The translations under genes and the position numbers were made by a program. The notes below the pieces were generated by a model. That model saw nothing but the letters and a program-made list of their open reading frames with translations, had not been told where the DNA came from and made no database searches. Of a stretch of DNA of 64,000 nucleotides, positions 1 through 64,000 are shown one piece after another; the first letter of the stretch is position 1, and the number at the start of each line of letters is the position of its first letter. The stretch comes from Thermoproteota archaeon (GTDB lineage: Archaea; Asgardarchaeota; Njordarchaeia; Njordarchaeales; Panguiarchaeaceae), in assembly GCA_024720975.1 (NCBI GenBank), contig JANJXX010000002.1, positions 112,763-176,762 on the forward strand. The letters are read 5' to 3'.

Positions 1-294
1 AGGATGATGTCCACTATTGTCCACTACCGTGAAAATTTCCTCAGTTATAAGGTCATAAAATTTTGCAACGACCTTATTAATGTCTGGATTATAATCTAGG
101 CCCAGTAAAAGAGCCATTTCGGATGAGGACTTTTCATGAATCTTAAGTGCAATTTCGCTCAGCTCTTCTAGGACTTTAAGTTCGTATCCCCTAATATCAG
201 CAGAGCGCTGCGTTGGTCTGGTTCGCTCTCTGCCTATACTTTCTTCGGTTTTTTCCTTTTTGATGAATGAATCTAATGTTAACGCTTTGTGCAT
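1..294 (-). CDS. Partial ORF running off the window edge (C-terminal part only); hypothetical, possibly an HTH-type regulator
   Basis: Uninterrupted reverse-strand reading frame from an ATG at ~294 to position 1 (MHKALTLDSFIKKEKTEES...LKVLEELSEIALKIHEKSSSEMALLLGLDYNPD...). It is absent from the ORF track because no stop codon falls inside the window. The sequence looks helix-turn-helix-like, but no firm family was recognised. Confidence 0.3.
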   Translation of the reverse strand, partial: MHKALTLDSFIKKEKTEESIGRERTRPTQRSADIRGYELKVLEELSEIALKIHEKSSSEMALLLGLDYNPDINKVVAKFYDLITEEIFTVVDNSGHHP

Positions 295-458
295 GTAATT
301 CACACGAAATGAGAGAACCTGAGTTGAATCCCTAGTTTCAGACTACTAGAGAAAAATAATGATAGAAAAATAGAAAAATTTATTCATTTCGGCATGCATA
401 ATTTTCGCTATAAGGTAATACCTCGCTATTAGCTTGATTAGAATTCGTTTAGCGCAAC

Positions 459-767
459 TTAGATTATGTTAGTCATTAGCTTATTATTGAGTATCATTAA
501 GTGAACAATAACACCTATGAAAAAGAGCTTAGTCATGGGCTCGCTCTGATATTCTATTAAGTATCTGTAAACGGCAACCAGAACTGTGCTATCAATTACT
601 ACTAGACCATACACCATAATATAGTGTATGCATAGACAAGCGAATACATTTAGGATTGTAATCAACATGAGGGTATCTTGTAACAAATTAGGATATGCTG
701 CCGTAATCACAAAGATCAGCTGTAAGTTGAACCCAATATCCAGCAGCCGAGTTACAATCTTAGCCAT
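459..767 (-). CDS. Small hydrophobic (membrane) protein, hypothetical
   Basis: 102-aa ORF with 2-3 predicted hydrophobic helices. There is no family-level similarity. The antisense ORF at 628-822 is judged spurious. Confidence 0.3.
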   Translation of the reverse strand: MAKIVTRLLDIGFNLQLIFVITAAYPNLLQDTLMLITILNVFACLCIHYIMVYGLVVIDSTVLVAVYRYLIEYQSEPMTKLFFIGVIVHLMILNNKLMTNII

Positions 768-825
768 TATAATTCACCAAAATCTTAGGTTTCATATTGC
801 AATTTATGCGATGAACGTGTAAACT

Positions 826-1764
826 ATGCCTCCCCCCATTAAGATCTTTTTCCTGGGAACTGGTGGCACCGCTCCATTTAACCTTAGAAAGATGCCTTGT
901 ATTGCCTTGAAGTATGAAGGTTACTTAATAATATTCGATTTGGGAGAGTTCTGTCAGTTCAGTCTAATTGAAAAAAGATTACATCCGTTCCGTTCTAAGA
1001 CTTATATACTGATAAGTCATCTACATGCAGATCACGTAGGGGGTCTCCCCACATTTCTACACACATTTAATCTAACGCAGACTGCAAAACCAATACATAT
1101 CGTTGGACCAAGCGGTACGAAGATCTTCCTGGAAACAATTATAAACACTTTTGGAATAGATCCTGTTAAGAATAAGCTGAGAATTCTGGAAGTTACTCCG
1201 GAAAATCACTGCTGTGTAGCAGCAGTCAGGGAGCGAAGCTTTACTATATATGCATTCAAAACTGAGCACAGTATTCCTTCCTTGGGTTATGTTTTCCAGG
1301 AAAGAGATTTTAGAAAGTTTGACGATGAGAAGGCCAAGCAATACGGAATCCCAAGAACACGCATACGAAAGCTACTTTTGAGGGGTAAATCAGTTGAAGT
1401 CCTTGGCAAAATCATCCATCCTGACAATGTTACAACAATAATACCAGGAAGAAGAATAGTTTATACGGGAGACACACGCCCACTCCAATATCTGGCAGAA
1501 ATAGCAAAAAATGCAGATCTGCTAATCCACGAAGCAACTTTCCTAAAGGAACACAAAAGTTCAGCAGACGCAAAGGACCACTCGACGATTGAGGAAGTAA
1601 TTGAAATTGCAGGAAAAGCAAACGTTAAAACTTTAGCCCTCGTGCATATATCCCCAAGATACGCAAAGAAACTCGACGCAATAGCTGAATACACTAGGGA
1701 GCTTTCAGTACAATTTGGCATTAAGCTGATAATTCCTAATGATGGAGACGAGATAACAATATAG
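826..1764 (+). CDS. rnz: Ribonuclease Z (tRNA 3' processing endonuclease, metallo-beta-lactamase fold)
   Basis: Metallo-beta-lactamase motif HLHADHVGG (HxHxDH), an N-terminal GTGG glycine-rich segment, and the ~310-aa length typical of short-form RNase Z (ElaC). Confidence 0.75.
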   Translation: MPPPIKIFFLGTGGTAPFNLRKMPCIALKYEGYLIIFDLGEFCQFSLIEKRLHPFRSKTYILISHLHADHVGGLPTFLHTFNLTQTAKPIHIVGPSGTKIFLETIINTFGIDPVKNKLRILEVTPENHCCVAAVRERSFTIYAFKTEHSIPSLGYVFQERDFRKFDDEKAKQYGIPRTRIRKLLLRGKSVEVLGKIIHPDNVTTIIPGRRIVYTGDTRPLQYLAEIAKNADLLIHEATFLKEHKSSADAKDHSTIEEVIEIAGKANVKTLALVHISPRYAKKLDAIAEYTRELSVQFGIKLIIPNDGDEITI

Positions 1765-1775
1765 GGATTCCATTA

Positions 1776-2345
1776 ATGTTAAGTTCATATCAGGTGAGAC
1801 CTTTGGAGAGCATGAGTAAAGATGCTATGTTAGCTTATCATGAAGTAGATTTAAAAACAAGAAGAACAATCCAACCTGAGCTGGGTGATCTTGCACTTGG
1901 TCAGGTAGTTAACGTCGGCGACAAAATAGCTACATTACTAATTTCGATGATATTTCGAATTCAAAGAGAAGGGGAACTCAATCGCCTAGTAATTCTAAGG
2001 CCTCCACCACCCACACACGCAAATATATTCAAGGGAGATGTATCTTTTCCATGCGTGAATCTAGTCGATATTATCAAAACAGGAGACATTATCCTAGGCC
2101 GCGTAAAAATAGCCTGGTTTAAACCCATCTTCATGAGTTTAGACACCGAAGAAACTGGAGTCGTGTCCGGATTATGCAGCAACTGCGGGTTAGTGATACC
2201 GACACCATGCGATCTATCAAAGCAGACTTTAATATGCCCTAGATGTGGTGGGTCTAGAAAAACAAAAATTTCCAAGCTTTATAATCCCATGCTATGGCGA
2301 GAGATCTACCACATTAACAGAGTGCGGACACTTCCACCACTATAA
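1776..2345 (+). CDS. csl4: Exosome RNA-binding subunit Csl4-like (S1 domain plus C-terminal zinc ribbon)
   Basis: An S1-like central region (GDIILGRV...) is followed by a C-terminal Cys4 ribbon (CSNCG...CPRCGG). Length is 189 aa and the gene starts 12 nt after rnz. Confidence 0.5.
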   Translation: MLSSYQVRPLESMSKDAMLAYHEVDLKTRRTIQPELGDLALGQVVNVGDKIATLLISMIFRIQREGELNRLVILRPPPPTHANIFKGDVSFPCVNLVDIIKTGDIILGRVKIAWFKPIFMSLDTEETGVVSGLCSNCGLVIPTPCDLSKQTLICPRCGGSRKTKISKLYNPMLWREIYHINRVRTLPPL

Positions 2346-2506
2346 CCGATTCACACATGCTAGGATACATTAATCATTCATAATCCTGCTGATCTTGTCC
2401 TAAATAAGCTAGAGCACGGGTTATTATCGATAAGAGACTTGTATTATTAAAGGCATATGTACCATACAATAAATAGACTACTAACTACTATAGGCTAGAC
2501 TACGTA

Positions 2507-2511
2507 GGAGG
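2507..2511 (+). promoter_or_regulatory. Shine-Dalgarno-like GGAGG 6 nt upstream of the sucC ATG
   Basis: The sequence taggaggatctgtATG is read directly from the window. Confidence 0.4.
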
Positions 2512-2517
2512 ATCTGT

Positions 2518-3651
2518 ATGTTCTTATATGAGTACGAGGGAAAGTTCCTATTTCAGAGATTGGGAATTCCTACTCCACCAGGCAAAGTAGCAAATAATCT
2601 CGAAGAAGCAGTTAAGATTGCCGATGAGATAGGATACCCCGTGGTACTGAAGCCACAGATCATCGGTGGACGGCGAGGAAGAGCCGGAGCAATTCGTTTT
2701 GCAGAAAATCAGCAAGAATTAAGGACGAACTTTGAGGAACTATCTAACCTAATAATCCATGGAAAAAAAGTGGAAAAAATTCTCATCGAGAAAAAAATTA
2801 ACATAAAACATGAATACTATGTATCTTTTCTACTCGATTTCTCCCACGCGAAGCCTGTATTAATTTTCTCCAGTGAGGGAGGAATAGAAATAGAAGAAAT
2901 TGCCGCTAAATATCCTCAAAAACTGGTAACCTTGTACTTGAATCCAGAGGGGGACCTACAACCCTACACAATTTATAGCTCCCTGAATCGCGTAGGAATA
3001 TTTGGCGACAATGCTAAGAAGTTTATACCTATTATAATGAAGCTCTGGGAACTATTCTCAGAGTACGAACTGATCTTAGCTGAAATAAATCCTTTAGCTG
3101 AGACGCCTGAGGGTGAGCTGGTGGCTTTAGATGCTAGAATCATCGCAGATGACAATGCAGAATTCCGCCAGAGTTACATCAAGGAGTTTAAGGCTTCAAG
3201 GGGAGGTTTAGAATCAGTCGAATACAAGGCTAAGGAGAAAGGGTTATCGTTTGTTGTTATTGATGAGGAAGGGGATATTGGGATTATAGGAAATGGTGCA
3301 GGACTAACACTGGCAACAGTCGACATAGTTAGACTCCTCGGCGGAAAGCCTGCAAACTTCTTGGATGTGGGAGGCGGCGCGAGTGCAGAACGCATACGAA
3401 ATGCAGTACAAACATTACTGCTAATGAAGAACCTTAAAAAGATATTCGTCAACATATTCGGCGGGATCACTAGATGCGATGAGGTAGCTAAAGGACTTGT
3501 AAGAGCCTTGGAGGAATTAAATCTGAAAGTACCGATGATTGTAAGACTAACCGGAACGCTTGAGGATGAAGGAAGGAGGATCCTGAGGGAGGTGGGCATA
3601 GAGGCCTATAATCAAATGCTTGAAGCAGCAAGGAAAGTTGTCATGGGGTGA
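2518..3651 (+). CDS. sucC: Succinyl-CoA synthetase beta subunit (ATP-grasp)
   Basis: N-terminal ATP-grasp start (MFLYEYEGKFLFQRLGIPTPPG...GYPVVLKPQ) and C-terminal CoA-ligase motifs (GNGAGLTLATVD, NIFGGITRCDEVAKG). Translationally coupled to sucD. Confidence 0.9.
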   Translation: MFLYEYEGKFLFQRLGIPTPPGKVANNLEEAVKIADEIGYPVVLKPQIIGGRRGRAGAIRFAENQQELRTNFEELSNLIIHGKKVEKILIEKKINIKHEYYVSFLLDFSHAKPVLIFSSEGGIEIEEIAAKYPQKLVTLYLNPEGDLQPYTIYSSLNRVGIFGDNAKKFIPIIMKLWELFSEYELILAEINPLAETPEGELVALDARIIADDNAEFRQSYIKEFKASRGGLESVEYKAKEKGLSFVVIDEEGDIGIIGNGAGLTLATVDIVRLLGGKPANFLDVGGGASAERIRNAVQTLLLMKNLKKIFVNIFGGITRCDEVAKGLVRALEELNLKVPMIVRLTGTLEDEGRRILREVGIEAYNQMLEAARKVVMG

Positions 3652-3655
3652 TCAT

Positions 3656-4525
3656 ATGGCGATTTTGGTGAATAAAGATTCAAAAGTTGTTGTACAGGGC
3701 ATAACAGGTCGTGAAGGTTCATTTCATACAAAGCTAATGATAGAATACGGAACGAAGATTGTAGCAGGTGTCACGCCCGGAAAAGGAGGCAGTGAAGTTC
3801 ATGGAATTCCTGTATATGACAGTATCGAAAGCGCCATGAAAGAGCATGAAATAGACGCCAGCATCATATTCGTTCCAGCAAATTTCGCATTAAGTGCCGT
3901 TTATGAAGCCATTGATGCTGGACTGAGCCCAATAGTGGTAATTACAGAGGGTATACCCGTATGGGATACAATGAAATTCGTGAACAAAGCCAAGAGCAAG
4001 GGCTTGTGTATAATAGGTCCAAATTGTCCTGGGATAATAGTTCCAGAGGAGACAAAAATAGGTATAATGCCAGGACACGTGTTTACTAAAGGTGACGTAG
4101 CAATAATATCGCGGAGCGGAACATTAACATATGAGGTCGCCCAAATATGCAGCCTAAATGGCCTTGGACAGAGCGTTGTTATAGGGCTCGGAGGCGATCC
4201 TATAAGGGGACTAACAATCCCAGAGGCACTAAAGATGCTTGAAAGCGATCCTGAAACCAAAAAAATCGTTATCATTGGAGAAATTGGAGGTACAGAGGAG
4301 GAGGAAGCTGCTGAACTTATCAAGAAAGGTGAAATTACTAAACCTACAGTGGCGTATATTGCAGGAGCAACAATTAAACGCACAGGGGTTTCATTCGGGC
4401 ATGCAGGCGCGATAATACTAGGTGAAAAAGGTAAACCTGAAACAAAAATAAAAGCATTCCAGGAAGCCGGAGTACCCGTTGTGAGGTTCCCTCATGAAAT
4501 ACCTGATGCTCTTAAAGAGCTATAG
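3656..4525 (+). CDS. sucD: Succinyl-CoA synthetase alpha subunit (CoA-binding)
   Basis: Canonical SucD start MAILVNKDSKVVVQGITGREGSFH plus the phospho-histidine loop region (GHAGAII). The internal ATG at 3656, 5 nt after the sucC stop, is preferred over the track start at 3620. Confidence 0.9.
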   Translation: MAILVNKDSKVVVQGITGREGSFHTKLMIEYGTKIVAGVTPGKGGSEVHGIPVYDSIESAMKEHEIDASIIFVPANFALSAVYEAIDAGLSPIVVITEGIPVWDTMKFVNKAKSKGLCIIGPNCPGIIVPEETKIGIMPGHVFTKGDVAIISRSGTLTYEVAQICSLNGLGQSVVIGLGGDPIRGLTIPEALKMLESDPETKKIVIIGEIGGTEEEEAAELIKKGEITKPTVAYIAGATIKRTGVSFGHAGAIILGEKGKPETKIKAFQEAGVPVVRFPHEIPDALKEL

Positions 4526-4616
4526 CTAGTTTTATGCAATTGAACATTGAAATTGCAAAGTAATATAATGAAAAACGAGTACTTAACATATAGCCACAGT
4601 TGAATAGGCGACGATA

Positions 4617-4958
4617 ATGCCTGAAAAGGCAGATGAAAAAATCCAAAAGCTTGAGCTAATTCAAAAAGAGCAAGTCAAATTCGTGGAGCTTCCTGATGTA
4701 GTAGAGCTATACTTTGAGAGGGCTGATAAACCCGGCCGTGGAATAACAATAACAGTGCCAATAACGGAGCTGTTCGAGAACATCGTGCGTGAGGCTGCCA
4801 AGAAGCTCAACTTCAAGAATACACAAGTTGGAGTTCTAGGAGGTTCTACTCCAGTATCCTTCGTAGGAAAAACTGTTAAAGATGTTATCAAAGAGACATC
4901 AAGCGTAAACTTTCAGATTGCTTCCGCTGAAATGCTTGGGATAACTGGAAGCACTTAA
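4617..4958 (+). CDS. Hypothetical small protein (113 aa)
   Basis: ORF with normal-looking codon usage immediately upstream of the JAMM-domain gene. No family recognised. Confidence 0.35.
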   Translation: MPEKADEKIQKLELIQKEQVKFVELPDVVELYFERADKPGRGITITVPITELFENIVREAAKKLNFKNTQVGVLGGSTPVSFVGKTVKDVIKETSSVNFQIASAEMLGITGST

Positions 4959-5033
4959 TCTTAGCTTCTTTATTTGATTTCGATTTCTGATTCATGATTA
5001 GAGCAAACTTTAAGCGTCCCATTAGTATTTCTG

Positions 5034-5756
5034 GTGGCAACTCGGTTGGCCGTTCACATTGATAACATACTTTGGAGAACCATAACGAAGATTATTAAAG
5101 GTGACACCAACGAGCGAGCTTTTTACCTAGTTGGTTTTTCTGATGGAGAAAATTACTATGTTATAGAGAGCTTTGAGATTCAATATAAAACTAAAACTCA
5201 AGCGTGCATAGTCTCTGATCCGTACGGACGGTTAATACTATCAAGTTCACTTCCCGCTGGAGTTAGTATAATAGGTGTAAGTCACAGTCATCCGTTTGAC
5301 TATAGCAATGAAAAGCCAAAGCCATCAACCATGGATTTGAGTTTTGTCTACAATTACAAGGAGGAGATAATAATGACAATTAATTCCACTGGGAAAGCGA
5401 GTGCTGTGAGATTCTCGGAAGATCTTGAGGAACTCGATATAAAAGTTAGAGACTTCCCAGAAAAACCCAAAGTCCTTCGCATCAAGGGTGTGTACATGGT
5501 ATTTCCCTGGTGGGCATCTGACGAGATGATAAGACTCAAAGCACCAAGACTTTATGGAGAAATTCTTTATCGGCTACACTTTCACGCTTACCTTAAAGGA
5601 AAAAGAAAGATTGTCGTGCCTCCATATGAGTGGTTCTTCGTGAGACAAAAGTATGCAATACCCCACGTAGCTTTTGGCAAACTTCGAAATATCGCAAAAG
5701 AATATTTACTGAACAATAGTGTCACTAAATTTGCGCAGAATGTTCATTCCCAATAA
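5034..5756 (+). CDS. JAMM/MPN+ family metalloprotease-like protein (N-terminal JAMM domain with a ~120-aa C-terminal extension)
   Basis: A Glu in ERAFYLVGF precedes GVSHSHPFDYSNEKPKPSTMD, i.e. an HxH...S..D JAMM zinc-binding motif. The spacing is slightly longer than canonical. Confidence 0.55.
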   Translation: MATRLAVHIDNILWRTITKIIKGDTNERAFYLVGFSDGENYYVIESFEIQYKTKTQACIVSDPYGRLILSSSLPAGVSIIGVSHSHPFDYSNEKPKPSTMDLSFVYNYKEEIIMTINSTGKASAVRFSEDLEELDIKVRDFPEKPKVLRIKGVYMVFPWWASDEMIRLKAPRLYGEILYRLHFHAYLKGKRKIVVPPYEWFFVRQKYAIPHVAFGKLRNIAKEYLLNNSVTKFAQNVHSQ

Positions 5757-6248
5757 ATATCGTTTACATTTATCGCAAAAGTCATCAAACTTTAGATCAA
5801 GCTCTAGCAAGGAGTTCGCAAAAACCATTACACAACGCCTATTGCAATGCAAAAGACCGAAGACATGTCCTAACTCATGTTTAATTGTTTTTGAGACCCT
5901 TGCATGATAAAGGTTCTGGTCTGGGCTTTTGAGTCTCCATGTACTTATAACGCATCCCACAAATGGCAGCGCCACGCCAAAAACGTAATTCAAACCCGGA
6001 ACAAAGATATCCCTATGTAGCATCACCATGAACAAGCCATCTATGATGCCGCTAGCTACTACATTTAGTAGATTCTCCGCATTGTATTGCCTGCGATAAC
6101 GGTCATAGGCGATTTTTAGATTTATCTTAAGGGGTGCTAACTTTAGTCTCAAGTTAAAAAATTTCTCAATCGTTTCAACGGCGAATTCTTTGGCTAAATC
6201 ATCAACAGATTCATCAACAAGCAAGTAGAGATCTCTAGTACTTCTCAT
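5706..6248 (-). CDS. amzA: Archaemetzincin (zinc metalloprotease, AmzA family)
   Basis: HELGHVFGLLHCNRRCVM matches the HExxHxxGxxH metzincin motif with its following Cys, and a second CxxC (CDKC) is present. Length is ~180 aa. The 3' end overlaps the JAMM gene convergently by ~50 nt. Confidence 0.8.
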   Translation of the reverse strand: MRSTRDLYLLVDESVDDLAKEFAVETIEKFFNLRLKLAPLKINLKIAYDRYRRQYNAENLLNVVASGIIDGLFMVMLHRDIFVPGLNYVFGVALPFVGCVISTWRLKSPDQNLYHARVSKTIKHELGHVFGLLHCNRRCVMVFANSLLELDLKFDDFCDKCKRYLLGMNILRKFSDTIVQ

Positions 6249-6428
6249 TGATAAAGCCCAAGATCTAATTTTTCGAAACTATTACTTCAGATTTGCTATA
6301 GCAACAATAGGATTATAATATAGAGCAGCGTGATTTTATTATTAGTAGAATTGAGATGATGAAGACAGCGGAGCCTGAGTAGTGATGATGCTCCAACACT
6401 TCTGACAATTAATTCTAAGGGATCATAT

Positions 6429-7217
6429 GTGAACAGTTCAATTCCGATACAACACGCGCAAGTGGTTTACATAATGGGCTTTGCTGGTTCAGGAAAATCT
6501 ACTTTAGTTTCTTCATTCGCTGAATATTTAAGTGAGCGCAAATTCAGCGTGGCGTGTGTGAATTTAGATCCAGGCGCTGAAGTTCTTCCGTACAAACCCG
6601 ATTACGATGTAAGATCAGTTGTAAAACTAGTGGATGTTATGCGCAAGGAAAGGCTCGGGCCAAATGGAGGCCTCATACGCGCAGTTGAGATTATTACAAA
6701 CAAGATCACCGAGATCGTTAAACCGATTCAGAAATTAGCATTTTCAAGAGACTGGCTGCTCATCGATACAACTGGCCAGCTTGAGCTATTTGCATTTCGA
6801 GAACTCGGTGAAACCCTAATAAGAATGCTCAACGTTCGCAGCATTGGGGTCTATCTTGTGGATGCTTCTATGATTTCTAAGCCGTCTGACATAGTCTTAA
6901 GTCAATTGATTTCCCTTGCCATCAGACTTAGATTAGGCATCGATATTGTTGTAGCAATAAATAAAATAGATGCCGAGAGGGTGAATACGCGTGAACTCAT
7001 GGAGGAGTTTCTACTTAGGGTAGGTGATTTCAAGGAACGTCTTAGAAAAGAAAATCTGGGTGTCCTTACTGATCTTACGTACGATCTAGTAGATTTCCTT
7101 ATAAGTTACTTCCCCCCTGCGCGTATTATTACAATCTCTGCAAAAAATAAGACTGGATTTGATGATTTATACTCAATTTTGCATGAGATTTTCTGCGTCT
7201 GCGGCGATTTAACTTAG
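6429..7217 (+). CDS. GPN-loop GTPase (XAB1/Npa3/PAB0955 family), paralogue 1
   Basis: P-loop GFAGSGKST and NLDPGAE, followed by the diagnostic GPNGG loop. Confidence 0.8.
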   Translation: MNSSIPIQHAQVVYIMGFAGSGKSTLVSSFAEYLSERKFSVACVNLDPGAEVLPYKPDYDVRSVVKLVDVMRKERLGPNGGLIRAVEIITNKITEIVKPIQKLAFSRDWLLIDTTGQLELFAFRELGETLIRMLNVRSIGVYLVDASMISKPSDIVLSQLISLAIRLRLGIDIVVAINKIDAERVNTRELMEEFLLRVGDFKERLRKENLGVLTDLTYDLVDFLISYFPPARIITISAKNKTGFDDLYSILHEIFCVCGDLT

Positions 7218-7254
7218 ACTCTGTAGTTTTAGAGTATAGGATATCATAGGTCTA

Positions 7255-9021
7255 TTACAACTCGAGCGGTATTTGAATGCCATACTTCTCGGCAAGCAGC
7301 TTAGATTCGTTATGTAACACTTCATAGAATCTTTTGAATGCCTCCTCATTGACACCAATGACTCTTTCTGCCTTCTCATCTAGCAAGGCCCAGTTAAACT
7401 TTAGAGAAACAAGCATTTTTGTAGACTCCAGTCTTTCTATTTCTTCCACTGGAACCACTTCGGTAAATCTTATCATAATCTCATAGTATTTCATAAATGC
7501 CTCTAAGATCCTGGCTTGTATTTCCGGTGGTGTATAACGATCAGCAACGTCATAGGCATTTTGAACGAGATAACCATCCTTAAACATCTTAGTAAACCGA
7601 AGAATAAATCTCTCTTTGTTTTGCAGAGCTTTTTCACCGACGATTTTTGAAATATCTTCGATGCGCGTGCCCTCCTCAAGAATGCCAAGGGCTTTCGCAC
7701 GATGATCAAAGAACTTTGGAGCTTTAAATTCCTTAGCAAAGTACTCTCTGAGTAAATCAACACAACTAGAGAATGAGAGCGCCCAGTTTATCGATGGAAA
7801 ATGCCTTGCAAAGGCAAGCTTTTTATCAAGTGTCCAAAGGACCCCAATGAAGCGCATAGTTGTTGCTGTCACGGGCTCTATAAAGTCACCTCCTGGAGGT
7901 GAAACCGCACCCATTATTGTTAACGAGCCCTCACGTGGATTTTTACCTAGAGTTACTACACGACCTGCGCGCTCATAAAACGCCGCTATATATTGTACAA
8001 TATAGGCTGGAAAACCTTCCTCAACAGGGACATCTCCTAATCTTCCTCCGAGTTCCCTAACTGCCTCCATCCAACGTGATGTTGAATCAGCCATCATTGC
8101 TACATTGTATCCTTGGTCCCTGAAATATTCACCAATTGTCGCTCCAAGATACACAGAGGCCTCCCTTGCAGCAACTGGCAGATTGGAGACATTGGCAATG
8201 AATACAGATCTTTCAATTAACTTGTGTCCTGTACGCGGATCATCAAGTTCGGGAAAGTGCGTTACAACATCAGCCATTTCATTTCCTCTTTCACCACAAC
8301 CGACATATATTATTATATCGGCCCAGCTCCATTTGGCAAGATTTTGCAAAGTAACAGTTTTTCCAGTACCAAATCCACCAGGTATTGCTGCTGAACCACC
8401 CATAGCAATGGGGAAGAATGTATCTATGACCCTCATTCCTGTGATTAGAGGTTTAGTAGGGGGCAATTTCTCCCTTACAGGTCTTGGAATCTTAACGGGC
8501 CACTCTTGAACCATTGTAACTTCTATTCTCTTCCCGTCACTAGTTTCTAAGGTTGCAAACGGCTCCTTGATTGTGTATTTTCCTTCTCGAATATCGATGA
8601 TTTTAGCCCTTCTAAATCCATGAGGAGCCAGTATTCTATGTTCTATCACTTTTGTCTCTGGAACTTTGCCGAGGATGTCTACAGGTTCTACCTCATCTCC
8701 CTCCTTTAGAGCAGGTATAAATGTCCACCTCTTCTTTGTATCAAGGGGCTCTAATTTTACTCCTCTTGGAACAAAAGGCCCGTATCTATGCCAGACTTCA
8801 GTAAGAGGATTTTGAAGTCCATCATAGATCTGCTTAAGAATTCCCGGTCCTAGCTTTGCTGTTAATGGTTTTCCAGTATTTTCTACTGGATCTTTTGGCT
8901 TAACACCACTTGTATCCTCATAAACTTGCACAAACACTCTATTGAGACTTATTCTAATTATCTCTCCTATAAGTTTGTTCTCTCCAATATAAACTACATC
9001 TCCAACTTTTGGATTTGGCAC
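7255..9021 (-). CDS. atpA: V/A-type ATP synthase catalytic subunit A. The true N-terminus probably extends upstream to about 9075-9081.
   Basis: Walker A GGFGTGKT, a DELS-like region and high overall A-subunit similarity. The conserved N-terminal segment GYVVRVSGPLVVAENV is encoded in frame upstream of the GTG at 9021 (see findings). Confidence 0.9.
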   Translation of the reverse strand: MPNPKVGDVVYIGENKLIGEIIRISLNRVFVQVYEDTSGVKPKDPVENTGKPLTAKLGPGILKQIYDGLQNPLTEVWHRYGPFVPRGVKLEPLDTKKRWTFIPALKEGDEVEPVDILGKVPETKVIEHRILAPHGFRRAKIIDIREGKYTIKEPFATLETSDGKRIEVTMVQEWPVKIPRPVREKLPPTKPLITGMRVIDTFFPIAMGGSAAIPGGFGTGKTVTLQNLAKWSWADIIIYVGCGERGNEMADVVTHFPELDDPRTGHKLIERSVFIANVSNLPVAAREASVYLGATIGEYFRDQGYNVAMMADSTSRWMEAVRELGGRLGDVPVEEGFPAYIVQYIAAFYERAGRVVTLGKNPREGSLTIMGAVSPPGGDFIEPVTATTMRFIGVLWTLDKKLAFARHFPSINWALSFSSCVDLLREYFAKEFKAPKFFDHRAKALGILEEGTRIEDISKIVGEKALQNKERFILRFTKMFKDGYLVQNAYDVADRYTPPEIQARILEAFMKYYEIMIRFTEVVPVEEIERLESTKMLVSLKFNWALLDEKAERVIGVNEEAFKRFYEVLHNESKLLAEKYGIQIPLEL

Positions 9022-9242
9022 ATTCTCCGCAACTACAAGTGGTCCTGAAACCCTAACTACATAACCAGCAGTAATTTCTTTTCACCAGATTGATCGGTCT
9101 CAATTTATATTGAGTTTGAGCATTTATATTTAGCTCATCTACATATTTAAATATTTTCCCCAAATAAATGAAATTCTCTGTAGGAGCTTTTCTCTTCCTT
9201 AAATATTGAGAAATTATTCATTTTCAGGAATAGGTATGTTCG

Positions 9243-9575
9243 GTGGTATTCTTGCCGCATAAGAGGAAAAATAGAGGAAGGAAAAAGGGAAAAGACGCTG
9301 GACACGTAAAATACGTCCATTGCACACTATGCCACGCGCGGGTTCCGGCCGACAAGGCTGTAAAGAGAGTATACTGGGGATCTCCAATAGCTGGCGCTAT
9401 TGCAAAAGAGCTTACCTCACAGGGAACTTTAATCACAAACGAGCGAAGAACTGTATACTACTGCATTAGATGCGCAATGTTCCATGGTATTGTTAAAATC
9501 CGTCCGAGAGACGAGAGAAAGAAAATACCTGAAGAAATTCTAGAGAAGAGATTTCGAAGTATCTTAGGTGCTTAA
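9243..9575 (+). CDS. rps26e: 30S ribosomal protein S26e
   Basis: KRKNRGRKKGKDAGHVKYVHCTLCHARVPADKAVKR matches the S26e signature (RRNxGRxKKGRGHVKxIRCxNCxxCVPKDKAIK). Confidence 0.75.
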   Translation: MVFLPHKRKNRGRKKGKDAGHVKYVHCTLCHARVPADKAVKRVYWGSPIAGAIAKELTSQGTLITNERRTVYYCIRCAMFHGIVKIRPRDERKKIPEEILEKRFRSILGA

Positions 9576-9696
9576 TAAATAGTTCTAATACGCATACTTT
9601 ATTATTTTCTAGTTATTACAAAGACGTGTTTTGCAAACGCTAAGCTATAATGCTACCTTCAAACATTATAGAAATCCAAGAACCAATAATATTGAA

Positions 9697-10566
9697 TCAA
9701 TCCAACCACCAATCTTTATTAAGGACTTCATTCAGTGATCTCTTCAGGAGTACATAGAAGCATCTTCTTCTATCCGCCGAGTATATGAGGTCGGCCACAA
9801 TATATCCCTTTGAGAGGTAATTCTTAAACAACTCGCGCGTGCCCATGCGCCAATCGGTTGCAAGCTTGAGACTCCGCTCTTTTATTTCATTGAAATTTAG
9901 TGGTATTTCCACTGCTAATATTTTCTCATGCACGGACGTTTCATAGTCTTTTAGAACCACTAAGTTTGTACCTTCAATCCTCGTTTGGGTAACAACAGTC
10001 ACCTCAAGATCCTCAATATGTGGGGGTCTATTTTCTCCTCTGATTCTGCTTACCACCCTTGGTGAAAGAATATACCACTCGACGAAAAATCTGTCTGTTG
10101 AAACCCCTTGATTTAATCCATCTCGTAATTCGCCGTATAGATTTTCAATGTATTCTCTACTAACTACACCCAGTTTCACAAAGTTAAAGTATGCATTCTT
10201 GGCTTGGAGTGGATCAAAAGTCCATCTAATTAGATCTATTCCCATATTAATGGCATATTCTCGTTGTTTGAGCTTGAGCATAGCGCCTATGCCAGAGTTT
10301 TGGTACTTCCTTTTGACCCCCACCTGATGCGAATGTAGATATAATTTTTTATTATGAATTCCCAGAAAACCAAAGACATAGCCAGCAGGTTCCTCTCCAC
10401 AGTAGGCAAGAAAAACACAGTTGCCTGACATTTGAGCCGCTCTGAGTACGTGGGCAGGCGTTATTGTTATGTCCTCAGCGTTCCAGGCGTCTCTTTGTAT
10501 TTCTTCCATGGCCTTAAATTCATCGGGATTCTCCGGGATAACTATCTTTACCTTTGTTACTTCCAT
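9697..10566 (-). CDS. GNAT-fold acetyltransferase-like protein (conserved archaeal family)
   Basis: HQVGVKRKYQNSGIGAMLKLKQREYA resembles GNAT motif A (acetyl-CoA binding), followed by the conserved WTFDPLQAKNAYFNFVKLG block. Confidence 0.45.
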   Translation of the reverse strand: MEVTKVKIVIPENPDEFKAMEEIQRDAWNAEDITITPAHVLRAAQMSGNCVFLAYCGEEPAGYVFGFLGIHNKKLYLHSHQVGVKRKYQNSGIGAMLKLKQREYAINMGIDLIRWTFDPLQAKNAYFNFVKLGVVSREYIENLYGELRDGLNQGVSTDRFFVEWYILSPRVVSRIRGENRPPHIEDLEVTVVTQTRIEGTNLVVLKDYETSVHEKILAVEIPLNFNEIKERSLKLATDWRMGTRELFKNYLSKGYIVADLIYSADRRRCFYVLLKRSLNEVLNKDWWLD

Positions 10567-11746
10567 TCTCCCTCTCCGTCTGCTCAGTCTCTACTTCTTG
10601 TCCTACAAGTGGACGCAATTCTTCAAACGGAGATATAGGCAACAATTGCAGGAACTCTCTTAGTACTTTAGAATCCACCAAGTAAAGTATGAGTATATCA
10701 TTTTGCTCAAATTTCTCTGGCATGAATATTCTTGCAGCTCTCTTAACAGCAAGGACCTTGATACGATGATCGAAATCGCTCTCAATGTCAGAGGGTCTTC
10801 GTCCCACGTAATCTTTTGGTACAGGAGCTTCAATGGCAGTTGCGTAAGCAAAGCCTAGCCCTAAGCGTCTTACGAGTTCACGACTAGTCAAATCTATGTC
10901 ATCCAATACTACTACATTTTTGATTGATTTGCCTACAAGGTCGAGAAGAGGTGGTTTGTTGCGTGATAGAAGAATTATCGGTACGTCTGGGTTTACTTTT
11001 CGAACATTTACAAGTATATGCTGCGCTAATTGAGGTTCATCAACGAGTATCAATACCTTTAGTGCATTTTTGAACTCAATTTTATTGTATAGGATTTCAT
11101 CTGCTAAAGCTTCCGGTGTATCCAAAGTAAGTAAATCTATATAAGTTTTTACTTCCATCATCCAAGGTTTTTCTTTTTCAGCTATCAGAGCCACAAGGGG
11201 TCCAAAGCCCATATTACATAGCGATTTAACAAAGTTATGCACTAGCTGATTACTGCCAAAGACATATATTACCGTCTTCTTTGATTTAACCCTAACTGAG
11301 AAATGCTCTAACTTAGGTCGCATGAATGCTGACAATATAGCACCTGCAAGTACTCCAATGAAGTATAAAGGATTTATCCTGGAGGAAAATAAAGTCTGAG
11401 TCAGACCACTAAGGGAGAAAGAAATCGGACTTAGTTCTATTAAACTCGATAGCAGCGGAACAATGTAATTATTATAGAAGAAGACCACAACAATTACGAG
11501 TGATGCAACAAAAAGTATAAATATGGCAAGATATAGTACAAGCTTAAGCAAAGCTGCAACTTTAATCAGGTACTTCGCATAATTGTACGTGTGTTTAATA
11601 AGCTTCATAATCATGCTCTTGTAAATTTTATACCTTATCCGATACTTCCGAAATATATCCGTTCGGAAGAAAATCACTAAAAATATGACCAGCAGCAGTA
11701 AAATTATCGGAGGAAGCCAGTAAAGTATATTGATCATACTAGTCAT
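10520..11746 (-). CDS. Membrane protein with a cytoplasmic Rossmann-like (RCK/TrkA-N-like) domain
   Basis: N-terminal half contains several hydrophobic helices. The C-terminal part (VIYVFGSNQLVHNFVKSL...LVALIAEKE...KVLILVDEP) resembles an NAD-binding/RCK fold. The 3' end overlaps the preceding gene by 47 nt. Confidence 0.35.
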   Translation of the reverse strand: MTSMINILYWLPPIILLLLVIFLVIFFRTDIFRKYRIRYKIYKSMIMKLIKHTYNYAKYLIKVAALLKLVLYLAIFILFVASLVIVVVFFYNNYIVPLLSSLIELSPISFSLSGLTQTLFSSRINPLYFIGVLAGAILSAFMRPKLEHFSVRVKSKKTVIYVFGSNQLVHNFVKSLCNMGFGPLVALIAEKEKPWMMEVKTYIDLLTLDTPEALADEILYNKIEFKNALKVLILVDEPQLAQHILVNVRKVNPDVPIILLSRNKPPLLDLVGKSIKNVVVLDDIDLTSRELVRRLGLGFAYATAIEAPVPKDYVGRRPSDIESDFDHRIKVLAVKRAARIFMPEKFEQNDILILYLVDSKVLREFLQLLPISPFEELRPLVGQEVETEQTERENGSNKGKDSYPGESR

Positions 11747-11828
11747 CTTGCAAACGTGCTCTATAACAACTTGCTTAATTCTAGAATCTAAGAATTATTA
11801 CCAATGAGTTTTTTAAGTCAGATACCAC

Positions 11829-13022
11829 CTAAAACTTCCAATATCTTATTTGATACTTTAACAACCTATCCATGTCAACATCCACGCCAATACCAGGCTT
11901 ATTAGGAACACTTATTGTACCATCACTAGAATTCAATTTGTGTGGAGGATCAATTATATCCTCCAGCCAGTACCTATTAGATGCTGATATATCAGAGGGA
12001 TAAGTTATGTTGGGTAACGACGCTATGTGAAGCAAGTGAGCTTTTCCGATGCCCGTTTCTAGCATTCCCCCGATCCATGTGCCGATACTATTCTTAACGC
12101 ATAAGTTATGTATTTTAAATGATTCTATTATTCCTCCAACGCGCGGAGGCTTTATATTTATTATATCACAGCTGCCGAGTGCTATCGCTGCCTCTGCAGA
12201 ATGAACCGACCCAATACTTTCATCTAAGCATATTGGTGTCTTAAGTTGGGGCCTTAGTCTCGCATGATCAACCAAATCATAATAGTGGAGGGGCTGTTCT
12301 ATCATCAAAAGGTTGAATTTATCCAGGTCCAGTAGAGTCTTGAGATTTTTGGATATATCATAGGATGCATTTGCGTCTACCTGAAGCGCCACCTCGGGAA
12401 ATACTTCCCTTACAGCTTTTAAGACCTCTATATCATATCCAGGAGCTATTTTCAGCTTTATCCTACAATACCCTTCCTCTACGTATTTCTGGATCAATTC
12501 GATGAGATATTGTATTTTGTCTATGATGCCTATGGAAACACCCACTGGCACTCTAGTTTTCGCGCCGCCATAAAGTCTATACAGAGGCTCGCCTAGAACT
12601 TTTGCATATAGATCCCAAAATGCATATTCTAATGAGCACTTAGCTATTGGATGTCCTCTAATGATCTCTAATGAGTCTCTAAAGTCTCTTGGCGAGCTGA
12701 ATTGTTTATTCAAAATTCTGGGGATTAGAAATTTCTTGAGAACCAGCAGAGCTGTTTCAGAAGTCTCGTAGGAGAATCCAGGAAAGAGATCAGCAGCTAC
12801 CTCTCCGTAGCCAACAAAATCGTCTGAATGAAGTTCGACTATTAATACGTCCCTCCAGAAGGTTTTTCCGAAGCTGGTCTTAAACTCATCTTTTAATCGC
12901 ACGCGAATATGCCTCAAAATAACTTGATCGATCGTGATAGAGACTTCATTATTCAATTCATGCTCCCGCATATATGATTGATTAAAGAGGAAAGCACTAA
13001 TATTACCATCTCTAAAGGACAA
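11829..13022 (-). CDS. Enolase-superfamily enzyme (mandelate racemase / muconate lactonizing enzyme family, e.g. o-succinylbenzoate synthase or dipeptide epimerase-like)
   Basis: Barrel-domain metal-ligand region (KLKIAPGYDIEVLKAVREVFPEVALQVDANASYD, LLMIEQP) and a ~400-aa length. Confidence 0.7.
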   Translation of the reverse strand: MSFRDGNISAFLFNQSYMREHELNNEVSITIDQVILRHIRVRLKDEFKTSFGKTFWRDVLIVELHSDDFVGYGEVAADLFPGFSYETSETALLVLKKFLIPRILNKQFSSPRDFRDSLEIIRGHPIAKCSLEYAFWDLYAKVLGEPLYRLYGGAKTRVPVGVSIGIIDKIQYLIELIQKYVEEGYCRIKLKIAPGYDIEVLKAVREVFPEVALQVDANASYDISKNLKTLLDLDKFNLLMIEQPLHYYDLVDHARLRPQLKTPICLDESIGSVHSAEAAIALGSCDIINIKPPRVGGIIESFKIHNLCVKNSIGTWIGGMLETGIGKAHLLHIASLPNITYPSDISASNRYWLEDIIDPPHKLNSSDGTISVPNKPGIGVDVDMDRLLKYQIRYWKF

Positions 13023-13112
13023 AATTCACAACTTGCAGATCTAAGATTGAATAGATAATTAAACTCGAGTTAAATTTTAGAATTTCACTCAAGAGTTCTC
13101 AGGTGGTTTAGA

Positions 13113-13772
13113 ATGAGACGTGCTCTGACAGAACTCGAAGCTAAGGCCTTTCTTGAAAAATACGGTATCCCTTTTCCGAAAAGAGATCTTGCTCAAAACG
13201 AGAACGAAGCGATTAAAATATCACAAAAAATAGGGTACCCTGTAGTTTTGAAAGTTGTCTCTCCAGATATCATCCACAAGACTGATGTTGGAGGTGTAAA
13301 GATAGGGATCAATTCCGACGACGAGTTACGAGAAGCCTTCAGAGATATTATGGAAACTGTAAAACGAAAAAAACCTGATGCAAGGATAGATGGAATCTTA
13401 GTAGAGGAGATGATTAAAGGCGGTTACGAAGTTATAATCGGCGGCATTCAGGATCCAACGTTTGGACCCGTTGTCATGTTTGGTGGTTTAGGAGGAATTT
13501 ATGTTGAGTTATTCAAGGATGTAACCTTCAGGCTTGCTCCGATAGATGATGTAGAAGCCGAAGAAATGATTAAAGAGACGAAAGGTTACCAGCTTCTAAA
13601 GGGATTTCGAGGCGGAGAACACGCTAACATTGAACTCCTTAAGAGACTATTAGTAAAGACAAGTCAAATTTTAGTGGAACATCCAGAGATTGTTGAATTA
13701 GATTTAAATCCGATACGAATATTCAAGGACAGAGCCGTCGTTCTAGATGCAAAAATTTTAGTCAAGGGTTAG
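13113..13772 (+). CDS. ATP-grasp protein resembling the beta subunit of ADP-forming acetyl-CoA synthetase
   Basis: EAKAFLEKYGIPFPK...IGYPVVLKVVSPDIIHKTDVGGVKIGI is the canonical ADP-forming acetyl-CoA synthetase beta-subunit / ATP-grasp opening. Length is 219 aa and no alpha-subunit gene is adjacent. Confidence 0.65.
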   Translation: MRRALTELEAKAFLEKYGIPFPKRDLAQNENEAIKISQKIGYPVVLKVVSPDIIHKTDVGGVKIGINSDDELREAFRDIMETVKRKKPDARIDGILVEEMIKGGYEVIIGGIQDPTFGPVVMFGGLGGIYVELFKDVTFRLAPIDDVEAEEMIKETKGYQLLKGFRGGEHANIELLKRLLVKTSQILVEHPEIVELDLNPIRIFKDRAVVLDAKILVKG

Positions 13773-13776
13773 CATC

Positions 13777-13989
13777 TTGATTAAGGAACGACTGTTTGTA
13801 GCACTTCTAACTGTTATTTTTCCGTGGGTTGCGCTTACCTTTGCAGTTCCGATAGCAGCTCTTTGCGTGTTTAAGGCTAGTGGAAACCAATATTTGGGTT
13901 ATTTTGTTGCACTATTGGTATTCGTTGTTTTTCTGATTAGCTGGTATCACTTAAGCATACTATTCCTGAGAAAAAATTTGGAACGATAG
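13777..13989 (+). CDS. Small membrane protein, hypothetical (70 aa)
   Basis: Two hydrophobic helices. The gene starts 4 nt after the preceding stop, so it is probably co-transcribed. Confidence 0.3.
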   Translation: MIKERLFVALLTVIFPWVALTFAVPIAALCVFKASGNQYLGYFVALLVFVVFLISWYHLSILFLRKNLER

Positions 13990-14018
13990 TTCGCATCAAG
14001 CATCTAGAAAATAGCTAG

Positions 14019-14207
14019 CTACGGTGGAAATAGATACCACATCGCGATGACGCCAAAAATCAAGAGAAATGCTGCGATAAAGACAAATCTTGGTCCAACT
14101 TTAGCGCCCTCAGGTGTTTCTTCATAGAATATAAGCAATCCTGCACCTGTTGGTGGTGTAGATAACCTATCACGAGACTTCTTCTTTTTCTCATCTTGCT
14201 TGGGCAT
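14019..14207 (-). CDS. secG: Protein translocase subunit Sec61-beta (SecG, archaeal)
   Basis: LSTPPTGAGLLIFYEE followed by a single C-terminal TM helix matches archaeal Sec-beta. The internal Met (MPKQDEKKKK...) is chosen as start, because the track start adds 20 unlikely residues. Confidence 0.65.
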   Translation of the reverse strand: MPKQDEKKKKSRDRLSTPPTGAGLLIFYEETPEGAKVGPRFVFIAAFLLIFGVIAMWYLFPP

Positions 14208-14272
14208 TTTTGACCTCCTGCTTGAGTAGGTATTATACTTAAGCATTGATTTAATTAAAGGCATCACGAAAA

Positions 14273-15196
14273 TTATGGACTAGAGTCTGTTTTTCCTAAC
14301 TCATTGTAGAAAATTTTTCTGACAATTTTTCTAATTTCTTCATCGCCTCCAAGGGCCTCTCGTATTTCTCGGATCTTATTTCTTAGTGTTATCTCTGTAC
14401 AATAAACAACTTTTGCGAAGTCTTTCTGCGATCGCGTTTCTCCCGTATATTCAGTTGATATGTAAGTGCATGCAGCTGCGACCGACAATGGATCTCTTCC
14501 AGTGAGTAACTGCTTTTCTTCGACAGTTTTTGCGAGCTCTTCCGCTATCCTTACACAATGGAAACTCAACTTGAGTTTTTCAGCTATGTAACGTATATAA
14601 TCACGCGGTCTAACTGGTTGAAGCTTTATTTTTAACGTACTTGTGAATTCCTTAAGCGCTCTTGAGAAGTTTTTCTTTAATACATCTGCTGACTTTAGCA
14701 TATAATCTAATGGAACAGGATGAAGCATTAAACGCGAAGCAACAAAGATTGCTGCTAAAACATAAGCATTTAATTCTTTTGCTTTAAGGTTTCTCTTCTG
14801 ATTGAAATCGAGTAATAGATGAATAGTCTTTCTCTCGACCTCGGGGTGAAGCTTAAATATGGCTGAGAATTTTTTAACAAGGAATTTAGTCTCAAGAACA
14901 CGCCGAGATCTGTAATCCTCTGTTATATTCGAGCCGGAGTATGGTTGATAATCCGCTAGAAGAGGGTGCTGATCCCCAAGAGATTTAATTAACCTGCTTT
15001 CTCTGTATAGGTCATCCACGTTAAAGAATCGCTGCTCTGAATCTGTCGAGATATTATCCTCATCAAACACACGACCACAAAGAGGACATACTAGAACTTC
15101 AGATTCAACCTCGTTTAAGCAAACGGTGATTAAAGGTAACCCACAAACGGGGCAGGAAGTAGTTTTATTAGTTTTATTAGTGGTATCATCATCCAT
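14273..15196 (-). CDS. tfb: Transcription initiation factor IIB (TFB)
   Basis: N-terminal zinc ribbon CPVCG...CPLCG, followed by two cyclin-fold repeat regions. Length is 307 aa. Confidence 0.8.
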   Translation of the reverse strand: MDDDTTNKTNKTTSCPVCGLPLITVCLNEVESEVLVCPLCGRVFDEDNISTDSEQRFFNVDDLYRESRLIKSLGDQHPLLADYQPYSGSNITEDYRSRRVLETKFLVKKFSAIFKLHPEVERKTIHLLLDFNQKRNLKAKELNAYVLAAIFVASRLMLHPVPLDYMLKSADVLKKNFSRALKEFTSTLKIKLQPVRPRDYIRYIAEKLKLSFHCVRIAEELAKTVEEKQLLTGRDPLSVAAACTYISTEYTGETRSQKDFAKVVYCTEITLRNKIREIREALGGDEEIRKIVRKIFYNELGKTDSSP

Positions 15197-15490
15197 ATGA
15201 ATTACCCTTCGTTAAGAACTCAGTCATTTTCAAAAATATGTTATATGCTACCCGCTCTTTTAAAATTTATTATTCATGATGTTAATTATGGAAAGACTTT
15301 GATGTACTTCTCGTTGGTCGTCGTAATTATTACAACCAGAAGATTTTTAATATGAACTTTTGAATGCTATCTAGCAGAAGTATCTTACTTTCCTAGCTTT
15401 GATTTATTACTATAAATATTGTGTCGATTTTTATATTCCTAAATATTGACTGAGAGACTAACTTGAACGCAAAACTGGTGAAAAATAAAA

Positions 15491-15943
15491 ATGCCACTGA
15501 AACCAGAGGAAGTGGAAAAATTTTTAAGTAATACTCCACCGAAATGGTTGGAATTCACCTACAGAGGTTACACAATTAAGGAGCTTTTAACCATGCCATT
15601 GGATGAATTGGCGAAGATCGCTCCAGCTAGGATACGTAGAAAAATACTGAGATTTATTAACGGGAATGGTGGCCTAACAATAATGGAGCGCAGACTATTA
15701 GACAAGATAAAAAAGTACCATGAACGCGGTATAAAGAAACCGATAAAGACACACTGTAGAGATTTTCCAATTCTCCCAGAAATGATTGGCATGCGTTTTC
15801 TAGTCCATAATGGAAAGGAGTTCGTCGAGGTCCACATAACCCCATGGCATTTATTCAACCGACTCGGAGATTTTGCACCGACTACAAAATTCGTCCAGCA
15901 CGGTGGTGTTAAGAAGGCCGGAACTGAAAGAAAGGAAAAGTAA
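15491..15943 (+). CDS. rps19: 30S ribosomal protein S19 (uS19)
   Basis: Conserved uS19 blocks TYRGYTIKELLTMPLDEL, HCRDFPILPEMIGMRFLVHNGKEFVEVHITP and FAPTTKFVQHG. Confidence 0.85.
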   Translation: MPLKPEEVEKFLSNTPPKWLEFTYRGYTIKELLTMPLDELAKIAPARIRRKILRFINGNGGLTIMERRLLDKIKKYHERGIKKPIKTHCRDFPILPEMIGMRFLVHNGKEFVEVHITPWHLFNRLGDFAPTTKFVQHGGVKKAGTERKEK

Positions 15944-15946
15944 TAG

Positions 15947-16510
15947 GTGAATTTTATGCCAAAGAACAGAGAAGGATACACGGTCCTTATCAAAGAGCTA
16001 CCAAGAGAAAGAATAGCTCTCGCTAGAGGGCGAAACCTACCTATAAAATGGAAACACGCCGTTAATATTTGTGATGCAATAACTTCCAAGAGACTACTGA
16101 TTGATGAAGCAATAGAATACCTAAAAAACGTAATTGCCCGAAAAGAATACGTTCCATACTTTACTCACAGGCGACATTATGCACATAGAAAGGGTTCTGA
16201 GAAATGGAAATGGCCCCAGGGAGGATATCCTGAAAAAGCCGCTAGATACATACTAAAAATACTCAACAGCGCAAGGGCTAATGCTGAGCACGCCAGATTG
16301 GATCCATCAAAATGCATCATCTTCGTGATGTCAGCACATAAGGGGCGCGCGATCCGCCGCCGCCCTGACCGCATAGGCCCTGGCCTGTTTCGAGGACAAA
16401 AAGTTAAAAGAGGCTGCAATATAGAGGTCGTTCTGTACCAATTAACAGATGAAGAATATGAGCAACTCATGAGAGCCCGCAAAAAAGAGGAAACGTCAGC
16501 TGGCTCCTAA
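15947..16510 (+). CDS. rpl22: 50S ribosomal protein L22 (uL22)
   Basis: Conserved uL22 blocks (KEYVPYFTHRRHYAHRKG...KWKWPQGGYPEKAARYILKILNSARANAEHARLD). Starts 4 nt after rps19, matching the conserved S19-L22 order. Confidence 0.85.
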   Translation: MNFMPKNREGYTVLIKELPRERIALARGRNLPIKWKHAVNICDAITSKRLLIDEAIEYLKNVIARKEYVPYFTHRRHYAHRKGSEKWKWPQGGYPEKAARYILKILNSARANAEHARLDPSKCIIFVMSAHKGRAIRRRPDRIGPGLFRGQKVKRGCNIEVVLYQLTDEEYEQLMRARKKEETSAGS

Positions 16511-17344
16511 GCACTTAAGTTTAGTTACTTCTTCAGTTATCACCTCAAGTTGCCAATTATCCAAACTCCTGATTCTAATCTGAGGACTTATGCCACGCTT
16601 CTCAATTGCTTGAATGATCCCCTCGGCACAGTTGCGCGGGAAGTGCTCGCGAATAGCACTTCTGAGCGTCCTATTAGGTGTATTAAAAAGTATTGTTACA
16701 ACTCTATTGTAGTCATCAAACGAGACTATATGATTAATCCTTCGCGGCTTCATACGAATGAGTGCTGAATCGACATTCGGAGTAGGAAAGAAATTTCTCC
16801 TCGAGACTCTTGAGAGAATTTCAACTTCAGCAAAGTATTGAATTGTGGCGGAGATCCTACTCCTCTTCTCTCCTGGTCTCGCCGCAAGTTTTTCAGCAAA
16901 TTCGAATTGGACAATAAAAACCGCTAACTCAAAGTCCGGTTTTGTGAAATATGTCTGAGCTAGCCTAAACATAAGTGGAGATACTATGTGGAAAGGTGGG
17001 TTTGAAACTATCTTTGTTACATCCGAGGGAAGATCTATTTCCAGAGCATCGCCAACTATTAGTTCTATTTTCCCCTCTTCGATGAAATTTTTAAGTCGCT
17101 CTCTTAAAACGAGAGCTATATCAGGATCAACTTCAATTGCGTATACTTTCCTAGCTAGAGGTGCCAAGAGCTCTGTTAGGAAACCAAAACCGGCTCCTAT
17201 GTCGAGCACTACATCACAGCTGCGTACATTTGCTGCTTCAATTTCGAGTTCGATAACATGCCTCGCATGAAGAAAATTCTGGGATAACTTTGGATCTAAC
17301 CTTATGTTGTACCTCCTGCAAAGTTTAAGTATGTCGCTGAGCAT
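16496..17344 (-). CDS. rsmA: 16S rRNA (adenine1518/1519-N6)-dimethyltransferase KsgA/Dim1
   Basis: SAM-binding VLDIGAGFGFLT and the catalytic NPPF(H) motif in SNPPFHIVSP. Length is 282 aa. Confidence 0.8.
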   Translation of the reverse strand: MLSDILKLCRRYNIRLDPKLSQNFLHARHVIELEIEAANVRSCDVVLDIGAGFGFLTELLAPLARKVYAIEVDPDIALVLRERLKNFIEEGKIELIVGDALEIDLPSDVTKIVSNPPFHIVSPLMFRLAQTYFTKPDFELAVFIVQFEFAEKLAARPGEKRSRISATIQYFAEVEILSRVSRRNFFPTPNVDSALIRMKPRRINHIVSFDDYNRVVTILFNTPNRTLRSAIREHFPRNCAEGIIQAIEKRGISPQIRIRSLDNWQLEVITEEVTKLKCLGAS

Positions 17345-17363
17345 TCTAGTAACACAACTTGGA

Positions 17364-18296
17364 CTATTTCATATATTTACGCGTTGATTTAACTGCAGCA
17401 ACTAACCTGTCAACAAAATAGTCTATATTTTCATCCAAATAAACTCTAACTACATTAGGTCTAGCTATCGTTATATAACCCATTCTCTCGAGCGATCGTG
17501 AGAGTATAGTTAAATCGTAGCTACGAGAGCTAATATAGCACAACTTTACCTGCCTCCCATCACAACCAAGCAGTAGGATTATAGGCGCATTTAGAGGCGG
17601 TGCATAAAGCAAATACTTGGCGGCGATTTTTTCAACCGCATCTTTAATTGAGAATGATATCATCGCCACTTGTGGCGCGACCACCTGGAGGTTATCCCTG
17701 ATTTTGTTCACTGTGAACTTTACTAAGCCGGCTAAATCCACAGATGTCGCTTTCTGAATCCAATCCCTAACTCTGTCCCATAATCCAGCTTTTACAAGGA
17801 TTGCTAGCTCTTTATGAGCACTTTTTTCAGATAGCAACCAGGCAAGTAAAAGCTTCTCAGAGAATGCATCTGCATGAATATTTCGCGTTGCTATATCATA
17901 GACAGCATCGAGAAAATCATTGGGAATTTCAAGATTGAATGCATCAACAACAAGGTCTGTTAGTGATCCGTAGCTACTATCACACAAAATTAAGTTTGTC
18001 TGAAGTGCAGCACCATAGAATTGCTCGCAGTTAACCACATCAATTATGAAACTCTGGAATACCTGCAAATCTCTACTTATGGGTACTCCCAATATAACGC
18101 TGTACTTAGCCCTTCTAATGATGAGCCTAAATCGTATGGGAGCATCAAAAATTCTACTGAGAAGCCCAGAAGAAAATATCCCATCTAAATGAGGTTGCGT
18201 TATTATATTTCTATACTTCCGATGCATACCATTTGGAGAACTCATACATGACATAGAATTACCTGCAATTCTCATTCTGGAGAAATAAAAGTCCAT
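17364..18296 (-). CDS. Hypothetical protein with degenerate DHH-phosphoesterase-like motifs (possibly a catalytically inactive RecJ/Cdc45-like protein)
   Basis: The N-terminal ITQPHLDGIFSSGLLSRIF resembles DHH motif I (H.D.DG.aSa). The position expected for the DHH triad reads LILCDSSYG instead, so this is a weak, inference-level call. Confidence 0.25.
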   Translation of the reverse strand: MDFYFSRMRIAGNSMSCMSSPNGMHRKYRNIITQPHLDGIFSSGLLSRIFDAPIRFRLIIRRAKYSVILGVPISRDLQVFQSFIIDVVNCEQFYGAALQTNLILCDSSYGSLTDLVVDAFNLEIPNDFLDAVYDIATRNIHADAFSEKLLLAWLLSEKSAHKELAILVKAGLWDRVRDWIQKATSVDLAGLVKFTVNKIRDNLQVVAPQVAMISFSIKDAVEKIAAKYLLYAPPLNAPIILLLGCDGRQVKLCYISSRSYDLTILSRSLERMGYITIARPNVVRVYLDENIDYFVDRLVAAVKSTRKYMK

Positions 18297-19048
18297 TCTG
18301 ACTCTTCAATTTGGTACTTTACCTCATCAATAATCCAGCGTTCTATAGCCTCTCGATCCTCCAGATAAACAAACTTATCGTCAATTGGCGTCTCTATTTT
18401 AAACAAAATCAAACCCTCAGGCGGTGCTGGCGGGATGCCTCCCTTATACTGCTTTCCTCTAAGAATATTCACGTAGGTCTCAAAGCTTACTCTACGCATA
18501 CTAACGCCGAGCAACAGACTGACCACTCGCCGTACTTGCTCCCAGTAAAATCTTCGTCCGGCGACCCTAAAGAAGATCCAATAACTAGAGACGTCAAAGT
18601 CCACGAAAATACGCATCCATGGATTTCTTACCGACTGACTGGGGTGCTTAATCAAGTGATAATAGTTGTGAGTTCTGCCGTTCAAGTAGTGAACGGCTTT
18701 TTCTAAGCGCTCGACATCCACACTGGGAAATAGTGGCGATATGTACAGGTATTCCTTCCTAATAATCTTAAACTCGGGTAAGCTATCGGCGTAGTATGCA
18801 AACAACCTAACATCTGCTGGGAGTTCATTCCTAACGAAATGCAAGAGATCCAAATCTCCCTGTTGTAAAAATATTATTTGATCAACCGCAGAAACCTTTG
18901 CATCTGTCCTGGAAACATACCTTATTGACTTAGAGTAGCCACTCTTTCTGAGTACACTTTGTAGAACTCCCTGCACAGTCGGAACGTCTGGCTGTATTTG
19001 AAAGCCTCTATAATTGAACCCCAGGTACGCGCAACGAATCACTAGCAT
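18272..19048 (-). CDS. truA: tRNA pseudouridine(38-40) synthase TruA
   Basis: YLGFNYRGFQIQP...TVQGVLQSVL...VSRTDAKVSAVDQIIF matches the TruA N-terminal signature, including the catalytic Asp region RTDAgVSA. Confidence 0.75.
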   Translation of the reverse strand: MLVIRCAYLGFNYRGFQIQPDVPTVQGVLQSVLRKSGYSKSIRYVSRTDAKVSAVDQIIFLQQGDLDLLHFVRNELPADVRLFAYYADSLPEFKIIRKEYLYISPLFPSVDVERLEKAVHYLNGRTHNYYHLIKHPSQSVRNPWMRIFVDFDVSSYWIFFRVAGRRFYWEQVRRVVSLLLGVSMRRVSFETYVNILRGKQYKGGIPPAPPEGLILFKIETPIDDKFVYLEDREAIERWIIDEVKYQIEESEWTFISPE

Positions 19049-19057
19049 GTTCTATCC

Positions 19058-19918
19058 CTAACTTATGAGTTCGTAAATCGTTGGTGAATCATCTACATAG
19101 AATGTTTGAATGTCTTTTACTATTGTGACTAATCTCCCTGTCGTAGGATGAATAGAGCCGGGCATTCTTAGAAGTCTGTTCACATCTATTGTTACCTGCC
19201 GATCTACACGTGGTAACCGCTTTCTAACAGTTTTCCATATTTCGGCGACTTTTTTCTTCGCAGTGACATCAACTACATCAATTCTCCCGATTTGATCCAC
19301 CTTACCGAAGATTTTAAGTGCCCTTTTCTGCCAGTATAGAGGACGCCTAAAGTTTTCACCCTGAGGAGAGATCCATTCAACAATGGCTTCTCTTGCTTCT
19401 TCATCTAATTCCATGACTTCAGATGACTCTGAAACCCAACAGTGTAAACCACGTCTACCGCTGAAGACCCAGGTTATTTTTTCGAATCCAAAGTCCTCTC
19501 GTAGGGTCTCATCAATAAATATAGCCGAATCTCTCACAAGCGGCCAGCATTGCCTACACACGTGTTCCTTACCCTTTCCACAAGTACGTATGTCATCATA
19601 CTCTGTTAAGTCTAAATCAAAAATCAGCTCGTGTCCAAGCCACTTGAGCTGTGTAATGGACTGCCCCCTCGGTGGAGGATCATATAGACCACCTACAGAT
19701 ATAGCTTGAGGTATTTCCGACCGAACAAACCTTAGAAAATCGTCTGGTGTTTCAAAAGATCTATTTCTCGTGAAGATTTCTTTGTCATCTTTGATGAATA
19801 CGAAACCAAATTCTCTGTGATGGAATGTGCTTGGATCTATTATCTTAAACAACTGAGCTAGGGAGAACACATGCTTATAGAACTTTTCCAAGATATCAAT
19901 TGGTATCAACCTAACCAC
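19058..19918 (-). CDS. priS: DNA primase small (catalytic) subunit PriS
   Basis: Catalytic FDLDLTEYDD (the DxD of archaeo-eukaryotic primases) followed by a Cys cluster (CGKGKEHVCRQCWP). Confidence 0.8.
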   Translation of the reverse strand: MVRLIPIDILEKFYKHVFSLAQLFKIIDPSTFHHREFGFVFIKDDKEIFTRNRSFETPDDFLRFVRSEIPQAISVGGLYDPPPRGQSITQLKWLGHELIFDLDLTEYDDIRTCGKGKEHVCRQCWPLVRDSAIFIDETLREDFGFEKITWVFSGRRGLHCWVSESSEVMELDEEAREAIVEWISPQGENFRRPLYWQKRALKIFGKVDQIGRIDVVDVTAKKKVAEIWKTVRKRLPRVDRQVTIDVNRLLRMPGSIHPTTGRLVTIVKDIQTFYVDDSPTIYELIS

Positions 19919-20124
19919 TAGACAGCCAAGATGTGCTTTCTCGTCCTAGCTCTTGCTTTGACTAAAATCGTTTTGTTACAATTGGGACATGCAATCCTAT
20001 TGACCAATGCCAGTGCTGACGGCAGTGCCTGGTCACCGGACAGCCCCCAAACTTGACCACAATGTGGGCATACGACCCTTGCTTTGGCCTTTGCAGGTAT
20101 TCCAGGACCCGACCGCTCCTCCAT
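19918..20124 (-). CDS. Small zinc-ribbon protein (68 aa), hypothetical
   Basis: Two Cys pairs, CPHCG and CPNCN, form a Cys4 ribbon. Its stop overlaps the priS start, consistent with translational coupling. Confidence 0.35.
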   Translation of the reverse strand: MEERSGPGIPAKAKARVVCPHCGQVWGLSGDQALPSALALVNRIACPNCNKTILVKARARTRKHILAV

Positions 20125-20225
20125 AATGTCACCTGGCTAGTTCAATTTGATTCTAGCATTTTAATAAAAATCCGATGCTACAGATAATAAAAAGGTTTCC
20201 AAAGATAACATGAATTATTATACTA

Positions 20226-21443
20226 TCACTCAACTTGTTGAGCACTCTGTTGTTGTCGCTCTCCTAAGTTAATGATTTTGGTCTTATTATCTTCTTTATA
20301 AGCGAGGTATTTTACTCCTGCACTTCCCAGTTTGATTAATAGATCCTCTGTTGGATGCATATCCATGATTATCACGTGAATCTTAAAATCACTACTTGAG
20401 ATCATTTCAACTGAAGACTCGAGCAGCGTTAAAGCTCCAGAGAATATCTCCTCTAAGTTCTCATCCAAAGCTACGAATCTTTTGCTACCGACGATTTTCT
20501 CTAACTTTGCATCCAAGACTTCCTCAAGATTTTCAACTCGCTCAGCCTTGTATGCTTCTTCGAAGTGTTGCTCGAGGAGGTATTCCAATCTGCTGATATC
20601 AAGAGCTAGTTTCTCGGTCGATAATTTGTAGTCCAGCGCTTTCTTTATTTCCTTAAATGACAGCTCTTCGACTTCTTTGCCTCTAGGAGCTATTGCTACA
20701 TAGTCCACGTCCGCCGTTTGAAGCAACGATTTAAGTAAAAGTATACCGGCTCTATCACCATCAACAAAGACTGTTGTCGTTTTCTTTTTCGATAAATCAA
20801 TTATTGATTCAGGAATTTCACCGGAGCCTCCTACGGCGATTGCATTATCAAAGCCGTGCTTGAGTAGGTTTAATACATCTGCACGACCCTCTACTATTAT
20901 TATTTCATCCGACTTGAGTATTCCAACACCCGCGGGGAGTTTTTCAGGACCATAGGATATAATCTTAGACTTCTTAAGATGTTCCTCAACCAATCTAGGC
21001 ACTTTCTCTGGAGGAATTTTGGTTTTTTCGAAAGTATGCCAACTTGCCAGGATCTCACTCGCACGCTCGATTATGCTTCGTCGTCGCTCCTCCAGAACAT
21101 TTTCTATGGATTCTAGTTTTGTTTCAGCTTGGGCGGGCCCGATTTTATCGACTGTTTCTATAGCAGCCGCAAGCGTTGCCGCTTCGACTTTATTTAATGA
21201 GCATGGTATAGTTATCTCAGCATATGTCTTTCCCTCTCGATGAATTATTGACACTTCGATTCGTCCTATTCGACCCATATTCAGTAAGTTTTGGGGGTCG
21301 AGGTCTGGAGGCAATATACCCTCAAGCTGTCCAAATATCGCTCCTATGATATCGTTTCTTTCCACGAAACCATTAACTGTCATCCTGAATTTCAGTACGT
21401 ATTTAGAAAAGGGAACTCTATTCGAACTTGCCATTCTTATCAC
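20226..21443 (-). CDS. dnaG: Archaeal DnaG-type primase (Toprim domain; exosome-associated DnaG)
   Basis: The Toprim region IIIVEGRADVLNLLKHGFDNAIAVGGSGE...VFVDGDRAGILL carries a conserved Glu and DxD. Length is ~400 aa. Confidence 0.8.
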   Translation of the reverse strand: MIRMASSNRVPFSKYVLKFRMTVNGFVERNDIIGAIFGQLEGILPPDLDPQNLLNMGRIGRIEVSIIHREGKTYAEITIPCSLNKVEAATLAAAIETVDKIGPAQAETKLESIENVLEERRRSIIERASEILASWHTFEKTKIPPEKVPRLVEEHLKKSKIISYGPEKLPAGVGILKSDEIIIVEGRADVLNLLKHGFDNAIAVGGSGEIPESIIDLSKKKTTTVFVDGDRAGILLLKSLLQTADVDYVAIAPRGKEVEELSFKEIKKALDYKLSTEKLALDISRLEYLLEQHFEEAYKAERVENLEEVLDAKLEKIVGSKRFVALDENLEEIFSGALTLLESSVEMISSSDFKIHVIIMDMHPTEDLLIKLGSAGVKYLAYKEDNKTKIINLGERQQQSAQQVE

Positions 21444-22365
21444 CCATCATTTCCAAAATCTTGCTCACGATTAATCGCGAAACTGAGAGTTCATCGCGCA
21501 CAAAAGGATTGCTGACTGTATCCGTTGTTGCCATTTCGTCAACACCGCTTAGTAATAACCTATTGGCGGCGTCTTCTAGGAAAAGGCCATGGGTTCCATA
21601 CACAGCAATTTTACCTTTGAAACCTTCCCCGCGCAACCATTTAGCTACATTTGCTATTGTTCCCCCTGTAGCTATTATATCATCTAGAACAATAAAGCAC
21701 TTGATATAATTAATGGCAGTCTTTATTGATTCCTGATCAATGGGGCTATGTCCTAAGATTTTGCCTGTCTTAGGATCACGACGCTTTTCGAATACGTAAT
21801 ATTCGACCCCCGCGTAATCAGATACCTTCCTAACAAAACTTTCCCGTCCGCGGTCAGGTGCAATTATAGCAACTTCATCGCGGTGGTATTTGCTTGCAAT
21901 ATAATCGGCCCATAGTCTCTCTGTTGTTACATTTAATACGCTACTTCCAAATTGTTTGAAAGCATTTTCATTATGAACATCAACGGTTATCAGCTTGCTG
22001 ACACCTAATAGGAAAAATGTCTTAACTAGTGTAGTTGCGGAAATGGCCTCACCAGGCAGGAATCTTTTATCTTGCCGTGCGTAGGGGAGGTAAGGCCAAA
22101 CTAATATTATGTCCTCAATACCAAGATCCTTAAGAGTATCTACTATCAGAATTCCACGAAATATATTGGCATTTTGTTCCGGAAAGCCTCTTAAAATGAC
22201 AGTGTAAGTTCCCTTCTCTACCTCATTACAAAATCTTATATACTCTTCGCCATCCGGAAAAGTTTTATGCTCAATGCTAATTATTTTGAAGTTATGCTGC
22301 ACAAAAGGCTCGATTTTAAATTGTTCATAAAGCGGATCTTTGACGACATACATGCGCATGTTCAT
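21418..22365 (-). CDS. prs: Ribose-phosphate pyrophosphokinase (PRPP synthetase)
   Basis: PRPP-binding loop VLDDIIATGGTIANVA and the ribose-5-P region YLPYARQDKRF. The start is set at the internal MNMRM (22365), because the track start adds a hydrophobic extension that overlaps dnaG. Confidence 0.85.
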   Translation of the reverse strand: MNMRMYVVKDPLYEQFKIEPFVQHNFKIISIEHKTFPDGEEYIRFCNEVEKGTYTVILRGFPEQNANIFRGILIVDTLKDLGIEDIILVWPYLPYARQDKRFLPGEAISATTLVKTFFLLGVSKLITVDVHNENAFKQFGSSVLNVTTERLWADYIASKYHRDEVAIIAPDRGRESFVRKVSDYAGVEYYVFEKRRDPKTGKILGHSPIDQESIKTAINYIKCFIVLDDIIATGGTIANVAKWLRGEGFKGKIAVYGTHGLFLEDAANRLLLSGVDEMATTDTVSNPFVRDELSVSRLIVSKILEMMGDKNGKFE

Positions 22366-22488
22366 CACCGTAATACTAAACTTATTAATTGGCAGTGAGT
22401 GTTGACTAATGCTTATGAAACACAATGTAGTGATACTATACACAATTATGATACTTGATAGGCTATTTGCCAGCTACCTATACGAAAT

Positions 22489-25400
22489 ATGGTGCAAAAA
22501 TTGGATGAAAAAGCCATTAAACTCCAAATACCACCTAATCTAAAATATCCTGAGAGCTATAAACCATACTTTGAGGAACTCATAGAAAAAACACAAGATG
22601 CGTATAGAGTAGCATTAGAAGCTAGAAGCAAAGGTTATGACCCGCATACTAGACCTGAAATATCACTAGCCTTTGACCTAGCATCGAGAGTAGAAGCGTT
22701 AGTGGGACCAAAGGGTATAAGCGAACGGATAAGAGAGCTTCAAATGTCTGGTAAAGAGCTTGAGGAAATAGCGATTATAATAGCCAGCGAAATAGCCTCT
22801 GGTGCTTGGGAGTTACCAGAAAAAAACCCTGAAGCCGTCGCTGAGCAAGCATTGAGAACTTCACTTGCTATTGTCACTAATGGCGTTGTAGCAGCGCCTT
22901 TAGAAGGAATAGTCGCGGTTAAAATACGACCCGAAAATCACATGGCAGTATTCTATGCTGGACCCATACGATCAGCAGGTGGGACCGAAACCGCAATGAG
23001 TGTTCTACTGGCAGACATTATTAGAAGAACACTAGGGCTATCAAAATATAAAGCAACACAAGAAGAAATCGAGAGAATGGTTGAGGAAATATTTCTCTAT
23101 GACAGATATAGCAACCTGCAGCACCCTCCAAATCGAGAGGAAATTGTCTTTACCATGCAAAATATTCCCATAGAAGTCAATGGTGAAGGGATCGACAAAG
23201 AGGTCCAGATGTATCGTAAAGTGAGATATGTAGATACACCAAAAATACGCGGAGGCGCGGTTCTAGTTATAAATGATGGACTAATAGCAAAAGCGAAAAA
23301 ATTACTCAAGATCATTAGAAAATTTAATATAGATGGTTGGAATTGGTTGGAAGATCTTACAAAAACGAGTGACTCCAAGAACAGTAATGAAGAAACTAAA
23401 CAATCAGAAAATAGCAAAAGTGCTGCAGACAAGAGATTCAGAGTAGAACCAAATTACGCATACATGAATGAAATCGTCATAGGCCGGCCAATATTTGCTT
23501 CTCCTATGAAGCACGGTGGATTCAGATTAAGGTACGGAAGATCAAGAAATACCGGTTTAGCTGCAGTAGGTGTACATCCGGCTACGATGTACATTCTTGA
23601 AGAGTTCTTAGCCATATGCACGCAAATAAAGCCAGAAAGGCCAGGAAAAGGCGCTATAGTCACTCCAGTTGATTGCATAGAGCCACCGGTCGTGTTACTT
23701 AAAGATGGCTCAGTCATTAAAGTTGAAACCATCGAGGAAGCACAAAAAATACGTGAATACATCGAAAAGATATTGTTCTTAGGAGATATGCTCATAGGGA
23801 TCGGAGAGTTCCTGGAAAATAATCACGTGATTCTGCCTTCGCCTATCGTTGATGATTGGTGGGAGAAAGAGCTATTAGAAAGACTTTCACAAATAAACGA
23901 AAGCGCAAAATTTTTAGAGTACAAGGAGAAATCTTTGAAGGATCCTGAATTCATGGCCAAACTATCAGAAAAATTAGCTATTCCATGGCATCCTCGTTAC
24001 ACCTACTTCTGGAAAAATATATCAAAGGATGAATTAATTTACCTAGCCGAAAGAATTGCGAATTCACCAACTACTACAATTAACTTTGACGCATTGCTAA
24101 AAAAGATTCTAGAAAAACTTCTAGTAGAGCACAAGATTATTAATGGCAGCATCGTAATTAAGCCTGAGGATTTTGCTGCTCTTAAGATAATAGCCGATAA
24201 GGTGCTCGATAACAAAGAAAAAATTAAACTAACATATATCAATGCGCTAGAGGTGTTGCAAGAAATAGGACTTAAGATCTACGATAAGTACACCATTTTC
24301 ATTGGAGCTCGGATGGGAAGACCCGAAAAGGCAAAGCGACGAGAAATGAAACCACTTGTGCATGTACTATTTCCTATCGGAGAGGCGGGAAAAACCACAC
24401 GATCAGCGATACAAGCTATGGACAAAGAAAAGGTTTTCGAAATCGAAGCAAGTAGTATGTTCTGCAAAAAGTGCCGAAAGTTAACGTTTTATCCATTTTG
24501 CCCATCTTGCAAATCACGTACAGTTCCTGTATTTGTATGCACAAACTGCAAACAAATATTCACGCAACCCACTAAAAAATGCACGAAATGCAACAATCGA
24601 GTCTTGCCGTACACCAGATTCCAGGTAGATTTTAAGCAATTGCTAGCTGAGATTGAAGGGATACATGGAATAAAACCACCAAAAGATCTTAGATGTGTGA
24701 TAGGCCTTATATCCAAAAGAAAAATGCCAGAATACTTAGCAAAAGGCATACTAAGAGCGAAGTATGATCTATCAGTTTTCCGAGACGGAACTATACGGTT
24801 TGATGCCACAGACGCTCCGTTAACACACTTTAAGCCGGTAGAAATTGGGGTTTCTGTAGAAAAATTAAGAGAATTAGGATATACTCATGACATATACGGA
24901 AAGCCTCTAGAAGACTGTAACCAGATCCTGGAGTTGAAAGTTCAAGACATCATAATAAGCGAAACTGCTGCTGACTATCTCGTCAGAGTAGCACAATTCG
25001 TTGACGAACTTCTGGTAAAAGTCTATGGTCTCAAACCCTACTATAATGCTAAGGATAGATACAGCCTGCTGGGGCACCTAGTTATTGGTCTCGCACCCCA
25101 TACATCGGCGGGAATATTGGGCCGTATTGTAGGATTTACGAAAGCAAAATGCATCTTTGCCCATCCATATTGGCATGCAGCTAAAAGAAGAAACTGCGAC
25201 GGTGATGAGGACTCAATAATGCTTCTACTCGATGCTCTTATTAACTTCTCGAAGGAGTACCTACCGAAAAGCCGGGGCGGAAAGATGGACGCTCCTCTCA
25301 TAGTGACAGTAATATTAAACCCCTTGGAGGTTGATTCCGAAGTTTACAATCTGGACACAATGAGAGAAATACCGCTCGAATTTTATAGAAAATCACTTAA

Positions 25401-26037
25401 TTATCCCGAGCCCTCTGAAATTGAAAGCATCATAAACAATGTTGAGAAGAGATTAAACACACCAGAGCAGTATGTAAATCTTCATTTTTCAGTAGATACC
25501 TCCCAGATAGATCTAGGACCTATAACCACCGCCTATTCTAGAACTAGAAGCATATTAGATAAGCTTACAAAGCAAATAAATCTAATGAAGAAAATCGCCG
25601 CCGTAGATTATGCAGATTCCGTCGGAAGGATTCTAGACGGTCACATCCTCAGGGATATTTTTGGTAACTTAAGGTCGTTTGGTACACAAACATTCAAGTG
25701 CACGAAATGCAGAAGGACTTACAGAAGAATGCCCATAACTGGCAAATGTCCCTCATGTGGAAATACTCTTCAGCTATCAGTATATATAAACATGATTCTG
25801 AAGTTCTTTAATACAGCTAACGAGATAGTCGACAACATGAGTGAAGAAGATTATAGATCGCAACAATTTAGCAGATTCCTAGCAACGGATTATAGAGTTT
25901 TACGCCCAGCTATAAAAGATTTGGCTGAGACATTAGCAAGTAATGATCTTGAAAACAATAATATTAGAAGGAACAAAAACGAAAATACTGCAGTAGTAAG
26001 GAAAATAAAGGTGAATCTATCAGACTTTTTCAGCTGA
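22489..26037 (+). CDS. polC: DNA polymerase D (PolD) large catalytic subunit DP2
   Basis: Length 1182 aa with the catalytic double-psi-barrel motif NCDGDEDSIMLL and zinc-binding Cys clusters (CKKCRK...CPSCK, CTNCKQ...CTKCN, CTKCRR...CPSCG). No intein. Confidence 0.9.
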   Translation: MVQKLDEKAIKLQIPPNLKYPESYKPYFEELIEKTQDAYRVALEARSKGYDPHTRPEISLAFDLASRVEALVGPKGISERIRELQMSGKELEEIAIIIASEIASGAWELPEKNPEAVAEQALRTSLAIVTNGVVAAPLEGIVAVKIRPENHMAVFYAGPIRSAGGTETAMSVLLADIIRRTLGLSKYKATQEEIERMVEEIFLYDRYSNLQHPPNREEIVFTMQNIPIEVNGEGIDKEVQMYRKVRYVDTPKIRGGAVLVINDGLIAKAKKLLKIIRKFNIDGWNWLEDLTKTSDSKNSNEETKQSENSKSAADKRFRVEPNYAYMNEIVIGRPIFASPMKHGGFRLRYGRSRNTGLAAVGVHPATMYILEEFLAICTQIKPERPGKGAIVTPVDCIEPPVVLLKDGSVIKVETIEEAQKIREYIEKILFLGDMLIGIGEFLENNHVILPSPIVDDWWEKELLERLSQINESAKFLEYKEKSLKDPEFMAKLSEKLAIPWHPRYTYFWKNISKDELIYLAERIANSPTTTINFDALLKKILEKLLVEHKIINGSIVIKPEDFAALKIIADKVLDNKEKIKLTYINALEVLQEIGLKIYDKYTIFIGARMGRPEKAKRREMKPLVHVLFPIGEAGKTTRSAIQAMDKEKVFEIEASSMFCKKCRKLTFYPFCPSCKSRTVPVFVCTNCKQIFTQPTKKCTKCNNRVLPYTRFQVDFKQLLAEIEGIHGIKPPKDLRCVIGLISKRKMPEYLAKGILRAKYDLSVFRDGTIRFDATDAPLTHFKPVEIGVSVEKLRELGYTHDIYGKPLEDCNQILELKVQDIIISETAADYLVRVAQFVDELLVKVYGLKPYYNAKDRYSLLGHLVIGLAPHTSAGILGRIVGFTKAKCIFAHPYWHAAKRRNCDGDEDSIMLLLDALINFSKEYLPKSRGGKMDAPLIVTVILNPLEVDSEVYNLDTMREIPLEFYRKSLNYPEPSEIESIINNVEKRLNTPEQYVNLHFSVDTSQIDLGPITTAYSRTRSILDKLTKQINLMKKIAAVDYADSVGRILDGHILRDIFGNLRSFGTQTFKCTKCRRTYRRMPITGKCPSCGNTLQLSVYINMILKFFNTANEIVDNMSEEDYRSQQFSRFLATDYRVLRPAIKDLAETLASNDLENNNIRRNKNENTAVVRKIKVNLSDFFS

Positions 26038-26109
26038 CTTTGAAAGCTGCTTCATTATTTTGCCATCGATCTGGTTTTTAACTAATTAGAAAAATAATGA
26101 AGTTGTTGT

Positions 26110-27099
26110 CTATTTCATGCCCGCGAGTTTAAGAAGATATTCCCAATCCCTGTCGACTTTTCTTTGAATTTCACTTATTATGTCATCTCTTCTAGTAGGT
26201 GTGAATAGATGACTAAAGCGTCCTTGTAACTTTAAGTACTCCTCCACAGGAACCTTTTTCTCCGGGTTTCGAGCGATTTCAAGAGATTTATCTGTTATCC
26301 TGTACTCCTTATTCTCAGGATCAAATTCCCAGAGCGGATGAAGGCATGTTTCCGTCGCTAACCTTGAGACGGTCATTGTTATTTTTGAACTATGATACCA
26401 ACCCCTTGGACAAATTGATATCGCATGAATAAACGCGGGGCCATTATACTCAGCAGCGACTCTGACCTTCTTAACGAAGTCGATCCAGAAGTATGGATTT
26501 GCTGTTGCAACGTACGCATTGCCGTGTGCAGCGATTATAAATCCGATTGGTTTTTTCCACTCCAATTTTCCAGGAATCACTACTCCTGCGGGGGTTGTAG
26601 TAGTCTGAGCAAACTGCGGCGTTGAGGAACATCTCTGAATTCCAGTGTTCATGTATGCTTCATTATCATACAGAATGTAAACGAATTTGTGACCTCGCTC
26701 GACCGCACCACTTAGTGATTGTAGGCCGATATCATAAGTCCCACCATCACCACCAAAAACTAGGACTATAGGCAGATCATCTTTCCATACTGCCTTGGCT
26801 TTCAGAGCCTTGAATGCAGCTTCGATGCCCGAGGCAGTGGCAGCAGCATTTTCAAATGCATTGTGTATCCATGGTCGCTTCCAGGAGGTATATGGGTATA
26901 TCGTACTTGCTACTTCAAGGCAGCCAGTAGCATTCACGATGACTACATTTTCAGGATTAGGTAATGCTTTTAATGCTAACTTTACTATTACTGGAGCGGC
27001 ACAACCTGCACACATTCTATGACCTGAGATGAAGTAGTCAGGTTTCTTAGCGAGTTCTATCGGTATCGGAGTCCACTTTAAATCTTTCACTCCTACCAT
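26110..27099 (-). CDS. porB: 2-oxoacid:ferredoxin oxidoreductase beta subunit (TPP-binding)
   Basis: GCAAPV, TGC and the GDGGTYDIG thiamine-diphosphate motif. Confidence 0.85.
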   Translation of the reverse strand: MVGVKDLKWTPIPIELAKKPDYFISGHRMCAGCAAPVIVKLALKALPNPENVVIVNATGCLEVASTIYPYTSWKRPWIHNAFENAAATASGIEAAFKALKAKAVWKDDLPIVLVFGGDGGTYDIGLQSLSGAVERGHKFVYILYDNEAYMNTGIQRCSSTPQFAQTTTTPAGVVIPGKLEWKKPIGFIIAAHGNAYVATANPYFWIDFVKKVRVAAEYNGPAFIHAISICPRGWYHSSKITMTVSRLATETCLHPLWEFDPENKEYRITDKSLEIARNPEKKVPVEEYLKLQGRFSHLFTPTRRDDIISEIQRKVDRDWEYLLKLAGMK

Positions 27100-27112
27100 C
27101 TTACACCACCAT

Positions 27113-28360
27113 TCATTCTCTGACTCCGATGTATTTTTTAATGAACGGTTTCTCCTTACCTTCTTTTATTCGGATTAGTTCCTCAAAGGTTTTCTCAGCA
27201 AGCTCAGGTGTTAAGTCTCTTCCACCAAGACCGAATATATATGTGACTGTATTCTTAGGTCTATTTTTCGAATAGTACAAAGCTGATAGGACCTCAAGAG
27301 ACAAGGGGCCCACCATAGCACCTGCATCTTGGGCTCTATCAAACACAGCAACGACTTCTTTATTCTCAAGTAACTTTTGAACCTCTTCCCACGGAAATGG
27401 TCTAAACATGCGCACTTTGAGTATACCTATCTTAGTCCCCCTCTCTCTATACTTTCGAGCAACCCATCTTAGCGTTCCTGCAGCGCTACCCATAACAACT
27501 GCAACTATATCAGCATCATCTACATTCCAGGGAACTAAACGACCATTTCCATATAGTCTTCCGCTTAACTCGTAATACTCTTTGTTGACTCTTTCGACGA
27601 TCTCTGGGACTGCTTTCATCGCTTCAATTTGTTGTCTCTTAAACTCAAAGTAGTAGTCATAATAGCAGAATGGCCCGAAGGTTAAGGGTATCTTATTCCT
27701 AGGATTTAATGACAGTTCTACCTCCTCACCCATAAGCTTTATTCTGGCCACAGGTCTTACTTCTCCCACGAAATCTTTAACAATTTTAGGATTTCCAAAG
27801 ACTTTAAGATTCATCGCCGTATGCGATACTAAGAAGCCATCCAGACATACCATTGTTGGAAGGAGGACGTCAGGGTTCTCGGAAATTTTAAAAGCTTGAA
27901 TTGTTGTGTCGTAGGCTTCTTGCGCGTCCTCAGTAAAAAGCATTATCCAGCCAGCATCGCGCTGACCCATGGCATCAGTATGATCACAGTGTATGTTAAT
28001 TGGTCCAGAAACAGCTCTATTAGCGACAGCCATCATAACAGGAAGTCTCATAGATGAAACTATGTAGAGAATTTCGTGCATGAGTTGAAGTCCATTGGCC
28101 GCTGTAGCAGTCGCCGTTCTCGCACCCGCAGCTGCTGCACCAACCATTGCAGAGATTGCGCTATGCTCGCTCTCAACATTTATAAACTGCGTTCTAACTT
28201 CGCCATTTGCAACAAACTCTGCAAATTTCTCCACAATAAGTGTCTGGGGAGTTATAGGAAATGCCGCTACAACGTCCGGCTCTACATGCTTCCAGGCCCA
28301 TGCAACTGCAAAATCTCCGTTCAAGAGCATCTCTACTTGTTCTTCAACCATGAATATCAC
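27113..28360 (-). CDS. porA: 2-oxoacid:ferredoxin oxidoreductase alpha subunit
   Basis: Typical alpha-subunit N-terminus (NGDFAVAWAWKHVEPDVVAAFPITPQT) and a 415-aa length. Part of an operon with the delta, gamma and beta subunits. Confidence 0.85.
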   Translation of the reverse strand: MIFMVEEQVEMLLNGDFAVAWAWKHVEPDVVAAFPITPQTLIVEKFAEFVANGEVRTQFINVESEHSAISAMVGAAAAGARTATATAANGLQLMHEILYIVSSMRLPVMMAVANRAVSGPINIHCDHTDAMGQRDAGWIMLFTEDAQEAYDTTIQAFKISENPDVLLPTMVCLDGFLVSHTAMNLKVFGNPKIVKDFVGEVRPVARIKLMGEEVELSLNPRNKIPLTFGPFCYYDYYFEFKRQQIEAMKAVPEIVERVNKEYYELSGRLYGNGRLVPWNVDDADIVAVVMGSAAGTLRWVARKYRERGTKIGILKVRMFRPFPWEEVQKLLENKEVVAVFDRAQDAGAMVGPLSLEVLSALYYSKNRPKNTVTYIFGLGGRDLTPELAEKTFEELIRIKEGKEKPFIKKYIGVRE

Positions 28361-28659
28361 CTTTTCTCAAGCTCCATATTTATTGCTTTTACCGGACAAA
28401 CTTCAGCACAAATGCCACATCCTTTGCAAAATTCATAATCAACCTCAACCTTTTCAGGCCTGGAACCATCAGACGTCCAGTTGATTTTTATTGACATCTC
28501 AGGACAATATATGTAGCAGAATAGACACTTTACGCACTTATTATGATTGATAATTGGTCTCTCACTGCGCCAATCTCCTGTCTTGTACTCTGTAGAGAAC
28601 TTCCAGGGTATGCCAGCAATTGGAATCTCATGCCACTTTTTAAGCTCCCCACCACTCAC
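28357..28659 (-). CDS. porD: 2-oxoacid:ferredoxin oxidoreductase delta subunit (2x[4Fe-4S] ferredoxin)
   Basis: Two CxxCxxCxxxCP motifs: CVKCLFCYIYCP and CKGCGICAEVCP. Confidence 0.85.
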   Translation of the reverse strand: MSGGELKKWHEIPIAGIPWKFSTEYKTGDWRSERPIINHNKCVKCLFCYIYCPEMSIKINWTSDGSRPEKVEVDYEFCKGCGICAEVCPVKAINMELEKR

Positions 28660-29255
28660 TCTCCTCTCACCTCTTTATATGCCCTTTCAACAGCATCGAT
28701 ATTACCCTTTACAATAGCCTCAGAATACCTACCACCTAAGACTTCTCTGACAGCATAGATTAAATCATTGAGAGATAAATACTTCACTCCTAGCTCCTCA
28801 AGAACTTTGATAACACTTCCTAGTATCGCCGTGTTCGCTATGGGTCTTTTTAGAGTTTCTAAGGCTATTCTGGTCCCATCCACGGTATAGATCTTAACGC
28901 TTTCCGGAATCCCAAGCTTTTTCTTGAGTTCGGCTGGACTTTCGGAAGTATTAATCACAATAGCACCCTTATCCCTAATGAAATCCTTTGCCATATGCGA
29001 TAAAGTACCATCAACTACTGCAACAATCTCAGCCTGCGTTATTCCAGCGTGAATTTCAATCGGTTTATCGTGAATTCGAGCGTAAGCTTTCACGGGCGCA
29101 CCCGAGCGCTCTGGGCCAAATTCTGGAAATGACTGCGCATACTTTCCAGCGCGCAAAGCCGCTTGAGCGATCAGTATACTACTTGTCCACGCACCCTGTC
29201 CACCACGGGCTAGAAATACGATCTCAAATGGCTTATCTTCCTGCATTTTGTACAA
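28656..29255 (-). CDS. porG: 2-oxoacid:ferredoxin oxidoreductase gamma subunit
   Basis: About 200 aa, with FLARGGQGAWTSSILIAQAAL matching the gamma-subunit signature. First gene of the G-D-A-B order. Confidence 0.85.
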   Translation of the reverse strand: MYKMQEDKPFEIVFLARGGQGAWTSSILIAQAALRAGKYAQSFPEFGPERSGAPVKAYARIHDKPIEIHAGITQAEIVAVVDGTLSHMAKDFIRDKGAIVINTSESPAELKKKLGIPESVKIYTVDGTRIALETLKRPIANTAILGSVIKVLEELGVKYLSLNDLIYAVREVLGGRYSEAIVKGNIDAVERAYKEVRGE

Positions 29256-29486
29256 ACCTTTAGAACGTTCCAGTGAACTAAGAAAAAATTCGACTATTAT
29301 TATCTAACAATATATAAAAGCCGCCTCAATGAGGGCCCATTAACCTTGCTTAGTATGTCAAGCATATTAAAGATTAGTGGCTTCTAACATTGCAAATGCG
29401 TCTAGGCATTTGGGGCTAAGAGGCTTGGCCTATCAACCGAAGAGAAGATACTATGCAGAACCGTTTGGTAATATTAATCTGAGAGA

Positions 29487-29569
29487 TGCGGGGGGCGGGA
29501 TTCGAACCCGCGTAGGCATTCGCCACAGGGTCCTCAACCCTGCCCGTTTGACCACTCCGGAACCCCCGC
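29487..29569 (-). tRNA. tRNA-Leu (anticodon GAG), class II with a long variable arm
   Basis: The reverse strand reads GCGGGGGTTCCGGAGTGGTCAAACGGGCAGGGTTGAGGACCCTGTGGCGAATGCCTACGCGGGTTCGAATCCCGCCCCCCGCA. It has a 7-bp acceptor stem, an anticodon loop TTGAGGA, a variable-arm hairpin GGC-GAAT-GCC, a T-arm GCGGG-TTCGAAT-CCCGC and discriminator A. No CCA is encoded. Confidence 0.85.
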
Positions 29570-29644
29570 ATGTCGTTAAAAGCTTGAGTAAGATTTATAT
29601 CAAACCCAAGCTTAAATTTATGAAAGCATTAGTTATTTAAAATA

Positions 29645-32149
29645 GTGCACTTTCATGCATGTTGCTTCGCCTTTATCGAACTTCCCTCATACCACTCTAA
29701 GGGGTCCTGCTTGGTTTCTAAAAGTTTTGAGCTCATTAAATACCTGTTAGGGGACGACATTATAACTGAAATCGAACACGGCACACACAGGAAAAAAATA
29801 GCTATGAAGCTCTTAGATAATTTACACCTTCTAAGGCTATTTCCACCTCTTAGGGATCTTCTTCCTGCTCTTGCAGCATCTCTCTTCGAGCCCCCTACTC
29901 ATAGATTAACCCTCATAGAAAAATTTATAATAGAAAGAGGGCTACTCTCACGAGTATGGATTAAGGATACAGCCACCGAAGAACTCCTTGGAAAGACCAT
30001 TAAATTAATACAAGATCTTAGTCATGATACCCTGCTGAAGATATTGGCTGTGATCATGAAGAACTACGCTACAACAAGCGAACTAGAATCGCGACTCGAT
30101 CATCTTATTGATATGACTTTTACTCTGTATGCTCGCGCAGGGAAGTTCGATCTAACCGCACCCAAACTTTTTCCATCACCAAAATTTTTATCAGAAATTA
30201 CAAAGTGCAAAGAACTTGAGGCAAATCCTGATGAAATTATTAACGAGGCTATAAGGACTACATGCAGAATCCTGCCCAAGCGTCTGCTTAGTTATTTGGA
30301 CTTTGCACTCAGAATCTTAACTGGTATAAGCTTGAGGGAGCTATCTTCAAATACTATATCTAAGTTACTCTTTAGTGAACGATTGGAAGCCATAAAGATT
30401 GTATGCATCATCGCGATGCTATACGCCGGATCTTTTTCTCCTGATAGATTAAGAGAACAAATCAGGCTAAGCCTGTTAGAGTTTCTCATTCGGGAATACA
30501 TTACATCCAACGACAACATGGTTCATGGCTGGCTAATCTCGTTACTGTTAACGGTGAGCGCATCTAGAGAAGAGCTACTTAACCTTCTAACAATATATAA
30601 GCTCGCTTCAGTCCATGGAGGAAAAGTAATGCTAAGGCTTCTCGAAACATTATTCGAAAACTCTAATGCCTACCTAATTGCTTGCATGCTAATGCTCTTA
30701 ACTGCACATCACAACGATGAACTAGAGGCCATAAGCTCACTTGCAATTTCAAGAAACAGTACTAGACTTAGGCTTATTAACAGCATACTCATTAAATCCG
30801 ATCTTAAACCTCACGGATTGACTGCACCTATCCCCTGGGAGCTATATGGTTCCATCGATAAACTCCTTAGAAGTTGTAAATCAGCGATTACATATTACAA
30901 AAATTTATACATCCAGCCACCAAGAAACTTATTAAGACTTGACAAATTTCTAGAAAGTGCGAATAACATGATAAACCTCGAGCTTGAGGAGACAACCAAC
31001 ATAGAGGAACTCAAGCAGAAACTTGAACTTACGCTAGAAACTCTAAGTAGAGGTTATGCTTTCACTAGTGAAATGATAAGAACCTTTGGAATGCTGCCAG
31101 GATTCTTCCAAACAATTAATGCTGTAAGGAACACCTGTAAAAAGCTTAGCGATAGGTGGGAATACACACTTACAAAGGACTATCTAAATTTAGTCACCAA
31201 GCATCGAGATTTGTTCACGATATCATCTCTTGATGCTGTTCAAAGGGAACAGGAACCTATAATCTCCTTAATTATTGATGGCCTCCGCTTCGATGATCTA
31301 ATTTTGCGGTTACTACCTAAGCTTAAAAAGCGCGGCTTTAGACTCATACAGGGGGGAGCGAAAATCTCTTTGCTACCATCAATAACGACGGTATCAAGAC
31401 GAGCTATAATATCTGGAGAACTTCCCCAGCTGCTAGCCTTCTCTAAAACATCCCTAAAGAGAGAAGACGAAATCCTACTGGGTAGATTCGGACAAAATAT
31501 CGAGTCTTACTACGGACCAGTGGCAACTGTTTATAGCAAATTCTCAGAAAGAGAGTATCACTCAAACAAAGTGTTCATAGTACTCAGTGAGCTCGAAAAA
31601 TCTATGCACGGATCATCAGAAAAAATCCTAGCACATTTCGTGGATGAATATCTACATAGTATCGTTGAACTGATAATGTATCTAGTAACATCGATTACAA
31701 GAAAGCATAAAAAGATACGGATTCTTATATGTTCAGATCATGGTCTAAGCGCATTTGTGAAGTTTTATGACTTATCAATTTTCCTAGAAAAGCTAACAAA
31801 CAAAAAACTCACTGATCCTTCATTGGAGCCGCTAATCAAGGAACGATTTGCCCTCATTCCATTAAGAAACCCGCAACAGATATTAGAAGCCCAGCAAATT
31901 TACAGTTCCGAGGAAGAGTTTCGATACTCGTTTTGGTTATTACCTGCAGATAGTCTTGGCTTCAAGGAAATAGAGTTTTATCTGAAAGGAACGAAGACTC
32001 TAGCGAAAACTTGTCCCTCATCAAGAGTTGTAATAATATTTCCGAAGGGCGACAGGAAACTTATAAGTGGTAAGGGCGCCATATATCACGGAGGTTTATC
32101 ACCGGATGAAACATTTAGCGCCTATGCCTTACTCTCTTATGATGCTTAA
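29645..32149 (+). CDS. PglZ-domain protein (alkaline-phosphatase superfamily C-terminal domain, large alpha-helical N-terminal region; BREX PglZ-like architecture)
   Basis: The C-terminal ~290 aa carry LIIDGLRFDD, then PSITTVSRRAIISGELP (the nucleophile-Thr region of PglZ / nucleotide-pyrophosphatase-like enzymes), then ILICSDHGLSAF (a (S/T)DHG metal ligand) and a terminal AIYHGGLSPDETFSAYAL (HGG.s..E). The N-terminal ~540 aa are Leu-rich and helical. The precise start is uncertain, as the first Met lies immediately after the tRNA. Confidence 0.55.
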   Translation: MHFHACCFAFIELPSYHSKGSCLVSKSFELIKYLLGDDIITEIEHGTHRKKIAMKLLDNLHLLRLFPPLRDLLPALAASLFEPPTHRLTLIEKFIIERGLLSRVWIKDTATEELLGKTIKLIQDLSHDTLLKILAVIMKNYATTSELESRLDHLIDMTFTLYARAGKFDLTAPKLFPSPKFLSEITKCKELEANPDEIINEAIRTTCRILPKRLLSYLDFALRILTGISLRELSSNTISKLLFSERLEAIKIVCIIAMLYAGSFSPDRLREQIRLSLLEFLIREYITSNDNMVHGWLISLLLTVSASREELLNLLTIYKLASVHGGKVMLRLLETLFENSNAYLIACMLMLLTAHHNDELEAISSLAISRNSTRLRLINSILIKSDLKPHGLTAPIPWELYGSIDKLLRSCKSAITYYKNLYIQPPRNLLRLDKFLESANNMINLELEETTNIEELKQKLELTLETLSRGYAFTSEMIRTFGMLPGFFQTINAVRNTCKKLSDRWEYTLTKDYLNLVTKHRDLFTISSLDAVQREQEPIISLIIDGLRFDDLILRLLPKLKKRGFRLIQGGAKISLLPSITTVSRRAIISGELPQLLAFSKTSLKREDEILLGRFGQNIESYYGPVATVYSKFSEREYHSNKVFIVLSELEKSMHGSSEKILAHFVDEYLHSIVELIMYLVTSITRKHKKIRILICSDHGLSAFVKFYDLSIFLEKLTNKKLTDPSLEPLIKERFALIPLRNPQQILEAQQIYSSEEEFRYSFWLLPADSLGFKEIEFYLKGTKTLAKTCPSSRVVIIFPKGDRKLISGKGAIYHGGLSPDETFSAYALLSYDA

Positions 32150-32441
32150 ATCCGCCTTTGGGTTTCTCTTTTTCAGCACCCTCCGTTTTTACAGTCTTCT
32201 TGAGTTTTGATATCAGGGAGATTATATCTTTGAGAACATAGCGCGCACTTTCGCTAAGACCACTTTCAGCTGATACAAGAAGCTTTAGAGCAGCATCTAT
32301 GACCTCTCCACCACATTTGTTACGTTTTACATAACCCTCAAGTGTATGAACACATCTATAGGCACTAATGGAGTCGCCGTCTCTTAATGCATTTATAATG
32401 TCCCCAGCAAGCCCAAGGACGAGCCTCTCCTCACATGTCAC
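32115..32441 (-). CDS. Hypothetical small protein with a strongly basic C-terminal tail; probably co-transcribed with pop5
   Basis: 108-aa ORF whose ATG overlaps the pop5 stop (ATGA). The C-terminus reads KKTVKTEGAEKEKPKGGFKHHKRVRHRR. Its 3' end overlaps the convergent PglZ-like gene by 35 nt. Confidence 0.35.
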   Translation of the reverse strand: MTCEERLVLGLAGDIINALRDGDSISAYRCVHTLEGYVKRNKCGGEVIDAALKLLVSAESGLSESARYVLKDIISLISKLKKTVKTEGAEKEKPKGGFKHHKRVRHRR

Positions 32442-32806
32442 CTAGCAACACCATTAGCAGCTTTTAAGAATTCAATAAAGAGTTTCCGTGCGTTTAGTTC
32501 TTCCTTAAGCTTTCTGTATGTACCGGAACAGTACAAATCATTAAGAATAACCGGTGTTCCCTTGATTTCTCTGAGCAAACCTAAAGCCGTTCTGAGACGC
32601 CTCAAGTCTTCACTTAAGCACTTTATTATGACCAAGCCTCGCTGTTCATCAAAGTCCTCAATATTAAAGATAACATCATAAAATGATCCAAATAGTTCGT
32701 ATATCTTACGCTTAAGCTCCGCAACGAACTCATCCTTTGTTATGGTTCTGCTAGTTATAATCTCTAAAGCTAGCCATCTGTACTTTCTCCTAATCAAAGA
32801 AAACAC
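32438..32806 (-). CDS. pop5: RNase P protein component 2 (Pop5)
   Basis: RRKYRWLALEIITS...ELFGSFYDV...GLVIIKC...LRTALGLLREIKG...CSGTYRKL matches the archaeal Pop5 pattern (RYLAFEI...GE.G......GIIRC....VSGTI). Length is 122 aa. Confidence 0.65.
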   Translation of the reverse strand: MFSLIRRKYRWLALEIITSRTITKDEFVAELKRKIYELFGSFYDVIFNIEDFDEQRGLVIIKCLSEDLRRLRTALGLLREIKGTPVILNDLYCSGTYRKLKEELNARKLFIEFLKAANGVAR

Positions 32807-32874
32807 CTAACAGAGACTTATAATAATTACTAAACAAACAAGAAATTTGCAATTTTCGAGATGTAGATAATAAA

Positions 32875-33789
32875 TTACAGGCTAGTCATTAAACTGAGAG
32901 AAAGCGCGGCCAAGAGAGGAAAGAGTATGTTATCATTAATTGTTATGCGAGAAGCACCATTTATAAAATCAAGTATCGCCACTATTAAAGACGCCGGTAT
33001 GGCAATCCACCCCACGATGAGATAGCCAGCAAGAGAACCTGTGATGAAGTTCGCTAAGAATCCTTCCAAACTCCTATCGTTTAGTGCTATTCTTCTGCAC
33101 TTCTTACCGATTATACATGCAGCCAAGTCAGCTAAAAATGCAATGGCTATTGCTGCAGCAACTATATCATCATGAGGAAAGAATAACAACGCAACAAGAT
33201 AAACTGCCGCTGCTGAATATAAATATGAAGCCAATTGATTAAGTTCTTTCTCCCTTAACAATACACCAAAAATCGCAGGTTTATAATTGAGTCTCAAAAA
33301 CTCAATAAAAGTAAACAGCATCAATAGCGCAAGCGCAACGGCAAACAACAAAAGACACAAAAAGCCCTCATCCCGCTTTGTAATGAATATCCCAAATGTT
33401 GCATATGTACCATCAATGACAAAATTGTATATTTGACGGTAAAGATGTTTTGGAACAAATAATGCTAGGGCAATTAAATGAAAAGTCTTACGCTTAACTT
33501 CATCAATATATGTTTTATTATTTACTACTTTTATCTCGACGCGTCCTGTAGCAAATGTTATGAAAATAACTATAAGAATCACGACTGGCAATATAAAGGC
33601 AGCAGCGATAGCTAGAAAATATTCCTCTGCCGGCGTGAATGGATTCATTCGAATAATATAAAGCAACCCCCACATCATGAGACCTACCAGAAACGCTTCA
33701 CTTTGAATGCTAGCATGCTTCTTTAGGGCTATGTAGCTTATAATCGCTGTCATTAGAACTTGAGCCAGTATTAGAAACACTACTTGCAC
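32875..33789 (-). CDS. Polytopic membrane protein of the CTP-transferase / polyprenol kinase-like family (dolichol kinase or CDP-archaeol synthase-like)
   Basis: About 8 predicted TM helices. The C-terminal DLAACIIGKKCRRIALNDRSLEGFLANFITGSLAGY resembles the CdsA/DolK/CarS catalytic motif (D..A..vGk.fG....KS.EG). Confidence 0.4.
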   Translation of the reverse strand: MQVVFLILAQVLMTAIISYIALKKHASIQSEAFLVGLMMWGLLYIIRMNPFTPAEEYFLAIAAAFILPVVILIVIFITFATGRVEIKVVNNKTYIDEVKRKTFHLIALALFVPKHLYRQIYNFVIDGTYATFGIFITKRDEGFLCLLLFAVALALLMLFTFIEFLRLNYKPAIFGVLLREKELNQLASYLYSAAAVYLVALLFFPHDDIVAAAIAIAFLADLAACIIGKKCRRIALNDRSLEGFLANFITGSLAGYLIVGWIAIPASLIVAILDFINGASRITINDNILFPLLAALSLSLMTSL

Positions 33790-33909
33790 CAGGTCAACAG
33801 TAGCGGCTAAAACTTATCCAAAGGTTTAAAAGTAAAGTCGGGGATTGCGTGATAAAGTCGAATTAGTAAATCTTAATCGTACATAATAAAGGAATATAAA
33901 AACCCAATA

Positions 33910-34191
33910 CTATACAATACTTTTTATAGCCTCTACGATTCGCTTTCCCCTGTCTGTTATCCTTATTGTCCATGCATTAACTCTTGGAGTTATCTTCTTT
34001 ACAGCAATTCTAACAAGACCAACTTCAGCCAGGAGTAAAACTGCCTTTCTCACTGCTTTATACTTTGAAAAGCCCAAGTGAATCAATATGTCAGTGAGCT
34101 TCATTTCCCCGTATTTGTCTAGGAGGTATAGCACTAATACTGAAAATGGCGAAGAGAGTGCTTGTAGTATAAGCTCTAGACTCAAATACAA
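33910..34191 (-). CDS. Small winged-helix transcription regulator (ArsR/TrmB-like), 93 aa
   Basis: Winged-helix-like pattern (LTDILIHLGFSKYKAVRKAVLLLAEVGLVRI...). Transcribed divergently from the ORF-free region. Confidence 0.5.
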   Translation of the reverse strand: MYLSLELILQALSSPFSVLVLYLLDKYGEMKLTDILIHLGFSKYKAVRKAVLLLAEVGLVRIAVKKITPRVNAWTIRITDRGKRIVEAIKSIV

Positions 34192-34502
34192 CCCCCAATA
34201 ATCATAGAGTAAAAATAGTTAGAAAGACTTAAAAACGTAGAATACGAAACATGAGGCACTGCATTGACTCTAATAGATCCCAGAAAAACACAGAACTAAA
34301 GTCTCTTAATGTATACAATAAGACGATTTAATAATAGTCTGATACTGTGAATTTCACAAAAGGGTGTTTCAACCTATTACATTTAGCCAACAAAAATCAT
34401 CAGTAAGCACCCTGTATAACAGACATCAACTTCACAAGTGCCACTTCCTGTGAACAAAACTTGTTAACTTTGCGAATCTATTGAACCTAGCTAGCATCGT
34501 TT

Positions 34503-34521
34503 CTCCAGTGGAAATGGGGGG
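34503..34521. promoter_or_regulatory. Origin-recognition-box (ORB)-like element: CTCCAGTGGAAAT followed by GGGGGG
   Basis: The dyad core TCCAGTGGAAA is followed by a G-string. This matches the ORB consensus bound by Orc1/Cdc6 at origins of Pyrococcus and Sulfolobus. It lies in a ~1 kb ORF-free AT-rich spacer. Confidence 0.45.
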
Positions 34522-35241
34522 TCTTGAAAAAACAGACTAGAATCAGACTTTCAGAGACAATATAATTGCTAGAGGCATATCTGAAAGGCTCAACAGTTTC
34601 TACAAGAACTCAGTGACCCAAGTGAATCCCTGTAGACCCCTGGTCTTCCTATATAGTTAATATCAACATATTTGTGAATCGTGCTGTTATACGTGAACTA
34701 TACGCGAAGCATATCCTAGTTTCACATTCTCTAACTTCCAATAGTGAAGTTAACTATCCACCTAACAGCTTAGATTTTAGTTCCATGATTGAATGCTTCT
34801 TCTCTGTAGAAAGTCGTCTTTGGCGGGGCTTTTTGTTATTGGTGTTCGGATGTTATTGGGTGCTTCAATGGAATTTAAGGGGTCATCACATTCACTTGCG
34901 AAGATAGTTAGGTAAATAAGGATTCCTGTAAATTGCCCATGGTGGGAGAATGTCGTTGTATTTGTCCTCAGCTGGTGCCATATGTAAGTCAAGTAGCAAA
35001 ATTGTCTGATTAACTGCCGAAGTATGGCATTAATTGATTTAGGAGACTTTCACTCGAGGATAAATTACTGACTCCTATTTCCCTAAAGTATTATCTACAC
35101 TGCTTGCTCATGGTTTTGATTCTGTGAAAGTTAGATAGCTTAGCATATCTATTCGTGTATTCGTTGCGTATAACGTTCGATATACACTTCACTTTAATTT
35201 CACTGCATGATGATTACCATTGGTAATCTTGGTAGGACTAG

Positions 35242-35724
35242 ATGCCGACATTGAATATTAAAGTGAAAGTAGGAGATACTGAGGTAGAAGTTAAAGCAGA
35301 TGGTACTTTGGATAAGGAAACTATTCATGCTATTAGGAGCATCTTAGCCCCTCTCGCGTCTAGAATTCCGTCTGCCGCTGCTGTTAGGGACAATGCTAGT
35401 CTGAATAATAACACTGATGACATTGCTGTAAATAGTCAGGATGCATTTGTGAGGAATGTTAACTTGTATGCCAAATTTAAGGAACTAATGCTTAACGTGT
35501 TCAAGCTTGGACAGTGGTTTACGTCTATTGATGCTAAAGAAGTGTTCCATGATACTTATGGGATCCTTCTGAAGTCGTCAACTGTGACGACATATCTCCG
35601 TCGTATGGAGGATGAAGGGCTACTGACGTCTAAGAGACAAGGACGCCTATTGCAGTTTAGGATTTCAGCAGTTCCTCTCTATGCAACTCTTGCAGAATCG
35701 GAATTTAATGAACTTAAAGCTTAG
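35242..35724 (+). CDS. Hypothetical protein with a C-terminal winged-helix DNA-binding domain (160 aa)
   Basis: C-terminal TYLRRMEDEGLLTSKRQGRLLQFRI is winged-helix-like. The N-terminal part has no recognisable family. Transcribed away from the ORF-free region. Confidence 0.45.
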   Translation: MPTLNIKVKVGDTEVEVKADGTLDKETIHAIRSILAPLASRIPSAAAVRDNASLNNNTDDIAVNSQDAFVRNVNLYAKFKELMLNVFKLGQWFTSIDAKEVFHDTYGILLKSSTVTTYLRRMEDEGLLTSKRQGRLLQFRISAVPLYATLAESEFNELKA

Positions 35725-35731
35725 GTCTGGT

Positions 35732-37347
<1,616 letters not shown>

Positions 37348-37433
37348 TTATCTTAATTCTCCTTGAATTAACTAGCAGTAGTGTTAATTCTTGATCAATG
37401 ATACACTACGTACGCATTGATCGGTGAAAGAAA

Positions 37434-38357
37434 GTGGAGGATGAGGTTAGAGAGCCCGCGGTTGCCGGTTTCTTTTATCCAGGAAGTGTGACGGAACTTA
37501 TGAAATGTTTAGAGTGGTGTTTTAAACATGAGTTGGGTCCTCAGAGAACTCCAGGAGAAGTAGAACCATCAGGTAAGTATAGAATAAAAAGTGCTATAGT
37601 TCCTCACGCAGGATATATATACTCTGGACCTTGTGCTGCTCATGTATATGTTACAATAAAAGAAGATCGTGTGCCAGAGACTATAATTATACTAGGACCA
37701 AATCACACAGGATATGGTGCGCCAGTTAGTGTATTCCCCAGGGGCATTTGGCGCACGCCACTCGGAGATACGAAGGTGGATGACACAATAGCAGAAAAGT
37801 TGGCTTCAATGGAACCTTTCAAAGCTGATAAGCTTGCGCATCTTGAAGAACACTCAATAGAGGTTCAAATACCATTCTTGCAATATGTGCTTAATAAGGA
37901 ATTCAAGATTGTTCCAATTGTCTTAATGGACCAAAGGCTTCGCACTGCAAGAGAAGTAGCGGGAGCCATTTATGATTTGATGCAAGAAGTTGATAAAGAC
38001 ATCATAGTGCTTGCTAGTAGTGATATGAGTCACTATGTATCTCAAAAGTCTGCATATGAGAAGGATTTGAAGGCTCTCGAATACGTTATAAATCTAGATA
38101 TCGAGGGCTTTTACGATGTTGTCGAGCAGGATAATATAACAATCTGTGGTGTTGGGCCCATAGCAGTTGCTGCACTTGTTGCAAAGTCATTTGGTATTCA
38201 AGGTGCGCTCCTTAAATATTACACTAGTGGTGACATTTCTGGGGATAAAACCGCGGTTGTTGGTTATGCGTCGTTAGTGTTTGGAGAGAATCCACCTAGA
38301 ACTGAGAGATCAAGAGTCAGAAGAGAAAAAATAAAGGAGGCTCCATTGGTGGCGTGA
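37434..38357 (+). CDS. MEMO1-family protein (AmmeMemoRadiSam system protein B-like)
   Basis: N-terminal REPAVAGFFYPGS and IVPHAGYIYSGPCAAHVY are Memo-family signature blocks. Confidence 0.8.
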   Translation: MEDEVREPAVAGFFYPGSVTELMKCLEWCFKHELGPQRTPGEVEPSGKYRIKSAIVPHAGYIYSGPCAAHVYVTIKEDRVPETIIILGPNHTGYGAPVSVFPRGIWRTPLGDTKVDDTIAEKLASMEPFKADKLAHLEEHSIEVQIPFLQYVLNKEFKIVPIVLMDQRLRTAREVAGAIYDLMQEVDKDIIVLASSDMSHYVSQKSAYEKDLKALEYVINLDIEGFYDVVEQDNITICGVGPIAVAALVAKSFGIQGALLKYYTSGDISGDKTAVVGYASLVFGENPPRTERSRVRREKIKEAPLVA

Positions 38358-38393
38358 TAGCTCTTAATATATGAGATTTTAAGGAAGCACCAG

Positions 38394-38798
38394 GTGAGCG
38401 CAATGGGCTTTGGTTTGGAGCTGGAAATAAGGAATGTTAAACTTAAGGTGCCAACTGAGCAAAAAGGAGGAATTTCAAGATTGACATCATCGCCATTTCC
38501 ATTTGCTGAGATATTAGTATCTGACGACAAACTCAAGGCGCGGCTTCTTGCGAGGTTCTCCAACCTGGAGGGCTCTGTACCCTCACTAGATTCTATACTC
38601 AGAGCGTTGCAATCCGTGGTTGATTTTGCGGTACCAGTGTTCATACGGGTAGGTCAGTTCTATGAGTTAAAAATTGATCTCGATAAGAAATTAGTTACCG
38701 CGACAGGACTTGCCGATGGAAGAACAAAGACATTTAAACTTGAAGATGTTAGGAGATTTAATCTCGGGGAAATTTGGCGTAGGATTTATGAGTTCTAG
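38394..38798 (+). CDS. Hypothetical protein (134 aa)
   Basis: ORF with a plausible start. No family recognised. Confidence 0.3.
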   Translation: MSAMGFGLELEIRNVKLKVPTEQKGGISRLTSSPFPFAEILVSDDKLKARLLARFSNLEGSVPSLDSILRALQSVVDFAVPVFIRVGQFYELKIDLDKKLVTATGLADGRTKTFKLEDVRRFNLGEIWRRIYEF

Positions 38799-40603
38799 TC
38801 TCGTGTGTAATAGTACTCTCCCCTAGCTTTTTGTTCTATATCCAATCTTGAGCCTATCTTGTTAATTCTTGGCCTATATGTCTCGGGGTCTCTTCTGAAT
38901 GTTATTCCTAAGTATTTTAAAAAGGTATTCATGCCCTCGCGAAGGCTTAGTGGTTTCGAAGCTTGGCCTCTAATTCCTGGTTGTCCGTCGAATACGATTA
39001 TACGATCGCTGAAGTAATCTAGTAAGAGTATATCGTGTTCAACAACCACGATACAACACTGCTTTCTTTGGGCTAACTCCCTTATCGCTTTGGCTACCAG
39101 AAATCTATCCTCGGCTGATATATATGCCCCAGGCTCGTCAAGTACGTATATTTCGGCATCTCGTGCCAACGTTGTTGCAATAGCTACTCTTTGTAGTTCG
39201 CCTCCAGATAACTCATCTAGTCTTCGGTCTAGGATGTATTCTAGATCGAAAGGATTGATAACGAAGTTTTTAAACCATGGATCGCTCATAGCTCTTGGAT
39301 TGACTGATCTAATCTTTTCGTTAACCGTCATCCAATACTCATCCCCAAGAAACTCCTGGAGATATTGAGGTTTGTACGACATTATAATGCCGCCTGGTGG
39401 TTCATAATTGCCCTCATCGGGTCTGATAATTCCTACTAGTAACTTCAGGAATGTTGTTTTTCCGATAGCATTAGGACCAGCAATACCAATAACTTCCCCC
39501 TTGGTTAGTTGTCCGCTCTCAACAATGAGCTCAAAGTCACCTAGTTTTTTCTTCATAGCTGGGTAACTAAGTATAATTTCCTGTCCGATTTCGGGTCTTT
39601 CAAATACAGCCTGATGAAACTTTATGGGTGTATCACGGAAGAGATAGTTCTCAGCGGGATCGTATCCATTTAAGAATACATTTATACCTTCTCTAGCACT
39701 TTTAGGCTTTGAAACTATTCCAAAAGCTCCGGGAGTACCATAGTACAGGCAGACTTTGTCACTCATGTAGTCAAGCATTGCTAAGTCATGTTCGGCTACT
39801 ACAACGGTCTTTTTTTGTTCAGACGATAAGTTATATATTATGTTTGCAATTCGAAGTCTTTCTCGAATATCTAGATATGACGATGGCTCGTCAAATAGAT
39901 ATACGTCAGCATTTTTTTCAAGTGCTATTGCAATAGCTAATTTCTGGAGTTCCCCTCCGGCCAGCTCTGTAGTTTTCCTGTTTAGAACTTTATTGAGGAG
40001 TAATTCTTCAACGATGATATCCATAATACCGCGTTCGTCATGTTTTTCCAGTATATTACGCACTGAGTCTTTAACTACGTGTGGTATTGCGTCAACTTGT
40101 TGAGGTTTGTAAACAATTCTAAGTCGCTTATTGGCCAGCGCCTCGAAATAGTTCTGCAATGTAGTACCTCGAAATCTTTCGAGAATTTCGTCCCAATCTA
40201 ATGACTGCTCATATTTTCCAAAATTGGGTCTAAGCAGGCCCGCTAGTATCTTCAGAGAGGTGGATTTTCCAGTACCATTTTGTCCGACTAGTCCTGTAAC
40301 TTCGCCTTCGCTTATCAAAGGTAATCTATACAACTCAAATTGGTTTGGACCATACCTGAAGATAAGATCTTTTTCTAGAGGGGCTGGTACGCGAGCGATT
40401 TTAATTGCTCGAAAATTACAGGCTCTAACGCACAAACCGCAACCAATGCATAGGCTTTCGTCTATTATAGGAAAGCCATTTTCGTCCGTGTTAAAGACTT
40501 TCTGACCCGAACGCTGTGGTGGACAAATTTTCATACAGTTATATGGGCATCTCTTAGGATTGCACCTGTCATGGTCTATGATTACCACTCGCTTTTCTTT
40601 CAA
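38795..40603 (-). CDS. abcE1: ABCE1 / RNase L inhibitor-type ribosome recycling ATPase
   Basis: N-terminal FeS domain (CNPKRCPYNCMKICP, CIGCGLCVRAC) followed by two ABC cassettes (GQNGTGKST, LSGGELQ, and GPNAIGKTT, LSGGELQR). Length is 602 aa. Confidence 0.9.
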   Translation of the reverse strand: MKEKRVVIIDHDRCNPKRCPYNCMKICPPQRSGQKVFNTDENGFPIIDESLCIGCGLCVRACNFRAIKIARVPAPLEKDLIFRYGPNQFELYRLPLISEGEVTGLVGQNGTGKSTSLKILAGLLRPNFGKYEQSLDWDEILERFRGTTLQNYFEALANKRLRIVYKPQQVDAIPHVVKDSVRNILEKHDERGIMDIIVEELLLNKVLNRKTTELAGGELQKLAIAIALEKNADVYLFDEPSSYLDIRERLRIANIIYNLSSEQKKTVVVAEHDLAMLDYMSDKVCLYYGTPGAFGIVSKPKSAREGINVFLNGYDPAENYLFRDTPIKFHQAVFERPEIGQEIILSYPAMKKKLGDFELIVESGQLTKGEVIGIAGPNAIGKTTFLKLLVGIIRPDEGNYEPPGGIIMSYKPQYLQEFLGDEYWMTVNEKIRSVNPRAMSDPWFKNFVINPFDLEYILDRRLDELSGGELQRVAIATTLARDAEIYVLDEPGAYISAEDRFLVAKAIRELAQRKQCCIVVVEHDILLLDYFSDRIIVFDGQPGIRGQASKPLSLREGMNTFLKYLGITFRRDPETYRPRINKIGSRLDIEQKARGEYYYTRD

Positions 40604-40629
40604 AATACTCGCACCAGGAATGCGATACT

Positions 40630-41427
40630 ATGATTCTACGCAATATATTGACCTATTGTGGGATTAAAAGATCAGGTGAGTGTCATTTGCGCACGATCGT
40701 AATTCTGGGTCCAGCCGGGTCTGGAAAGTCTGTCTTGGCGGGTGCCATAACTCATATGCTGCAGGATATGGGTATGGATGCACTGATACTCAACCTAGAC
40801 CCAGCGGCAATCACATACCCTTATGATGAACCTGACATTGACATTAGGAAGTATGTAAGAACTGAGCGCGTCATTAGGAAATTTAATTTGGGGCCAAATG
40901 GTGGCTTGATTGCGTCGATAGATATTGCGGCTAAGTTTAGTCGTCGGATAAAGCGAGAGATTATAGAGAATGGACCTGAGTATTTGGTGGTGGATACACC
41001 TGGCCAACTAGAGATTTTTGTTTTTCGTAATGCTGGAATAATTCTTCTTAGAGAGGCAATCTTAAGTATTCCAGATAATAAGTCGTTAGCGGTATTTCTG
41101 TTCGATCCTTTTCTATGCTCAGATTTAAATTCGATGTTATCTCTGCTTCTACTTGCTGCGAGTGTTTCGTTAAGGATTCAGATGCAGATTCTGGGGGCTT
41201 TGACAAAGATTGATATTATTCCAGAGGCAGAAACAAAGAGAATCTGGAACTTGCTAAGCGATCCAAGGCAAATACTACTGCAAATGCAAGAGAGTAATGT
41301 AACCTCACCCATCAGGAAGATAAATCCTTACGCAATAAAGCTAGATGTATGGCCAGTCTCAGGGATTTCAGGGGAGGGATTAAAAGAATTCTTAACAAAA
41401 ATAGAGGATCTTCTCGGGGAAGATTAG
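40630..41427 (+). CDS. GPN-loop GTPase (XAB1/Npa3 family), paralogue 2
   Basis: P-loop GPAGSGKS, NLDPAA and the GPNGG loop. It is a second paralogue, distinct from the gene at 6429-7217. Confidence 0.75.
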   Translation: MILRNILTYCGIKRSGECHLRTIVILGPAGSGKSVLAGAITHMLQDMGMDALILNLDPAAITYPYDEPDIDIRKYVRTERVIRKFNLGPNGGLIASIDIAAKFSRRIKREIIENGPEYLVVDTPGQLEIFVFRNAGIILLREAILSIPDNKSLAVFLFDPFLCSDLNSMLSLLLLAASVSLRIQMQILGALTKIDIIPEAETKRIWNLLSDPRQILLQMQESNVTSPIRKINPYAIKLDVWPVSGISGEGLKEFLTKIEDLLGED

Positions 41428-42962
41428 GGAGTCAAAAACTCCTCCTCAATTGCTTCTTTGGCAATTTCGTATAACTCATTTGCATAGTCTAGGCCATGTG
41501 TTTCTAGCCAGGTCTTGTACTCCTCAGCTTTCTTGATTGCCCACTCATATAATTCGCGTGAGATTATACCCTGCTCGAGGTACTTCTCCAATTTTTTCCT
41601 GTCGATTATAGTAATATTGTTCTCGTAGGTTCTTACGACATCAATTTCTAAGTCTATATATCGTATTGAGTGTGGATAGATCTCTATCGGAGTGTTTATA
41701 TTGACGTATATTCCTTTAAGCTCAAGATTCATTGAATAGTATGCCGTCAGAAGCTTTGTGTCTCCCTCCCTGGCCACAGTGATTCCGAAGTCACCAGACT
41801 CTCTTGGTGCGTTAATTCCATCATAGTAGCTACCTGAAGAGAAGCGTCTAAACATTATATATTCGAGGCCGTCATCTGTGTTTTGAGCTTTAATAATTTT
41901 TGCGGGGCCTAGAATAATCCTCTTCATCGTTGGCTTTATGTGATGTATTGATATCACATCTCCTTTCTTTGGTAGTATATTTTTCCTTATGAAATCGACA
42001 GCCAATCTTGAGAGCTCTTCGAAATTAAGACTTTTATAGTTGCATCCGAGCTCCTCTATAAAATCTATTAGCAAGCTGGGTGCTTTTCCTAGAGTCTTAA
42101 TCCAGTGGTGTCCTTTGACAGTTGGAGTGACTTCTGATCGGATCTTATCAAGCGTCATTTTCGAATTTTGGGGAAAAATTACTGTGAGTATGTTTATGCC
42201 TTCTCGTATTTGAGTGAAGGCAGGAATTTTCTCTAAACTCTTCTGGAACTCCTCAGCATATTTATGAAGACTTTTGAGCTCGTCACTTATTGCATCGAGA
42301 GACGCTTGCATAGCTGAGGTTCTGAAGATTATTCCCCAGCCGGGCGGCCTTAGAATGTTGCCTATATCGAGAAGTTCGACTTTTCGGGGGCCTTTAATCT
42401 TCCTAGATGCCTTAATTATTTCCTTTTGCAGCAAAACAACAAACTCGCCGGGTATTGAGATAAATTCCGTGAGGAGAATTCTTTTACTTTTCTGATCGTA
42501 GCCCTTTACCTCAACGACAACGAGGTCCCCTTCCTTATATTGTTGTCGGGCTTCCTCGCTTGGTAGGAATCCCTCTTGGTTTATTGAGAATCGTACAATA
42601 TAACCATCTTTAAGTTTCTGTGTTACTACTCCCCTCCAGATGCTATTCTTTGCATAAGGTTCCTGATAGGCAATGACGTCGCTGAAATTTTTAAATAGGA
42701 TCTCTTTAAGCGTGGGTGTAAGGCGCTCCAAACTTTCGATTGATGCTCGGGACCCTTTTGCTTGGATATCTATGTGAGGACTCAGGTATTGTAAGCTGTC
42801 AAACTTGAATCTTTCGCAGACCTTAGGACTTGGCTGTGTTATTTCGAAGCCATGTTCCAAAAAAAGTTTAGTTAATGCAGTTGAGTAGGGACCGCGAATC
42901 CTTACCCGGATTTTGCTTGTATCAGTTGGAATGTCAAACAACCACTTTCCCAAGACAAACAC
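41424..42962 (-). CDS. RNase E/G-like RNA-binding protein (FAU-1 family) with an S1-like domain
   Basis: N-terminal IRVRIRGPYSTALTKLFLEHGFEI and an S1-like segment (RGVVTQKLKDGYIVRFSINQEGFLP) are reminiscent of archaeal FAU-1 / aRNase G (~470-510 aa). Confidence 0.45.
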   Translation of the reverse strand: MFVLGKWLFDIPTDTSKIRVRIRGPYSTALTKLFLEHGFEITQPSPKVCERFKFDSLQYLSPHIDIQAKGSRASIESLERLTPTLKEILFKNFSDVIAYQEPYAKNSIWRGVVTQKLKDGYIVRFSINQEGFLPSEEARQQYKEGDLVVVEVKGYDQKSKRILLTEFISIPGEFVVLLQKEIIKASRKIKGPRKVELLDIGNILRPPGWGIIFRTSAMQASLDAISDELKSLHKYAEEFQKSLEKIPAFTQIREGINILTVIFPQNSKMTLDKIRSEVTPTVKGHHWIKTLGKAPSLLIDFIEELGCNYKSLNFEELSRLAVDFIRKNILPKKGDVISIHHIKPTMKRIILGPAKIIKAQNTDDGLEYIMFRRFSSGSYYDGINAPRESGDFGITVAREGDTKLLTAYYSMNLELKGIYVNINTPIEIYPHSIRYIDLEIDVVRTYENNITIIDRKKLEKYLEQGIISRELYEWAIKKAEEYKTWLETHGLDYANELYEIAKEAIEEEFLTP

Positions 42963-43001
42963 CTTGATATTCTTTCTGCGATGAACTCAGCATTGGACAG
43001 T

Positions 43002-43670
43002 TTAGGTGTAGGTCTCGATGTATGAGAGTTTGATATGCTTATTTATTTCGTCTGGACTTAGCCTCTGGAATCCTTCCTCACGGGATATTATTACAAGGTC
43101 TACGCCATCTCCACTAAAAACATCGCGGAGTATAGCTGATCTCAAAGCGGTTAGTACCAGTTTAATTGCATCATCGCGTGTTAAATCATCTCTGAATCCA
43201 TCCTCTAGTACTCCAAGGGCTATGGGAGAACCGCTACCAGTGGCAATGAATTTTTCTTCTTGCATGCTGCCGGCGTGGTCTAGGAAAACTATATGCGGTC
43301 CAGTTGCGTCAACGCCTGCAACTATGAAGTGATTTACGAAGGGGATCAGTCTCTTAAAGTAGGAATGCATCACATTGGATAATAGGTTAACCAGTTCTAA
43401 GACAGTTGGATCTCTTTCAACATTAAGTTTGAAAGTTTGAGCGCGAGTTTGTAACCATCGAACTAGGACCTGAGCATCCGCAACAGCGCCTGATATCGTC
43501 ATTGCTATGTAGTTAGTAATTTTATGAATTTTCACAGCTCTCTTGGAGGCGATTAAATAGCCAGCAGACGCGCGCCGATCAGCACCAAGAATTACTCCCT
43601 CCTTAAATACCAAACCTACAGTTGTCGTACCGTGGATGAGTTTGTTTTTCATTTCGTTGTCGAATGCCAC
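43002..43670 (-). CDS. psmB: Proteasome beta subunit (N-terminal Thr protease)
   Basis: Propeptide followed by the catalytic Thr in HGTTTVGLVFKEGVILGADRRASAG. Confidence 0.85.
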   Translation of the reverse strand: MAFDNEMKNKLIHGTTTVGLVFKEGVILGADRRASAGYLIASKRAVKIHKITNYIAMTISGAVADAQVLVRWLQTRAQTFKLNVERDPTVLELVNLLSNVMHSYFKRLIPFVNHFIVAGVDATGPHIVFLDHAGSMQEEKFIATGSGSPIALGVLEDGFRDDLTRDDAIKLVLTALRSAILRDVFSGDGVDLVIISREEGFQRLSPDEINKHIKLSYIETYT

Positions 43671-43687
43671 GAATATGCACCTATTTT

Positions 43688-44500
43688 TTAACTGTGTTCC
43701 TCCTCTTCGGACTCCTCTTTTTCTTCACTTACTGAGATTCTTTCCTTCCATTCTTCGAAGATTTTTTTGGCTTCTTCATAGAGCTTTGCTATGCTTGGAT
43801 GGTCTGCTGTTACGATTGTTGCGGGACTGTCCCTCTTAACGTATCCTACCTCAATCTCAATCGGTGGTGATGCTGTACCAAGAGCTATTAGTATAGCTGC
43901 AATGGCGTACTTTACTGCATCATCGAATGTTAATTGCTCAGGAGAGTTCATCTTGAGAATTTCCTCTAAAAATTTCTCTCCCTTCTTTGCGTTTAGTCCT
44001 ATAACGCCTGCGCGCCATGACACTGTCGAGCCTCCAGGATCGCTGAAGAGCAAGCGGGGACCAGAAATATCAACGCCTCCCAGTATTATTGACACGCCTA
44101 GTGGCCTAAGGCCGGCGTATAAGGTTGCTTGGTGCATAATAGAGCTTATGTATCTTGCAACAACATAAACATCCGGCTTTTCGCTGCCATATACAAATCG
44201 TAGAGATGCCGCATACTCTCGTGCATTTTCCACTAGGAACATTCCATCTGAACTGTAACCAGCGAATGTTGCAATAATGTTGTCATCGACCTGGAAAACT
44301 TTCCTATTTGGCATAAGTAGAACAGACATTTTCCTTTTTCCTGTGATTATTACACCATCGTTGAATAGTAGACCACAACTGGGGGTTCCCGCTTCAGCCG
44401 CTTTTCGTGCATATAATACTTGCAGGATTCTTCCTCTGGGATCGAAGAGTGTTGCCGATCTATCATAGGCTGTTGCCATTCTTTCTGGTGGGAAAAACAT
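43688..44500 (-). CDS. psmA: Proteasome alpha subunit
   Basis: Alpha-subunit signature YDRSATLFDPRGRILQVLYA. Acidic C-terminal tail. Confidence 0.85.
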   Translation of the reverse strand: MFFPPERMATAYDRSATLFDPRGRILQVLYARKAAEAGTPSCGLLFNDGVIITGKRKMSVLLMPNRKVFQVDDNIIATFAGYSSDGMFLVENAREYAASLRFVYGSEKPDVYVVARYISSIMHQATLYAGLRPLGVSIILGGVDISGPRLLFSDPGGSTVSWRAGVIGLNAKKGEKFLEEILKMNSPEQLTFDDAVKYAIAAILIALGTASPPIEIEVGYVKRDSPATIVTADHPSIAKLYEEAKKIFEEWKERISVSEEKEESEEEEHS

Positions 44501-44853
44501 TTAATACGCACCTCATTTACCAAATATTCATACGCGCAATCTTTTATACTTTATGTTCTCAATCAGTTGAATTGCACTAAATTGTCTTTCTTGTATTATA
44601 GCTGATTTAAACTAGAGGAAATTCTCCATTCTTGGTACAGCATTCAAATATGTGTTTAAGATAACACAATGTTAGAATTTTACAGCAATTAACTTGGAGT
44701 CTATCTAGCAGTCTCGGCGCATCTAATCTAGTCGAAGTTTTACGGCTGAGTTAAGATACTAGTCATCCTAAAGCAAAATGCTCATTGTTAAGTATAATGC
44801 CATAATGATCCCCTCAAATTACGTGATAAAAGGATGTCACAAGGAGTACTTTT

Positions 44854-46131
44854 ATGTCTAGAGTAGCAATCTTTGTAAGTGGCTGCTCAATGAATCAGGC
44901 CCTGGGGGAAATTATTAAGTCTCTATATCGCGATATGCTCGTTGATAGCATACAAGAGGCTGATGTGATTATCCTTAACTTGTGTGCAGTGAAAAAACCA
45001 ACTGAAGATAGGGGCATATCTCTTGCACGCAAGCTAATTAGGTCGCAAAAGAAAGTTATAATTACAGGATGTCTTGCAGAATCTGATCCAATTCGCATTA
45101 GTAAGTTAGTAAGAGGAGCGCATTTAATAAGTCTTCAGCATCTGCTTGAATTGCCGCCGGAGGAGTTTATATGCAGAATCAAGGAGGCAGAGAAACCTAT
45201 AATAAGTACTGGTCTGAGACTTAACATATGCTACCCATCAAAACGTATCCTTAGGAATCCCTTGGTGGGCATAGTTCCCATAGCGTTCGGGTGTACTAAT
45301 TACTGTACGTATTGCTTAGACAAGCGAATATGGGGCTCCACAAAGAGTATACCTCCTCACATGCTGATTGACGAAGTAAGGAATCTACTTAGAAAAGGCG
45401 TTAGGGAGATCAGAATAACAGCGCATGACGTGGCAGCTTATGGGATTGATATAGGCACAAATCTAGTAGAGTTGTTAGAGAACATCCTAAAGTTTGAAGA
45501 TGAGTTTATGATACGCATCGGAATGGCATCACCGAATACCTTTAGCCAAATTGCTGATGATCTTCTTTCGCTCATGAAAGATGAGGAGCGAATATATAAG
45601 TTTATCCACATACCCGTCCAGTCGGGTTCCGATAGAATCCTAAGGCTTATGAATAGACCATATACAATCGAAGAATACGTAGAGCTCTTCATGAAAATTA
45701 GAAAATTTTTAGGCTCAGAATCTACAATAGCAACCGACGTAATAGTAGCATTTCCAACAGAAAGCGAAGATGATCATAAGGCAACGATACGCCTTCTCGA
45801 AGAACTTAAGCCTGATATTACAAATCTCTCTCGCTATGGAGATAGGCCAGGTTGTATGTCGTCAAAAATTAAACCTAAGATCCACAGTGCGGTAGCAAAG
45901 CGGCGATCTATTGAGTTGTTTCAAGTTATCAGGAGAATCTCGATGGAACAAAATAAGAAATTTATAGGCAGAACTCTAAGGGTGTTATTTTTAGAAAGGC
46001 GTGGTGCCTTTCTTGGCAGAGCCTTCAATAATAGGATAGTATATGTGCAAGACATTGTTGATCTAGGAAACTTCTATTCAGCAAAAATCACAAGAGCCAC
46101 TTGGAAATCGCTATATGGACGCGTCGAGTAA
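44854..46131 (+). CDS. mtaB: Radical-SAM methylthiotransferase (MiaB/RimO family; MtaB/CDKAL1-like tRNA t6A37 methylthiotransferase)
   Basis: N-terminal MTTase domain, radical-SAM CxxxCxxC (GCTNYCTYC) and a C-terminal TRAM-like domain. Confidence 0.75.
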   Translation: MSRVAIFVSGCSMNQALGEIIKSLYRDMLVDSIQEADVIILNLCAVKKPTEDRGISLARKLIRSQKKVIITGCLAESDPIRISKLVRGAHLISLQHLLELPPEEFICRIKEAEKPIISTGLRLNICYPSKRILRNPLVGIVPIAFGCTNYCTYCLDKRIWGSTKSIPPHMLIDEVRNLLRKGVREIRITAHDVAAYGIDIGTNLVELLENILKFEDEFMIRIGMASPNTFSQIADDLLSLMKDEERIYKFIHIPVQSGSDRILRLMNRPYTIEEYVELFMKIRKFLGSESTIATDVIVAFPTESEDDHKATIRLLEELKPDITNLSRYGDRPGCMSSKIKPKIHSAVAKRRSIELFQVIRRISMEQNKKFIGRTLRVLFLERRGAFLGRAFNNRIVYVQDIVDLGNFYSAKITRATWKSLYGRVE

Positions 46132-46197
46132 TTTCACTGGTGTGGTTTTTAAATTAGAGCTGAGTTTTATCCCTGTCATTAATATAGGATTCTAGAG

Positions 46198-48138
46198 TTA
46201 GTCTTCTGGCACCAGAAGCCATGGAATTTCGCAAATGCTGTCTACGAAAAATAGCTTTGTTGGTATGCCTGTAGATAAATCTATTTTCAGTTTGCCCACT
46301 AAGCATAGTTCCTTGCCGAGAAGTTTCTGCAAAAGGAGTTGAGTATCGATCGTATTGGAGGTAATCCCAAGTTTTTTCAGCTCTGATATGGGTACTATTC
46401 CAGTTTTCTCAGAGAAACCATCATCAATAGTTATTGAAGCAACATTTTTTTCATCAACATACCCAGAATGGCCCATCTCACAAATTTGCTTAGCTGGATT
46501 AATTATTAAGCCACCACACTTTTTGCAAAACTGCATCTTTCCGATCCACTCGATTCCTGTTACTGTTCCAATAATGCGAGATTGCTTGCCGAGGCTTAGA
46601 TCATCGAGTGTCTTAACTCTCTCTACTTGATTACTAGAAGGTGCTCTTGCATATTCAAATTCTCTTGCGATTACATCAAATTGTGTGGATGGTGTTGATA
46701 GCAATACCAACGTGTCTTCATCCCCTTTAGATCGCTCAACACGCACGTTTGTTATCTTCACCAGTGCATTTAAATAGTCCTTAGCATGTTTGAAGTTCTC
46801 TGAGTCCCATACCAGCATCTTCAATGTCTTAGTTCCATCTGTTAATTTTAAAACCCCATAAAGTTTTCTGCTCTTAACTTCCTCAGCGCCAACAATTTTG
46901 CATATTACGTTTACGTAGGTATTTTGACTAATTGCATGAAAGCTTGTAACTACTGGTCGAGCTACAAGCAGTTTTGGCGTACCTTCGTCACTGGCAATCT
47001 CCAGGTAGCCACTGCTCCTATGTACATGTATTTTTAGTTGATCGCCGGAGAACTCCAGCATACCGAATATTGTTAATCTATCCTCAGCTCGTATCCTAGC
47101 TAGATCTTCCAAAAAATTCTCATTCCAGACAAGTACCCTTACTCTAGTGCCGTCTTGCAAATTACCAACGAGAATAGCATATCTACCAGTTTGGCCATTT
47201 TTCTCATATGTACCGAATCTAGGAGGGCTTCTTATAACTAGAGAGTACTTCCACCAACCGCGATCTCCAACTACTTCCGGAGGAACAAATTCAGGGTCCC
47301 TTCTATTAAATACCGTAAGATTTCTAGCAATAATGCGCCGAGTATTTTCAAATTTGCGAGTGAACAAACAGTGGGCTTCGATTATATCTCCAGGCTTTGC
47401 ATGTATTTTTGTGAATTCGTCGGTTGCATTACCATAGAGTGTGCAGCGCACCTTAGTTTTACAAAAATCATTTAAACTCCCAAGTAGGATTTTTTTACCT
47501 TGTTTTGGGTGTTTTTCCTCGGCTTCACCCATGTATATAGCTATCACATGTAGATAACTTCTGTCGGCTATATCTTTTCTAAGAATATCTTGTATGTCAT
47601 AGAGTCTTATCGCTGGGAGTTTGTAGTTGAGTAACTCTTCTGCAGCTCTAGCATCAATAAGATGTATTGAGCTATATTTGCTGACAATAAGCCTCGGCTG
47701 GCCGTTTGGCAATATTCCTGAACACTTTACATTCTCTAGGATTATAGCTGAACCTATATGTATACTAGGCAATAGATTCACGTCGGGAAAGCTTTTTAGA
47801 ATATACGCCTGAGCCGTCCCGGAATCATCGGTTAGTAGGATTAATGCCAGGCGTGAACCTTGCATGAAAAATCTTATCGATTCTACGATACCCAGAACAG
47901 AAATTCCGCGTGCTCCACTTTTTATGTGTTTTATTTTATTAAGGGTTCGGCGAATCTTCAGCAGCTTAATTAAATCCGCTACTCTATCTGCTAGATTGTA
48001 TTGGGATATAATTTCAAGTATAGCGATATCATCATCAACGCGATACCTACTTTTTATCTCTTCAATAAGGCTCTTTATTTCATCTCTTCTTTTTCCTAGA
48101 ATGATACTCAGTTGATCAAGTATCTTTTCAATTAACAT
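46198..48138 (-). CDS. rpa: Replication protein A-like single-stranded DNA-binding protein (multiple OB folds plus zinc ribbon)
   Basis: 646-aa protein with repeated OB-fold-like segments and a Cys4 ribbon (CKKCGG...C...H). The architecture resembles euryarchaeal/thaumarchaeal RPA and not the short crenarchaeal SSB. Confidence 0.5.
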   Translation of the reverse strand: MLIEKILDQLSIILGKRRDEIKSLIEEIKSRYRVDDDIAILEIISQYNLADRVADLIKLLKIRRTLNKIKHIKSGARGISVLGIVESIRFFMQGSRLALILLTDDSGTAQAYILKSFPDVNLLPSIHIGSAIILENVKCSGILPNGQPRLIVSKYSSIHLIDARAAEELLNYKLPAIRLYDIQDILRKDIADRSYLHVIAIYMGEAEEKHPKQGKKILLGSLNDFCKTKVRCTLYGNATDEFTKIHAKPGDIIEAHCLFTRKFENTRRIIARNLTVFNRRDPEFVPPEVVGDRGWWKYSLVIRSPPRFGTYEKNGQTGRYAILVGNLQDGTRVRVLVWNENFLEDLARIRAEDRLTIFGMLEFSGDQLKIHVHRSSGYLEIASDEGTPKLLVARPVVTSFHAISQNTYVNVICKIVGAEEVKSRKLYGVLKLTDGTKTLKMLVWDSENFKHAKDYLNALVKITNVRVERSKGDEDTLVLLSTPSTQFDVIAREFEYARAPSSNQVERVKTLDDLSLGKQSRIIGTVTGIEWIGKMQFCKKCGGLIINPAKQICEMGHSGYVDEKNVASITIDDGFSEKTGIVPISELKKLGITSNTIDTQLLLQKLLGKELCLVGKLKIDLSTGIPTKLFFVDSICEIPWLLVPED

Positions 48139-48165
48139 TTGATTAACCTTATCTCGGTGGTAGTT

Positions 48166-48801
48166 ATGAGTGATAGCTCATTTGAGGAGTCATTGGAACA
48201 CACTGATCTTAATGTAAAGTGTCCCTTATGTGGATTATCATCGCTTAGGATCTTTTATAGATCAGTGGATGTGCCTTACATAGGAGCAATGCTTGTATCT
48301 ACAATTATCTGTAACAATTGTGGATTTAAGGTATCAGATTTTTGGATGATATTCGAGGAGGGCAAGTACGAAGATTATCAAAGTGTTAGGGTGACGCAAT
48401 CAACGATGGGGGATTTGGTCTGTGCAAGTACCGGCTCAAAGATCATCATACCTGAGATTGACACTGAAATTCAAGTAATCACTTTTGATGCTCAACACAT
48501 AACAACGATAGAGGGAGTTCTTCGAGAGCTCAAGACTTATGTTGAGGCGATGCTTGATACGGCGGAGGATAAAACCAAAGCTAAAAAAATACTCGACGTG
48601 CTAAACGAGGAATTGGAAAATCCATCTGGTAGACTTACTTTGATGTTAAGTGATCCTAAAAAGCACAGTGCTGTTATACCAAGAGAATATTGGGTTAGGC
48701 GCGTCGAGCAGGAGAGAAAATTCCCCAAGAGCTTTCTAGATGCTGTTGCTGGGAGTATCATTGAAAAATGGAAGAGTGTACTAAAAAATTTCAACCCTTA
48801 A
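48166..48801 (+). CDS. ZPR1-type zinc-finger protein
   Basis: Two CxxC pairs with ZPR1-like spacing (CPLCG...IPYIGAMLVSTIICNNCGFK). The start is set at the internal MSDSSFEE, because the track start would abut the divergent rpa start with 0 nt spacing. Confidence 0.55.
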   Translation: MSDSSFEESLEHTDLNVKCPLCGLSSLRIFYRSVDVPYIGAMLVSTIICNNCGFKVSDFWMIFEEGKYEDYQSVRVTQSTMGDLVCASTGSKIIIPEIDTEIQVITFDAQHITTIEGVLRELKTYVEAMLDTAEDKTKAKKILDVLNEELENPSGRLTLMLSDPKKHSAVIPREYWVRRVEQERKFPKSFLDAVAGSIIEKWKSVLKNFNP

Positions 48802-49600
48802 TAAGAGTTTGTCTAGTTTTTTCCAGGCGAATTACGTCAGTGAGAATTATTACTAGCGTAAATAGAGTAATAATCAGGAGGAGTTGAGCATATATATTAT
48901 TTTGAAATATCATGATCCCTTGACTTAATGCAAAGTATGCTACTGCGAAAAACATCAGCGATAATAACAAAGCTACGTAGAAAGCTTTCGGTGCATCTAC
49001 TGTACGTATAAAAAGCTCATGTGTGAGTTTGGAAAGTGATCTTCTGGCATTTAAGATGAGCTTAGTAAGTTGCTCGGTTTCACTTGAGGGTATTCTTCTT
49101 GCAATTTGACTCATTTGGTCTTCCATACGATCGATGTGCTCTCTGTGTTCTTCAGTAATCTTAATGTAGATTCTCGATATAAAAGCTCCAGAGTAGAATA
49201 TTATAGTCGCCAGTATGAAGAGGATTAGCGTTGAAAACGCTAAGGGTTCTACGTATGGTGCTAAGTTTGATGCAGTAATTCGCTTAGTAACCAATAATAC
49301 GTACCCAAAAGATGCAAATATTAAAATCCAACTCAGAAATAGACGGGTCACGTATATTATAAACTGTCGTAGGCCGAAAATTATGAGTCCAGTGAAGAGT
49401 ATCCCCATAGAAAGCGCCACGAAGGTTGCTTTTTCCACTGTTTGAATCCACTGAGGATTTATTACTTCGAAGGCTTCTAACCATATTAGGACTCCGGCGC
49501 ATACTTGTGATATCAGAGCAAATAATGCAAATACGTGAGCAGCGCCAGATGTTCTAAATTTTCCGAGTGCCTTAGAAACTCGTGATGGCATCCTAGGCAC
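48791..49600 (-). CDS. Membrane protein, hypothetical (~6 predicted TM helices)
   Basis: Hydrophobic 269-aa ORF. No family recognised. Confidence 0.3.
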   Translation of the reverse strand: MPRMPSRVSKALGKFRTSGAAHVFALFALISQVCAGVLIWLEAFEVINPQWIQTVEKATFVALSMGILFTGLIIFGLRQFIIYVTRLFLSWILIFASFGYVLLVTKRITASNLAPYVEPLAFSTLILFILATIIFYSGAFISRIYIKITEEHREHIDRMEDQMSQIARRIPSSETEQLTKLILNARRSLSKLTHELFIRTVDAPKAFYVALLLSLMFFAVAYFALSQGIMIFQNNIYAQLLLIITLFTLVIILTDVIRLEKTRQTLIKG

Positions 49601-49840
49601 CTATTTAGTATCAAACAGAAAGATGTACTATAATTAGAATTAAAGGGAAGAATCAGAAAGCATAAACGGTTATAGGTGAACTAAGGTTAAAATTGAGCAC
49701 AGAGAAGTTGTTCATCGGTTCCCTCGGATGCGTGGACTTTATAACTACATAATTCCCGTGGTAATTAGGAGGAGTTATTCTCTATGAGCTGCTGGGCACA
49801 TAGATGATCCCAAGAGGGCTTAATTAGCTGAGCAGTTCTG

Positions 49841-52507
49841 TTAGTGTTGTTCAAAAGCACCTTGATTCTGCGAACCCGCCTGGTCAACTAAACTCTTCAT
49901 TCGCTCATACATTGCAATAATGAAGCGCTCTCTGTCTTCCATAGTAAGTACGTCACTTAACACCGCTAAGACGATCCCTTGTGCAAAGGGGCTTAATATT
50001 CGCGGATTCTTCTCAACAATTTTTACTTCTATTTCTCCAGTCTTCACCTTACTTAAAATTTCCTCTGCACCTCTAGCATCCATGTAATCATCGAGGATTT
50101 CTCGGTAGGTCTCCTTTATTACAGGAAAATCATCTGGTAACAGTGGCACTAAGGCATTGACTCTTATCCTTTGTTTTTTCACGGAAATATTTGTTCCCCT
50201 GTAGTTTCTTAGTATCATAAACGATCTATTAGCAACATGTCTAAATCTGTTGGCGAACAGTTCAGTGTTCTTTATCGCTTTACGTAATGTGTTTGCGAAG
50301 TCACGGCTAAGGCTTTCAGCTAAAATTTTTCTAGGGTCTGGTTCGAATAAAGGAGGAAAAACGAGGTCAAAGCCGTTATCCGTTACGCCTATTCCAACAT
50401 TACAGCCATGGATTTCTGAGGAGATATAAGCAAAGAAACGGGATAGAGCGTCACAAATGCGTCTTCCATATCTAGCGTGGAAGATCATGTGATGTCTTCC
50501 ACTTTCGTCAACCCATGTTTCGATAAGAATCCTCCTGTGATTAGGTATGCAACCTGTGACTTCTATTTGATCTTTAAAGTAACGTAATATGTTATTGGCG
50601 ATTTTCTCATCGGCGCCATATTCATCTATTAGCATTTTCACAACTTCATTTTCACCTGAGTTGTTAAGCAACCTTTCTACGCGCTCTTGAAATTCACCCA
50701 TCTCTATGGATAGATCAAACGATCTAGGCAGTTGCTCACCAATCCATGAAGGAACTGTAGGATTTTCCTCCTTGGCTTCAGTAACGACTATGGTGTCTGT
50801 CTTTATGGACGTAACCTTATACTTCCGGCCAGCCAAAACGAAGATATCATCAATGATAAGACGTTCAGCAAAAGGTTCGCTCAGATGTCCTACGCGAACG
50901 AAGCGACCATTTTTCTTAAGGAGTACTTGATATTTAGTTTCATCAGGTATTGTTCCTTGATTTAAATAAAATATTACTCTAGAGCCGCGTTTTCTTCCGA
51001 AAGTTTTCTCCTGGTCATCTAGCCACAGTTTACGATAGACCTTCTGATACTCCAAGTCAACATGCTTTCCAGCCAGGTAGTTAAGAACGGCTATGAAATC
51101 TTCAAATGGTAGTTCATGAAAATTGTAAGAGCCTCTAACGACTTTATAGGCCTCATCTACATTCCACCGCTTTTCGATGCTCATAGCCACAAGTTGCTGG
51201 GCCAATACATCAAGACAGTTCTTAGGTATAGAGACTCTATCCAATTTTCCTTTATATGCGCATGCGCTTAAAACGAGTAACTCGATTAAATCATCCTCAT
51301 CAAGAGCCACAAATATACCTCTTGAAATCTTGTGTATTGCATGTCCAGCGCGACCTATGCGTTGCAATCCTTTTATAACAGATTTCGGCGACCCAATCTG
51401 TACTACAAGATCAACGTAACCTATATCTATGCCTAATTCAAGTGAGGTTGACGTGACCACAGCACGTAATTTGCCATCCTTCAATGAATTCTCCACGTCT
51501 AGTCGAATCTCCCTTCCTAGTGAGGAATGATGAACCCCAATTTTGGATTCCCAGCGCTTTCCCATGATCTTCTTAAGCTTATAGGCTAAAGCCTCTGCGC
51601 CAGCTCTGGTGTTCGTGAATATTATCGTCGTTCGGTGTCTCTTAACGAGATCTTTTAGAATTTCATACATTTTCTGTGAAGCAGCTTCCTTATGTTTGAG
51701 ATCATCGGTAGGGCATATAACTTTTAAATCTAGTTGCTTGATGTTTAGAACTTGGATGATGTCGCAGGGTCTTGGGAAACCATTCTCATCGAAGCCAACA
51801 AGCCATTTGGCGATTTCCGTTACAGGGGCCTGAGTGGCAGATAAACCAATCCTAGTAAAGTCCCCCGCGAAGTGCTGTAAACGCTCTAGTGATAACGAGA
51901 GGTGTGCCCCGCGTTTGCTATCTGATAATTCATGAACTTCGTCGACAATGACCCACGAGACGTCATATAATAAATACCTAAATTTAGGAGCAATCATCAT
52001 ATTTGCCAAACTTTCAGGAGTTGTAATGATTATATGAGGTGGATACTTTAGCATTTTAGAGCGATGATGACTAGGAGTATCCCCGTGGCGTATAAGTATT
52101 CTTATTTCAGGTAGTTCATAACCCAGCTTTTCAGCGGTTTTTCTTATACCTTGCATAGGTATCTGAAGGTTTTTATGGATATCATTGCTCAAGGCGCGTA
52201 ATGGGGATATATAGATGCAATATACCTTGTCATCAAGTTTATTATCCTCAGCTAACCGAAATAACTCATCTAGAATTCCTAAGAATGCAGCAAGAGTCTT
52301 ACCTGAACCCGTTGGCGAGAATATCAAGGTTGAGCGTCGTGCTTTAATTCTAGGAATAGCATATTTTTGAGGCTCCAGAAACTTGCCAAATGTTGTTCTA
52401 AACCACTCTTGAGTATATGTTCTCAATAATTTAAAAACTTCTTCATCCCTCGGGGGAGGATCCTTCACAATGTTAATTCGTCCGAGGATCTCAGTCACAA
52501 ATTCCAC
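49841..52507 (-). CDS. lhr: Lhr-type large ATP-dependent helicase (superfamily 2, DEVH box)
   Basis: Walker A PTGSGKTLAA, DEVHEL, motif III SAT and motif VI QRIGRAGH, plus a long C-terminal Lhr-type extension. Length is 888 aa. Confidence 0.85.
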   Translation of the reverse strand: MEFVTEILGRINIVKDPPPRDEEVFKLLRTYTQEWFRTTFGKFLEPQKYAIPRIKARRSTLIFSPTGSGKTLAAFLGILDELFRLAEDNKLDDKVYCIYISPLRALSNDIHKNLQIPMQGIRKTAEKLGYELPEIRILIRHGDTPSHHRSKMLKYPPHIIITTPESLANMMIAPKFRYLLYDVSWVIVDEVHELSDSKRGAHLSLSLERLQHFAGDFTRIGLSATQAPVTEIAKWLVGFDENGFPRPCDIIQVLNIKQLDLKVICPTDDLKHKEAASQKMYEILKDLVKRHRTTIIFTNTRAGAEALAYKLKKIMGKRWESKIGVHHSSLGREIRLDVENSLKDGKLRAVVTSTSLELGIDIGYVDLVVQIGSPKSVIKGLQRIGRAGHAIHKISRGIFVALDEDDLIELLVLSACAYKGKLDRVSIPKNCLDVLAQQLVAMSIEKRWNVDEAYKVVRGSYNFHELPFEDFIAVLNYLAGKHVDLEYQKVYRKLWLDDQEKTFGRKRGSRVIFYLNQGTIPDETKYQVLLKKNGRFVRVGHLSEPFAERLIIDDIFVLAGRKYKVTSIKTDTIVVTEAKEENPTVPSWIGEQLPRSFDLSIEMGEFQERVERLLNNSGENEVVKMLIDEYGADEKIANNILRYFKDQIEVTGCIPNHRRILIETWVDESGRHHMIFHARYGRRICDALSRFFAYISSEIHGCNVGIGVTDNGFDLVFPPLFEPDPRKILAESLSRDFANTLRKAIKNTELFANRFRHVANRSFMILRNYRGTNISVKKQRIRVNALVPLLPDDFPVIKETYREILDDYMDARGAEEILSKVKTGEIEVKIVEKNPRILSPFAQGIVLAVLSDVLTMEDRERFIIAMYERMKSLVDQAGSQNQGAFEQH

Positions 52508-52726
52508 CCGATGTTATGTGAGTCTATCATGTAATGATTTGTTTTAAAGCTTTGGCACTCAGCAAGAGTAAATCCAAAGTAGAGTGAGAAATTTCAACAT
52601 GGTGGGGACATATAAAACCTTCCAGTATTCCGATTTGAAAAATTGATGTCTCACTAGTAAGCTTAGCTGAACGATAGGTATAGAAAGAGAAAAAAGATCC
52701 AAGAAAGCAGCTAATATGTAATGTTC

Positions 52727-54604
52727 TTATTCTTCGTAAAGTAGCTTCAAATCCTTGACTCTAGCTTCGGGTGATCGAGCTTTAACTTCATAGGTAATTG
52801 TCTTTCTCTCGCCTGGTTTGAGGCTGATTTCCCATCGACAGAGCACAGCTCCCTCAGGGGTAACTTCTATCGACTTGGGCTTGGGATTGGCCGACCGCTC
52901 ATCAAACTCAAAGGTTGTTGGGACTCTATCTGTAATTACATGTATTGGGATTGAAATTTGGGACTCGTTGGTCAATGATAGCATTACTTTAAATCGACCT
53001 TCCTCGAGTGGTTCAACGTCTTTCTCGACTGTAATTAAGCGTCTAGCTAAGATTCCGGTAAGTTTAGGTGGTTCTTTGACAGATATTAATCGTGCTTTTG
53101 CACCAGGTATCATTGTTATTTCTGCAGATGATCCGAACTCATAAACTTTATCCTCTTTAGGATCGATTGAAGTTGTTGTGTATCTTATCCAGATTTTCTC
53201 GCCGGGGTTTAAGGGTTCGTCGAAGTAATAACTTATGTTCGAGATTTTAATAACTAGAGTATTTTGCTCCTCTGGTAAAGATCCCTCGGGCTCGATCTTG
53301 ATTTCTATAAGTTCTGGAGGTAATCTCGTCTCACCACGCTTCGAAATGAATACTTGAACGTTGCCTGGAGTGGGTGGTGCGATATCCTCTGGGATTATGT
53401 CGCGTACAATTATTTCATCTATTCCTGCAGATCCTAAGTTTTCAATTACAGTTTCGCTTTCAATTTTTTCCTCGGCGTGAGCTGCTATTTGATTCTCAGC
53501 AAGTCCAGCGTAGTATTCTTCATGCTTAACTGAGATTTTCCTGGAGATTTCGCCCCAAACGACCGGAATCTTGATGTCACCAATTTCTCCTCTGGCTTTG
53601 ATTGAGTATCTTACGATTGGATGTATTTCGTAGTGAAACTCTTGAACGACTTTTGGTTTCGCAGGATTTCTTATTGTTACTGGACCGAGGGTAGCAGTTT
53701 GACCAGGTTCGACTCTCACCGGGGCTAGTTTAACGATGTCGAAGATTCGGATTCCGGGCGCTCGCCGTTCAATTGATCCCTTTATTTTGTGTCCTCCCTC
53801 GGCTTCAGTTAGTACTTCTCCCTCGCGAATTTCGATAGTTGCGCCGACACTAATTGGAGCATGGGATGCATTTGTTATTACCATTGATATATCCCATATG
53901 CCGGGAGTTTCTTTCCTTTCTTCGGACAAAATTCGTTCTGTTACTTTCGGAAGTCCGGTTAATTTGCCGAATCTAAGCCCACTTAGTGTTGTTCCTTCGC
54001 AGGTCCACTCATAGGTTATTTTTCCGGTGTTAAAGGCCTCAATGTCTTCTGGGTGCATCTTTAAGTTTACGGGCAACTCAACTTTTTCTCCAGCGTTAAT
54101 TTTTGCGTCCCTCCAAACAATTGCATCTTCCATAGTGATATATTCACCGGAGGGGGGTGTGACTTCAGTAGGAGCTTTAAACTGCTTATGTAGTTCTTTC
54201 TTAACAGTCAGAAGAGCGGGAGCATCAAGCTCATTCGTAGCTCCTAGAGTGGACTGGATTTCTATAGGTTCGCACCTCAGAGCAAATGGTGATGGAATTT
54301 CAGGCGGAAACGTTAAGTTCTCTATTACAGAAAGTCCCAATTTCTCTGTAGTTATATTGTATTCAATGGTTTTTGTGTCTCCATCGCGAATGGATCCCAA
54401 GAAAAGCTCCTTCTCAATGTTAACATTTTCAGTATTTTGTAGTGTAAGTTGCAGGTCTGAGATTGCACCTCCTGTTAGATTTCTTATGATTATCTTTCCT
54501 TTGCTAGTTACTTCAGGATTTTTTAGGCCATAGCCAGCTTTTACTTCCTGTTCTTCTATGAATTCTATAATGAGTCCTTTTTCCTCTGCAGCCATCAGCA
54601 ACAC
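52727..54604 (-). CDS. Large (625 aa) acidic, beta-strand-rich protein with internal repeats; unknown function; no signal peptide
   Basis: Recurrent Ig-like/CARDB-like sequence patterns (..ITYEWTCEGT.., ..IRYTTTSIDPKE.., ..ITYEVKARSPE..). The GTG start lies directly after an in-frame TAG and the N-terminus is not hydrophobic. Confidence 0.35.
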   Translation of the reverse strand: MLLMAAEEKGLIIEFIEEQEVKAGYGLKNPEVTSKGKIIIRNLTGGAISDLQLTLQNTENVNIEKELFLGSIRDGDTKTIEYNITTEKLGLSVIENLTFPPEIPSPFALRCEPIEIQSTLGATNELDAPALLTVKKELHKQFKAPTEVTPPSGEYITMEDAIVWRDAKINAGEKVELPVNLKMHPEDIEAFNTGKITYEWTCEGTTLSGLRFGKLTGLPKVTERILSEERKETPGIWDISMVITNASHAPISVGATIEIREGEVLTEAEGGHKIKGSIERRAPGIRIFDIVKLAPVRVEPGQTATLGPVTIRNPAKPKVVQEFHYEIHPIVRYSIKARGEIGDIKIPVVWGEISRKISVKHEEYYAGLAENQIAAHAEEKIESETVIENLGSAGIDEIIVRDIIPEDIAPPTPGNVQVFISKRGETRLPPELIEIKIEPEGSLPEEQNTLVIKISNISYYFDEPLNPGEKIWIRYTTTSIDPKEDKVYEFGSSAEITMIPGAKARLISVKEPPKLTGILARRLITVEKDVEPLEEGRFKVMLSLTNESQISIPIHVITDRVPTTFEFDERSANPKPKSIEVTPEGAVLCRWEISLKPGERKTITYEVKARSPEARVKDLKLLYEE

Positions 54605-54752
54605 CTAGCGTTTGTTTTTCCATAAAATCGCATATATACTAAAAACTTAGTCGCATTGTAACCAAACATTATAATGTTAACTAGCTTATAAATTAGTAGG
54701 TGAGCTTGATTGTTTGATTACTAAGCTGAGCACTGATAGGTAACAAAAACCA

Positions 54753-55310
54753 TCAGAAGGAGCGCTTAATGAACGCGCTTCGTATCTCGTTAAGGTACCT
54801 ATCTAATGCTAAAGGATTTACTGTTATGGGATTTAGAGGATTTCCACAAATGGGACAACAGTAGCCATATGTCTCAACTTCTCTTTCTAAGAATAGAATT
54901 TTATCTTGCTTGCAATAATGTAGAATGGATTCGATTTCGCAAACCTCTGCTAAGCTATGTAAAAGAGCAATAATACTTGAAATAAGTCCACTCACTGTGC
55001 GATCAATCTGAACGGGCTCTGTACCGAAAATTACCTCAACATATTGGCGCCGGTCTCGCATTTGCAGTGGTTTTTCACCAACTATATACAATAATCCACC
55101 ATTTGTTAAGGCAGAGACAACTGCACGGGCATTTAAAACCGGAAGTCCAGTGTAGATGGTAGATGAACTCTCAGATAAACTACCTCTTGATAGGAGAACA
55201 GCAGCTATAGCCTTGCCAAAACTACCAGCTTTGAGCTCCGCTAATGTAAGGAAAAACCTTCTCAATCTATTTATTCTGCGAAGTATACTGGCTTGTTGAG
55301 ATGAATCCAA
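54753..55310 (-). CDS. Hypothetical protein with a C-terminal Cys-rich motif (185 aa)
   Basis: ORF ending with YCCPICGNPL. No family recognised. Confidence 0.3.
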   Translation of the reverse strand: MDSSQQASILRRINRLRRFFLTLAELKAGSFGKAIAAVLLSRGSLSESSSTIYTGLPVLNARAVVSALTNGGLLYIVGEKPLQMRDRRQYVEVIFGTEPVQIDRTVSGLISSIIALLHSLAEVCEIESILHYCKQDKILFLEREVETYGYCCPICGNPLNPITVNPLALDRYLNEIRSAFIKRSF

Positions 55311-55323
55311 AACTATCGCCGAG

Positions 55324-55653
55324 CTACGATTTTTGCCGTTCTATTTGGCAAACAACAAAGTGAACTGTTTTGGATATGGGTCGTGTCTCCCCAATATAAA
55401 CTATGTCACCTACCTTTGCATTTATACAGGGCGGGTTATGGGCCTTGATTTTACTGAATCGCTTTTCGTACCTCTTGTATTTTTGGTCATATTTCACATA
55501 ATCTACGCGGACAGTAACTGTTCGTTGCATTTTATCGCTTATCACGACTCCCTTTAAGATGCGCCCCCGAACTCGAATGGATCCATGAAATGGACATGTA
55601 GGATCGTCACAGACTTTATCAGGGCTCTGGAAAAGGCCAGCCAAATATATCAC
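55324..55653 (-). CDS. rps17: 30S ribosomal protein S17 (uS17)
   Basis: KGVVISDKMQRTVTVRVDY...KAHNPPCINAKVGDIVYIGETRPISKTVHFVV matches conserved uS17 blocks. Confidence 0.8.
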   Translation of the reverse strand: MIYLAGLFQSPDKVCDDPTCPFHGSIRVRGRILKGVVISDKMQRTVTVRVDYVKYDQKYKRYEKRFSKIKAHNPPCINAKVGDIVYIGETRPISKTVHFVVCQIERQKS

Positions 55654-55874
55654 CAGAGAGGACTTTATAATATTAGCTCGCTATTTAGGATTTTATTAAG
55701 TCAAAGTCTTTTTGTTTATAATTCACTTTTAATTGAGGGTTGTCGTAATTCGGAGAATATAGACAGAATTTTTTAGATCCCAATATTCAGTAGTATATGG
55801 AGTTCACCTACGAATCAGTTTCCCGGATATTATATCTCCAAGCGATGAACTTAAAAACATCAGAGGTAATATAC

Positions 55875-57284
55875 ATGGCCGGATATGGACTAGAATACAG
55901 AACTGTAAGAAGCATTGAAGGCACTCTTATAGTGCTTGAAAAAACAAAACCTGTCGGTTATAATGAGCTAGTTGAAGTAGTCCTTCCGGATGGTACTGAG
56001 TACTATGGTTCAGTAATAGATACTTCAATGGACTATGTACTAATTCAAGTATTTGGTAGGAAAGAAGGTCTTGAACGTGGTCTGAAAGTTAGATTGACTG
56101 GCGAGCCCATATCGATTCCGCTATCCGAAGATGTGCTAGGTCGGGTTCTAACTGGATCCTTTAAGCCGCGAGACCATCTTCCCCCAATAATCGGAGACGA
56201 AAAAAGAGAGATCTTTTACTCAGTGATAAACCCAGCTGCTCGTGCTCCTCCAGAGGAATTTATACAAACCGGCATCTCAATAATAGACGCCTGTCTAGCA
56301 TTGGTACGTGGGCAAAAATTACCGATATTTACATTATCTGGACTACCACATAATATGCTTCTAGCACAGATAGCAAGGCAAGCTACGATTTTGAAGAAAG
56401 GTGCTGAGGCCCGAGAGGATTTTGCAGTGGTTTTCTGTGCTATGGGATTGCGGCATGAGGAATATGAGTTCTTCCGCCAAACTTTTGAAAAAACCGGCGC
56501 GCTGCATCGTTCTGTGATGATTCTCAATCTGGCGGATGAGCCTGAGATAGAGCGTATTATAGCACCAAGAGTTGCGCTAACCGTTGCTGAATACCTGGCT
56601 TTCGACCTCGATTATCACGTTCTTGTAATACTTGGAGATATGCTAAGTTATGCAGAAATTTTGAGGGTTTTATCCACCGCCCGTAGGGAGATACCGGCTA
56701 GAAAAGGATACCCTGGATATCTGTACACAGATTTGGCTACGATTTACGAAAGATGTGGAAAAATAAAGGGCATGAAAGGGAGTGTAACGTTGATGCCATA
56801 CCTAACAATGCCGGGGGGCGATATAACACATCCCGTAGTCGATTTAAGTGGTTATATCACAGAGGGTCAAATAATTCTATCGAATGAGCTTCACATGAGA
56901 GGAATTTATCCGCCAGTGGACTTATTAAACTCGCTTTCTAGGTTGGCTAAGGATGGTATCGGTAAGGGTAAAACGAGAGAGGATCATAAATATATTGCGG
57001 AGCAGCTATATGCATCATATGCCGCCGGGATTGAAGCCAGGGAATTAGCTAAGATAATCGGTGAGCGTGCTTTAAGCGAAAGAGAACGAAAATATCTAGA
57101 ATTCACAAACATGTTTGAGCGAAAATTTATTAGTCAAGGTTATTTAGAGAACCGCAGTATCGAGCAGACACTAGAACTAGCTTGGGACTTGCTAGCCACT
57201 CTCCCGGAGGGAGAGTTAACCAGAATACCACCACGTATCATACATGAGTATCATCCCAAATACAGATCAAAAAAAGTCACTTAG
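55875..57284 (+). CDS. atpB: V/A-type ATP synthase subunit B
   Basis: Non-catalytic B-subunit P-loop-like region ([14 protein letters not shown]) and conserved C-terminal blocks. The start is set at [11 protein letters not shown] (55875), since the track ORF from 55797 adds 26 unlikely residues. Confidence 0.9.
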
Positions 57285-57444
57285 GCGCGATCACAGTGGG
57301 GAATCTCTGAAGTACACTTTGGGTCCTACTTACTTAAGCTACCATTAAGTATCTTAAAACATCGTACTACTATAATATCTATGGTTCGTTTGGCTAATTC
57401 TCGAAAAACTCCAATGTGCTTATAAATAACAAGGAAGAACTAAA

Positions 57445-59385
57445 ATGACAGAGGAAGGCGCACTTACAGCGAAGGAAATAATAGGATATAGTGAAAGACT
57501 CCTGAATGCAGTTAAGTCGGAGTTGCCACCTCAGGCGCAGGTTTCAGATGTCAGGTTTGAGGGTCCATTCATCGTCGTGTACTGCAAGAATCCGGAGATA
57601 TTAATATACTACGACGAGTTGGTAAAAAACATAGCTAGGAAGTATAAACTGCGCGTCATCATACGGACGGATGAGAGTGTAAGGAAACCTGAGATAGAAG
57701 CCGAGGAGGTAATATACAAAATCATACCCTCAGATGCGGGAATAAGTCTAAAGCCATTCTTTAATCCTCTAACGGGGCAAGTATTTATCAAAGCAAAAAA
57801 ACCGGGTTTAGCGATTGGTAAAGATGGATCTTTAAGGAAGCGTATTCTATTGGAGACTGGTTGGGAACCTGTAATAAAAAGACTTCCTCCAGTGAATTCG
57901 AGTATAGTCGATTATGTGCAAGAATTTGATAGAATATACTACTCGTACATATCGAAGTTCCTTCAGAAAGTCGGCGAGAGGATATACAGAACTTACGTTC
58001 TTAAGAAAAACAAAGTTAGAGTCACAGTGCTTGGATCGGGTCTTGAGGTAGGTGGAAATGCGTTCTTGATTGAAACAAAGGAGAGCAAAGTATTAATTGA
58101 TGCGGGTATGAGACTTTCAAGTGAGGAATTTTTCCCTTACTTTGATTTCCTCGACAGTACCTTAATTGATGATCTCGATGCAGTAGTTGTGACGCACGCT
58201 CACCTGGATCATGTTGGTTTAGTTCCCTACCTTTATAAGTATGGCTATCGTGGTCCTGTTTATTGTACGGAACCAACGCGATATTTATCTGTACTGATTT
58301 TGAGGGATTATGTTAAAACAGCAGTTAGTCAGGGCCTCCTTACACCGTACAGTATGTCAGATATAGATGAGTTCATAAAACATTGCATTACTTTGGATTA
58401 CGACAAGGTCTATGATATTGCACCTGATATGCGGTTAACGCTGTATAACGCTGGTCACATATTAGGAAGTGCTTTAGTTCATCTACACATAGCAGAGGGA
58501 ATTCATAACATAGTTTTTGCTTCAGACTTTAGATTCTCCAACACAAGGTTACTAGACGCGGCTACTAATGTATTTCCAAGAGTCGAAACTATTTTTATGG
58601 AGGCTACATATGGTGGAGAGAAGGACATACATCCTCCCAGGCACGTGGCCGAGAATCAACTAGTAGGCTTAATTAAACACGCCATAAGGAATAGGAGTAA
58701 GATATTAATCCCTAGTTTTGCTGTGGGTCGAGCACAGGAGCTCATGATTACTCTATGGCATATCTTCGTCGAACTTAAGCTCGTAGAGCCAATAGATGTC
58801 TACATCGCTGGTATGATAAGTGAAGCAACCAATGTACACTTGGCGTGTCCATCATTTCTTTCTCGCAGAATTCAACATATGATCTTGTCTAAGGATTCTA
58901 ATCCATTTTTAGCAGAGTTCTTTATTCCTGTCGACTCTCCTGAAAGCATACCTGAAATTGCAAACCGACCACAACCCGCGATAATAATATCAACAAATGG
59001 AATGATTCAGGGTGGCCCTATTCTCGATTTCCTTAGATACATGTCAGAGGATCCTAACAACATGCTAGTCTTTGTGAGTTACCAGGCTCCAGGGACACTC
59101 GGTAGACAGATTCAAAGAGGAGCCCAGATAGTCCGCCTCGTTTCCGCTGAAGGTACAAGGGAGTTGCATATAAAAATGGCGGTGCATAGCATAAAGGGAT
59201 TTTCTGGTCACAGTGACCATTCTGAGCTAATTAAGTTTGTGAGTGAGATGCAGCCTAATAAGCCCAAGCGAGTAGTCCTAATTCATGGCGATCCTCCTAA
59301 AATATACGAATTAGCTAAAAAGCTCTCTACACTTAAGTTTGAGGTACTCACCCCTGGAAATGGTGATGCAATCTCTTTAGTTTGA
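57445..59385 (+). CDS. fttA: aCPSF1 / FttA beta-CASP ribonuclease (KH domains, metallo-beta-lactamase and beta-CASP domains)
   Basis: N-terminal KH-like GKDGSLRKRILLETGW, metallo-beta-lactamase HAHLDHVG and beta-CASP and C-terminal motifs. Length is 646 aa. Confidence 0.9.
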   Translation: MTEEGALTAKEIIGYSERLLNAVKSELPPQAQVSDVRFEGPFIVVYCKNPEILIYYDELVKNIARKYKLRVIIRTDESVRKPEIEAEEVIYKIIPSDAGISLKPFFNPLTGQVFIKAKKPGLAIGKDGSLRKRILLETGWEPVIKRLPPVNSSIVDYVQEFDRIYYSYISKFLQKVGERIYRTYVLKKNKVRVTVLGSGLEVGGNAFLIETKESKVLIDAGMRLSSEEFFPYFDFLDSTLIDDLDAVVVTHAHLDHVGLVPYLYKYGYRGPVYCTEPTRYLSVLILRDYVKTAVSQGLLTPYSMSDIDEFIKHCITLDYDKVYDIAPDMRLTLYNAGHILGSALVHLHIAEGIHNIVFASDFRFSNTRLLDAATNVFPRVETIFMEATYGGEKDIHPPRHVAENQLVGLIKHAIRNRSKILIPSFAVGRAQELMITLWHIFVELKLVEPIDVYIAGMISEATNVHLACPSFLSRRIQHMILSKDSNPFLAEFFIPVDSPESIPEIANRPQPAIIISTNGMIQGGPILDFLRYMSEDPNNMLVFVSYQAPGTLGRQIQRGAQIVRLVSAEGTRELHIKMAVHSIKGFSGHSDHSELIKFVSEMQPNKPKRVVLIHGDPPKIYELAKKLSTLKFEVLTPGNGDAISLV

Positions 59386-59391
59386 ATTATG

Positions 59392-60729
59392 CTAAAAGTA
59401 GACGGGCGACTCTTGATAAACTATTTCCCCGGTAATGTTTTTTCCCATGAGGTCCTTTACTTCAGCCTCTGGAATGTCTTGAGCCAATAGCCATCCAAGC
59501 TTTATATACGCCACGTGAGGTAGCATGTTTCTACCGGATACAACACCCAAAGTTTTTAATTTTCGTCCGGTTTCATAAACATCTAGATATACTCCTCCTA
59601 ATAAGCATTGTGTCGTCATAACGACTATGATACCATTTTCAATAGCACGTTGAATTGATTCAAACATATATTCTGGCACGTGTCCGAGACCTGTTCCAAC
59701 AAGCACTAAACCTCGATAATTCCTGTCAGTAAATGAATCTATAATATCTTGTGGCATCCCGGGATATATAAAAATAATAGCAGTCTTAGGTTCGAAAACT
59801 GCCTTTAATTCAGATTCAATCTCTGTCGTCTTTTTATGGTGAGGGTAAAGTATGTCAACTTTTTGCTCCCTAATATCAACTCTCGCGATGGGTGGTATAC
59901 CAATACTCCTAAAAGCGTCTCTGCGTGTGCTATGAAGCTTTATGCATCTAACACCCCTATGGGCGAAGAAGCATGTGTCGTCTGGAGTTCCGTGCATTAA
60001 AATAACTGGCTCACCTACATCAGATTTAGTTGCGAATATAGAACTAGCTATTAGATTGGTCGGGGCATCGGATGCCGGTCTATCAGAACTTCGCATAGCC
60101 CCAGTAAGCACAACTGGGCCCTTTAGGTTTCTCAGCATGAATGCCAACGCGGCTGCTGAGTAATGTAGTGTATCAGTTCCATGGGTTATTATTACGGATT
60201 TTGCACCAGAAAGAAGCTCTCTGTATGTTGTCTTTGCAATTTCTATCCAGTGCTTGGGGGTCATATTCTCGCTAAATATGTTGAAAAGCATTGTAAGTCT
60301 TGGCTTGATTATACTGAAAAGTTCAGGTATGGCGTTTGAAAGCTCTTCGGCCGAGAATGCTGGCGCTACAGCGCCTGTGGTATATTCTATTCTGGATGCA
60401 ATTGTTCCCCCGCAGTGGATTATAGAGACTTCTGGCAAGTCTTCTCGTGCGGTAACTAGCATTTTGGGAAGTGTGTATTTGGGAGTAATCGTTGCAATTT
60501 TCTTGATAGATTTTATTCTATCAACTTTCACTGCCAGATTGTAACCATTAGGAAGTTTTAGATAAATAACGTCCTCTCTTACCGGACCTGGTAATATAAT
60601 AGCCTCAAACGCGGTAGTTCCTATAGATACGACTACCTTATCCCAGATGCTAACCCCTTCTCTCTCAAGGAGTTCCTTGGCTTTTCCCGCATACATATCG
60701 AGGGCTCCTCGCAAATTCATAAACTGCAT
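59392..60729 (-). CDS. gatD: Glutamyl-tRNA(Gln) amidotransferase subunit D (asparaginase-like)
   Basis: N-terminal GatD-specific domain plus asparaginase motifs CGGTIAS and HGTDTL. Length is 445 aa. No gatE gene is adjacent. Confidence 0.85.
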   Translation of the reverse strand: MQFMNLRGALDMYAGKAKELLEREGVSIWDKVVVSIGTTAFEAIILPGPVREDVIYLKLPNGYNLAVKVDRIKSIKKIATITPKYTLPKMLVTAREDLPEVSIIHCGGTIASRIEYTTGAVAPAFSAEELSNAIPELFSIIKPRLTMLFNIFSENMTPKHWIEIAKTTYRELLSGAKSVIITHGTDTLHYSAAALAFMLRNLKGPVVLTGAMRSSDRPASDAPTNLIASSIFATKSDVGEPVILMHGTPDDTCFFAHRGVRCIKLHSTRRDAFRSIGIPPIARVDIREQKVDILYPHHKKTTEIESELKAVFEPKTAIIFIYPGMPQDIIDSFTDRNYRGLVLVGTGLGHVPEYMFESIQRAIENGIIVVMTTQCLLGGVYLDVYETGRKLKTLGVVSGRNMLPHVAYIKLGWLLAQDIPEAEVKDLMGKNITGEIVYQESPVYF

Positions 60730-60850
60730 TTTAAAATAAGTTAAGCGATAAAATTACAATACTACTATTATCTAGTCATTTCAATGAATGCCTATTTAGG
60801 CTTTTTTTGGCTCTTTTAAGTGAAAGACAAACAACTATGGGGGACAATTC

Positions 60851-62299
60851 TTGAGCACAAAATCAATTGAGAGAAAAAGTGTTCCGCTCTTTATGATATT
60901 ATTAGTGCTGTCTCTGGCATATTTCGTCTCAACAGCTTTTCTGTTTCATGTAAGTAATGTGAAAGACGCTGAATACTACTCTGCAGAATGGTTCCTAGAA
61001 AACTCTCATGCGATAATACCCACGTTTCCACTCCTTAACATTACTCCACCTAATTACACGCTCCAATTTTCATTCGAGGTTGTTGGTGACGCCAGAACTT
61101 ACGGCTGGAGATTTATTATCCTCAGTGAATATGCCACAGGGAAGGGGTGGGTTGTAGGTAATCTTAGCCAGGAGCCTTATCTAATGAATACCACGGAGCA
61201 TTTCTTTCTGGTGAGGTTACTCCCGCTTCCTATAGAAGTGCTTCGAAGCTTTCCTCTAGTAACGCTATGGGATGTTATGCACCAACGTCCAATTATATCA
61301 TCATTTTCACCATACATTTCAACAGTTAGCCACTTTGAATGTTACCTAGGGATATTGAAGCCAGATGATATCGTAACCGTGGACGTCTCAAGCCCAGAAG
61401 AGGGTCTAATAGGCTTCCGGTATTTAGCACACTTCACTCCTACGAACTTTCATGATATGCCTAGTTCTTTTTCCAAAGTTAATGAAACAAAGACCGAGGC
61501 GCAAAGAAATAGTGCTATTCGTGATTATTTAAAAATTCCCTCAGACTACTTTTCAATGTATCCTAAAGTACTAGAGTTAGTTGAAAATGTATCACTGCCG
61601 CCCGAAAGATCTGTTTATGATCAGCTAACAAGTACTTTAGCTTACATTTTTGCAAACTTTGAGTTAAGGGAGAGTATTAACGTGGTGCGTGATCCTGTAG
61701 CAGATTTTATTGAAAATGGTGGAGGGCCACCCACTGGATTTGTTAATGTCACAGCATTTATACTCAGAGCACTTGGCATACCGACTCGTATAGTAATTGG
61801 TTTTATTGGTGGGGGCTATTCTAAATCCACAAATACTACGACATACTCACTAGAGAATTTGGCAGCATGGATAGAAATATGGGATAAGAACATTGGCTGG
61901 ATCCCAATTTGGGTTTATCCACTTATGTTCAAGGTGTCTAATATTCTGGCTCCCATAACAGCCCAGGTACAGGCACCCAGAACCATAGAGAACTATCCAG
62001 CGGCACGTATCAATGAGTCTATAACAATTAATGTAAGTCTGGAGGGGAATTTCAGTACTTTTGAGAATACACAGGCTGAAATATATGATCTAAACGCGTC
62101 TTTAAGGATCGGTAGCGTAGTCATTCGAAAAATTGGCGAAGGTAAGTATGGGTTCTCGTTTGATTTCAGTTACGATGCAGTTTACAGTGGCTCTGGGATG
62201 AATGTTGTTTACGGCAGACATGTTATCGTTGTGAGAATGCATTCAGTGTATCTATTCCTAGAACTTGTTTTGCTCAGAATGACTACCATCAGCTCGTGA
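60851..62299 (+). CDS. Membrane-anchored, probably N-glycosylated protein with a transglutaminase-like domain whose catalytic residues are substituted
   Basis: N-terminal TM helix. The core GFVNVTAFILRALGIPTRIVIGFIGG...AAWIEIWDKNIGWIPI resembles a transglutaminase-like fold (G.C..fa.l..alR.lGIPAR.V.G ... HAWvEvy..g.GW) but lacks the Cys and His. Many N-x-S/T sequons. Confidence 0.4.
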   Translation: MSTKSIERKSVPLFMILLVLSLAYFVSTAFLFHVSNVKDAEYYSAEWFLENSHAIIPTFPLLNITPPNYTLQFSFEVVGDARTYGWRFIILSEYATGKGWVVGNLSQEPYLMNTTEHFFLVRLLPLPIEVLRSFPLVTLWDVMHQRPIISSFSPYISTVSHFECYLGILKPDDIVTVDVSSPEEGLIGFRYLAHFTPTNFHDMPSSFSKVNETKTEAQRNSAIRDYLKIPSDYFSMYPKVLELVENVSLPPERSVYDQLTSTLAYIFANFELRESINVVRDPVADFIENGGGPPTGFVNVTAFILRALGIPTRIVIGFIGGGYSKSTNTTTYSLENLAAWIEIWDKNIGWIPIWVYPLMFKVSNILAPITAQVQAPRTIENYPAARINESITINVSLEGNFSTFENTQAEIYDLNASLRIGSVVIRKIGEGKYGFSFDFSYDAVYSGSGMNVVYGRHVIVVRMHSVYLFLELVLLRMTTISS

Positions 62300-63967
62300 G
62301 CGTCTTTTCAATGCTGCCTGGATGAGTCCAACGAACAAAGGATGCGGTTTCAAAGGTCTCGAGCTATACTCTGGATGGTATTGAACACCTATGTAAAACT
62401 GATGATCCTTAAGCTCAAAAGCGGCGATATTGCCCTCGGCATCAATTGCACTTACAATGTAGCCATGATTGGCAAATATTTTAACGAAATCCCAGACTAT
62501 ATGATAACGGTGTCGAAACCTTTCCCTAGTCTTGTTTGACCCATACAATTCATAAAGCTTGGTATTTTCGATTATTTTAATTTCGATTCCCCCAAGACGC
62601 ATTGTACCTCCTAAGTTAGTCACTGATCTTTGCTCTGGAAGTATATCTACTACGGGATATGGGGTTTCTGGGTCTATCTCAGTGGAATTTGCTCTTTCTA
62701 AGCCAACAATATACCGCGCAAAGGCTGCTGTAGCAAGTTGCGCACCAAAACAGATCCCTAGAAATGGTGTGCCAGTTCTTAGTGCATAATATGCGGCCCT
62801 GATCATCCCCTCGGAGCCTCTTTTCCCGAAACCAGGCGTGAGAATTATAGCGTCATAGGCTTGGAGATGTTGAATTCCCTCTCTTTCGATAGCTTCTGAA
62901 TCGATAATAGCTATTTCAGGTCTCACTTGATAGTAGGCACTAGCATGTCTTAGTGCCTCTAGTATTGATATATATGTATCCTTAGTTAGTGTATACTTAC
63001 CAACAAGTGCTATGTTAACCACTTCTCTCGGGCTTTTAAGTGCGTGTATGAAGGATGACCACTTATTTATAAGCTCTGTATCCAATGATCGCTTGTCTAG
63101 GCCAAGGATATTAAATATGTATTCGTGAATTTTCTGTTGCATCAGCGTGAATATTAACTCATAGATAATAGCAACATTAGGTGCTACGAAAACGCCATTA
63201 ATGGGAACATTAGAATATAGCGAAAGCTTTCGTTTGGCTTCTAATGGTAAATTGTTTTCATCTACGCGTGCTACTATAGCATCGCACGTGAGCCCGGACT
63301 CTAGAAGTAGCCGAAAACTATGCTGGGCGGGCTTAGTTTTGAATTCGCCAGTATTTTTTAGAAAAGGAACCCAAACAATATGAACAATCATGACAGCTTT
63401 GGGAGGTAACTCATACTTAAGTTGTCGGATTGCTTCCAAGAAGACGCTTGCTTCATAATCGCCAACAGTACCTCCTATTTCTACGATCGTTACTTCATGT
63501 TTACTAGCTATCTCTAATATTCTTCTCTTTATTTCTTCAGTAACGTGTGGAATCAGCTGAACAGTCCTTCCGAGATATTTCCCAGAGCGCTCTCTTAAGA
63601 TAACTGAAAGATATACCTGTCCGCTTGTGATATTATGGGATGGGTGCAAATTTTGATGCAAAAATCGTTCATAAGTCCCAAAATCTTGGTCAACCTCGCA
63701 GATTCTATATGATAAATCACGAGCAGGTCTGAAATCCCAAATTTGATCAAGTACGTAGACCTCTCCATGTTCGTGTGGGTTCATTAGACCAGCGTCGAGG
63801 TTAATGTAGGGATCTACTTTTGCGATTGTTGTGTTGAAACCGCAGATTTTAAGTATCGTTGCTATGCTTGCTGCTATAGTTCCTTTGCCGATACCAGATA
63901 GTGAACCCGTTATGAATATCAGCTTCAAAAGTAACCACCAAACAGGCATTCGTAGCATAACGTACAA
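62258..63967 (-). CDS. pyrG: CTP synthase
   Basis: N-terminal synthetase P-loop ITGSLSGIGKGTIAAS and a C-terminal class I glutamine amidotransferase domain (GICFGAQL). The true start is probably downstream of the track start. The 3' end overlaps the convergent gene by ~40 nt. Confidence 0.9.
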   Translation of the reverse strand: MYVMLRMPVWWLLLKLIFITGSLSGIGKGTIAASIATILKICGFNTTIAKVDPYINLDAGLMNPHEHGEVYVLDQIWDFRPARDLSYRICEVDQDFGTYERFLHQNLHPSHNITSGQVYLSVILRERSGKYLGRTVQLIPHVTEEIKRRILEIASKHEVTIVEIGGTVGDYEASVFLEAIRQLKYELPPKAVMIVHIVWVPFLKNTGEFKTKPAQHSFRLLLESGLTCDAIVARVDENNLPLEAKRKLSLYSNVPINGVFVAPNVAIIYELIFTLMQQKIHEYIFNILGLDKRSLDTELINKWSSFIHALKSPREVVNIALVGKYTLTKDTYISILEALRHASAYYQVRPEIAIIDSEAIEREGIQHLQAYDAIILTPGFGKRGSEGMIRAAYYALRTGTPFLGICFGAQLATAAFARYIVGLERANSTEIDPETPYPVVDILPEQRSVTNLGGTMRLGGIEIKIIENTKLYELYGSNKTRERFRHRYHIVWDFVKIFANHGYIVSAIDAEGNIAAFELKDHQFYIGVQYHPEYSSRPLKPHPLFVGLIQAALKRRSRADGSHSEQNKF

Positions 63968-64000
63968 TGATACGAAAGTAGATTGATGTAGATGCTTAAA

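Follow-up and report, generated by a model that had tools for sequence, protein, structure and literature searches.

A stand-alone PglZ-family protein with intact active-site residues and a PorX-like module, encoded at a conserved chromosomal position in Njordarchaeia

What is understood so far of PglZ domains comes from phage defence by BREX/Pgl systems and from response regulators of the PorX type. The gene of a PglZ-domain protein lying next to a tRNA gene in the genome of an Asgard archaeon raises the question of whether it belongs to either of these settings, and whether it reached its place as defence cargo. The stretch of DNA analyzed here, referred to as the window, comprises 64 kb of contig JANJXX010000002.1, and its relevant features are collected in Table 1.

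The ORF at 29645–32149 (+), of 834 aa, was present in the translation of the window as listed, and the four motifs quoted for it in an earlier sequence-only reading were all found there (LIIDGLRFDD, LLPSITTVSRR, CSDHG and YHGGLSPDETF). Judging from the alignment of orthologues, the true start of the gene is most likely the TTG codon at 29711, giving a protein of 812 aa and not 834. The N-termini of the orthologues all start MV(S/P)... at the position aligned with this codon; in locus L001 the aligned codon is an ATG, and the protein P0002 was called as 812 aa. A conserved Shine-Dalgarno-like sequence, AAGGGGT, was observed at 29699–29705, 5 nt upstream of the TTG. The segment 29645–29710 would most likely be promoter and 5' UTR, not coding sequence, and transcription would be expected to begin near 29667. 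A conserved TATA-like box, TTTAAAA, was located at 29636–29642, ending 3 nt before GTG 29645, and is contained in an A/T-rich element (29635–29644) with this GTG directly on its 3' side. The spacer between the tRNA and the PglZ gene also holds an imperfect palindrome (29580–29613), which was not interpreted as an operator, since L020 shows no more than a loose counterpart of it.

Table 1. Coordinates of the PglZ-family gene, its predicted active-site elements and its neighbours in the window.
Feature	Position	Strand	Remarks
tRNA-Leu(GAG)	29485–29570	-	ARAGORN; Rfam RF00005, 56.9 bits
22-codon in-frame extension upstream of TTG	29645–29710	+	no counterpart in any orthologue
PglZ-family CDS, probable true extent	29711–32149	+	812 aa, TTG start, stop codon included
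N-terminal all-α domain, residues 1–380	29711–30850	+	motifs PPLxDLLP, GLLxRVW and IPWEL invariant
Helical bundle/linker, ~residues 381–505, long helices 431–459 and 463–497	30851–31225	+	homologous to PorX helical bundle
PglZ catalytic domain, residues 506–812	31226–32146	+	
Asp523 (IIDGLRFDD), predicted metal-2 ligand = PorX Asp239	31277–31279	+	invariant in 13 family sequences; PorX alignment
Thr559 (LLPSIT), predicted nucleophile = PorX Thr272; Arg563 = PorX Arg276	31385–31399	+	invariant; aligned to PorX LPTATQYAR
SELEKSMHG; Glu629 and His633, predicted metal-1 ligands = PorX Asp361 and His365	31586–31612	+	
Asp676-His677 (SDHG) = PorX Asp415-His416	31736–31741	+	invariant
His793-Gly-Gly...Glu800 (HGGLSPDE) = PorX His500, Gly501, Gly502, Glu507	32087–32110	+	invariant; aligned to PorX HGGISLEE
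Small basic protein, 108 aa	32115–32441	-	helical body, two invariant Cys, Lys/Arg tail
Pop5, RNase P protein subunit (Rpp14/Pop5 family)	32438–32806	-	PF01900, E 1.4e-15
Conserved polytopic membrane protein, 304 aa	32875–33789	-	14 loci, 46–72% identity
Small winged-helix protein, 93 aa, weakly DUF4364/PadR-like	33910–34191	-	Pfam DUF4364 sub-threshold

As had been proposed from the motifs, the protein is a genuine member of the PglZ/alkaline-phosphatase superfamily. Its active site is intact. The search against Pfam PglZ (PF08665) suggested at that time gave a significant though marginal match (E 3.3e-6, residues 542–700 of the 834-aa ORF), its 27.6 bits lying 2.6 bits over the gathering threshold of 25; across the family members the scores ranged from 17.8 to 38 bits, some of them falling under it. 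In an AF2 model of the protein (pLDDT 87.5, pTM 0.80) the catalytic domain adopts the PglZ/NPP-like α/β fold, residues 633–637 are the sole segment with a pLDDT below 50, and neither a signal peptide nor a transmembrane segment is evident. The residues D523, T559, E629, H633, D676, H677 and H793, together with the Arg, were invariant in 13 family sequences sharing 22–65% identity, and within the SELEKSMHG motif S626, L628, K630 and G634 were invariant as well. In PorX the metal-coordinating positions and the Thr are D239, T272, D361, H365, D415, H416 and H500, Thr272 being the nucleophile and Arg276 the phosphate-binding residue (PMC9757075). Of these, D239, T272 and H500 were aligned explicitly with the window protein and the other positions were matched by motif spacing, including the pairing of Glu629/His633 with Asp361/His365, which does not come from a printed alignment. 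One ligand is substituted, since the metal-1 Asp of PorX (Asp361) corresponds to Glu629 here.

PorX, the T9SS response regulator of Bacteroidota (PDB 7pv7, 8p6f and 8ted), is the closest solved structure, and the window protein resembles it more than BREX PglZ. When the family profile was compared with the PDB, PorX was the sole match (E 7e-8), and the matching region included the helical bundle. Both proteins consist of a three-helix-bundle linker followed by a C-terminal PglZ domain whose end comes shortly after the HGG...E motif, 19 residues past HGG in the window protein. The positions of the metal ligands, the Thr nucleophile and the phosphate-binding Arg are all kept, with the one change of Asp to Glu. 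Moreover, the α5a region of PorX, which covers the segment equivalent to SELEKSMHG, switches between helix and loop (PMC9757075), and in the model obtained here low confidence is confined to the corresponding flexible segment at the metal-1 helix. By contrast, the receiver domain of PorX is replaced by an unrelated all-α domain of ~380 residues: no Pfam Response_reg match was obtained, and the N-terminus is all-α in the model. No relative of this domain is known among solved structures, and it evolves faster than any other segment of the neighbourhood. The two proteins also differ in host, the archaeal one lacking a T9SS or PorY context, and in sequence, with ~12–14% identity and 24.8 bits for NCBIfam T9SS_RR_PorX against a cut-off of 300. 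The ENPP family and phosphonoacetate hydrolase, also of the alkaline-phosphatase superfamily, lack both the helical bundle and the N-terminal α-domain; Pfam Phosphodiest was not matched by the window protein, in which the PglZ-specific motifs are present.

The BREX types are each defined by a BrxC/PglY ATPase together with PglZ. The absence of PglX, BrxC, BrxL and a receiver domain beside this gene, pointed out in the sequence-only reading, was borne out for the window as well as for each of the 41 related loci examined. No BREX components were detected in the 64 kb: PolD DP2 is the only ORF above 1000 aa, and the ten further large ORFs that were checked (482–888 aa) are core archaeal genes. 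Likewise, brxC/pglY, pglX, brxL, brxA and brxB were not found within 5–10 kb in the 41 related loci, nor were PAPS-reductase, BrxHI or PglW near the family members in the window and these loci; the genes annotated there were POR, Pop5, EndA, ECF transporter, TatD, TFIIB, Nre and similar. This absence refers to 64 kb of the present genome and to the 41 loci. The BREX PglZ architecture attributed to the protein did not hold either. BREX PglZ/BrxZ (types 1–6; PDB 9zn5 and 9nv3) similarly carries its catalytic domain after a helical linker, and a metal-dependent phosphodiesterase or nuclease chemistry is expected here as well. Compared with the model, however, its N-terminal α/β/α (inactive Swi2/Snf2-like) domain and HTH-like units are missing, as is the C-terminal β-sandwich of type 1 or wHTH of type 2 (PMC12839542). 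Since type-3 BREX PglZ also has no C-terminal domain (PMC12839542), this last absence is not exclusive by itself. The scores against the NCBIfam profiles for BREX PglZ types 1–4 were all below their cut-offs (26.3/250, 21.8/400, 13.7/140 and 12.7/200 bits), and the PADLOC PglZ matches were weak, the best reaching 20.7 bits. A further difference from BREX is the position of the gene, fixed in the core genome and not in a defence island. The nearest PglZ proteins outside the family (P0023–P0036) were also considered as BREX or PorX members, and none of them reached an NCBIfam cut-off.

The proximity of the tRNA gene had been taken as typical of horizontally acquired defence cargo. The adjacency itself is real, with a gap to GTG 29645 of 74 nt and not 76 nt, and is also seen in L001–L005 and L020; in L006 a distance of 4.7 kb separates the tRNA from the gene. 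Nevertheless, the origin as cargo is not borne out by the orientation, composition, position and divergence of the gene. The tRNA and the PglZ gene are divergent, so that the 5' (promoter) end of the tRNA faces the gene; the GC content of the gene is 0.39 against ~0.40 for the window; and no direct repeat of the tRNA 3' end or other tRNA-derived att repeat was found in 28–36 kb. The lack of an integrase and of attachment repeats noted earlier was confirmed, the flanks being the POR operon and pop5. Neither insertion at a tRNA 3' end, nor presence/absence polymorphism among the related loci, nor atypical composition was observed. The syntenic position of the gene was unchanged in all of the related genome fragments that were recovered. 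The gene order was identical to the window in L020 (65% identity) and L001–L005 (49%), the triad of PglZ, small basic protein and Pop5 was kept in L006, L009 and L018 (31–35%, or 33–35%, depending on the alignment) but with the whole unit inverted, and it was kept in the orientation of the window in L019. The identity gradients of PglZ across the loci paralleled those of PolD, POR, EndA and Pop5. The cargo hypothesis had been set against a universally conserved position combined with a known housekeeping role; because the position is conserved in every related fragment, at 65, 49 and 31–35% identity, with a divergence that tracks the neighbours, the first part of this alternative applies, whereas no housekeeping role is known. 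The PglZ-family gene is a vertically inherited chromosomal gene of conserved position, and not an island at tRNA-Leu.

The family has so far been found only in Njordarchaeia, its members being labelled at NCBI as Candidatus Njordarchaeales, Njordarchaeia or Njordarchaeota. It is small, since 1.84 billion cluster representatives yielded 33 matches, of which ~12 are full length, and is known only from metagenome-derived contigs and MAGs, where bin CAZVPA01 seems mixed. A word-indexed protein search with the alignment of 13 sequences returned nothing past the first three matches, and no members were detected in the viral contigs scanned. At least three paralogue groups (A, B and C) were distinguished, alongside the protein P0015.

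The identification of pop5 as a neighbour was confirmed by its Pfam match (Table 1). The small basic protein, described earlier as co-oriented with the PglZ gene, is in fact encoded convergently: the 3' ends of the two genes overlap by 35 nt, and the gene overlaps pop5 by 4 nt in an operon-like manner. Its homologues (31–66% identity) were found in the same convergent position in all of the group-A loci (17/17), with Pop5 as the third gene of the block. No match to the small basic protein was obtained in Pfam, NCBIfam, PADLOC or the PDB, the best PDB profile being a designed protein (E 0.099). Since overlapping gene ends make such a block hard to break, the constant association of PglZ with the other two genes may reflect this physical overlap and not a shared function. 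The block is flanked, on one or other of its sides, by the 304-aa membrane protein in all 14 group-A loci that are long enough; this protein had no match in Pfam. The neighbour most widely common to the family across the paralogue groups is the winged-helix protein (93–114 aa), encoded at 5 kb or less from the family member in 23 of 39 loci. In the group of the window it lies 1.5–3.7 kb from the PglZ gene and is not adjacent to it, and the 93-aa protein is 45% identical (E 1e-18) to the protein that, in L010/L011, is encoded in direct overlap with the 3' end of the gene for the 974-aa paralogue. The small protein beside the 974-aa paralogues was also compared with the small basic protein of the window, and the identity was 16–20% with a poor alignment; it is the winged-helix homologue instead. 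The proposal of the small basic protein as a partner thus finds some support: it is always adjacent within its own orthologue group, but the neighbour kept across paralogues is the 93-aa winged-helix protein. If the enzyme has a dedicated regulator or partner, this protein is the leading candidate.

The locus is likely to encode a two-metal PglZ-type phosphodiesterase that is catalytically competent and belongs to a small, vertically inherited family of Njordarchaeia, in which a PorX-type module is joined to a new, lineage-specific all-α domain. In the mechanism proposed, Thr559 would attack a phosphodiester held between two metal ions, with Asp523, Asp676 and His677 forming metal site 2 and Glu629, His633 and His793 forming metal site 1. 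As in PorX, the activity would probably be gated by dimerisation or by the ordering of the 629–637 helix, and instead of phosphorylation the N-terminal α-domain may give the input, for example by way of a partner that is a protein or a nucleic acid. The bond cleaved would be a phosphodiester in an oligonucleotide or a nucleic acid, and the likeliest substrates would be linear or cyclic oligonucleotides, or nucleic acid. This substrate class is extrapolated from PorX, which breaks down linear oligoribonucleotides, pApA and pGpG among them (PMC9757075), and from the DNA nicking of BREX PglZ. A more specific version can be put forward only tentatively, and we consider it rather doubtful: a private, paralogously expanded PorX-like family in which the all-α domain would serve as a sensor in place of the receiver and form, with the winged-helix protein, a chromosomal two-component-like module, neither BREX nor a classical response regulator, that would control or degrade signalling oligonucleotides (e.g. 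cyclic oligoadenylates) or nick nucleic acid once a protein or nucleic-acid cue is recognised, group A being also coupled, physically and perhaps in function, to Pop5 and the small basic protein.

Other explanations were weighed against the reading as a PorX-like phosphodiesterase. The protein might be a minimal stand-alone antiviral effector, with an N-terminal domain that senses the invader and a PglZ domain that nicks or degrades foreign nucleic acid, its partners being encoded elsewhere or the winged-helix protein acting as the DNA-binding subunit. The metal-dependent nuclease nature and fast-evolving flanking domains of BREX PglZ (PMC12205998, PMC12839542), the rapid evolution of the N-terminal domain here, the diversification into paralogue groups, and the toxin-antitoxin genes (L012/13) or AbiEi-like HTH (L016) beside some paralogues are consistent with this. 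The position among core information-processing genes is nonetheless strictly kept at 31–65% identity, no presence/absence variation was seen, and the window holds no defence genes nearby. Together with the weak PADLOC matches, the absence of viral or MGE copies among those searched, and N-terminal motifs that are invariant across all groups, unlike a pure arms-race surface, this makes an antiviral role unlikely.

A role in RNA processing or turnover tied to RNase P and the small basic protein, such as pre-tRNA trimming or end-healing or the degradation of short RNA, appears more improbable still. It would agree with the unbroken block of the group-A loci, which survives inversion as a unit, with the oligoribonucleotide cleavage by PorX (PMC9757075), and with the presence of tRNA-Leu, EndA (the tRNA-splicing endonuclease), an RNase E/G-like protein and FttA in the wider neighbourhood. 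The PglZ gene is convergent to the pop5 operon, however, and so is not co-transcribed with pop5, the gene-end overlaps suffice to explain the block, and groups B, C and P0015 adjoin no RNA-processing gene. Furthermore, we know of no PglZ-domain protein that acts as an RNase P or tRNA-maturation factor. Least probable is a hydrolase of a non-nucleotide phosphodiester or phosphonate (a lipid head group or phosphonoacetate), perhaps linked to the membrane protein. ENPP6/7 act on lipid head groups, and the constant flanking of the block by the 304-aa protein would fit such a substrate, but the association with this protein does not extend to the remaining paralogue groups and the enzyme itself shows no export or membrane signal in the model. 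PorX is clearly the best match in structure and sequence, helical bundle included, and the counterpart of its nucleotide-phosphate-binding Arg276 is invariant.

The locus represents a third setting for PglZ, stand-alone, with the active site intact and with an N-terminal domain that has no precedent. For genome scans it is a caution that a PglZ match beside a tRNA gene is not evidence of a defence island. Given the very narrow taxonomic range and the lack of a link to eukaryote-like biology, the wider impact is moderate. The variant has a fixed place in the core genome of an Asgard lineage, where several paralogue groups have arisen from it. Candidates for biochemical work on PglZ chemistry outside BREX are the enzyme itself, the winged-helix protein of 93 aa and the small basic protein linked to Pop5.

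The 834-aa open reading frame (ORF) from which the sequence-only reading started is present, and its four motifs were found in the translation as LIIDGLRFDD, LLPSITTVSRR, CSDHG and YHGGLSPDETF. The start of the gene was placed further downstream. The orthologues begin with MV(S/P)..., at the position of residue 23 in the 834-aa ORF, and the closest of them is annotated as 812 aa. When the upstream regions were aligned, the TTG at 29711 matched the ATG of L001 (a related locus on another contig), and two conserved elements were observed before it, an AAGGGGT and, ~70 nt upstream of the TTG, a TTTAAAA box; the GTG at 29645 lies directly 3' of this box. Because of the orthologue N-termini, the aligned ATG, the AAGGGGT and the placement of TTTAAAA, the sequence most likely encodes an 812-aa protein starting at 29711, with 140 nt between the gene and the tRNA. 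This form is used for the residue numbers that follow (the earlier numbering is +22). The small basic protein, previously described as co-oriented with PglZ, is a 108-aa ORF that converges on the long ORF from the opposite strand, the two 3' ends sharing 35 nt. An imperfect 15-nt inverted repeat (AAGCTTGAGTAAGAT / ATCAAACCCAAGCTT) in the divergent tRNA-Leu/PglZ promoter region is a possible operator; a loosely similar palindrome (TTCAAGC...GCTTGAA) occurs at the aligned place in L020, the locus of the 65% orthologue.

Features of the window and of related loci (window coordinates unless a locus is named)
Feature	Position	Strand	Remark
tRNA-Leu(GAG)	29485-29570	-	Rfam 56.9 bits
Inverted repeat	29580-29613		
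TTTAAAA box	29636-29642		
834-aa ORF	29645-32149	+	
AAGGGGT	29699-29705		
PglZ gene, most likely extent	29711-32149	+	
Small basic protein	32115-32441	-	
Pop5	32438-32806	-	PF01900, E 1.4e-15
304-aa membrane protein	32875-33789	-	
Winged-helix protein (93 aa)	33910-34191	-	homologue of the L010 copy
Winged-helix protein, L010	12906-13241	-	
Winged-helix protein, L008	3478-3783	-	
Region with the 937-aa PglZ paralogue, L016	229-3788		
ATP-synt_ab ORF	7255-9021	-	
ATP-synt_ab ORF	55797-57284	+	
625-aa ORF	52727-54604	-	

The Pfam search gave a match to PglZ (PF08665) with an E-value of 3.3e-6; since its 27.6 bits compare with a gathering score of 25, the sequence by itself makes the assignment significant but marginal. 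Scores were far under membership level for the PADLOC PglZ models, at ≤20.7 bits, and for the BREX-PglZ and PorX models of NCBIfam, where 13-26 bits were reached and 140-400 are required. The description of the gene as an orphan PglZ was borne out: no other BREX component was found in the window, and no BREX genes were detected in any of the 41 loci collected by exact-protein look-ups and scans of genome and metagenome contigs. The only ORF of the window over 1000 aa is PolD DP2, and the ten further large ORFs checked (482-888 aa) were Lhr helicase, an OB-fold (RPA-like) protein, a Topo VI-B-like protein, FttA/aCPSF1, ABCE1, two A-type ATPase subunits, CTP synthase, an RNase E/G-like protein and a transglutaminase-like protein.

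Additionally, two of these ORFs match Pfam ATP-synt_ab (the ATP-synthase α/β nucleotide-binding family), the one on the reverse strand with an additional ATP-synt_ab_Xtn match, and appear to be a pair of A/V-type ATPase subunits, which may be A and B. Genes of such subunits are usually adjacent in one operon; these lie ~47 kb apart on opposite strands. The 625-aa ORF, which may encode a divergent Topo VI-B-like protein, has a sub-threshold Top6b_C match (27.9 vs 28.6 bits) and no other.

The AlphaFold2 model, built from a 13-sequence family alignment, was confident (pLDDT 87.5, pTM 0.80). Residues 1-505 are wholly α-helical, including long helices at 431-459 and 463-497, and residues 517-812 form an α/β domain. 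The best 17 Foldseek matches of the whole model were all PorX (E ~1e-11), followed by BREX PglZ at 1.4e-7, and a PDB search with the family profile returned PorX chains only (E 7e-8), in which profile positions 391-582 align with PorX 98-290, from the helical bundle into the PglZ domain; the C-terminal HGGxSxEE motif was also aligned to PorX. BREX PglZ consists of an N-terminal α/β/α domain (inactive Swi2/Snf2-like), HTH-like units, a helical linker, a phosphatase core and a C-terminal β-sandwich, the C-terminal domain being a wHTH in type 2 and absent in type 3 (PMC12839542). By contrast, β-strands are missing from the modelled window protein up to residue 517, and it lacks a C-terminal domain, so the BREX-like architecture proposed earlier was not upheld. 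As in PorX, the chain ends 19 residues past HGG; unlike PorX, a new α-domain occupies the place of the receiver.

The metal-coordinating residues of PorX are D239, T272, D361, H365, D415, H416 and H500, and its phosphate-contacting residues are R276 and N358 (PMC9757075). Their counterparts are, in the same order, D523, T559, E629, H633, D676, H677 and H793, and R563 and S626, with D239, T272, R276 and H500 aligned explicitly and the others placed by motif spacing; all nine are invariant among family sequences of 22-65% identity. The sole segment with pLDDT <50 (633-637) lies within the SELEKSMHG helix, the counterpart of PorX α5a, a helix/loop switch that gates metal-1 binding and dimerisation (PMC9757075). 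No segment of the neighbourhood evolves faster than the N-terminal domain (60/40/25% identity), although its motifs PPLxDLLP, GLLxRVW and IPWEL are invariant in all paralogue groups.

Only three relatives (100, 65 and 49% identity) were found when 5.8 billion proteins were searched by a word index. With the relatives' profile, HMMER was then run exhaustively over 1.84 billion cluster representatives and gave 33 proteins at E ≤ 1e-3, about 12 of them full length (778-975 aa); in three more proteins of ~1000 aa the similarity is confined to the catalytic domain. Where given, the taxon labels were Candidatus Njordarchaeales, Njordarchaeia, Njordarchaeum guaymaensis and one 'Korarchaeota', and the source labels were 'hypothetical protein' or 'PglZ domain-containing protein', a name that homologues thus already bear in public annotation. 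The 49% orthologue sits in a Candidatus Njordarchaeota MAG, and these labels place the window on a chromosome of Njordarchaeia (Asgard). No description of the family's architecture, lineage restriction, paralogy or conserved neighbours was found in the literature searched. Pairwise identities separated group A (778-816 aa at 31-65% identity, made up of the window protein, the only family copy in the window, and six clusters), group B (792-975 aa, extended further at the N-terminus), the P0015-type proteins as a group of their own, and group C (~1000 aa). The extension of the group-B proteins P0009, P0011 and P0013 (L008, L010) is of ~170 residues, absent from the window protein and without a Pfam match. 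One MAG, CAZVPA01 (L007 and L018), contains two different group-A PglZ/small basic protein/Pop5 blocks and therefore two pop5 genes; this bin probably mixes two related populations.

The proposal of acquired cargo beside a tRNA was contradicted by several lines of evidence. The window's gene order (PolD DP2, POR operon, tRNA-Leu(GAG), PglZ, small basic protein, Pop5, ~300-aa membrane protein, 93-aa wHTH, ~155-aa wHTH, EndA and OTCase) was also observed in L020, which carries the 65% orthologue, and in L001-L005 and L021-L024, which carry the 49% orthologue. L019 (~34% identity) retains the PglZ/convergent small basic protein/Pop5 triad in the window's orientation, and in L006, L009 and L018 (33-35% or 31-35%, according to the alignment used) the triad is inverted as a unit. 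Its flanks in L006 and L018 are the membrane protein on one side and the POR operon on the other, and the tRNA of L006 is 4.7 kb distant. Identity to the window drops in parallel in L020, L001 and L006-type loci for the PglZ catalytic domain (76, 62 and 47-49%), Pop5 (72, 65 and 36-49%), EndA (80, 72 and 59-62%) and POR-α (87, 84 and 78-80%). The GC content of the gene is 0.39, against ~0.40 for the window. No tRNA-derived repeat was found in 28-36 kb and no integrase nearby, as had been noted, and no family members were found in a scan of viral contigs. Integrases that target tRNAs insert at the 3' end, and the PglZ gene faces the 5' end of tRNA-Leu. Comparison of the locus thus found the gene conserved at the same position in relatives; a known housekeeping role, mentioned alongside in the sequence-only reading, was not found.

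For the 39 loci, including the window, in which the family gene was placed, every ORF lying ≤5 kb from it entered a clustering. The neighbour shared most widely was a small protein with a winged helix (93-114 aa), in 23 of the 39, although locus counts exceed independent observations because many loci are near-identical copies of one locus. A sub-threshold DUF4364 match was observed for this protein. Its gene lies 1.5-3.7 kb from PglZ in group A, and in group B (L008/L026, L010/L011/L035, L027, L028, L029 and L031) it converges directly on the 3' end of PglZ, overlapping it by ~20 nt in L010/L011; in L032 it is just upstream of PglZ. The window and L010 copies are 45% identical (E 1e-18), whereas the corresponding PglZ enzymes are just 24-29% identical.

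The small basic protein and Pop5 are found with group A (17 loci) and with no other group. The former is a genuine conserved gene (31-66% identity in 17/17 group-A loci), overlaps pop5 by 4 nt in an operon-like manner and encodes a helical body, a pair of invariant Cys and a tail rich in Lys/Arg; no match was found in Pfam, NCBIfam, PADLOC or PDB, and it could be a lineage-specific RNase P-associated or RNA-binding protein. The polytopic membrane protein, conserved and without a Pfam match, always flanks the block in group-A loci; its stretch DLAAxxxGKK...SLEGF may resemble dolichol/phytol kinase or CTP-transferase membrane families. Other paralogues adjoin unrelated genes: an ECF transporter, TatD, TFIIB plus a toxin-antitoxin pair, DUF2099 and Nre. 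For the 937-aa paralogue (P0012 type; L016, L030), only 14 nt separate the end of a TatD-family nuclease gene from PglZ on the same strand, operon-like, and downstream lies a helix-turn-helix gene of HTH_17/MerR type that has a weak AbiEi_4 match.

PorX cleaves pApA, pGpG and cA3-cA6 (PMC9757075), and DNA nicking by BREX PglZ has been described (PMC12205998, PMC12839542). By analogy with these activities, the protein would hydrolyse phosphodiester bonds of oligonucleotides or nucleic acid, and its N-terminal domain may gate hydrolysis. A lipid or phosphonate hydrolase is less likely, and so is a stand-alone defence effector. An RNA-processing factor, to which the company of Pop5 might point in group A, is likewise a less likely reading; the linkage to Pop5 and the small basic protein may be functional, or it may be a mere overlap of gene ends that makes the block unbreakable.

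These results point to a PglZ phosphodiesterase of the PorX type, predicted to be catalytically competent, in which the receiver has been replaced by a new α-domain. The foremost candidate for its regulator or partner is the winged-helix protein. The PglZ gene, on the evidence of the loci compared, has a fixed place in the Njordarchaeia core genome.

Follow-up and report, generated by a model that had tools for sequence, protein, structure and literature searches.

A 1-kb gap with three origin recognition boxes as the very probable chromosomal origin of replication in an uncultured Njordarchaeia archaeon from a hot spring

The window analysed here, a 64-kb stretch of Njordarchaeia DNA, contains at positions 34192-35241 a spacer in which all ORFs comprise 77 codons or fewer. 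The initial annotation had drawn attention to such a stretch of about 1050 nt, and its description holds: this is the largest intergenic gap of the window, the runner-up measuring 500 nt, and gene callers left it uncalled on at least five related assemblies. The gap was also said to be flanked by two divergent small winged-helix (wHTH) genes, which predicted structures bear out for both. The DP2 (PolD) gene lies 9 kb from the gap, and Pfam scans covering nearly every ORF of at least 185 aa detected no orc1/cdc6 in the 64 kb, as had been stated earlier. The features of the locus are as follows.

33910-34191, minus strand: gene for a 93-aa winged-helix protein (HxlR/MarR/ArsR-like) on the left flank
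34192-35241, no strand: whole intergenic region and probable origin, ORF-free, conserved in blocks, with the skew extremes inside
34346-34358, no strand: palindrome TGTGAA-T-TTCACA
about 34420-34900: conserved core of the gap, from relatives at 64% protein identity
34431-34454, no strand: palindromic pair TTCACA-N12-TGTGAA, upstream of ORB1
34503-34525, plus strand: ORB1, perfect dyad core and G-string, CTCCAGTGGAAATGGGGGGTCTT
34635-34656, minus strand: ORB2, inverted and degenerate, minus strand reading CTATATAGGAAGACCAGGGGTC, positionally homologous to good ORBs of relatives
34657-34862, no strand: ORB2-ORB3 interval, 206 bp, the putative MCM-loading and unwinding zone
34673-34678, plus strand: TGTGAA repeat within the ORB2-ORB3 interval
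34686-34708, no strand: left arm of a 23-nt inverted repeat, with ATACGC
34721-34726, minus strand: TGTGAA repeat within the ORB2-ORB3 interval (plus strand TTCACA)
34863-34884, plus strand: ORB3, CTTCAATGGAATTTAAGGGGTC, position and orientation kept in relatives
35123-35128, plus strand: TGTGAA repeat upstream of the wHTH gene
35152-35174, no strand: right arm of that 23-nt repeat, with GCGTAT, located 70-90 nt ahead of the wHTH start
35182-35198, plus strand: invariant block ATACACTTCACTTTAAT, fully kept in the window, L011 and L015
35242-35724, plus strand: gene for a 160-aa origin-linked wHTH protein, immediately following the ORB triplet in relatives

With an AT content of 62.7%, the gap exceeds the window as a whole (59.6%) and ranks in the top 5.6% of its 1050-nt windows, but it remains below the other intergenic DNA of the window (65.7%), and the earlier impression of a visibly more AT-rich region is not sustained. 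Conservation is confined to blocks, and the left 230 nt show none in the block-wise comparison with relatives. Within the species, one SNP falls in the 464-nt core and eight in the remaining 586 nt of the gap, numbers too small to carry weight. The segment 34290-34345 (73% AT), previously put forward as an unwinding element, is unlikely to act as one because it belongs to the non-conserved left part and is deleted in the relative L011. Since the spacer is long and holds conserved blocks, and tRNA genes sit at the distal border of the corresponding gap in L060, L065 and L081, one or more non-coding RNAs might be encoded here. The likelihood of this is close to nil: ARAGORN found no tRNA in the gap, Rfam yielded no family at the gathering threshold and nothing above noise when E values up to 5 were admitted, the conserved core folds no better than shuffled sequences, whichever strand is taken (z = +0.62 and -0.04), and what is conserved consists of short repeats and palindromes.

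Three origin recognition boxes (ORBs) lie in the gap: ORB1 on the plus strand, a degenerate ORB2 on the minus strand and ORB3 on the plus strand. The ORB core and G-string first noticed at 34503 are confirmed as CTCCAGTGGAAATGGGGGG at 34503-34521, ORB1 reproducing perfectly the dyad core TCCAsTGGAAA that precedes the G-string, and the search of both spacer strands for additional boxes, which had been recommended, located those at 34635-34656 (minus) and 34863-34884 (plus). ORB3 carries 3 mismatches to the dyad core together with GGGGTC, while ORB2 departs from the core by more than 3 mismatches, a GGAA half-site and the GGGGTC string being its only surviving parts. ORB2 and ORB3 form an inverted pair around 206 bp, accepted mainly through positional homology because the ORB2 of the window is so degenerate; its counterparts in relatives are good inverted ORBs (L015, CTCCATAGGAAATATGGGG; L065, CTCCACTTGAAATCAAGGGGGTC; likewise L081, L060 and L087-L089). 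In L060, L065 and L081 the two boxes are spaced by 206-245 bp and the interval is 70-80% AT, as against 62.6% in the window, where the most AT-rich 40-mer (34650-34691, 75% AT, top 2.6% of 40-nt windows) abuts ORB2. Many dispersed copies of the motif would have indicated a generic regulator site, but the 11-mer TCCAGTGGAAA has a single exact copy when both strands of the 64 kb are counted (estimated chance expectation about 0.03), and four related loci of 20 kb are free of ORBs except within the origin gap.

The first 14 nt of ORB1, CTCCAGTGGAAATG, are identical to those of Pyrococcus furiosus ORB2, a box tested for Cdc6/Orc1 binding (PMC1904270). A scan of 185,579 species genomes for the 19-mer CTCCASTGGAAATGRGGGG, with the window's own genome absent from the matches, retrieved 61 archaeal loci, 5 bacterial loci and 1 unlabelled locus. 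Several of the archaeal matches adjoin orc1/cdc6, including L071, in which the gene is flanked by two inverted copies, and some matches are coding (Poseidoniales). An Orc1 ORF was present in 5 of the 8-kb chunks around the 67 ORB 19-mer loci, these chunks not being centred on the match.

Among Njordarchaeia-type genomes, nine other lineages carry a homologous wHTH gene (149-181 aa) directly downstream of ORBs. The succession ORB(+)/ORB(-)/ORB(+) precedes this gene in L011/L012, L015, L060, L065, L081, L087, L088 and L089; in L086 only ORB1 and ORB2 were detected, making it the one Njord-type locus examined in which the position and orientation of ORB3 are not retained. ORB1 is kept as CTCCAsTGGAAATGrGGGGtcT in L011, L015, L060, L065, L081 and L086-L089. 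The pattern persists despite wHTH protein identities as low as 26-36% and an otherwise unalignable spacer. No orc1/cdc6 was found within 10 kb on either side of the locus in L086-L089.

Remote homologues of the wHTH protein occur in a different setting, facing orc1/cdc6 across a 556-841-nt gap with at least two ORBs at 45 of 49 metagenome loci, although counts of this type overstate independence because the loci are phylogenetically related. ORB density at these loci reaches 2.04/kb in the orc1/cdc6-wHTH gap versus 0.026/kb elsewhere, and L092 shows the order DP1-orc1/cdc6, four ORBs, wHTH-NurA-HerA. Exceptions to the link between wHTH gene and ORBs are the P0005 lineage (L016-L018), L093, L029 and the other 4 of the 49 metagenome loci. 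An adjacent orc1/cdc6 gene, a typical but not universal trait of such origins, is absent from the 64 kb of the window and present at homologous loci in other phyla. Because the remote wHTH homologues flank orc1/cdc6-linked origins, the window locus looks like an ancestral oriC without its orc1 neighbour.

Strand composition switches at the same place. The proposal to look for a GC-skew or Z-curve transition near 34.5 kb proved fruitful: the cumulative G-C skew is lowest at 34804, inside the ORB2-ORB3 interval, and the cumulative A-T skew maximum (34626) and the Z-curve MK maximum (34767) are both inside the gap. As the skew was computed over 64 kb only, the switch is a local one and not necessarily the global minimum or the mark of a sole origin. 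Its sign is that of an origin, with the presumed leading strand enriched in G and T; a G/T-rich leading strand at a G-C minimum is the criterion applied to Ca. Odinarchaeum (PMC9246712). Plus-strand GC3 skew is -0.04 for plus-strand and -0.10 for minus-strand genes to the left of the gap, and +0.17 and +0.11, respectively, to its right, so that the change point coincides with the gap for genes of both strands (permutation p < 1/5000). A regression separating transcription from side assigns to the side an effect of 0.100 +/- 0.013 at third positions. In related loci of 10-20 kb the left skew is more negative than the right in 8/8 cases, an observation given little weight because conserved gene orientation confounds it. 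A replication terminus, the breakpoint of a recent inversion or a boundary of gene orientation, combined with a chance or relic ORB, could be considered given the 64-kb view and a raw GC skew that is partly driven by transcription (effect 0.088 in the all-position regression). Such a combination is nevertheless highly improbable, as the sign is origin-like (a cumulative G-C minimum), the effect peaks at third codon positions and is seen in both gene orientations, and the ORB triplet is kept across lineages, which would be unexpected for a relic.

The 160-aa protein combines an N-terminal beta-hairpin and helix, a disordered linker and a C-terminal winged helix; in its AlphaFold model residues 65-141 have a pLDDT of about 90 and match PadR/ArsR/BlaI folds. 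Its assignment to the BlaI/MecI/CopY repressors was rejected, the Penicillinase_R profile scoring 21.1 bits against a cutoff of 22.6 and covering the wHTH part only, and NCBIfam matches fell far under their cutoffs. The N-terminal hairpin/helix module is likewise unlike that of BlaI/MecI/CopY or ArsR/PadR proteins, with which the 160-aa protein shares just the wHTH fold. Comparison with Orc1 winged-helix domains, Cdt1/WhiP and plasmid Reps revealed nothing beyond this generic fold, the C-terminal domain of yeast Cdt1 appearing at rank 19 (E 0.016) among the generic wHTH matches. The 93-aa protein on the other flank is modelled with a pLDDT of 88 and a TM-score of 0.78 to HxlR/MarR-type regulators, and shows no similarity to the small HTH genes by other Njord-type origins. 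Because its gene is kept in the closest relatives only, that flank differing in L060, L065, L081 and L086-L089, it probably lies outside the origin module.

Upstream of the wHTH gene, the right arm of the inverted repeat is a possible operator. GCGTAT/ATACGC is enriched in 6/6 Njord-type gaps analysed, and GCGTAT stands at a matching site near the promoter in L060 and L081; the invariant block that follows the right arm in the window is likely the TATA/promoter element of the gene. The ORB-like boxes could alternatively be regarded as operators through which an Orc1/Cdc6-type protein and/or the flanking winged-helix proteins control the divergent genes, and the entire gap as a promoter and regulatory region of unusual length. 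Small divergent regulator genes stand on both flanks, GCGTAT and the TATA-like block lie directly upstream of the wHTH gene, ORB3 is merely 25-150 nt from the wHTH start in most relatives, DUE-like AT-richness is weak in the window, and a precedent is provided by Sulfolobus Orc1-2, a non-initiator that serves as a transcription regulator (PMC9738581). However, a purely regulatory gap is very unlikely, for it leaves unexplained the orientation-independent switch of strand composition, the ORB cluster next to orc1/cdc6 at the homologous locus in other phyla and the inverted ORB pair with its conserved 206-245-bp spacing; moreover, regulatory and origin roles can coexist.

The absence of a nearby initiator gene calls for comparison with Sulfolobus oriC3, which likewise has no orc1/cdc6 neighbour and adjoins a winged-helix gene; it fires without Orc1/Cdc6 and depends on WhiP, a Cdt1-like protein with tandem winged helices (PMC3607249). 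The initial annotation had drawn this analogy and had also raised the origin of an integrated element. In its extended form the latter proposal envisages a plasmid or virus that became integrated, or else a captured secondary origin of the kind proposed for Sulfolobus oriC2 and oriC3, with the wHTH protein as a Rep-like initiator. Besides the missing orc1/cdc6 and an origin-linked DNA-binding gene recalling WhiP beside oriC3, the mobile or defence genes that abut the origin in L086 and L029 fit such a history. Yet it is very unlikely indeed for the window, where the borders of the gap lack an integrase, att-like repeats and a tRNA target, neither DNA nor protein has a match in plasmids, phages or 2.9 million viral contigs (the gap was compared with the plasmid and phage collections by blastn), and the flanking housekeeping synteny (PriS, RLI, EndA, MiaB-like, Lhr) is kept across the class. 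Unlike oriC3, the window has canonical ORBs, and its neighbour gene encodes a single winged helix of generic type that does not specifically resemble Cdt1/WhiP or Rep proteins. The oriC3 analogy is accordingly set aside: as an ORB-based locus that matches the oriC found next to orc1 in other archaea, it is oriC1-like, with the initiator gene apparently moved away.

The 1-kb stretch is thus very probably the chromosomal replication origin of this archaeon, and the suggestion of a candidate origin gains support from the additional ORBs, the skew extremes and the non-scattered motif, all of the proposed checks that were run having turned out in its favour. More specifically, we assign a probability of roughly 0.88 to the gap being an ORB-type chromosomal oriC, probably the ancestral orc1/cdc6-adjacent one, from which the initiator gene has moved away. 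The Orc1/Cdc6 of this organism is taken to be the cognate initiator; encoded elsewhere, it would bind ORB1, ORB2 and ORB3 as monomers with a defined polarity. In the inverted ORB2/ORB3 pair the dyad halves point toward the 206-bp interval and the G-strings outward. MCM loading and the first opening of the duplex may be expected in this interval, the opening most likely at the 75%-AT 40-mer beside ORB2, and forks would depart from it bidirectionally.

Sulfolobus (Saccharolobus) oriC1 resembles the locus in having three ORBs with dyad and G-string, two of them inverted around the initiation region, and an additional non-ORB motif, there the ucm, which is bound by the non-initiator UBP (PMC12141716). 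It differs in adjoining orc1-1, whereas the window has no orc1/cdc6 for at least 29 kb on each side, and in its compact 130-bp ORB3-DUE-ORB2 arrangement with a highly AT-rich DUE, compared with a 206-bp spacer that is not markedly AT-rich. Mutagenesis of Sulfolobus oriC1 found most of the DUE sequence dispensable (PMC12141716). The accessory motifs also diverge: the window has multi-copy TGTGAA with a linked wHTH gene, whereas UBP is a 111-aa beta-hairpin saddle protein that is encoded elsewhere and binds more than 300 sites. The oriC of Pyrococcus/Thermococcales shares with the window inverted ORBs and a PolD gene in the neighbourhood (PMC1904270). Pyrococcus ORBs, in contrast, are 34 bp long, with the G-string 8 nt farther from the dyad and many 13-bp mini-ORBs, and the Pyrococcus oriC, unlike the window locus, lies directly upstream of cdc6/orc1-dp1.

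Aeropyrum pernix oriC1 is reportedly an ORB origin that is not adjacent to its own orc genes. It belongs to another lineage and has other neighbours, and we know of no linked wHTH family or TGTGAA array there. Its ORB is short like that of the window, about 22 bp, with the G-string close to the dyad (length cited in PMC1904270).

For the Njordarchaeia, an Asgard-affiliated lineage relevant to the debate on eukaryote ancestry, there is no mapped replication origin, and a literature search found no paper describing one; for Asgard archaea generally, the sole origin statement found is one guessed from skew, for Ca. Odinarchaeum (PMC9246712). The locus therefore supplies a precise oriC candidate with three ORBs and a candidate loading zone of about 200 bp, which origin finders based on orc1/cdc6 adjacency would miss. 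It fits the known class of ORB-type origins and carries a possibly new accessory module of wHTH gene and TGTGAA repeats.

TGTGAA/TTCACA occurs 7 times in the 1050-nt gap versus 25 times in the other 62,950 nt of the window, an enrichment of about 17-fold. Six Njord-type gaps hold 35 copies against 2.1 expected, and the enrichment is independently replicated in 42 orc1-linked gaps, with 162 copies versus 18.9 expected and 41/42 loci contributing. Near the ORB 19-mer loci of other archaea, TGTGAA is enriched only together with an ORF of the wHTH family (4.7/kb versus 0.53/kb), and in no fewer than three archaeal groups the wHTH family and TGTGAA together accompany ORB origins. Bathyarchaeia-type metagenome loci (L092, L094-L173; uncharacterised) share with the window the flanking wHTH family and the TGTGAA repeats, having two to four ORBs in a 0.56-0.84-kb gap; they differ in ORB orientation pattern and in the other flank, which is occupied by orc1/cdc6 (and DP1) rather than by the 93-aa wHTH gene. 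No description of TGTGAA as an origin repeat was found in the literature.

The TGTGAA/TTCACA copies around ORB1 and within the ORB2-ORB3 interval may represent a second class of protein-binding site, whose most economical candidate binder is the winged-helix protein of 35242-35724, presumably as a dimer. This protein could serve the origin in an accessory or regulatory capacity, or be a regulator that is coupled to it. It is tempting to speculate, at somewhat less than even odds, that the family of 130-180-aa proteins with beta-hairpin and winged helix, found in several archaeal phyla with TGTGAA repeats interspersed with ORBs, is a new TGTGAA-binding origin factor, and that an ancestral module of orc1, ORBs with TGTGAA, and wHTH gene was reduced in Njordarchaeia to the wHTH-origin pair. 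If so, retention of this pair after orc1 had moved would tie the protein to origin DNA and not to orc1 regulation, and as an accessory origin factor it would become the second such archaeal component known, after UBP/ucm. The spacing of TGTGAA pairs follows no universal rule across lineages, although direct repeats spaced by 9 nt are common, and the arrangement TTCACA-N12-TGTGAA seen upstream of ORB1 recurs in L011, L015 and L087; overall it occurs in 4/10 Njord-type loci.

The gap at 34192-35241 is best interpreted as an ORB-type chromosomal replication origin, a reading to which we assign a probability of roughly 0.9. A triplet of origin recognition boxes (ORBs), its conservation and a strand-composition switch inside the gap all support the origin proposed in the initial annotation, which proved largely correct except for its emphasis on AT-richness. 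At 1050 nt the gap is by far the longest spacer of the window (the runner-up, 13773-14272, upstream of the minus-strand TFB gene at 14273-15196, measures 500 nt), it holds no ORF longer than 77 codons, and both flanking genes indeed encode winged-helix (wHTH) proteins, one of 93 aa and one of 160 aa. The reported CTCCAGTGGAAATGGGGGG is present at 34503-34521, and the 64 kb, both strands counted, contain the 11-mer TCCAGTGGAAA only once. The gap is richer in AT than the window (62.7% vs 59.6%), yet other intergenic DNA reaches 65.7%, and the AT stretch singled out earlier, 34290-34345 (73% AT), belongs to the left portion of the gap, a non-conserved portion missing in one aligned relative. An RNA gene at this place has no support, as searches of the gap and folding of its conserved core gave nothing in its favour.

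Alignment with the orthologous gaps of close relatives (L011/L012 and L015; flanking proteins 64% identical) showed a spacer mostly diverged or deleted, in which discrete blocks are kept. A search of both strands of the spacer for additional ORBs, suggested previously, added two boxes to the first:

34503-34525, plus strand: ORB1, CTCCAGTGGAAATGGGGGGTCTT, a conserved block
34635-34656, minus strand: ORB2, inverted and degenerate in the window, CTATATAGGAAGACCAGGGGTC
34863-34884, plus strand: ORB3, CTTCAATGGAATTTAAGGGGTC

The L015 counterpart of ORB2 is a good match (CTCCATAGGAAATATGGGG), and ORB1 has its first 14 nt in common with P. furiosus ORB2, on which Cdc6/Orc1 binding was assayed (PMC1904270). 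ORB2 and ORB3 are inverted, with dyads toward a 206-bp interval and G-strings outward, an arrangement like that of Sulfolobus oriC1, where ORB2 and ORB3 lie inverted around the unwinding region (PMC12141716). In the Sulfolobus origin, Orc1-1 binds three ORBs as polar monomers, firing needs both ORB2 and ORB3, the sequence of the duplex-unwinding element (DUE) is mostly dispensable, and an accessory motif, ucm, bound by the non-initiator protein UBP, is essential (PMC12141716). By analogy, Orc1/Cdc6 would bind the ORBs of the gap, MCM would be loaded between ORB2 and ORB3, and the duplex might open at the 75%-AT 40-mer beside ORB2 (34650-34691); by composition, the DUE of the window is weak.

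Over the 64 kb examined, the cumulative G-C minimum (34804), the cumulative A-T maximum (34626) and the maximum of the Z-curve MK component (34767) all fall inside the gap, in agreement with the polarity switch anticipated near 34.5 kb. Because raw skew also tracks transcription direction, skew was taken at third codon positions in plus-strand terms, giving -0.04 for plus-strand and -0.10 for minus-strand genes left of the gap, and +0.17 and +0.11, respectively, right of it. The best change point is bracketed by the gap-flanking genes, with none of 5000 gene-order permutations reaching the observed statistic, and in a weighted regression on third positions the side-of-gap effect was 0.100 ± 0.013, compared with 0.021 ± 0.013 for gene orientation. 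The sign of the switch is that of an origin, with a cumulative G-C minimum and a would-be leading strand enriched in G and T; such a skew criterion was used for Ca. Odinarchaeum (PMC9246712). A terminus or a rearrangement breakpoint, as other sources of a switch, would carry the wrong sign and would not be expected to show a conserved ORB triplet. A purely regulatory role of the gap leaves both the switch and the match to orc1-linked ORB clusters unexplained.

The same architecture recurs in L060, L065 and L081, three hits of the 19-mer scan described below that come from Njord-type or related Asgard MAGs and have the ORB in a gap of ~0.9-1.3 kb: ORB(+), 45-110 nt, inverted ORB(-), 229-244 nt of 70-80% AT, ORB(+), and then a wHTH gene of 149-175 aa with 28-34% identity to the 160-aa ORF. 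On the long contigs L087, L088 and L089 the ORB triplet stands directly upstream of the wHTH gene, and in L086 only two ORBs were detected there. Many scattered copies of the motif would have indicated a generic regulator site, but within 20 kb in L086-L089 no ORB lies outside the origin gap. Orc1/cdc6 was found neither within 10 kb on either side of these four origins nor, as noted initially, in the 64-kb window. Housekeeping synteny is kept in these loci, in the order PriS-RLI-GNAT-HTH-amino-acid kinase, origin, wHTH-OMP decarboxylase-Pelota-EndA-MiaB-like-Lhr. Against the alternative of an integrated-element origin, raised in the initial annotation, stand the housekeeping synteny shared across the class and the lack of any mobile-element similarity. 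An exception to the architecture is the P0005 lineage (L016-L018, short 2-3-kb contigs), in which the wHTH gene (47% identity) has no adjoining gap or ORB and lies 87 nt downstream of the tRNA endonuclease gene.

A scan for CTCCASTGGAAATGRGGGG in 185,579 species, one genome each, found 67 loci, of which 61 are archaeal, 5 bacterial and 1 unlabelled; by our estimate, chance alone would give ~17 across this mostly bacterial collection as a whole. The 19-mer is therefore a widespread archaeal ORB. The window's own sequence carries the pattern and is not among the 67, its species being absent from the collection or the stretch masked. L071 has an orc1/cdc6 gene between two inverted copies, and such a gene also occurs in four other 8-kb chunks, a low count that is uninformative because the chunks are off-centre on the match and some matches are coding (Poseidoniales). 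In L034, L035, L047 (Poseidoniales), L020 and L067 the 19-mer lies within a conserved long ORF (~770 aa) with conserved flanks, and is coding sequence rather than an intergenic origin element.

The 160-aa protein combines an N-terminal beta-hairpin and helix (low-confidence model), a disordered linker and a C-terminal winged helix, modelled with confidence and of generic PadR/ArsR/BlaI type; it matches no Pfam or NCBIfam family at threshold, and no relatives were found in viral contigs. Remote relatives of similar length and build turned up in an exhaustive HMMER search, with 45 representatives below 1e-10; Nezhaarchaeales, Bathyarchaeia, Thaumarchaeota and Halobacteriota are among the groups that encode them. 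Three ORBs lie within 1.3 kb upstream of the family gene in L091 (Nezhaarchaeales), L092 reads DP1-orc1/cdc6, a 718-nt gap with four ORBs, wHTH-NurA-HerA, and ORBs are absent near the family gene of L093 (Methanohalarchaeum). Among 49 metagenome loci with sufficient upstream sequence, 45 have the family gene facing a divergent orc1/cdc6 across 556-841 nt with at least two ORBs, and ORB density in the set is 2.04/kb over the 1.2 kb preceding the family gene vs 0.026/kb elsewhere, although these loci are phylogenetically related and their counts are not independent events. Since the wHTH neighbour, ORBs and TGTGAA repeats are shared, the gap is the positional counterpart of the oriC that other archaea have next to orc1/cdc6. 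Most simply, then, orc1/cdc6 was displaced from beside an ancestral oriC in Njordarchaeia; that a foreign origin was captured is a less simple history.

Among k-mers screened in six Njord-type gaps, TGTGAA/TTCACA ranks first (35 observed vs 2.1 expected, in 6/6), with 7 copies in the window's gap vs 25 in the other 62,950 nt. It is also enriched in 42 independent orc1-linked metagenome gaps (162 vs 18.9 expected; 41/42 loci), and among the 19-mer loci of other archaea it is enriched only where a wHTH-family member is encoded nearby (4.7/kb vs 0.53/kb). Despite the relatedness of the loci, the ORB/TGTGAA/wHTH pattern spans groups whose family proteins are only ~25% identical. An exception is L029 (4278-5599), from a MAG labelled Nitrososphaerota yet with Njord-like Lhr-MiaB synteny: its gap has one ORB and six TGTGAA repeats, a VapBC-like toxin-antitoxin pair occupies the wHTH gene's expected place, and its 8-kb chunk lacks a family member. 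A further motif, GCGTAT/ATACGC, partly as ATACGCGTAT palindromes, is found repeatedly in Njord-type loci at 50-90 nt before the start of the wHTH gene. Sites of the two motifs include:

34431-34454: palindrome TTCACA-N12-TGTGAA, kept in L011, L015 and L087
34686-34708 and 35152-35174: GCGTAT/ATACGC sites in the window, with counterparts in L011 (4910-4937), L060 (~6550) and L081 (minus strand, ~6740)

Following the ucm/UBP logic of Sulfolobus oriC1, an accessory protein probably binds the TGTGAA repeats, and the adjacent wHTH protein is the obvious candidate for it; this protein may instead be purely transcriptional, e.g., a regulator with its promoter embedded in the origin. GCGTAT/ATACGC is not enriched in Bathyarchaeia-type gaps (7 observed vs 11.6 expected) and may be a lineage-specific operator. 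While the kind of origin is already known, this one belongs to an unstudied, Asgard-affiliated lineage, is unlinked to orc1/cdc6 and carries a conserved wHTH-gene and TGTGAA module, of which no description was found in the searchable literature.

The 160-aa protein is identical on several hot-spring MAG contigs labelled "Crenarchaeota archaeon" at NCBI, its 64%-identity relatives are labelled Candidatus Njordarchaeota (L053, the same as L011), named members of its family are all Njordarchaeales or Njordarchaeia, and PolD in the window argues against Thermoprotei. The window is therefore treated as a Njordarchaeia-type genome; whether this group belongs within Asgard or beside Korarchaeota is a matter of debate. 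The window is rich in information-processing genes, including tRNA-splicing endonuclease, RNase P Pop5 and RLI, with clusters of replication and repair genes to either side of the origin (19058-26037 and 46198-54604):

19058-19918: PriS
20226-21443: DnaG
22489-26037: PolD large subunit DP2
46198-48138: RPA-like OB-fold protein
49841-52507: Lhr helicase
52727-54604: Topo VI-B-like protein

Other Njord-type loci likewise have PriS, RLI, EndA, the MiaB-like radical-SAM protein and Lhr in the company of the origin. An 834-aa ORF (29645-32149, plus strand), with an 816-aa homologue at the same location in relatives, has a weak PglZ-domain match (27.6 bits), no other BREX-like genes being seen, and adjoins the window's single tRNA gene, tRNA-Leu(GAG) (29485-29570, minus strand). 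In L060 (5370-5825), L065 (2790-2900) and L081 (7310-7660) tRNA genes, some apparently intron-containing by sequence, lie at the far edge of the origin gap, where the window lineage has the 93-aa wHTH gene. Defence- or mobile-looking genes (PIN-domain, AAA_15/SMC-like and small unknown ones) are inserted right beside the origin of L086 (6288-9540; Njordarchaeales). In GCA_024720935 (L005 4132-5219 / L008 1917-3004) an aspartate/ornithine carbamoyltransferase gene adjoining the endonuclease gene is annotated in two parts of 195 and 133 aa and contains ~230 nt of additional sequence, which could mean a pseudogene or an insertion.
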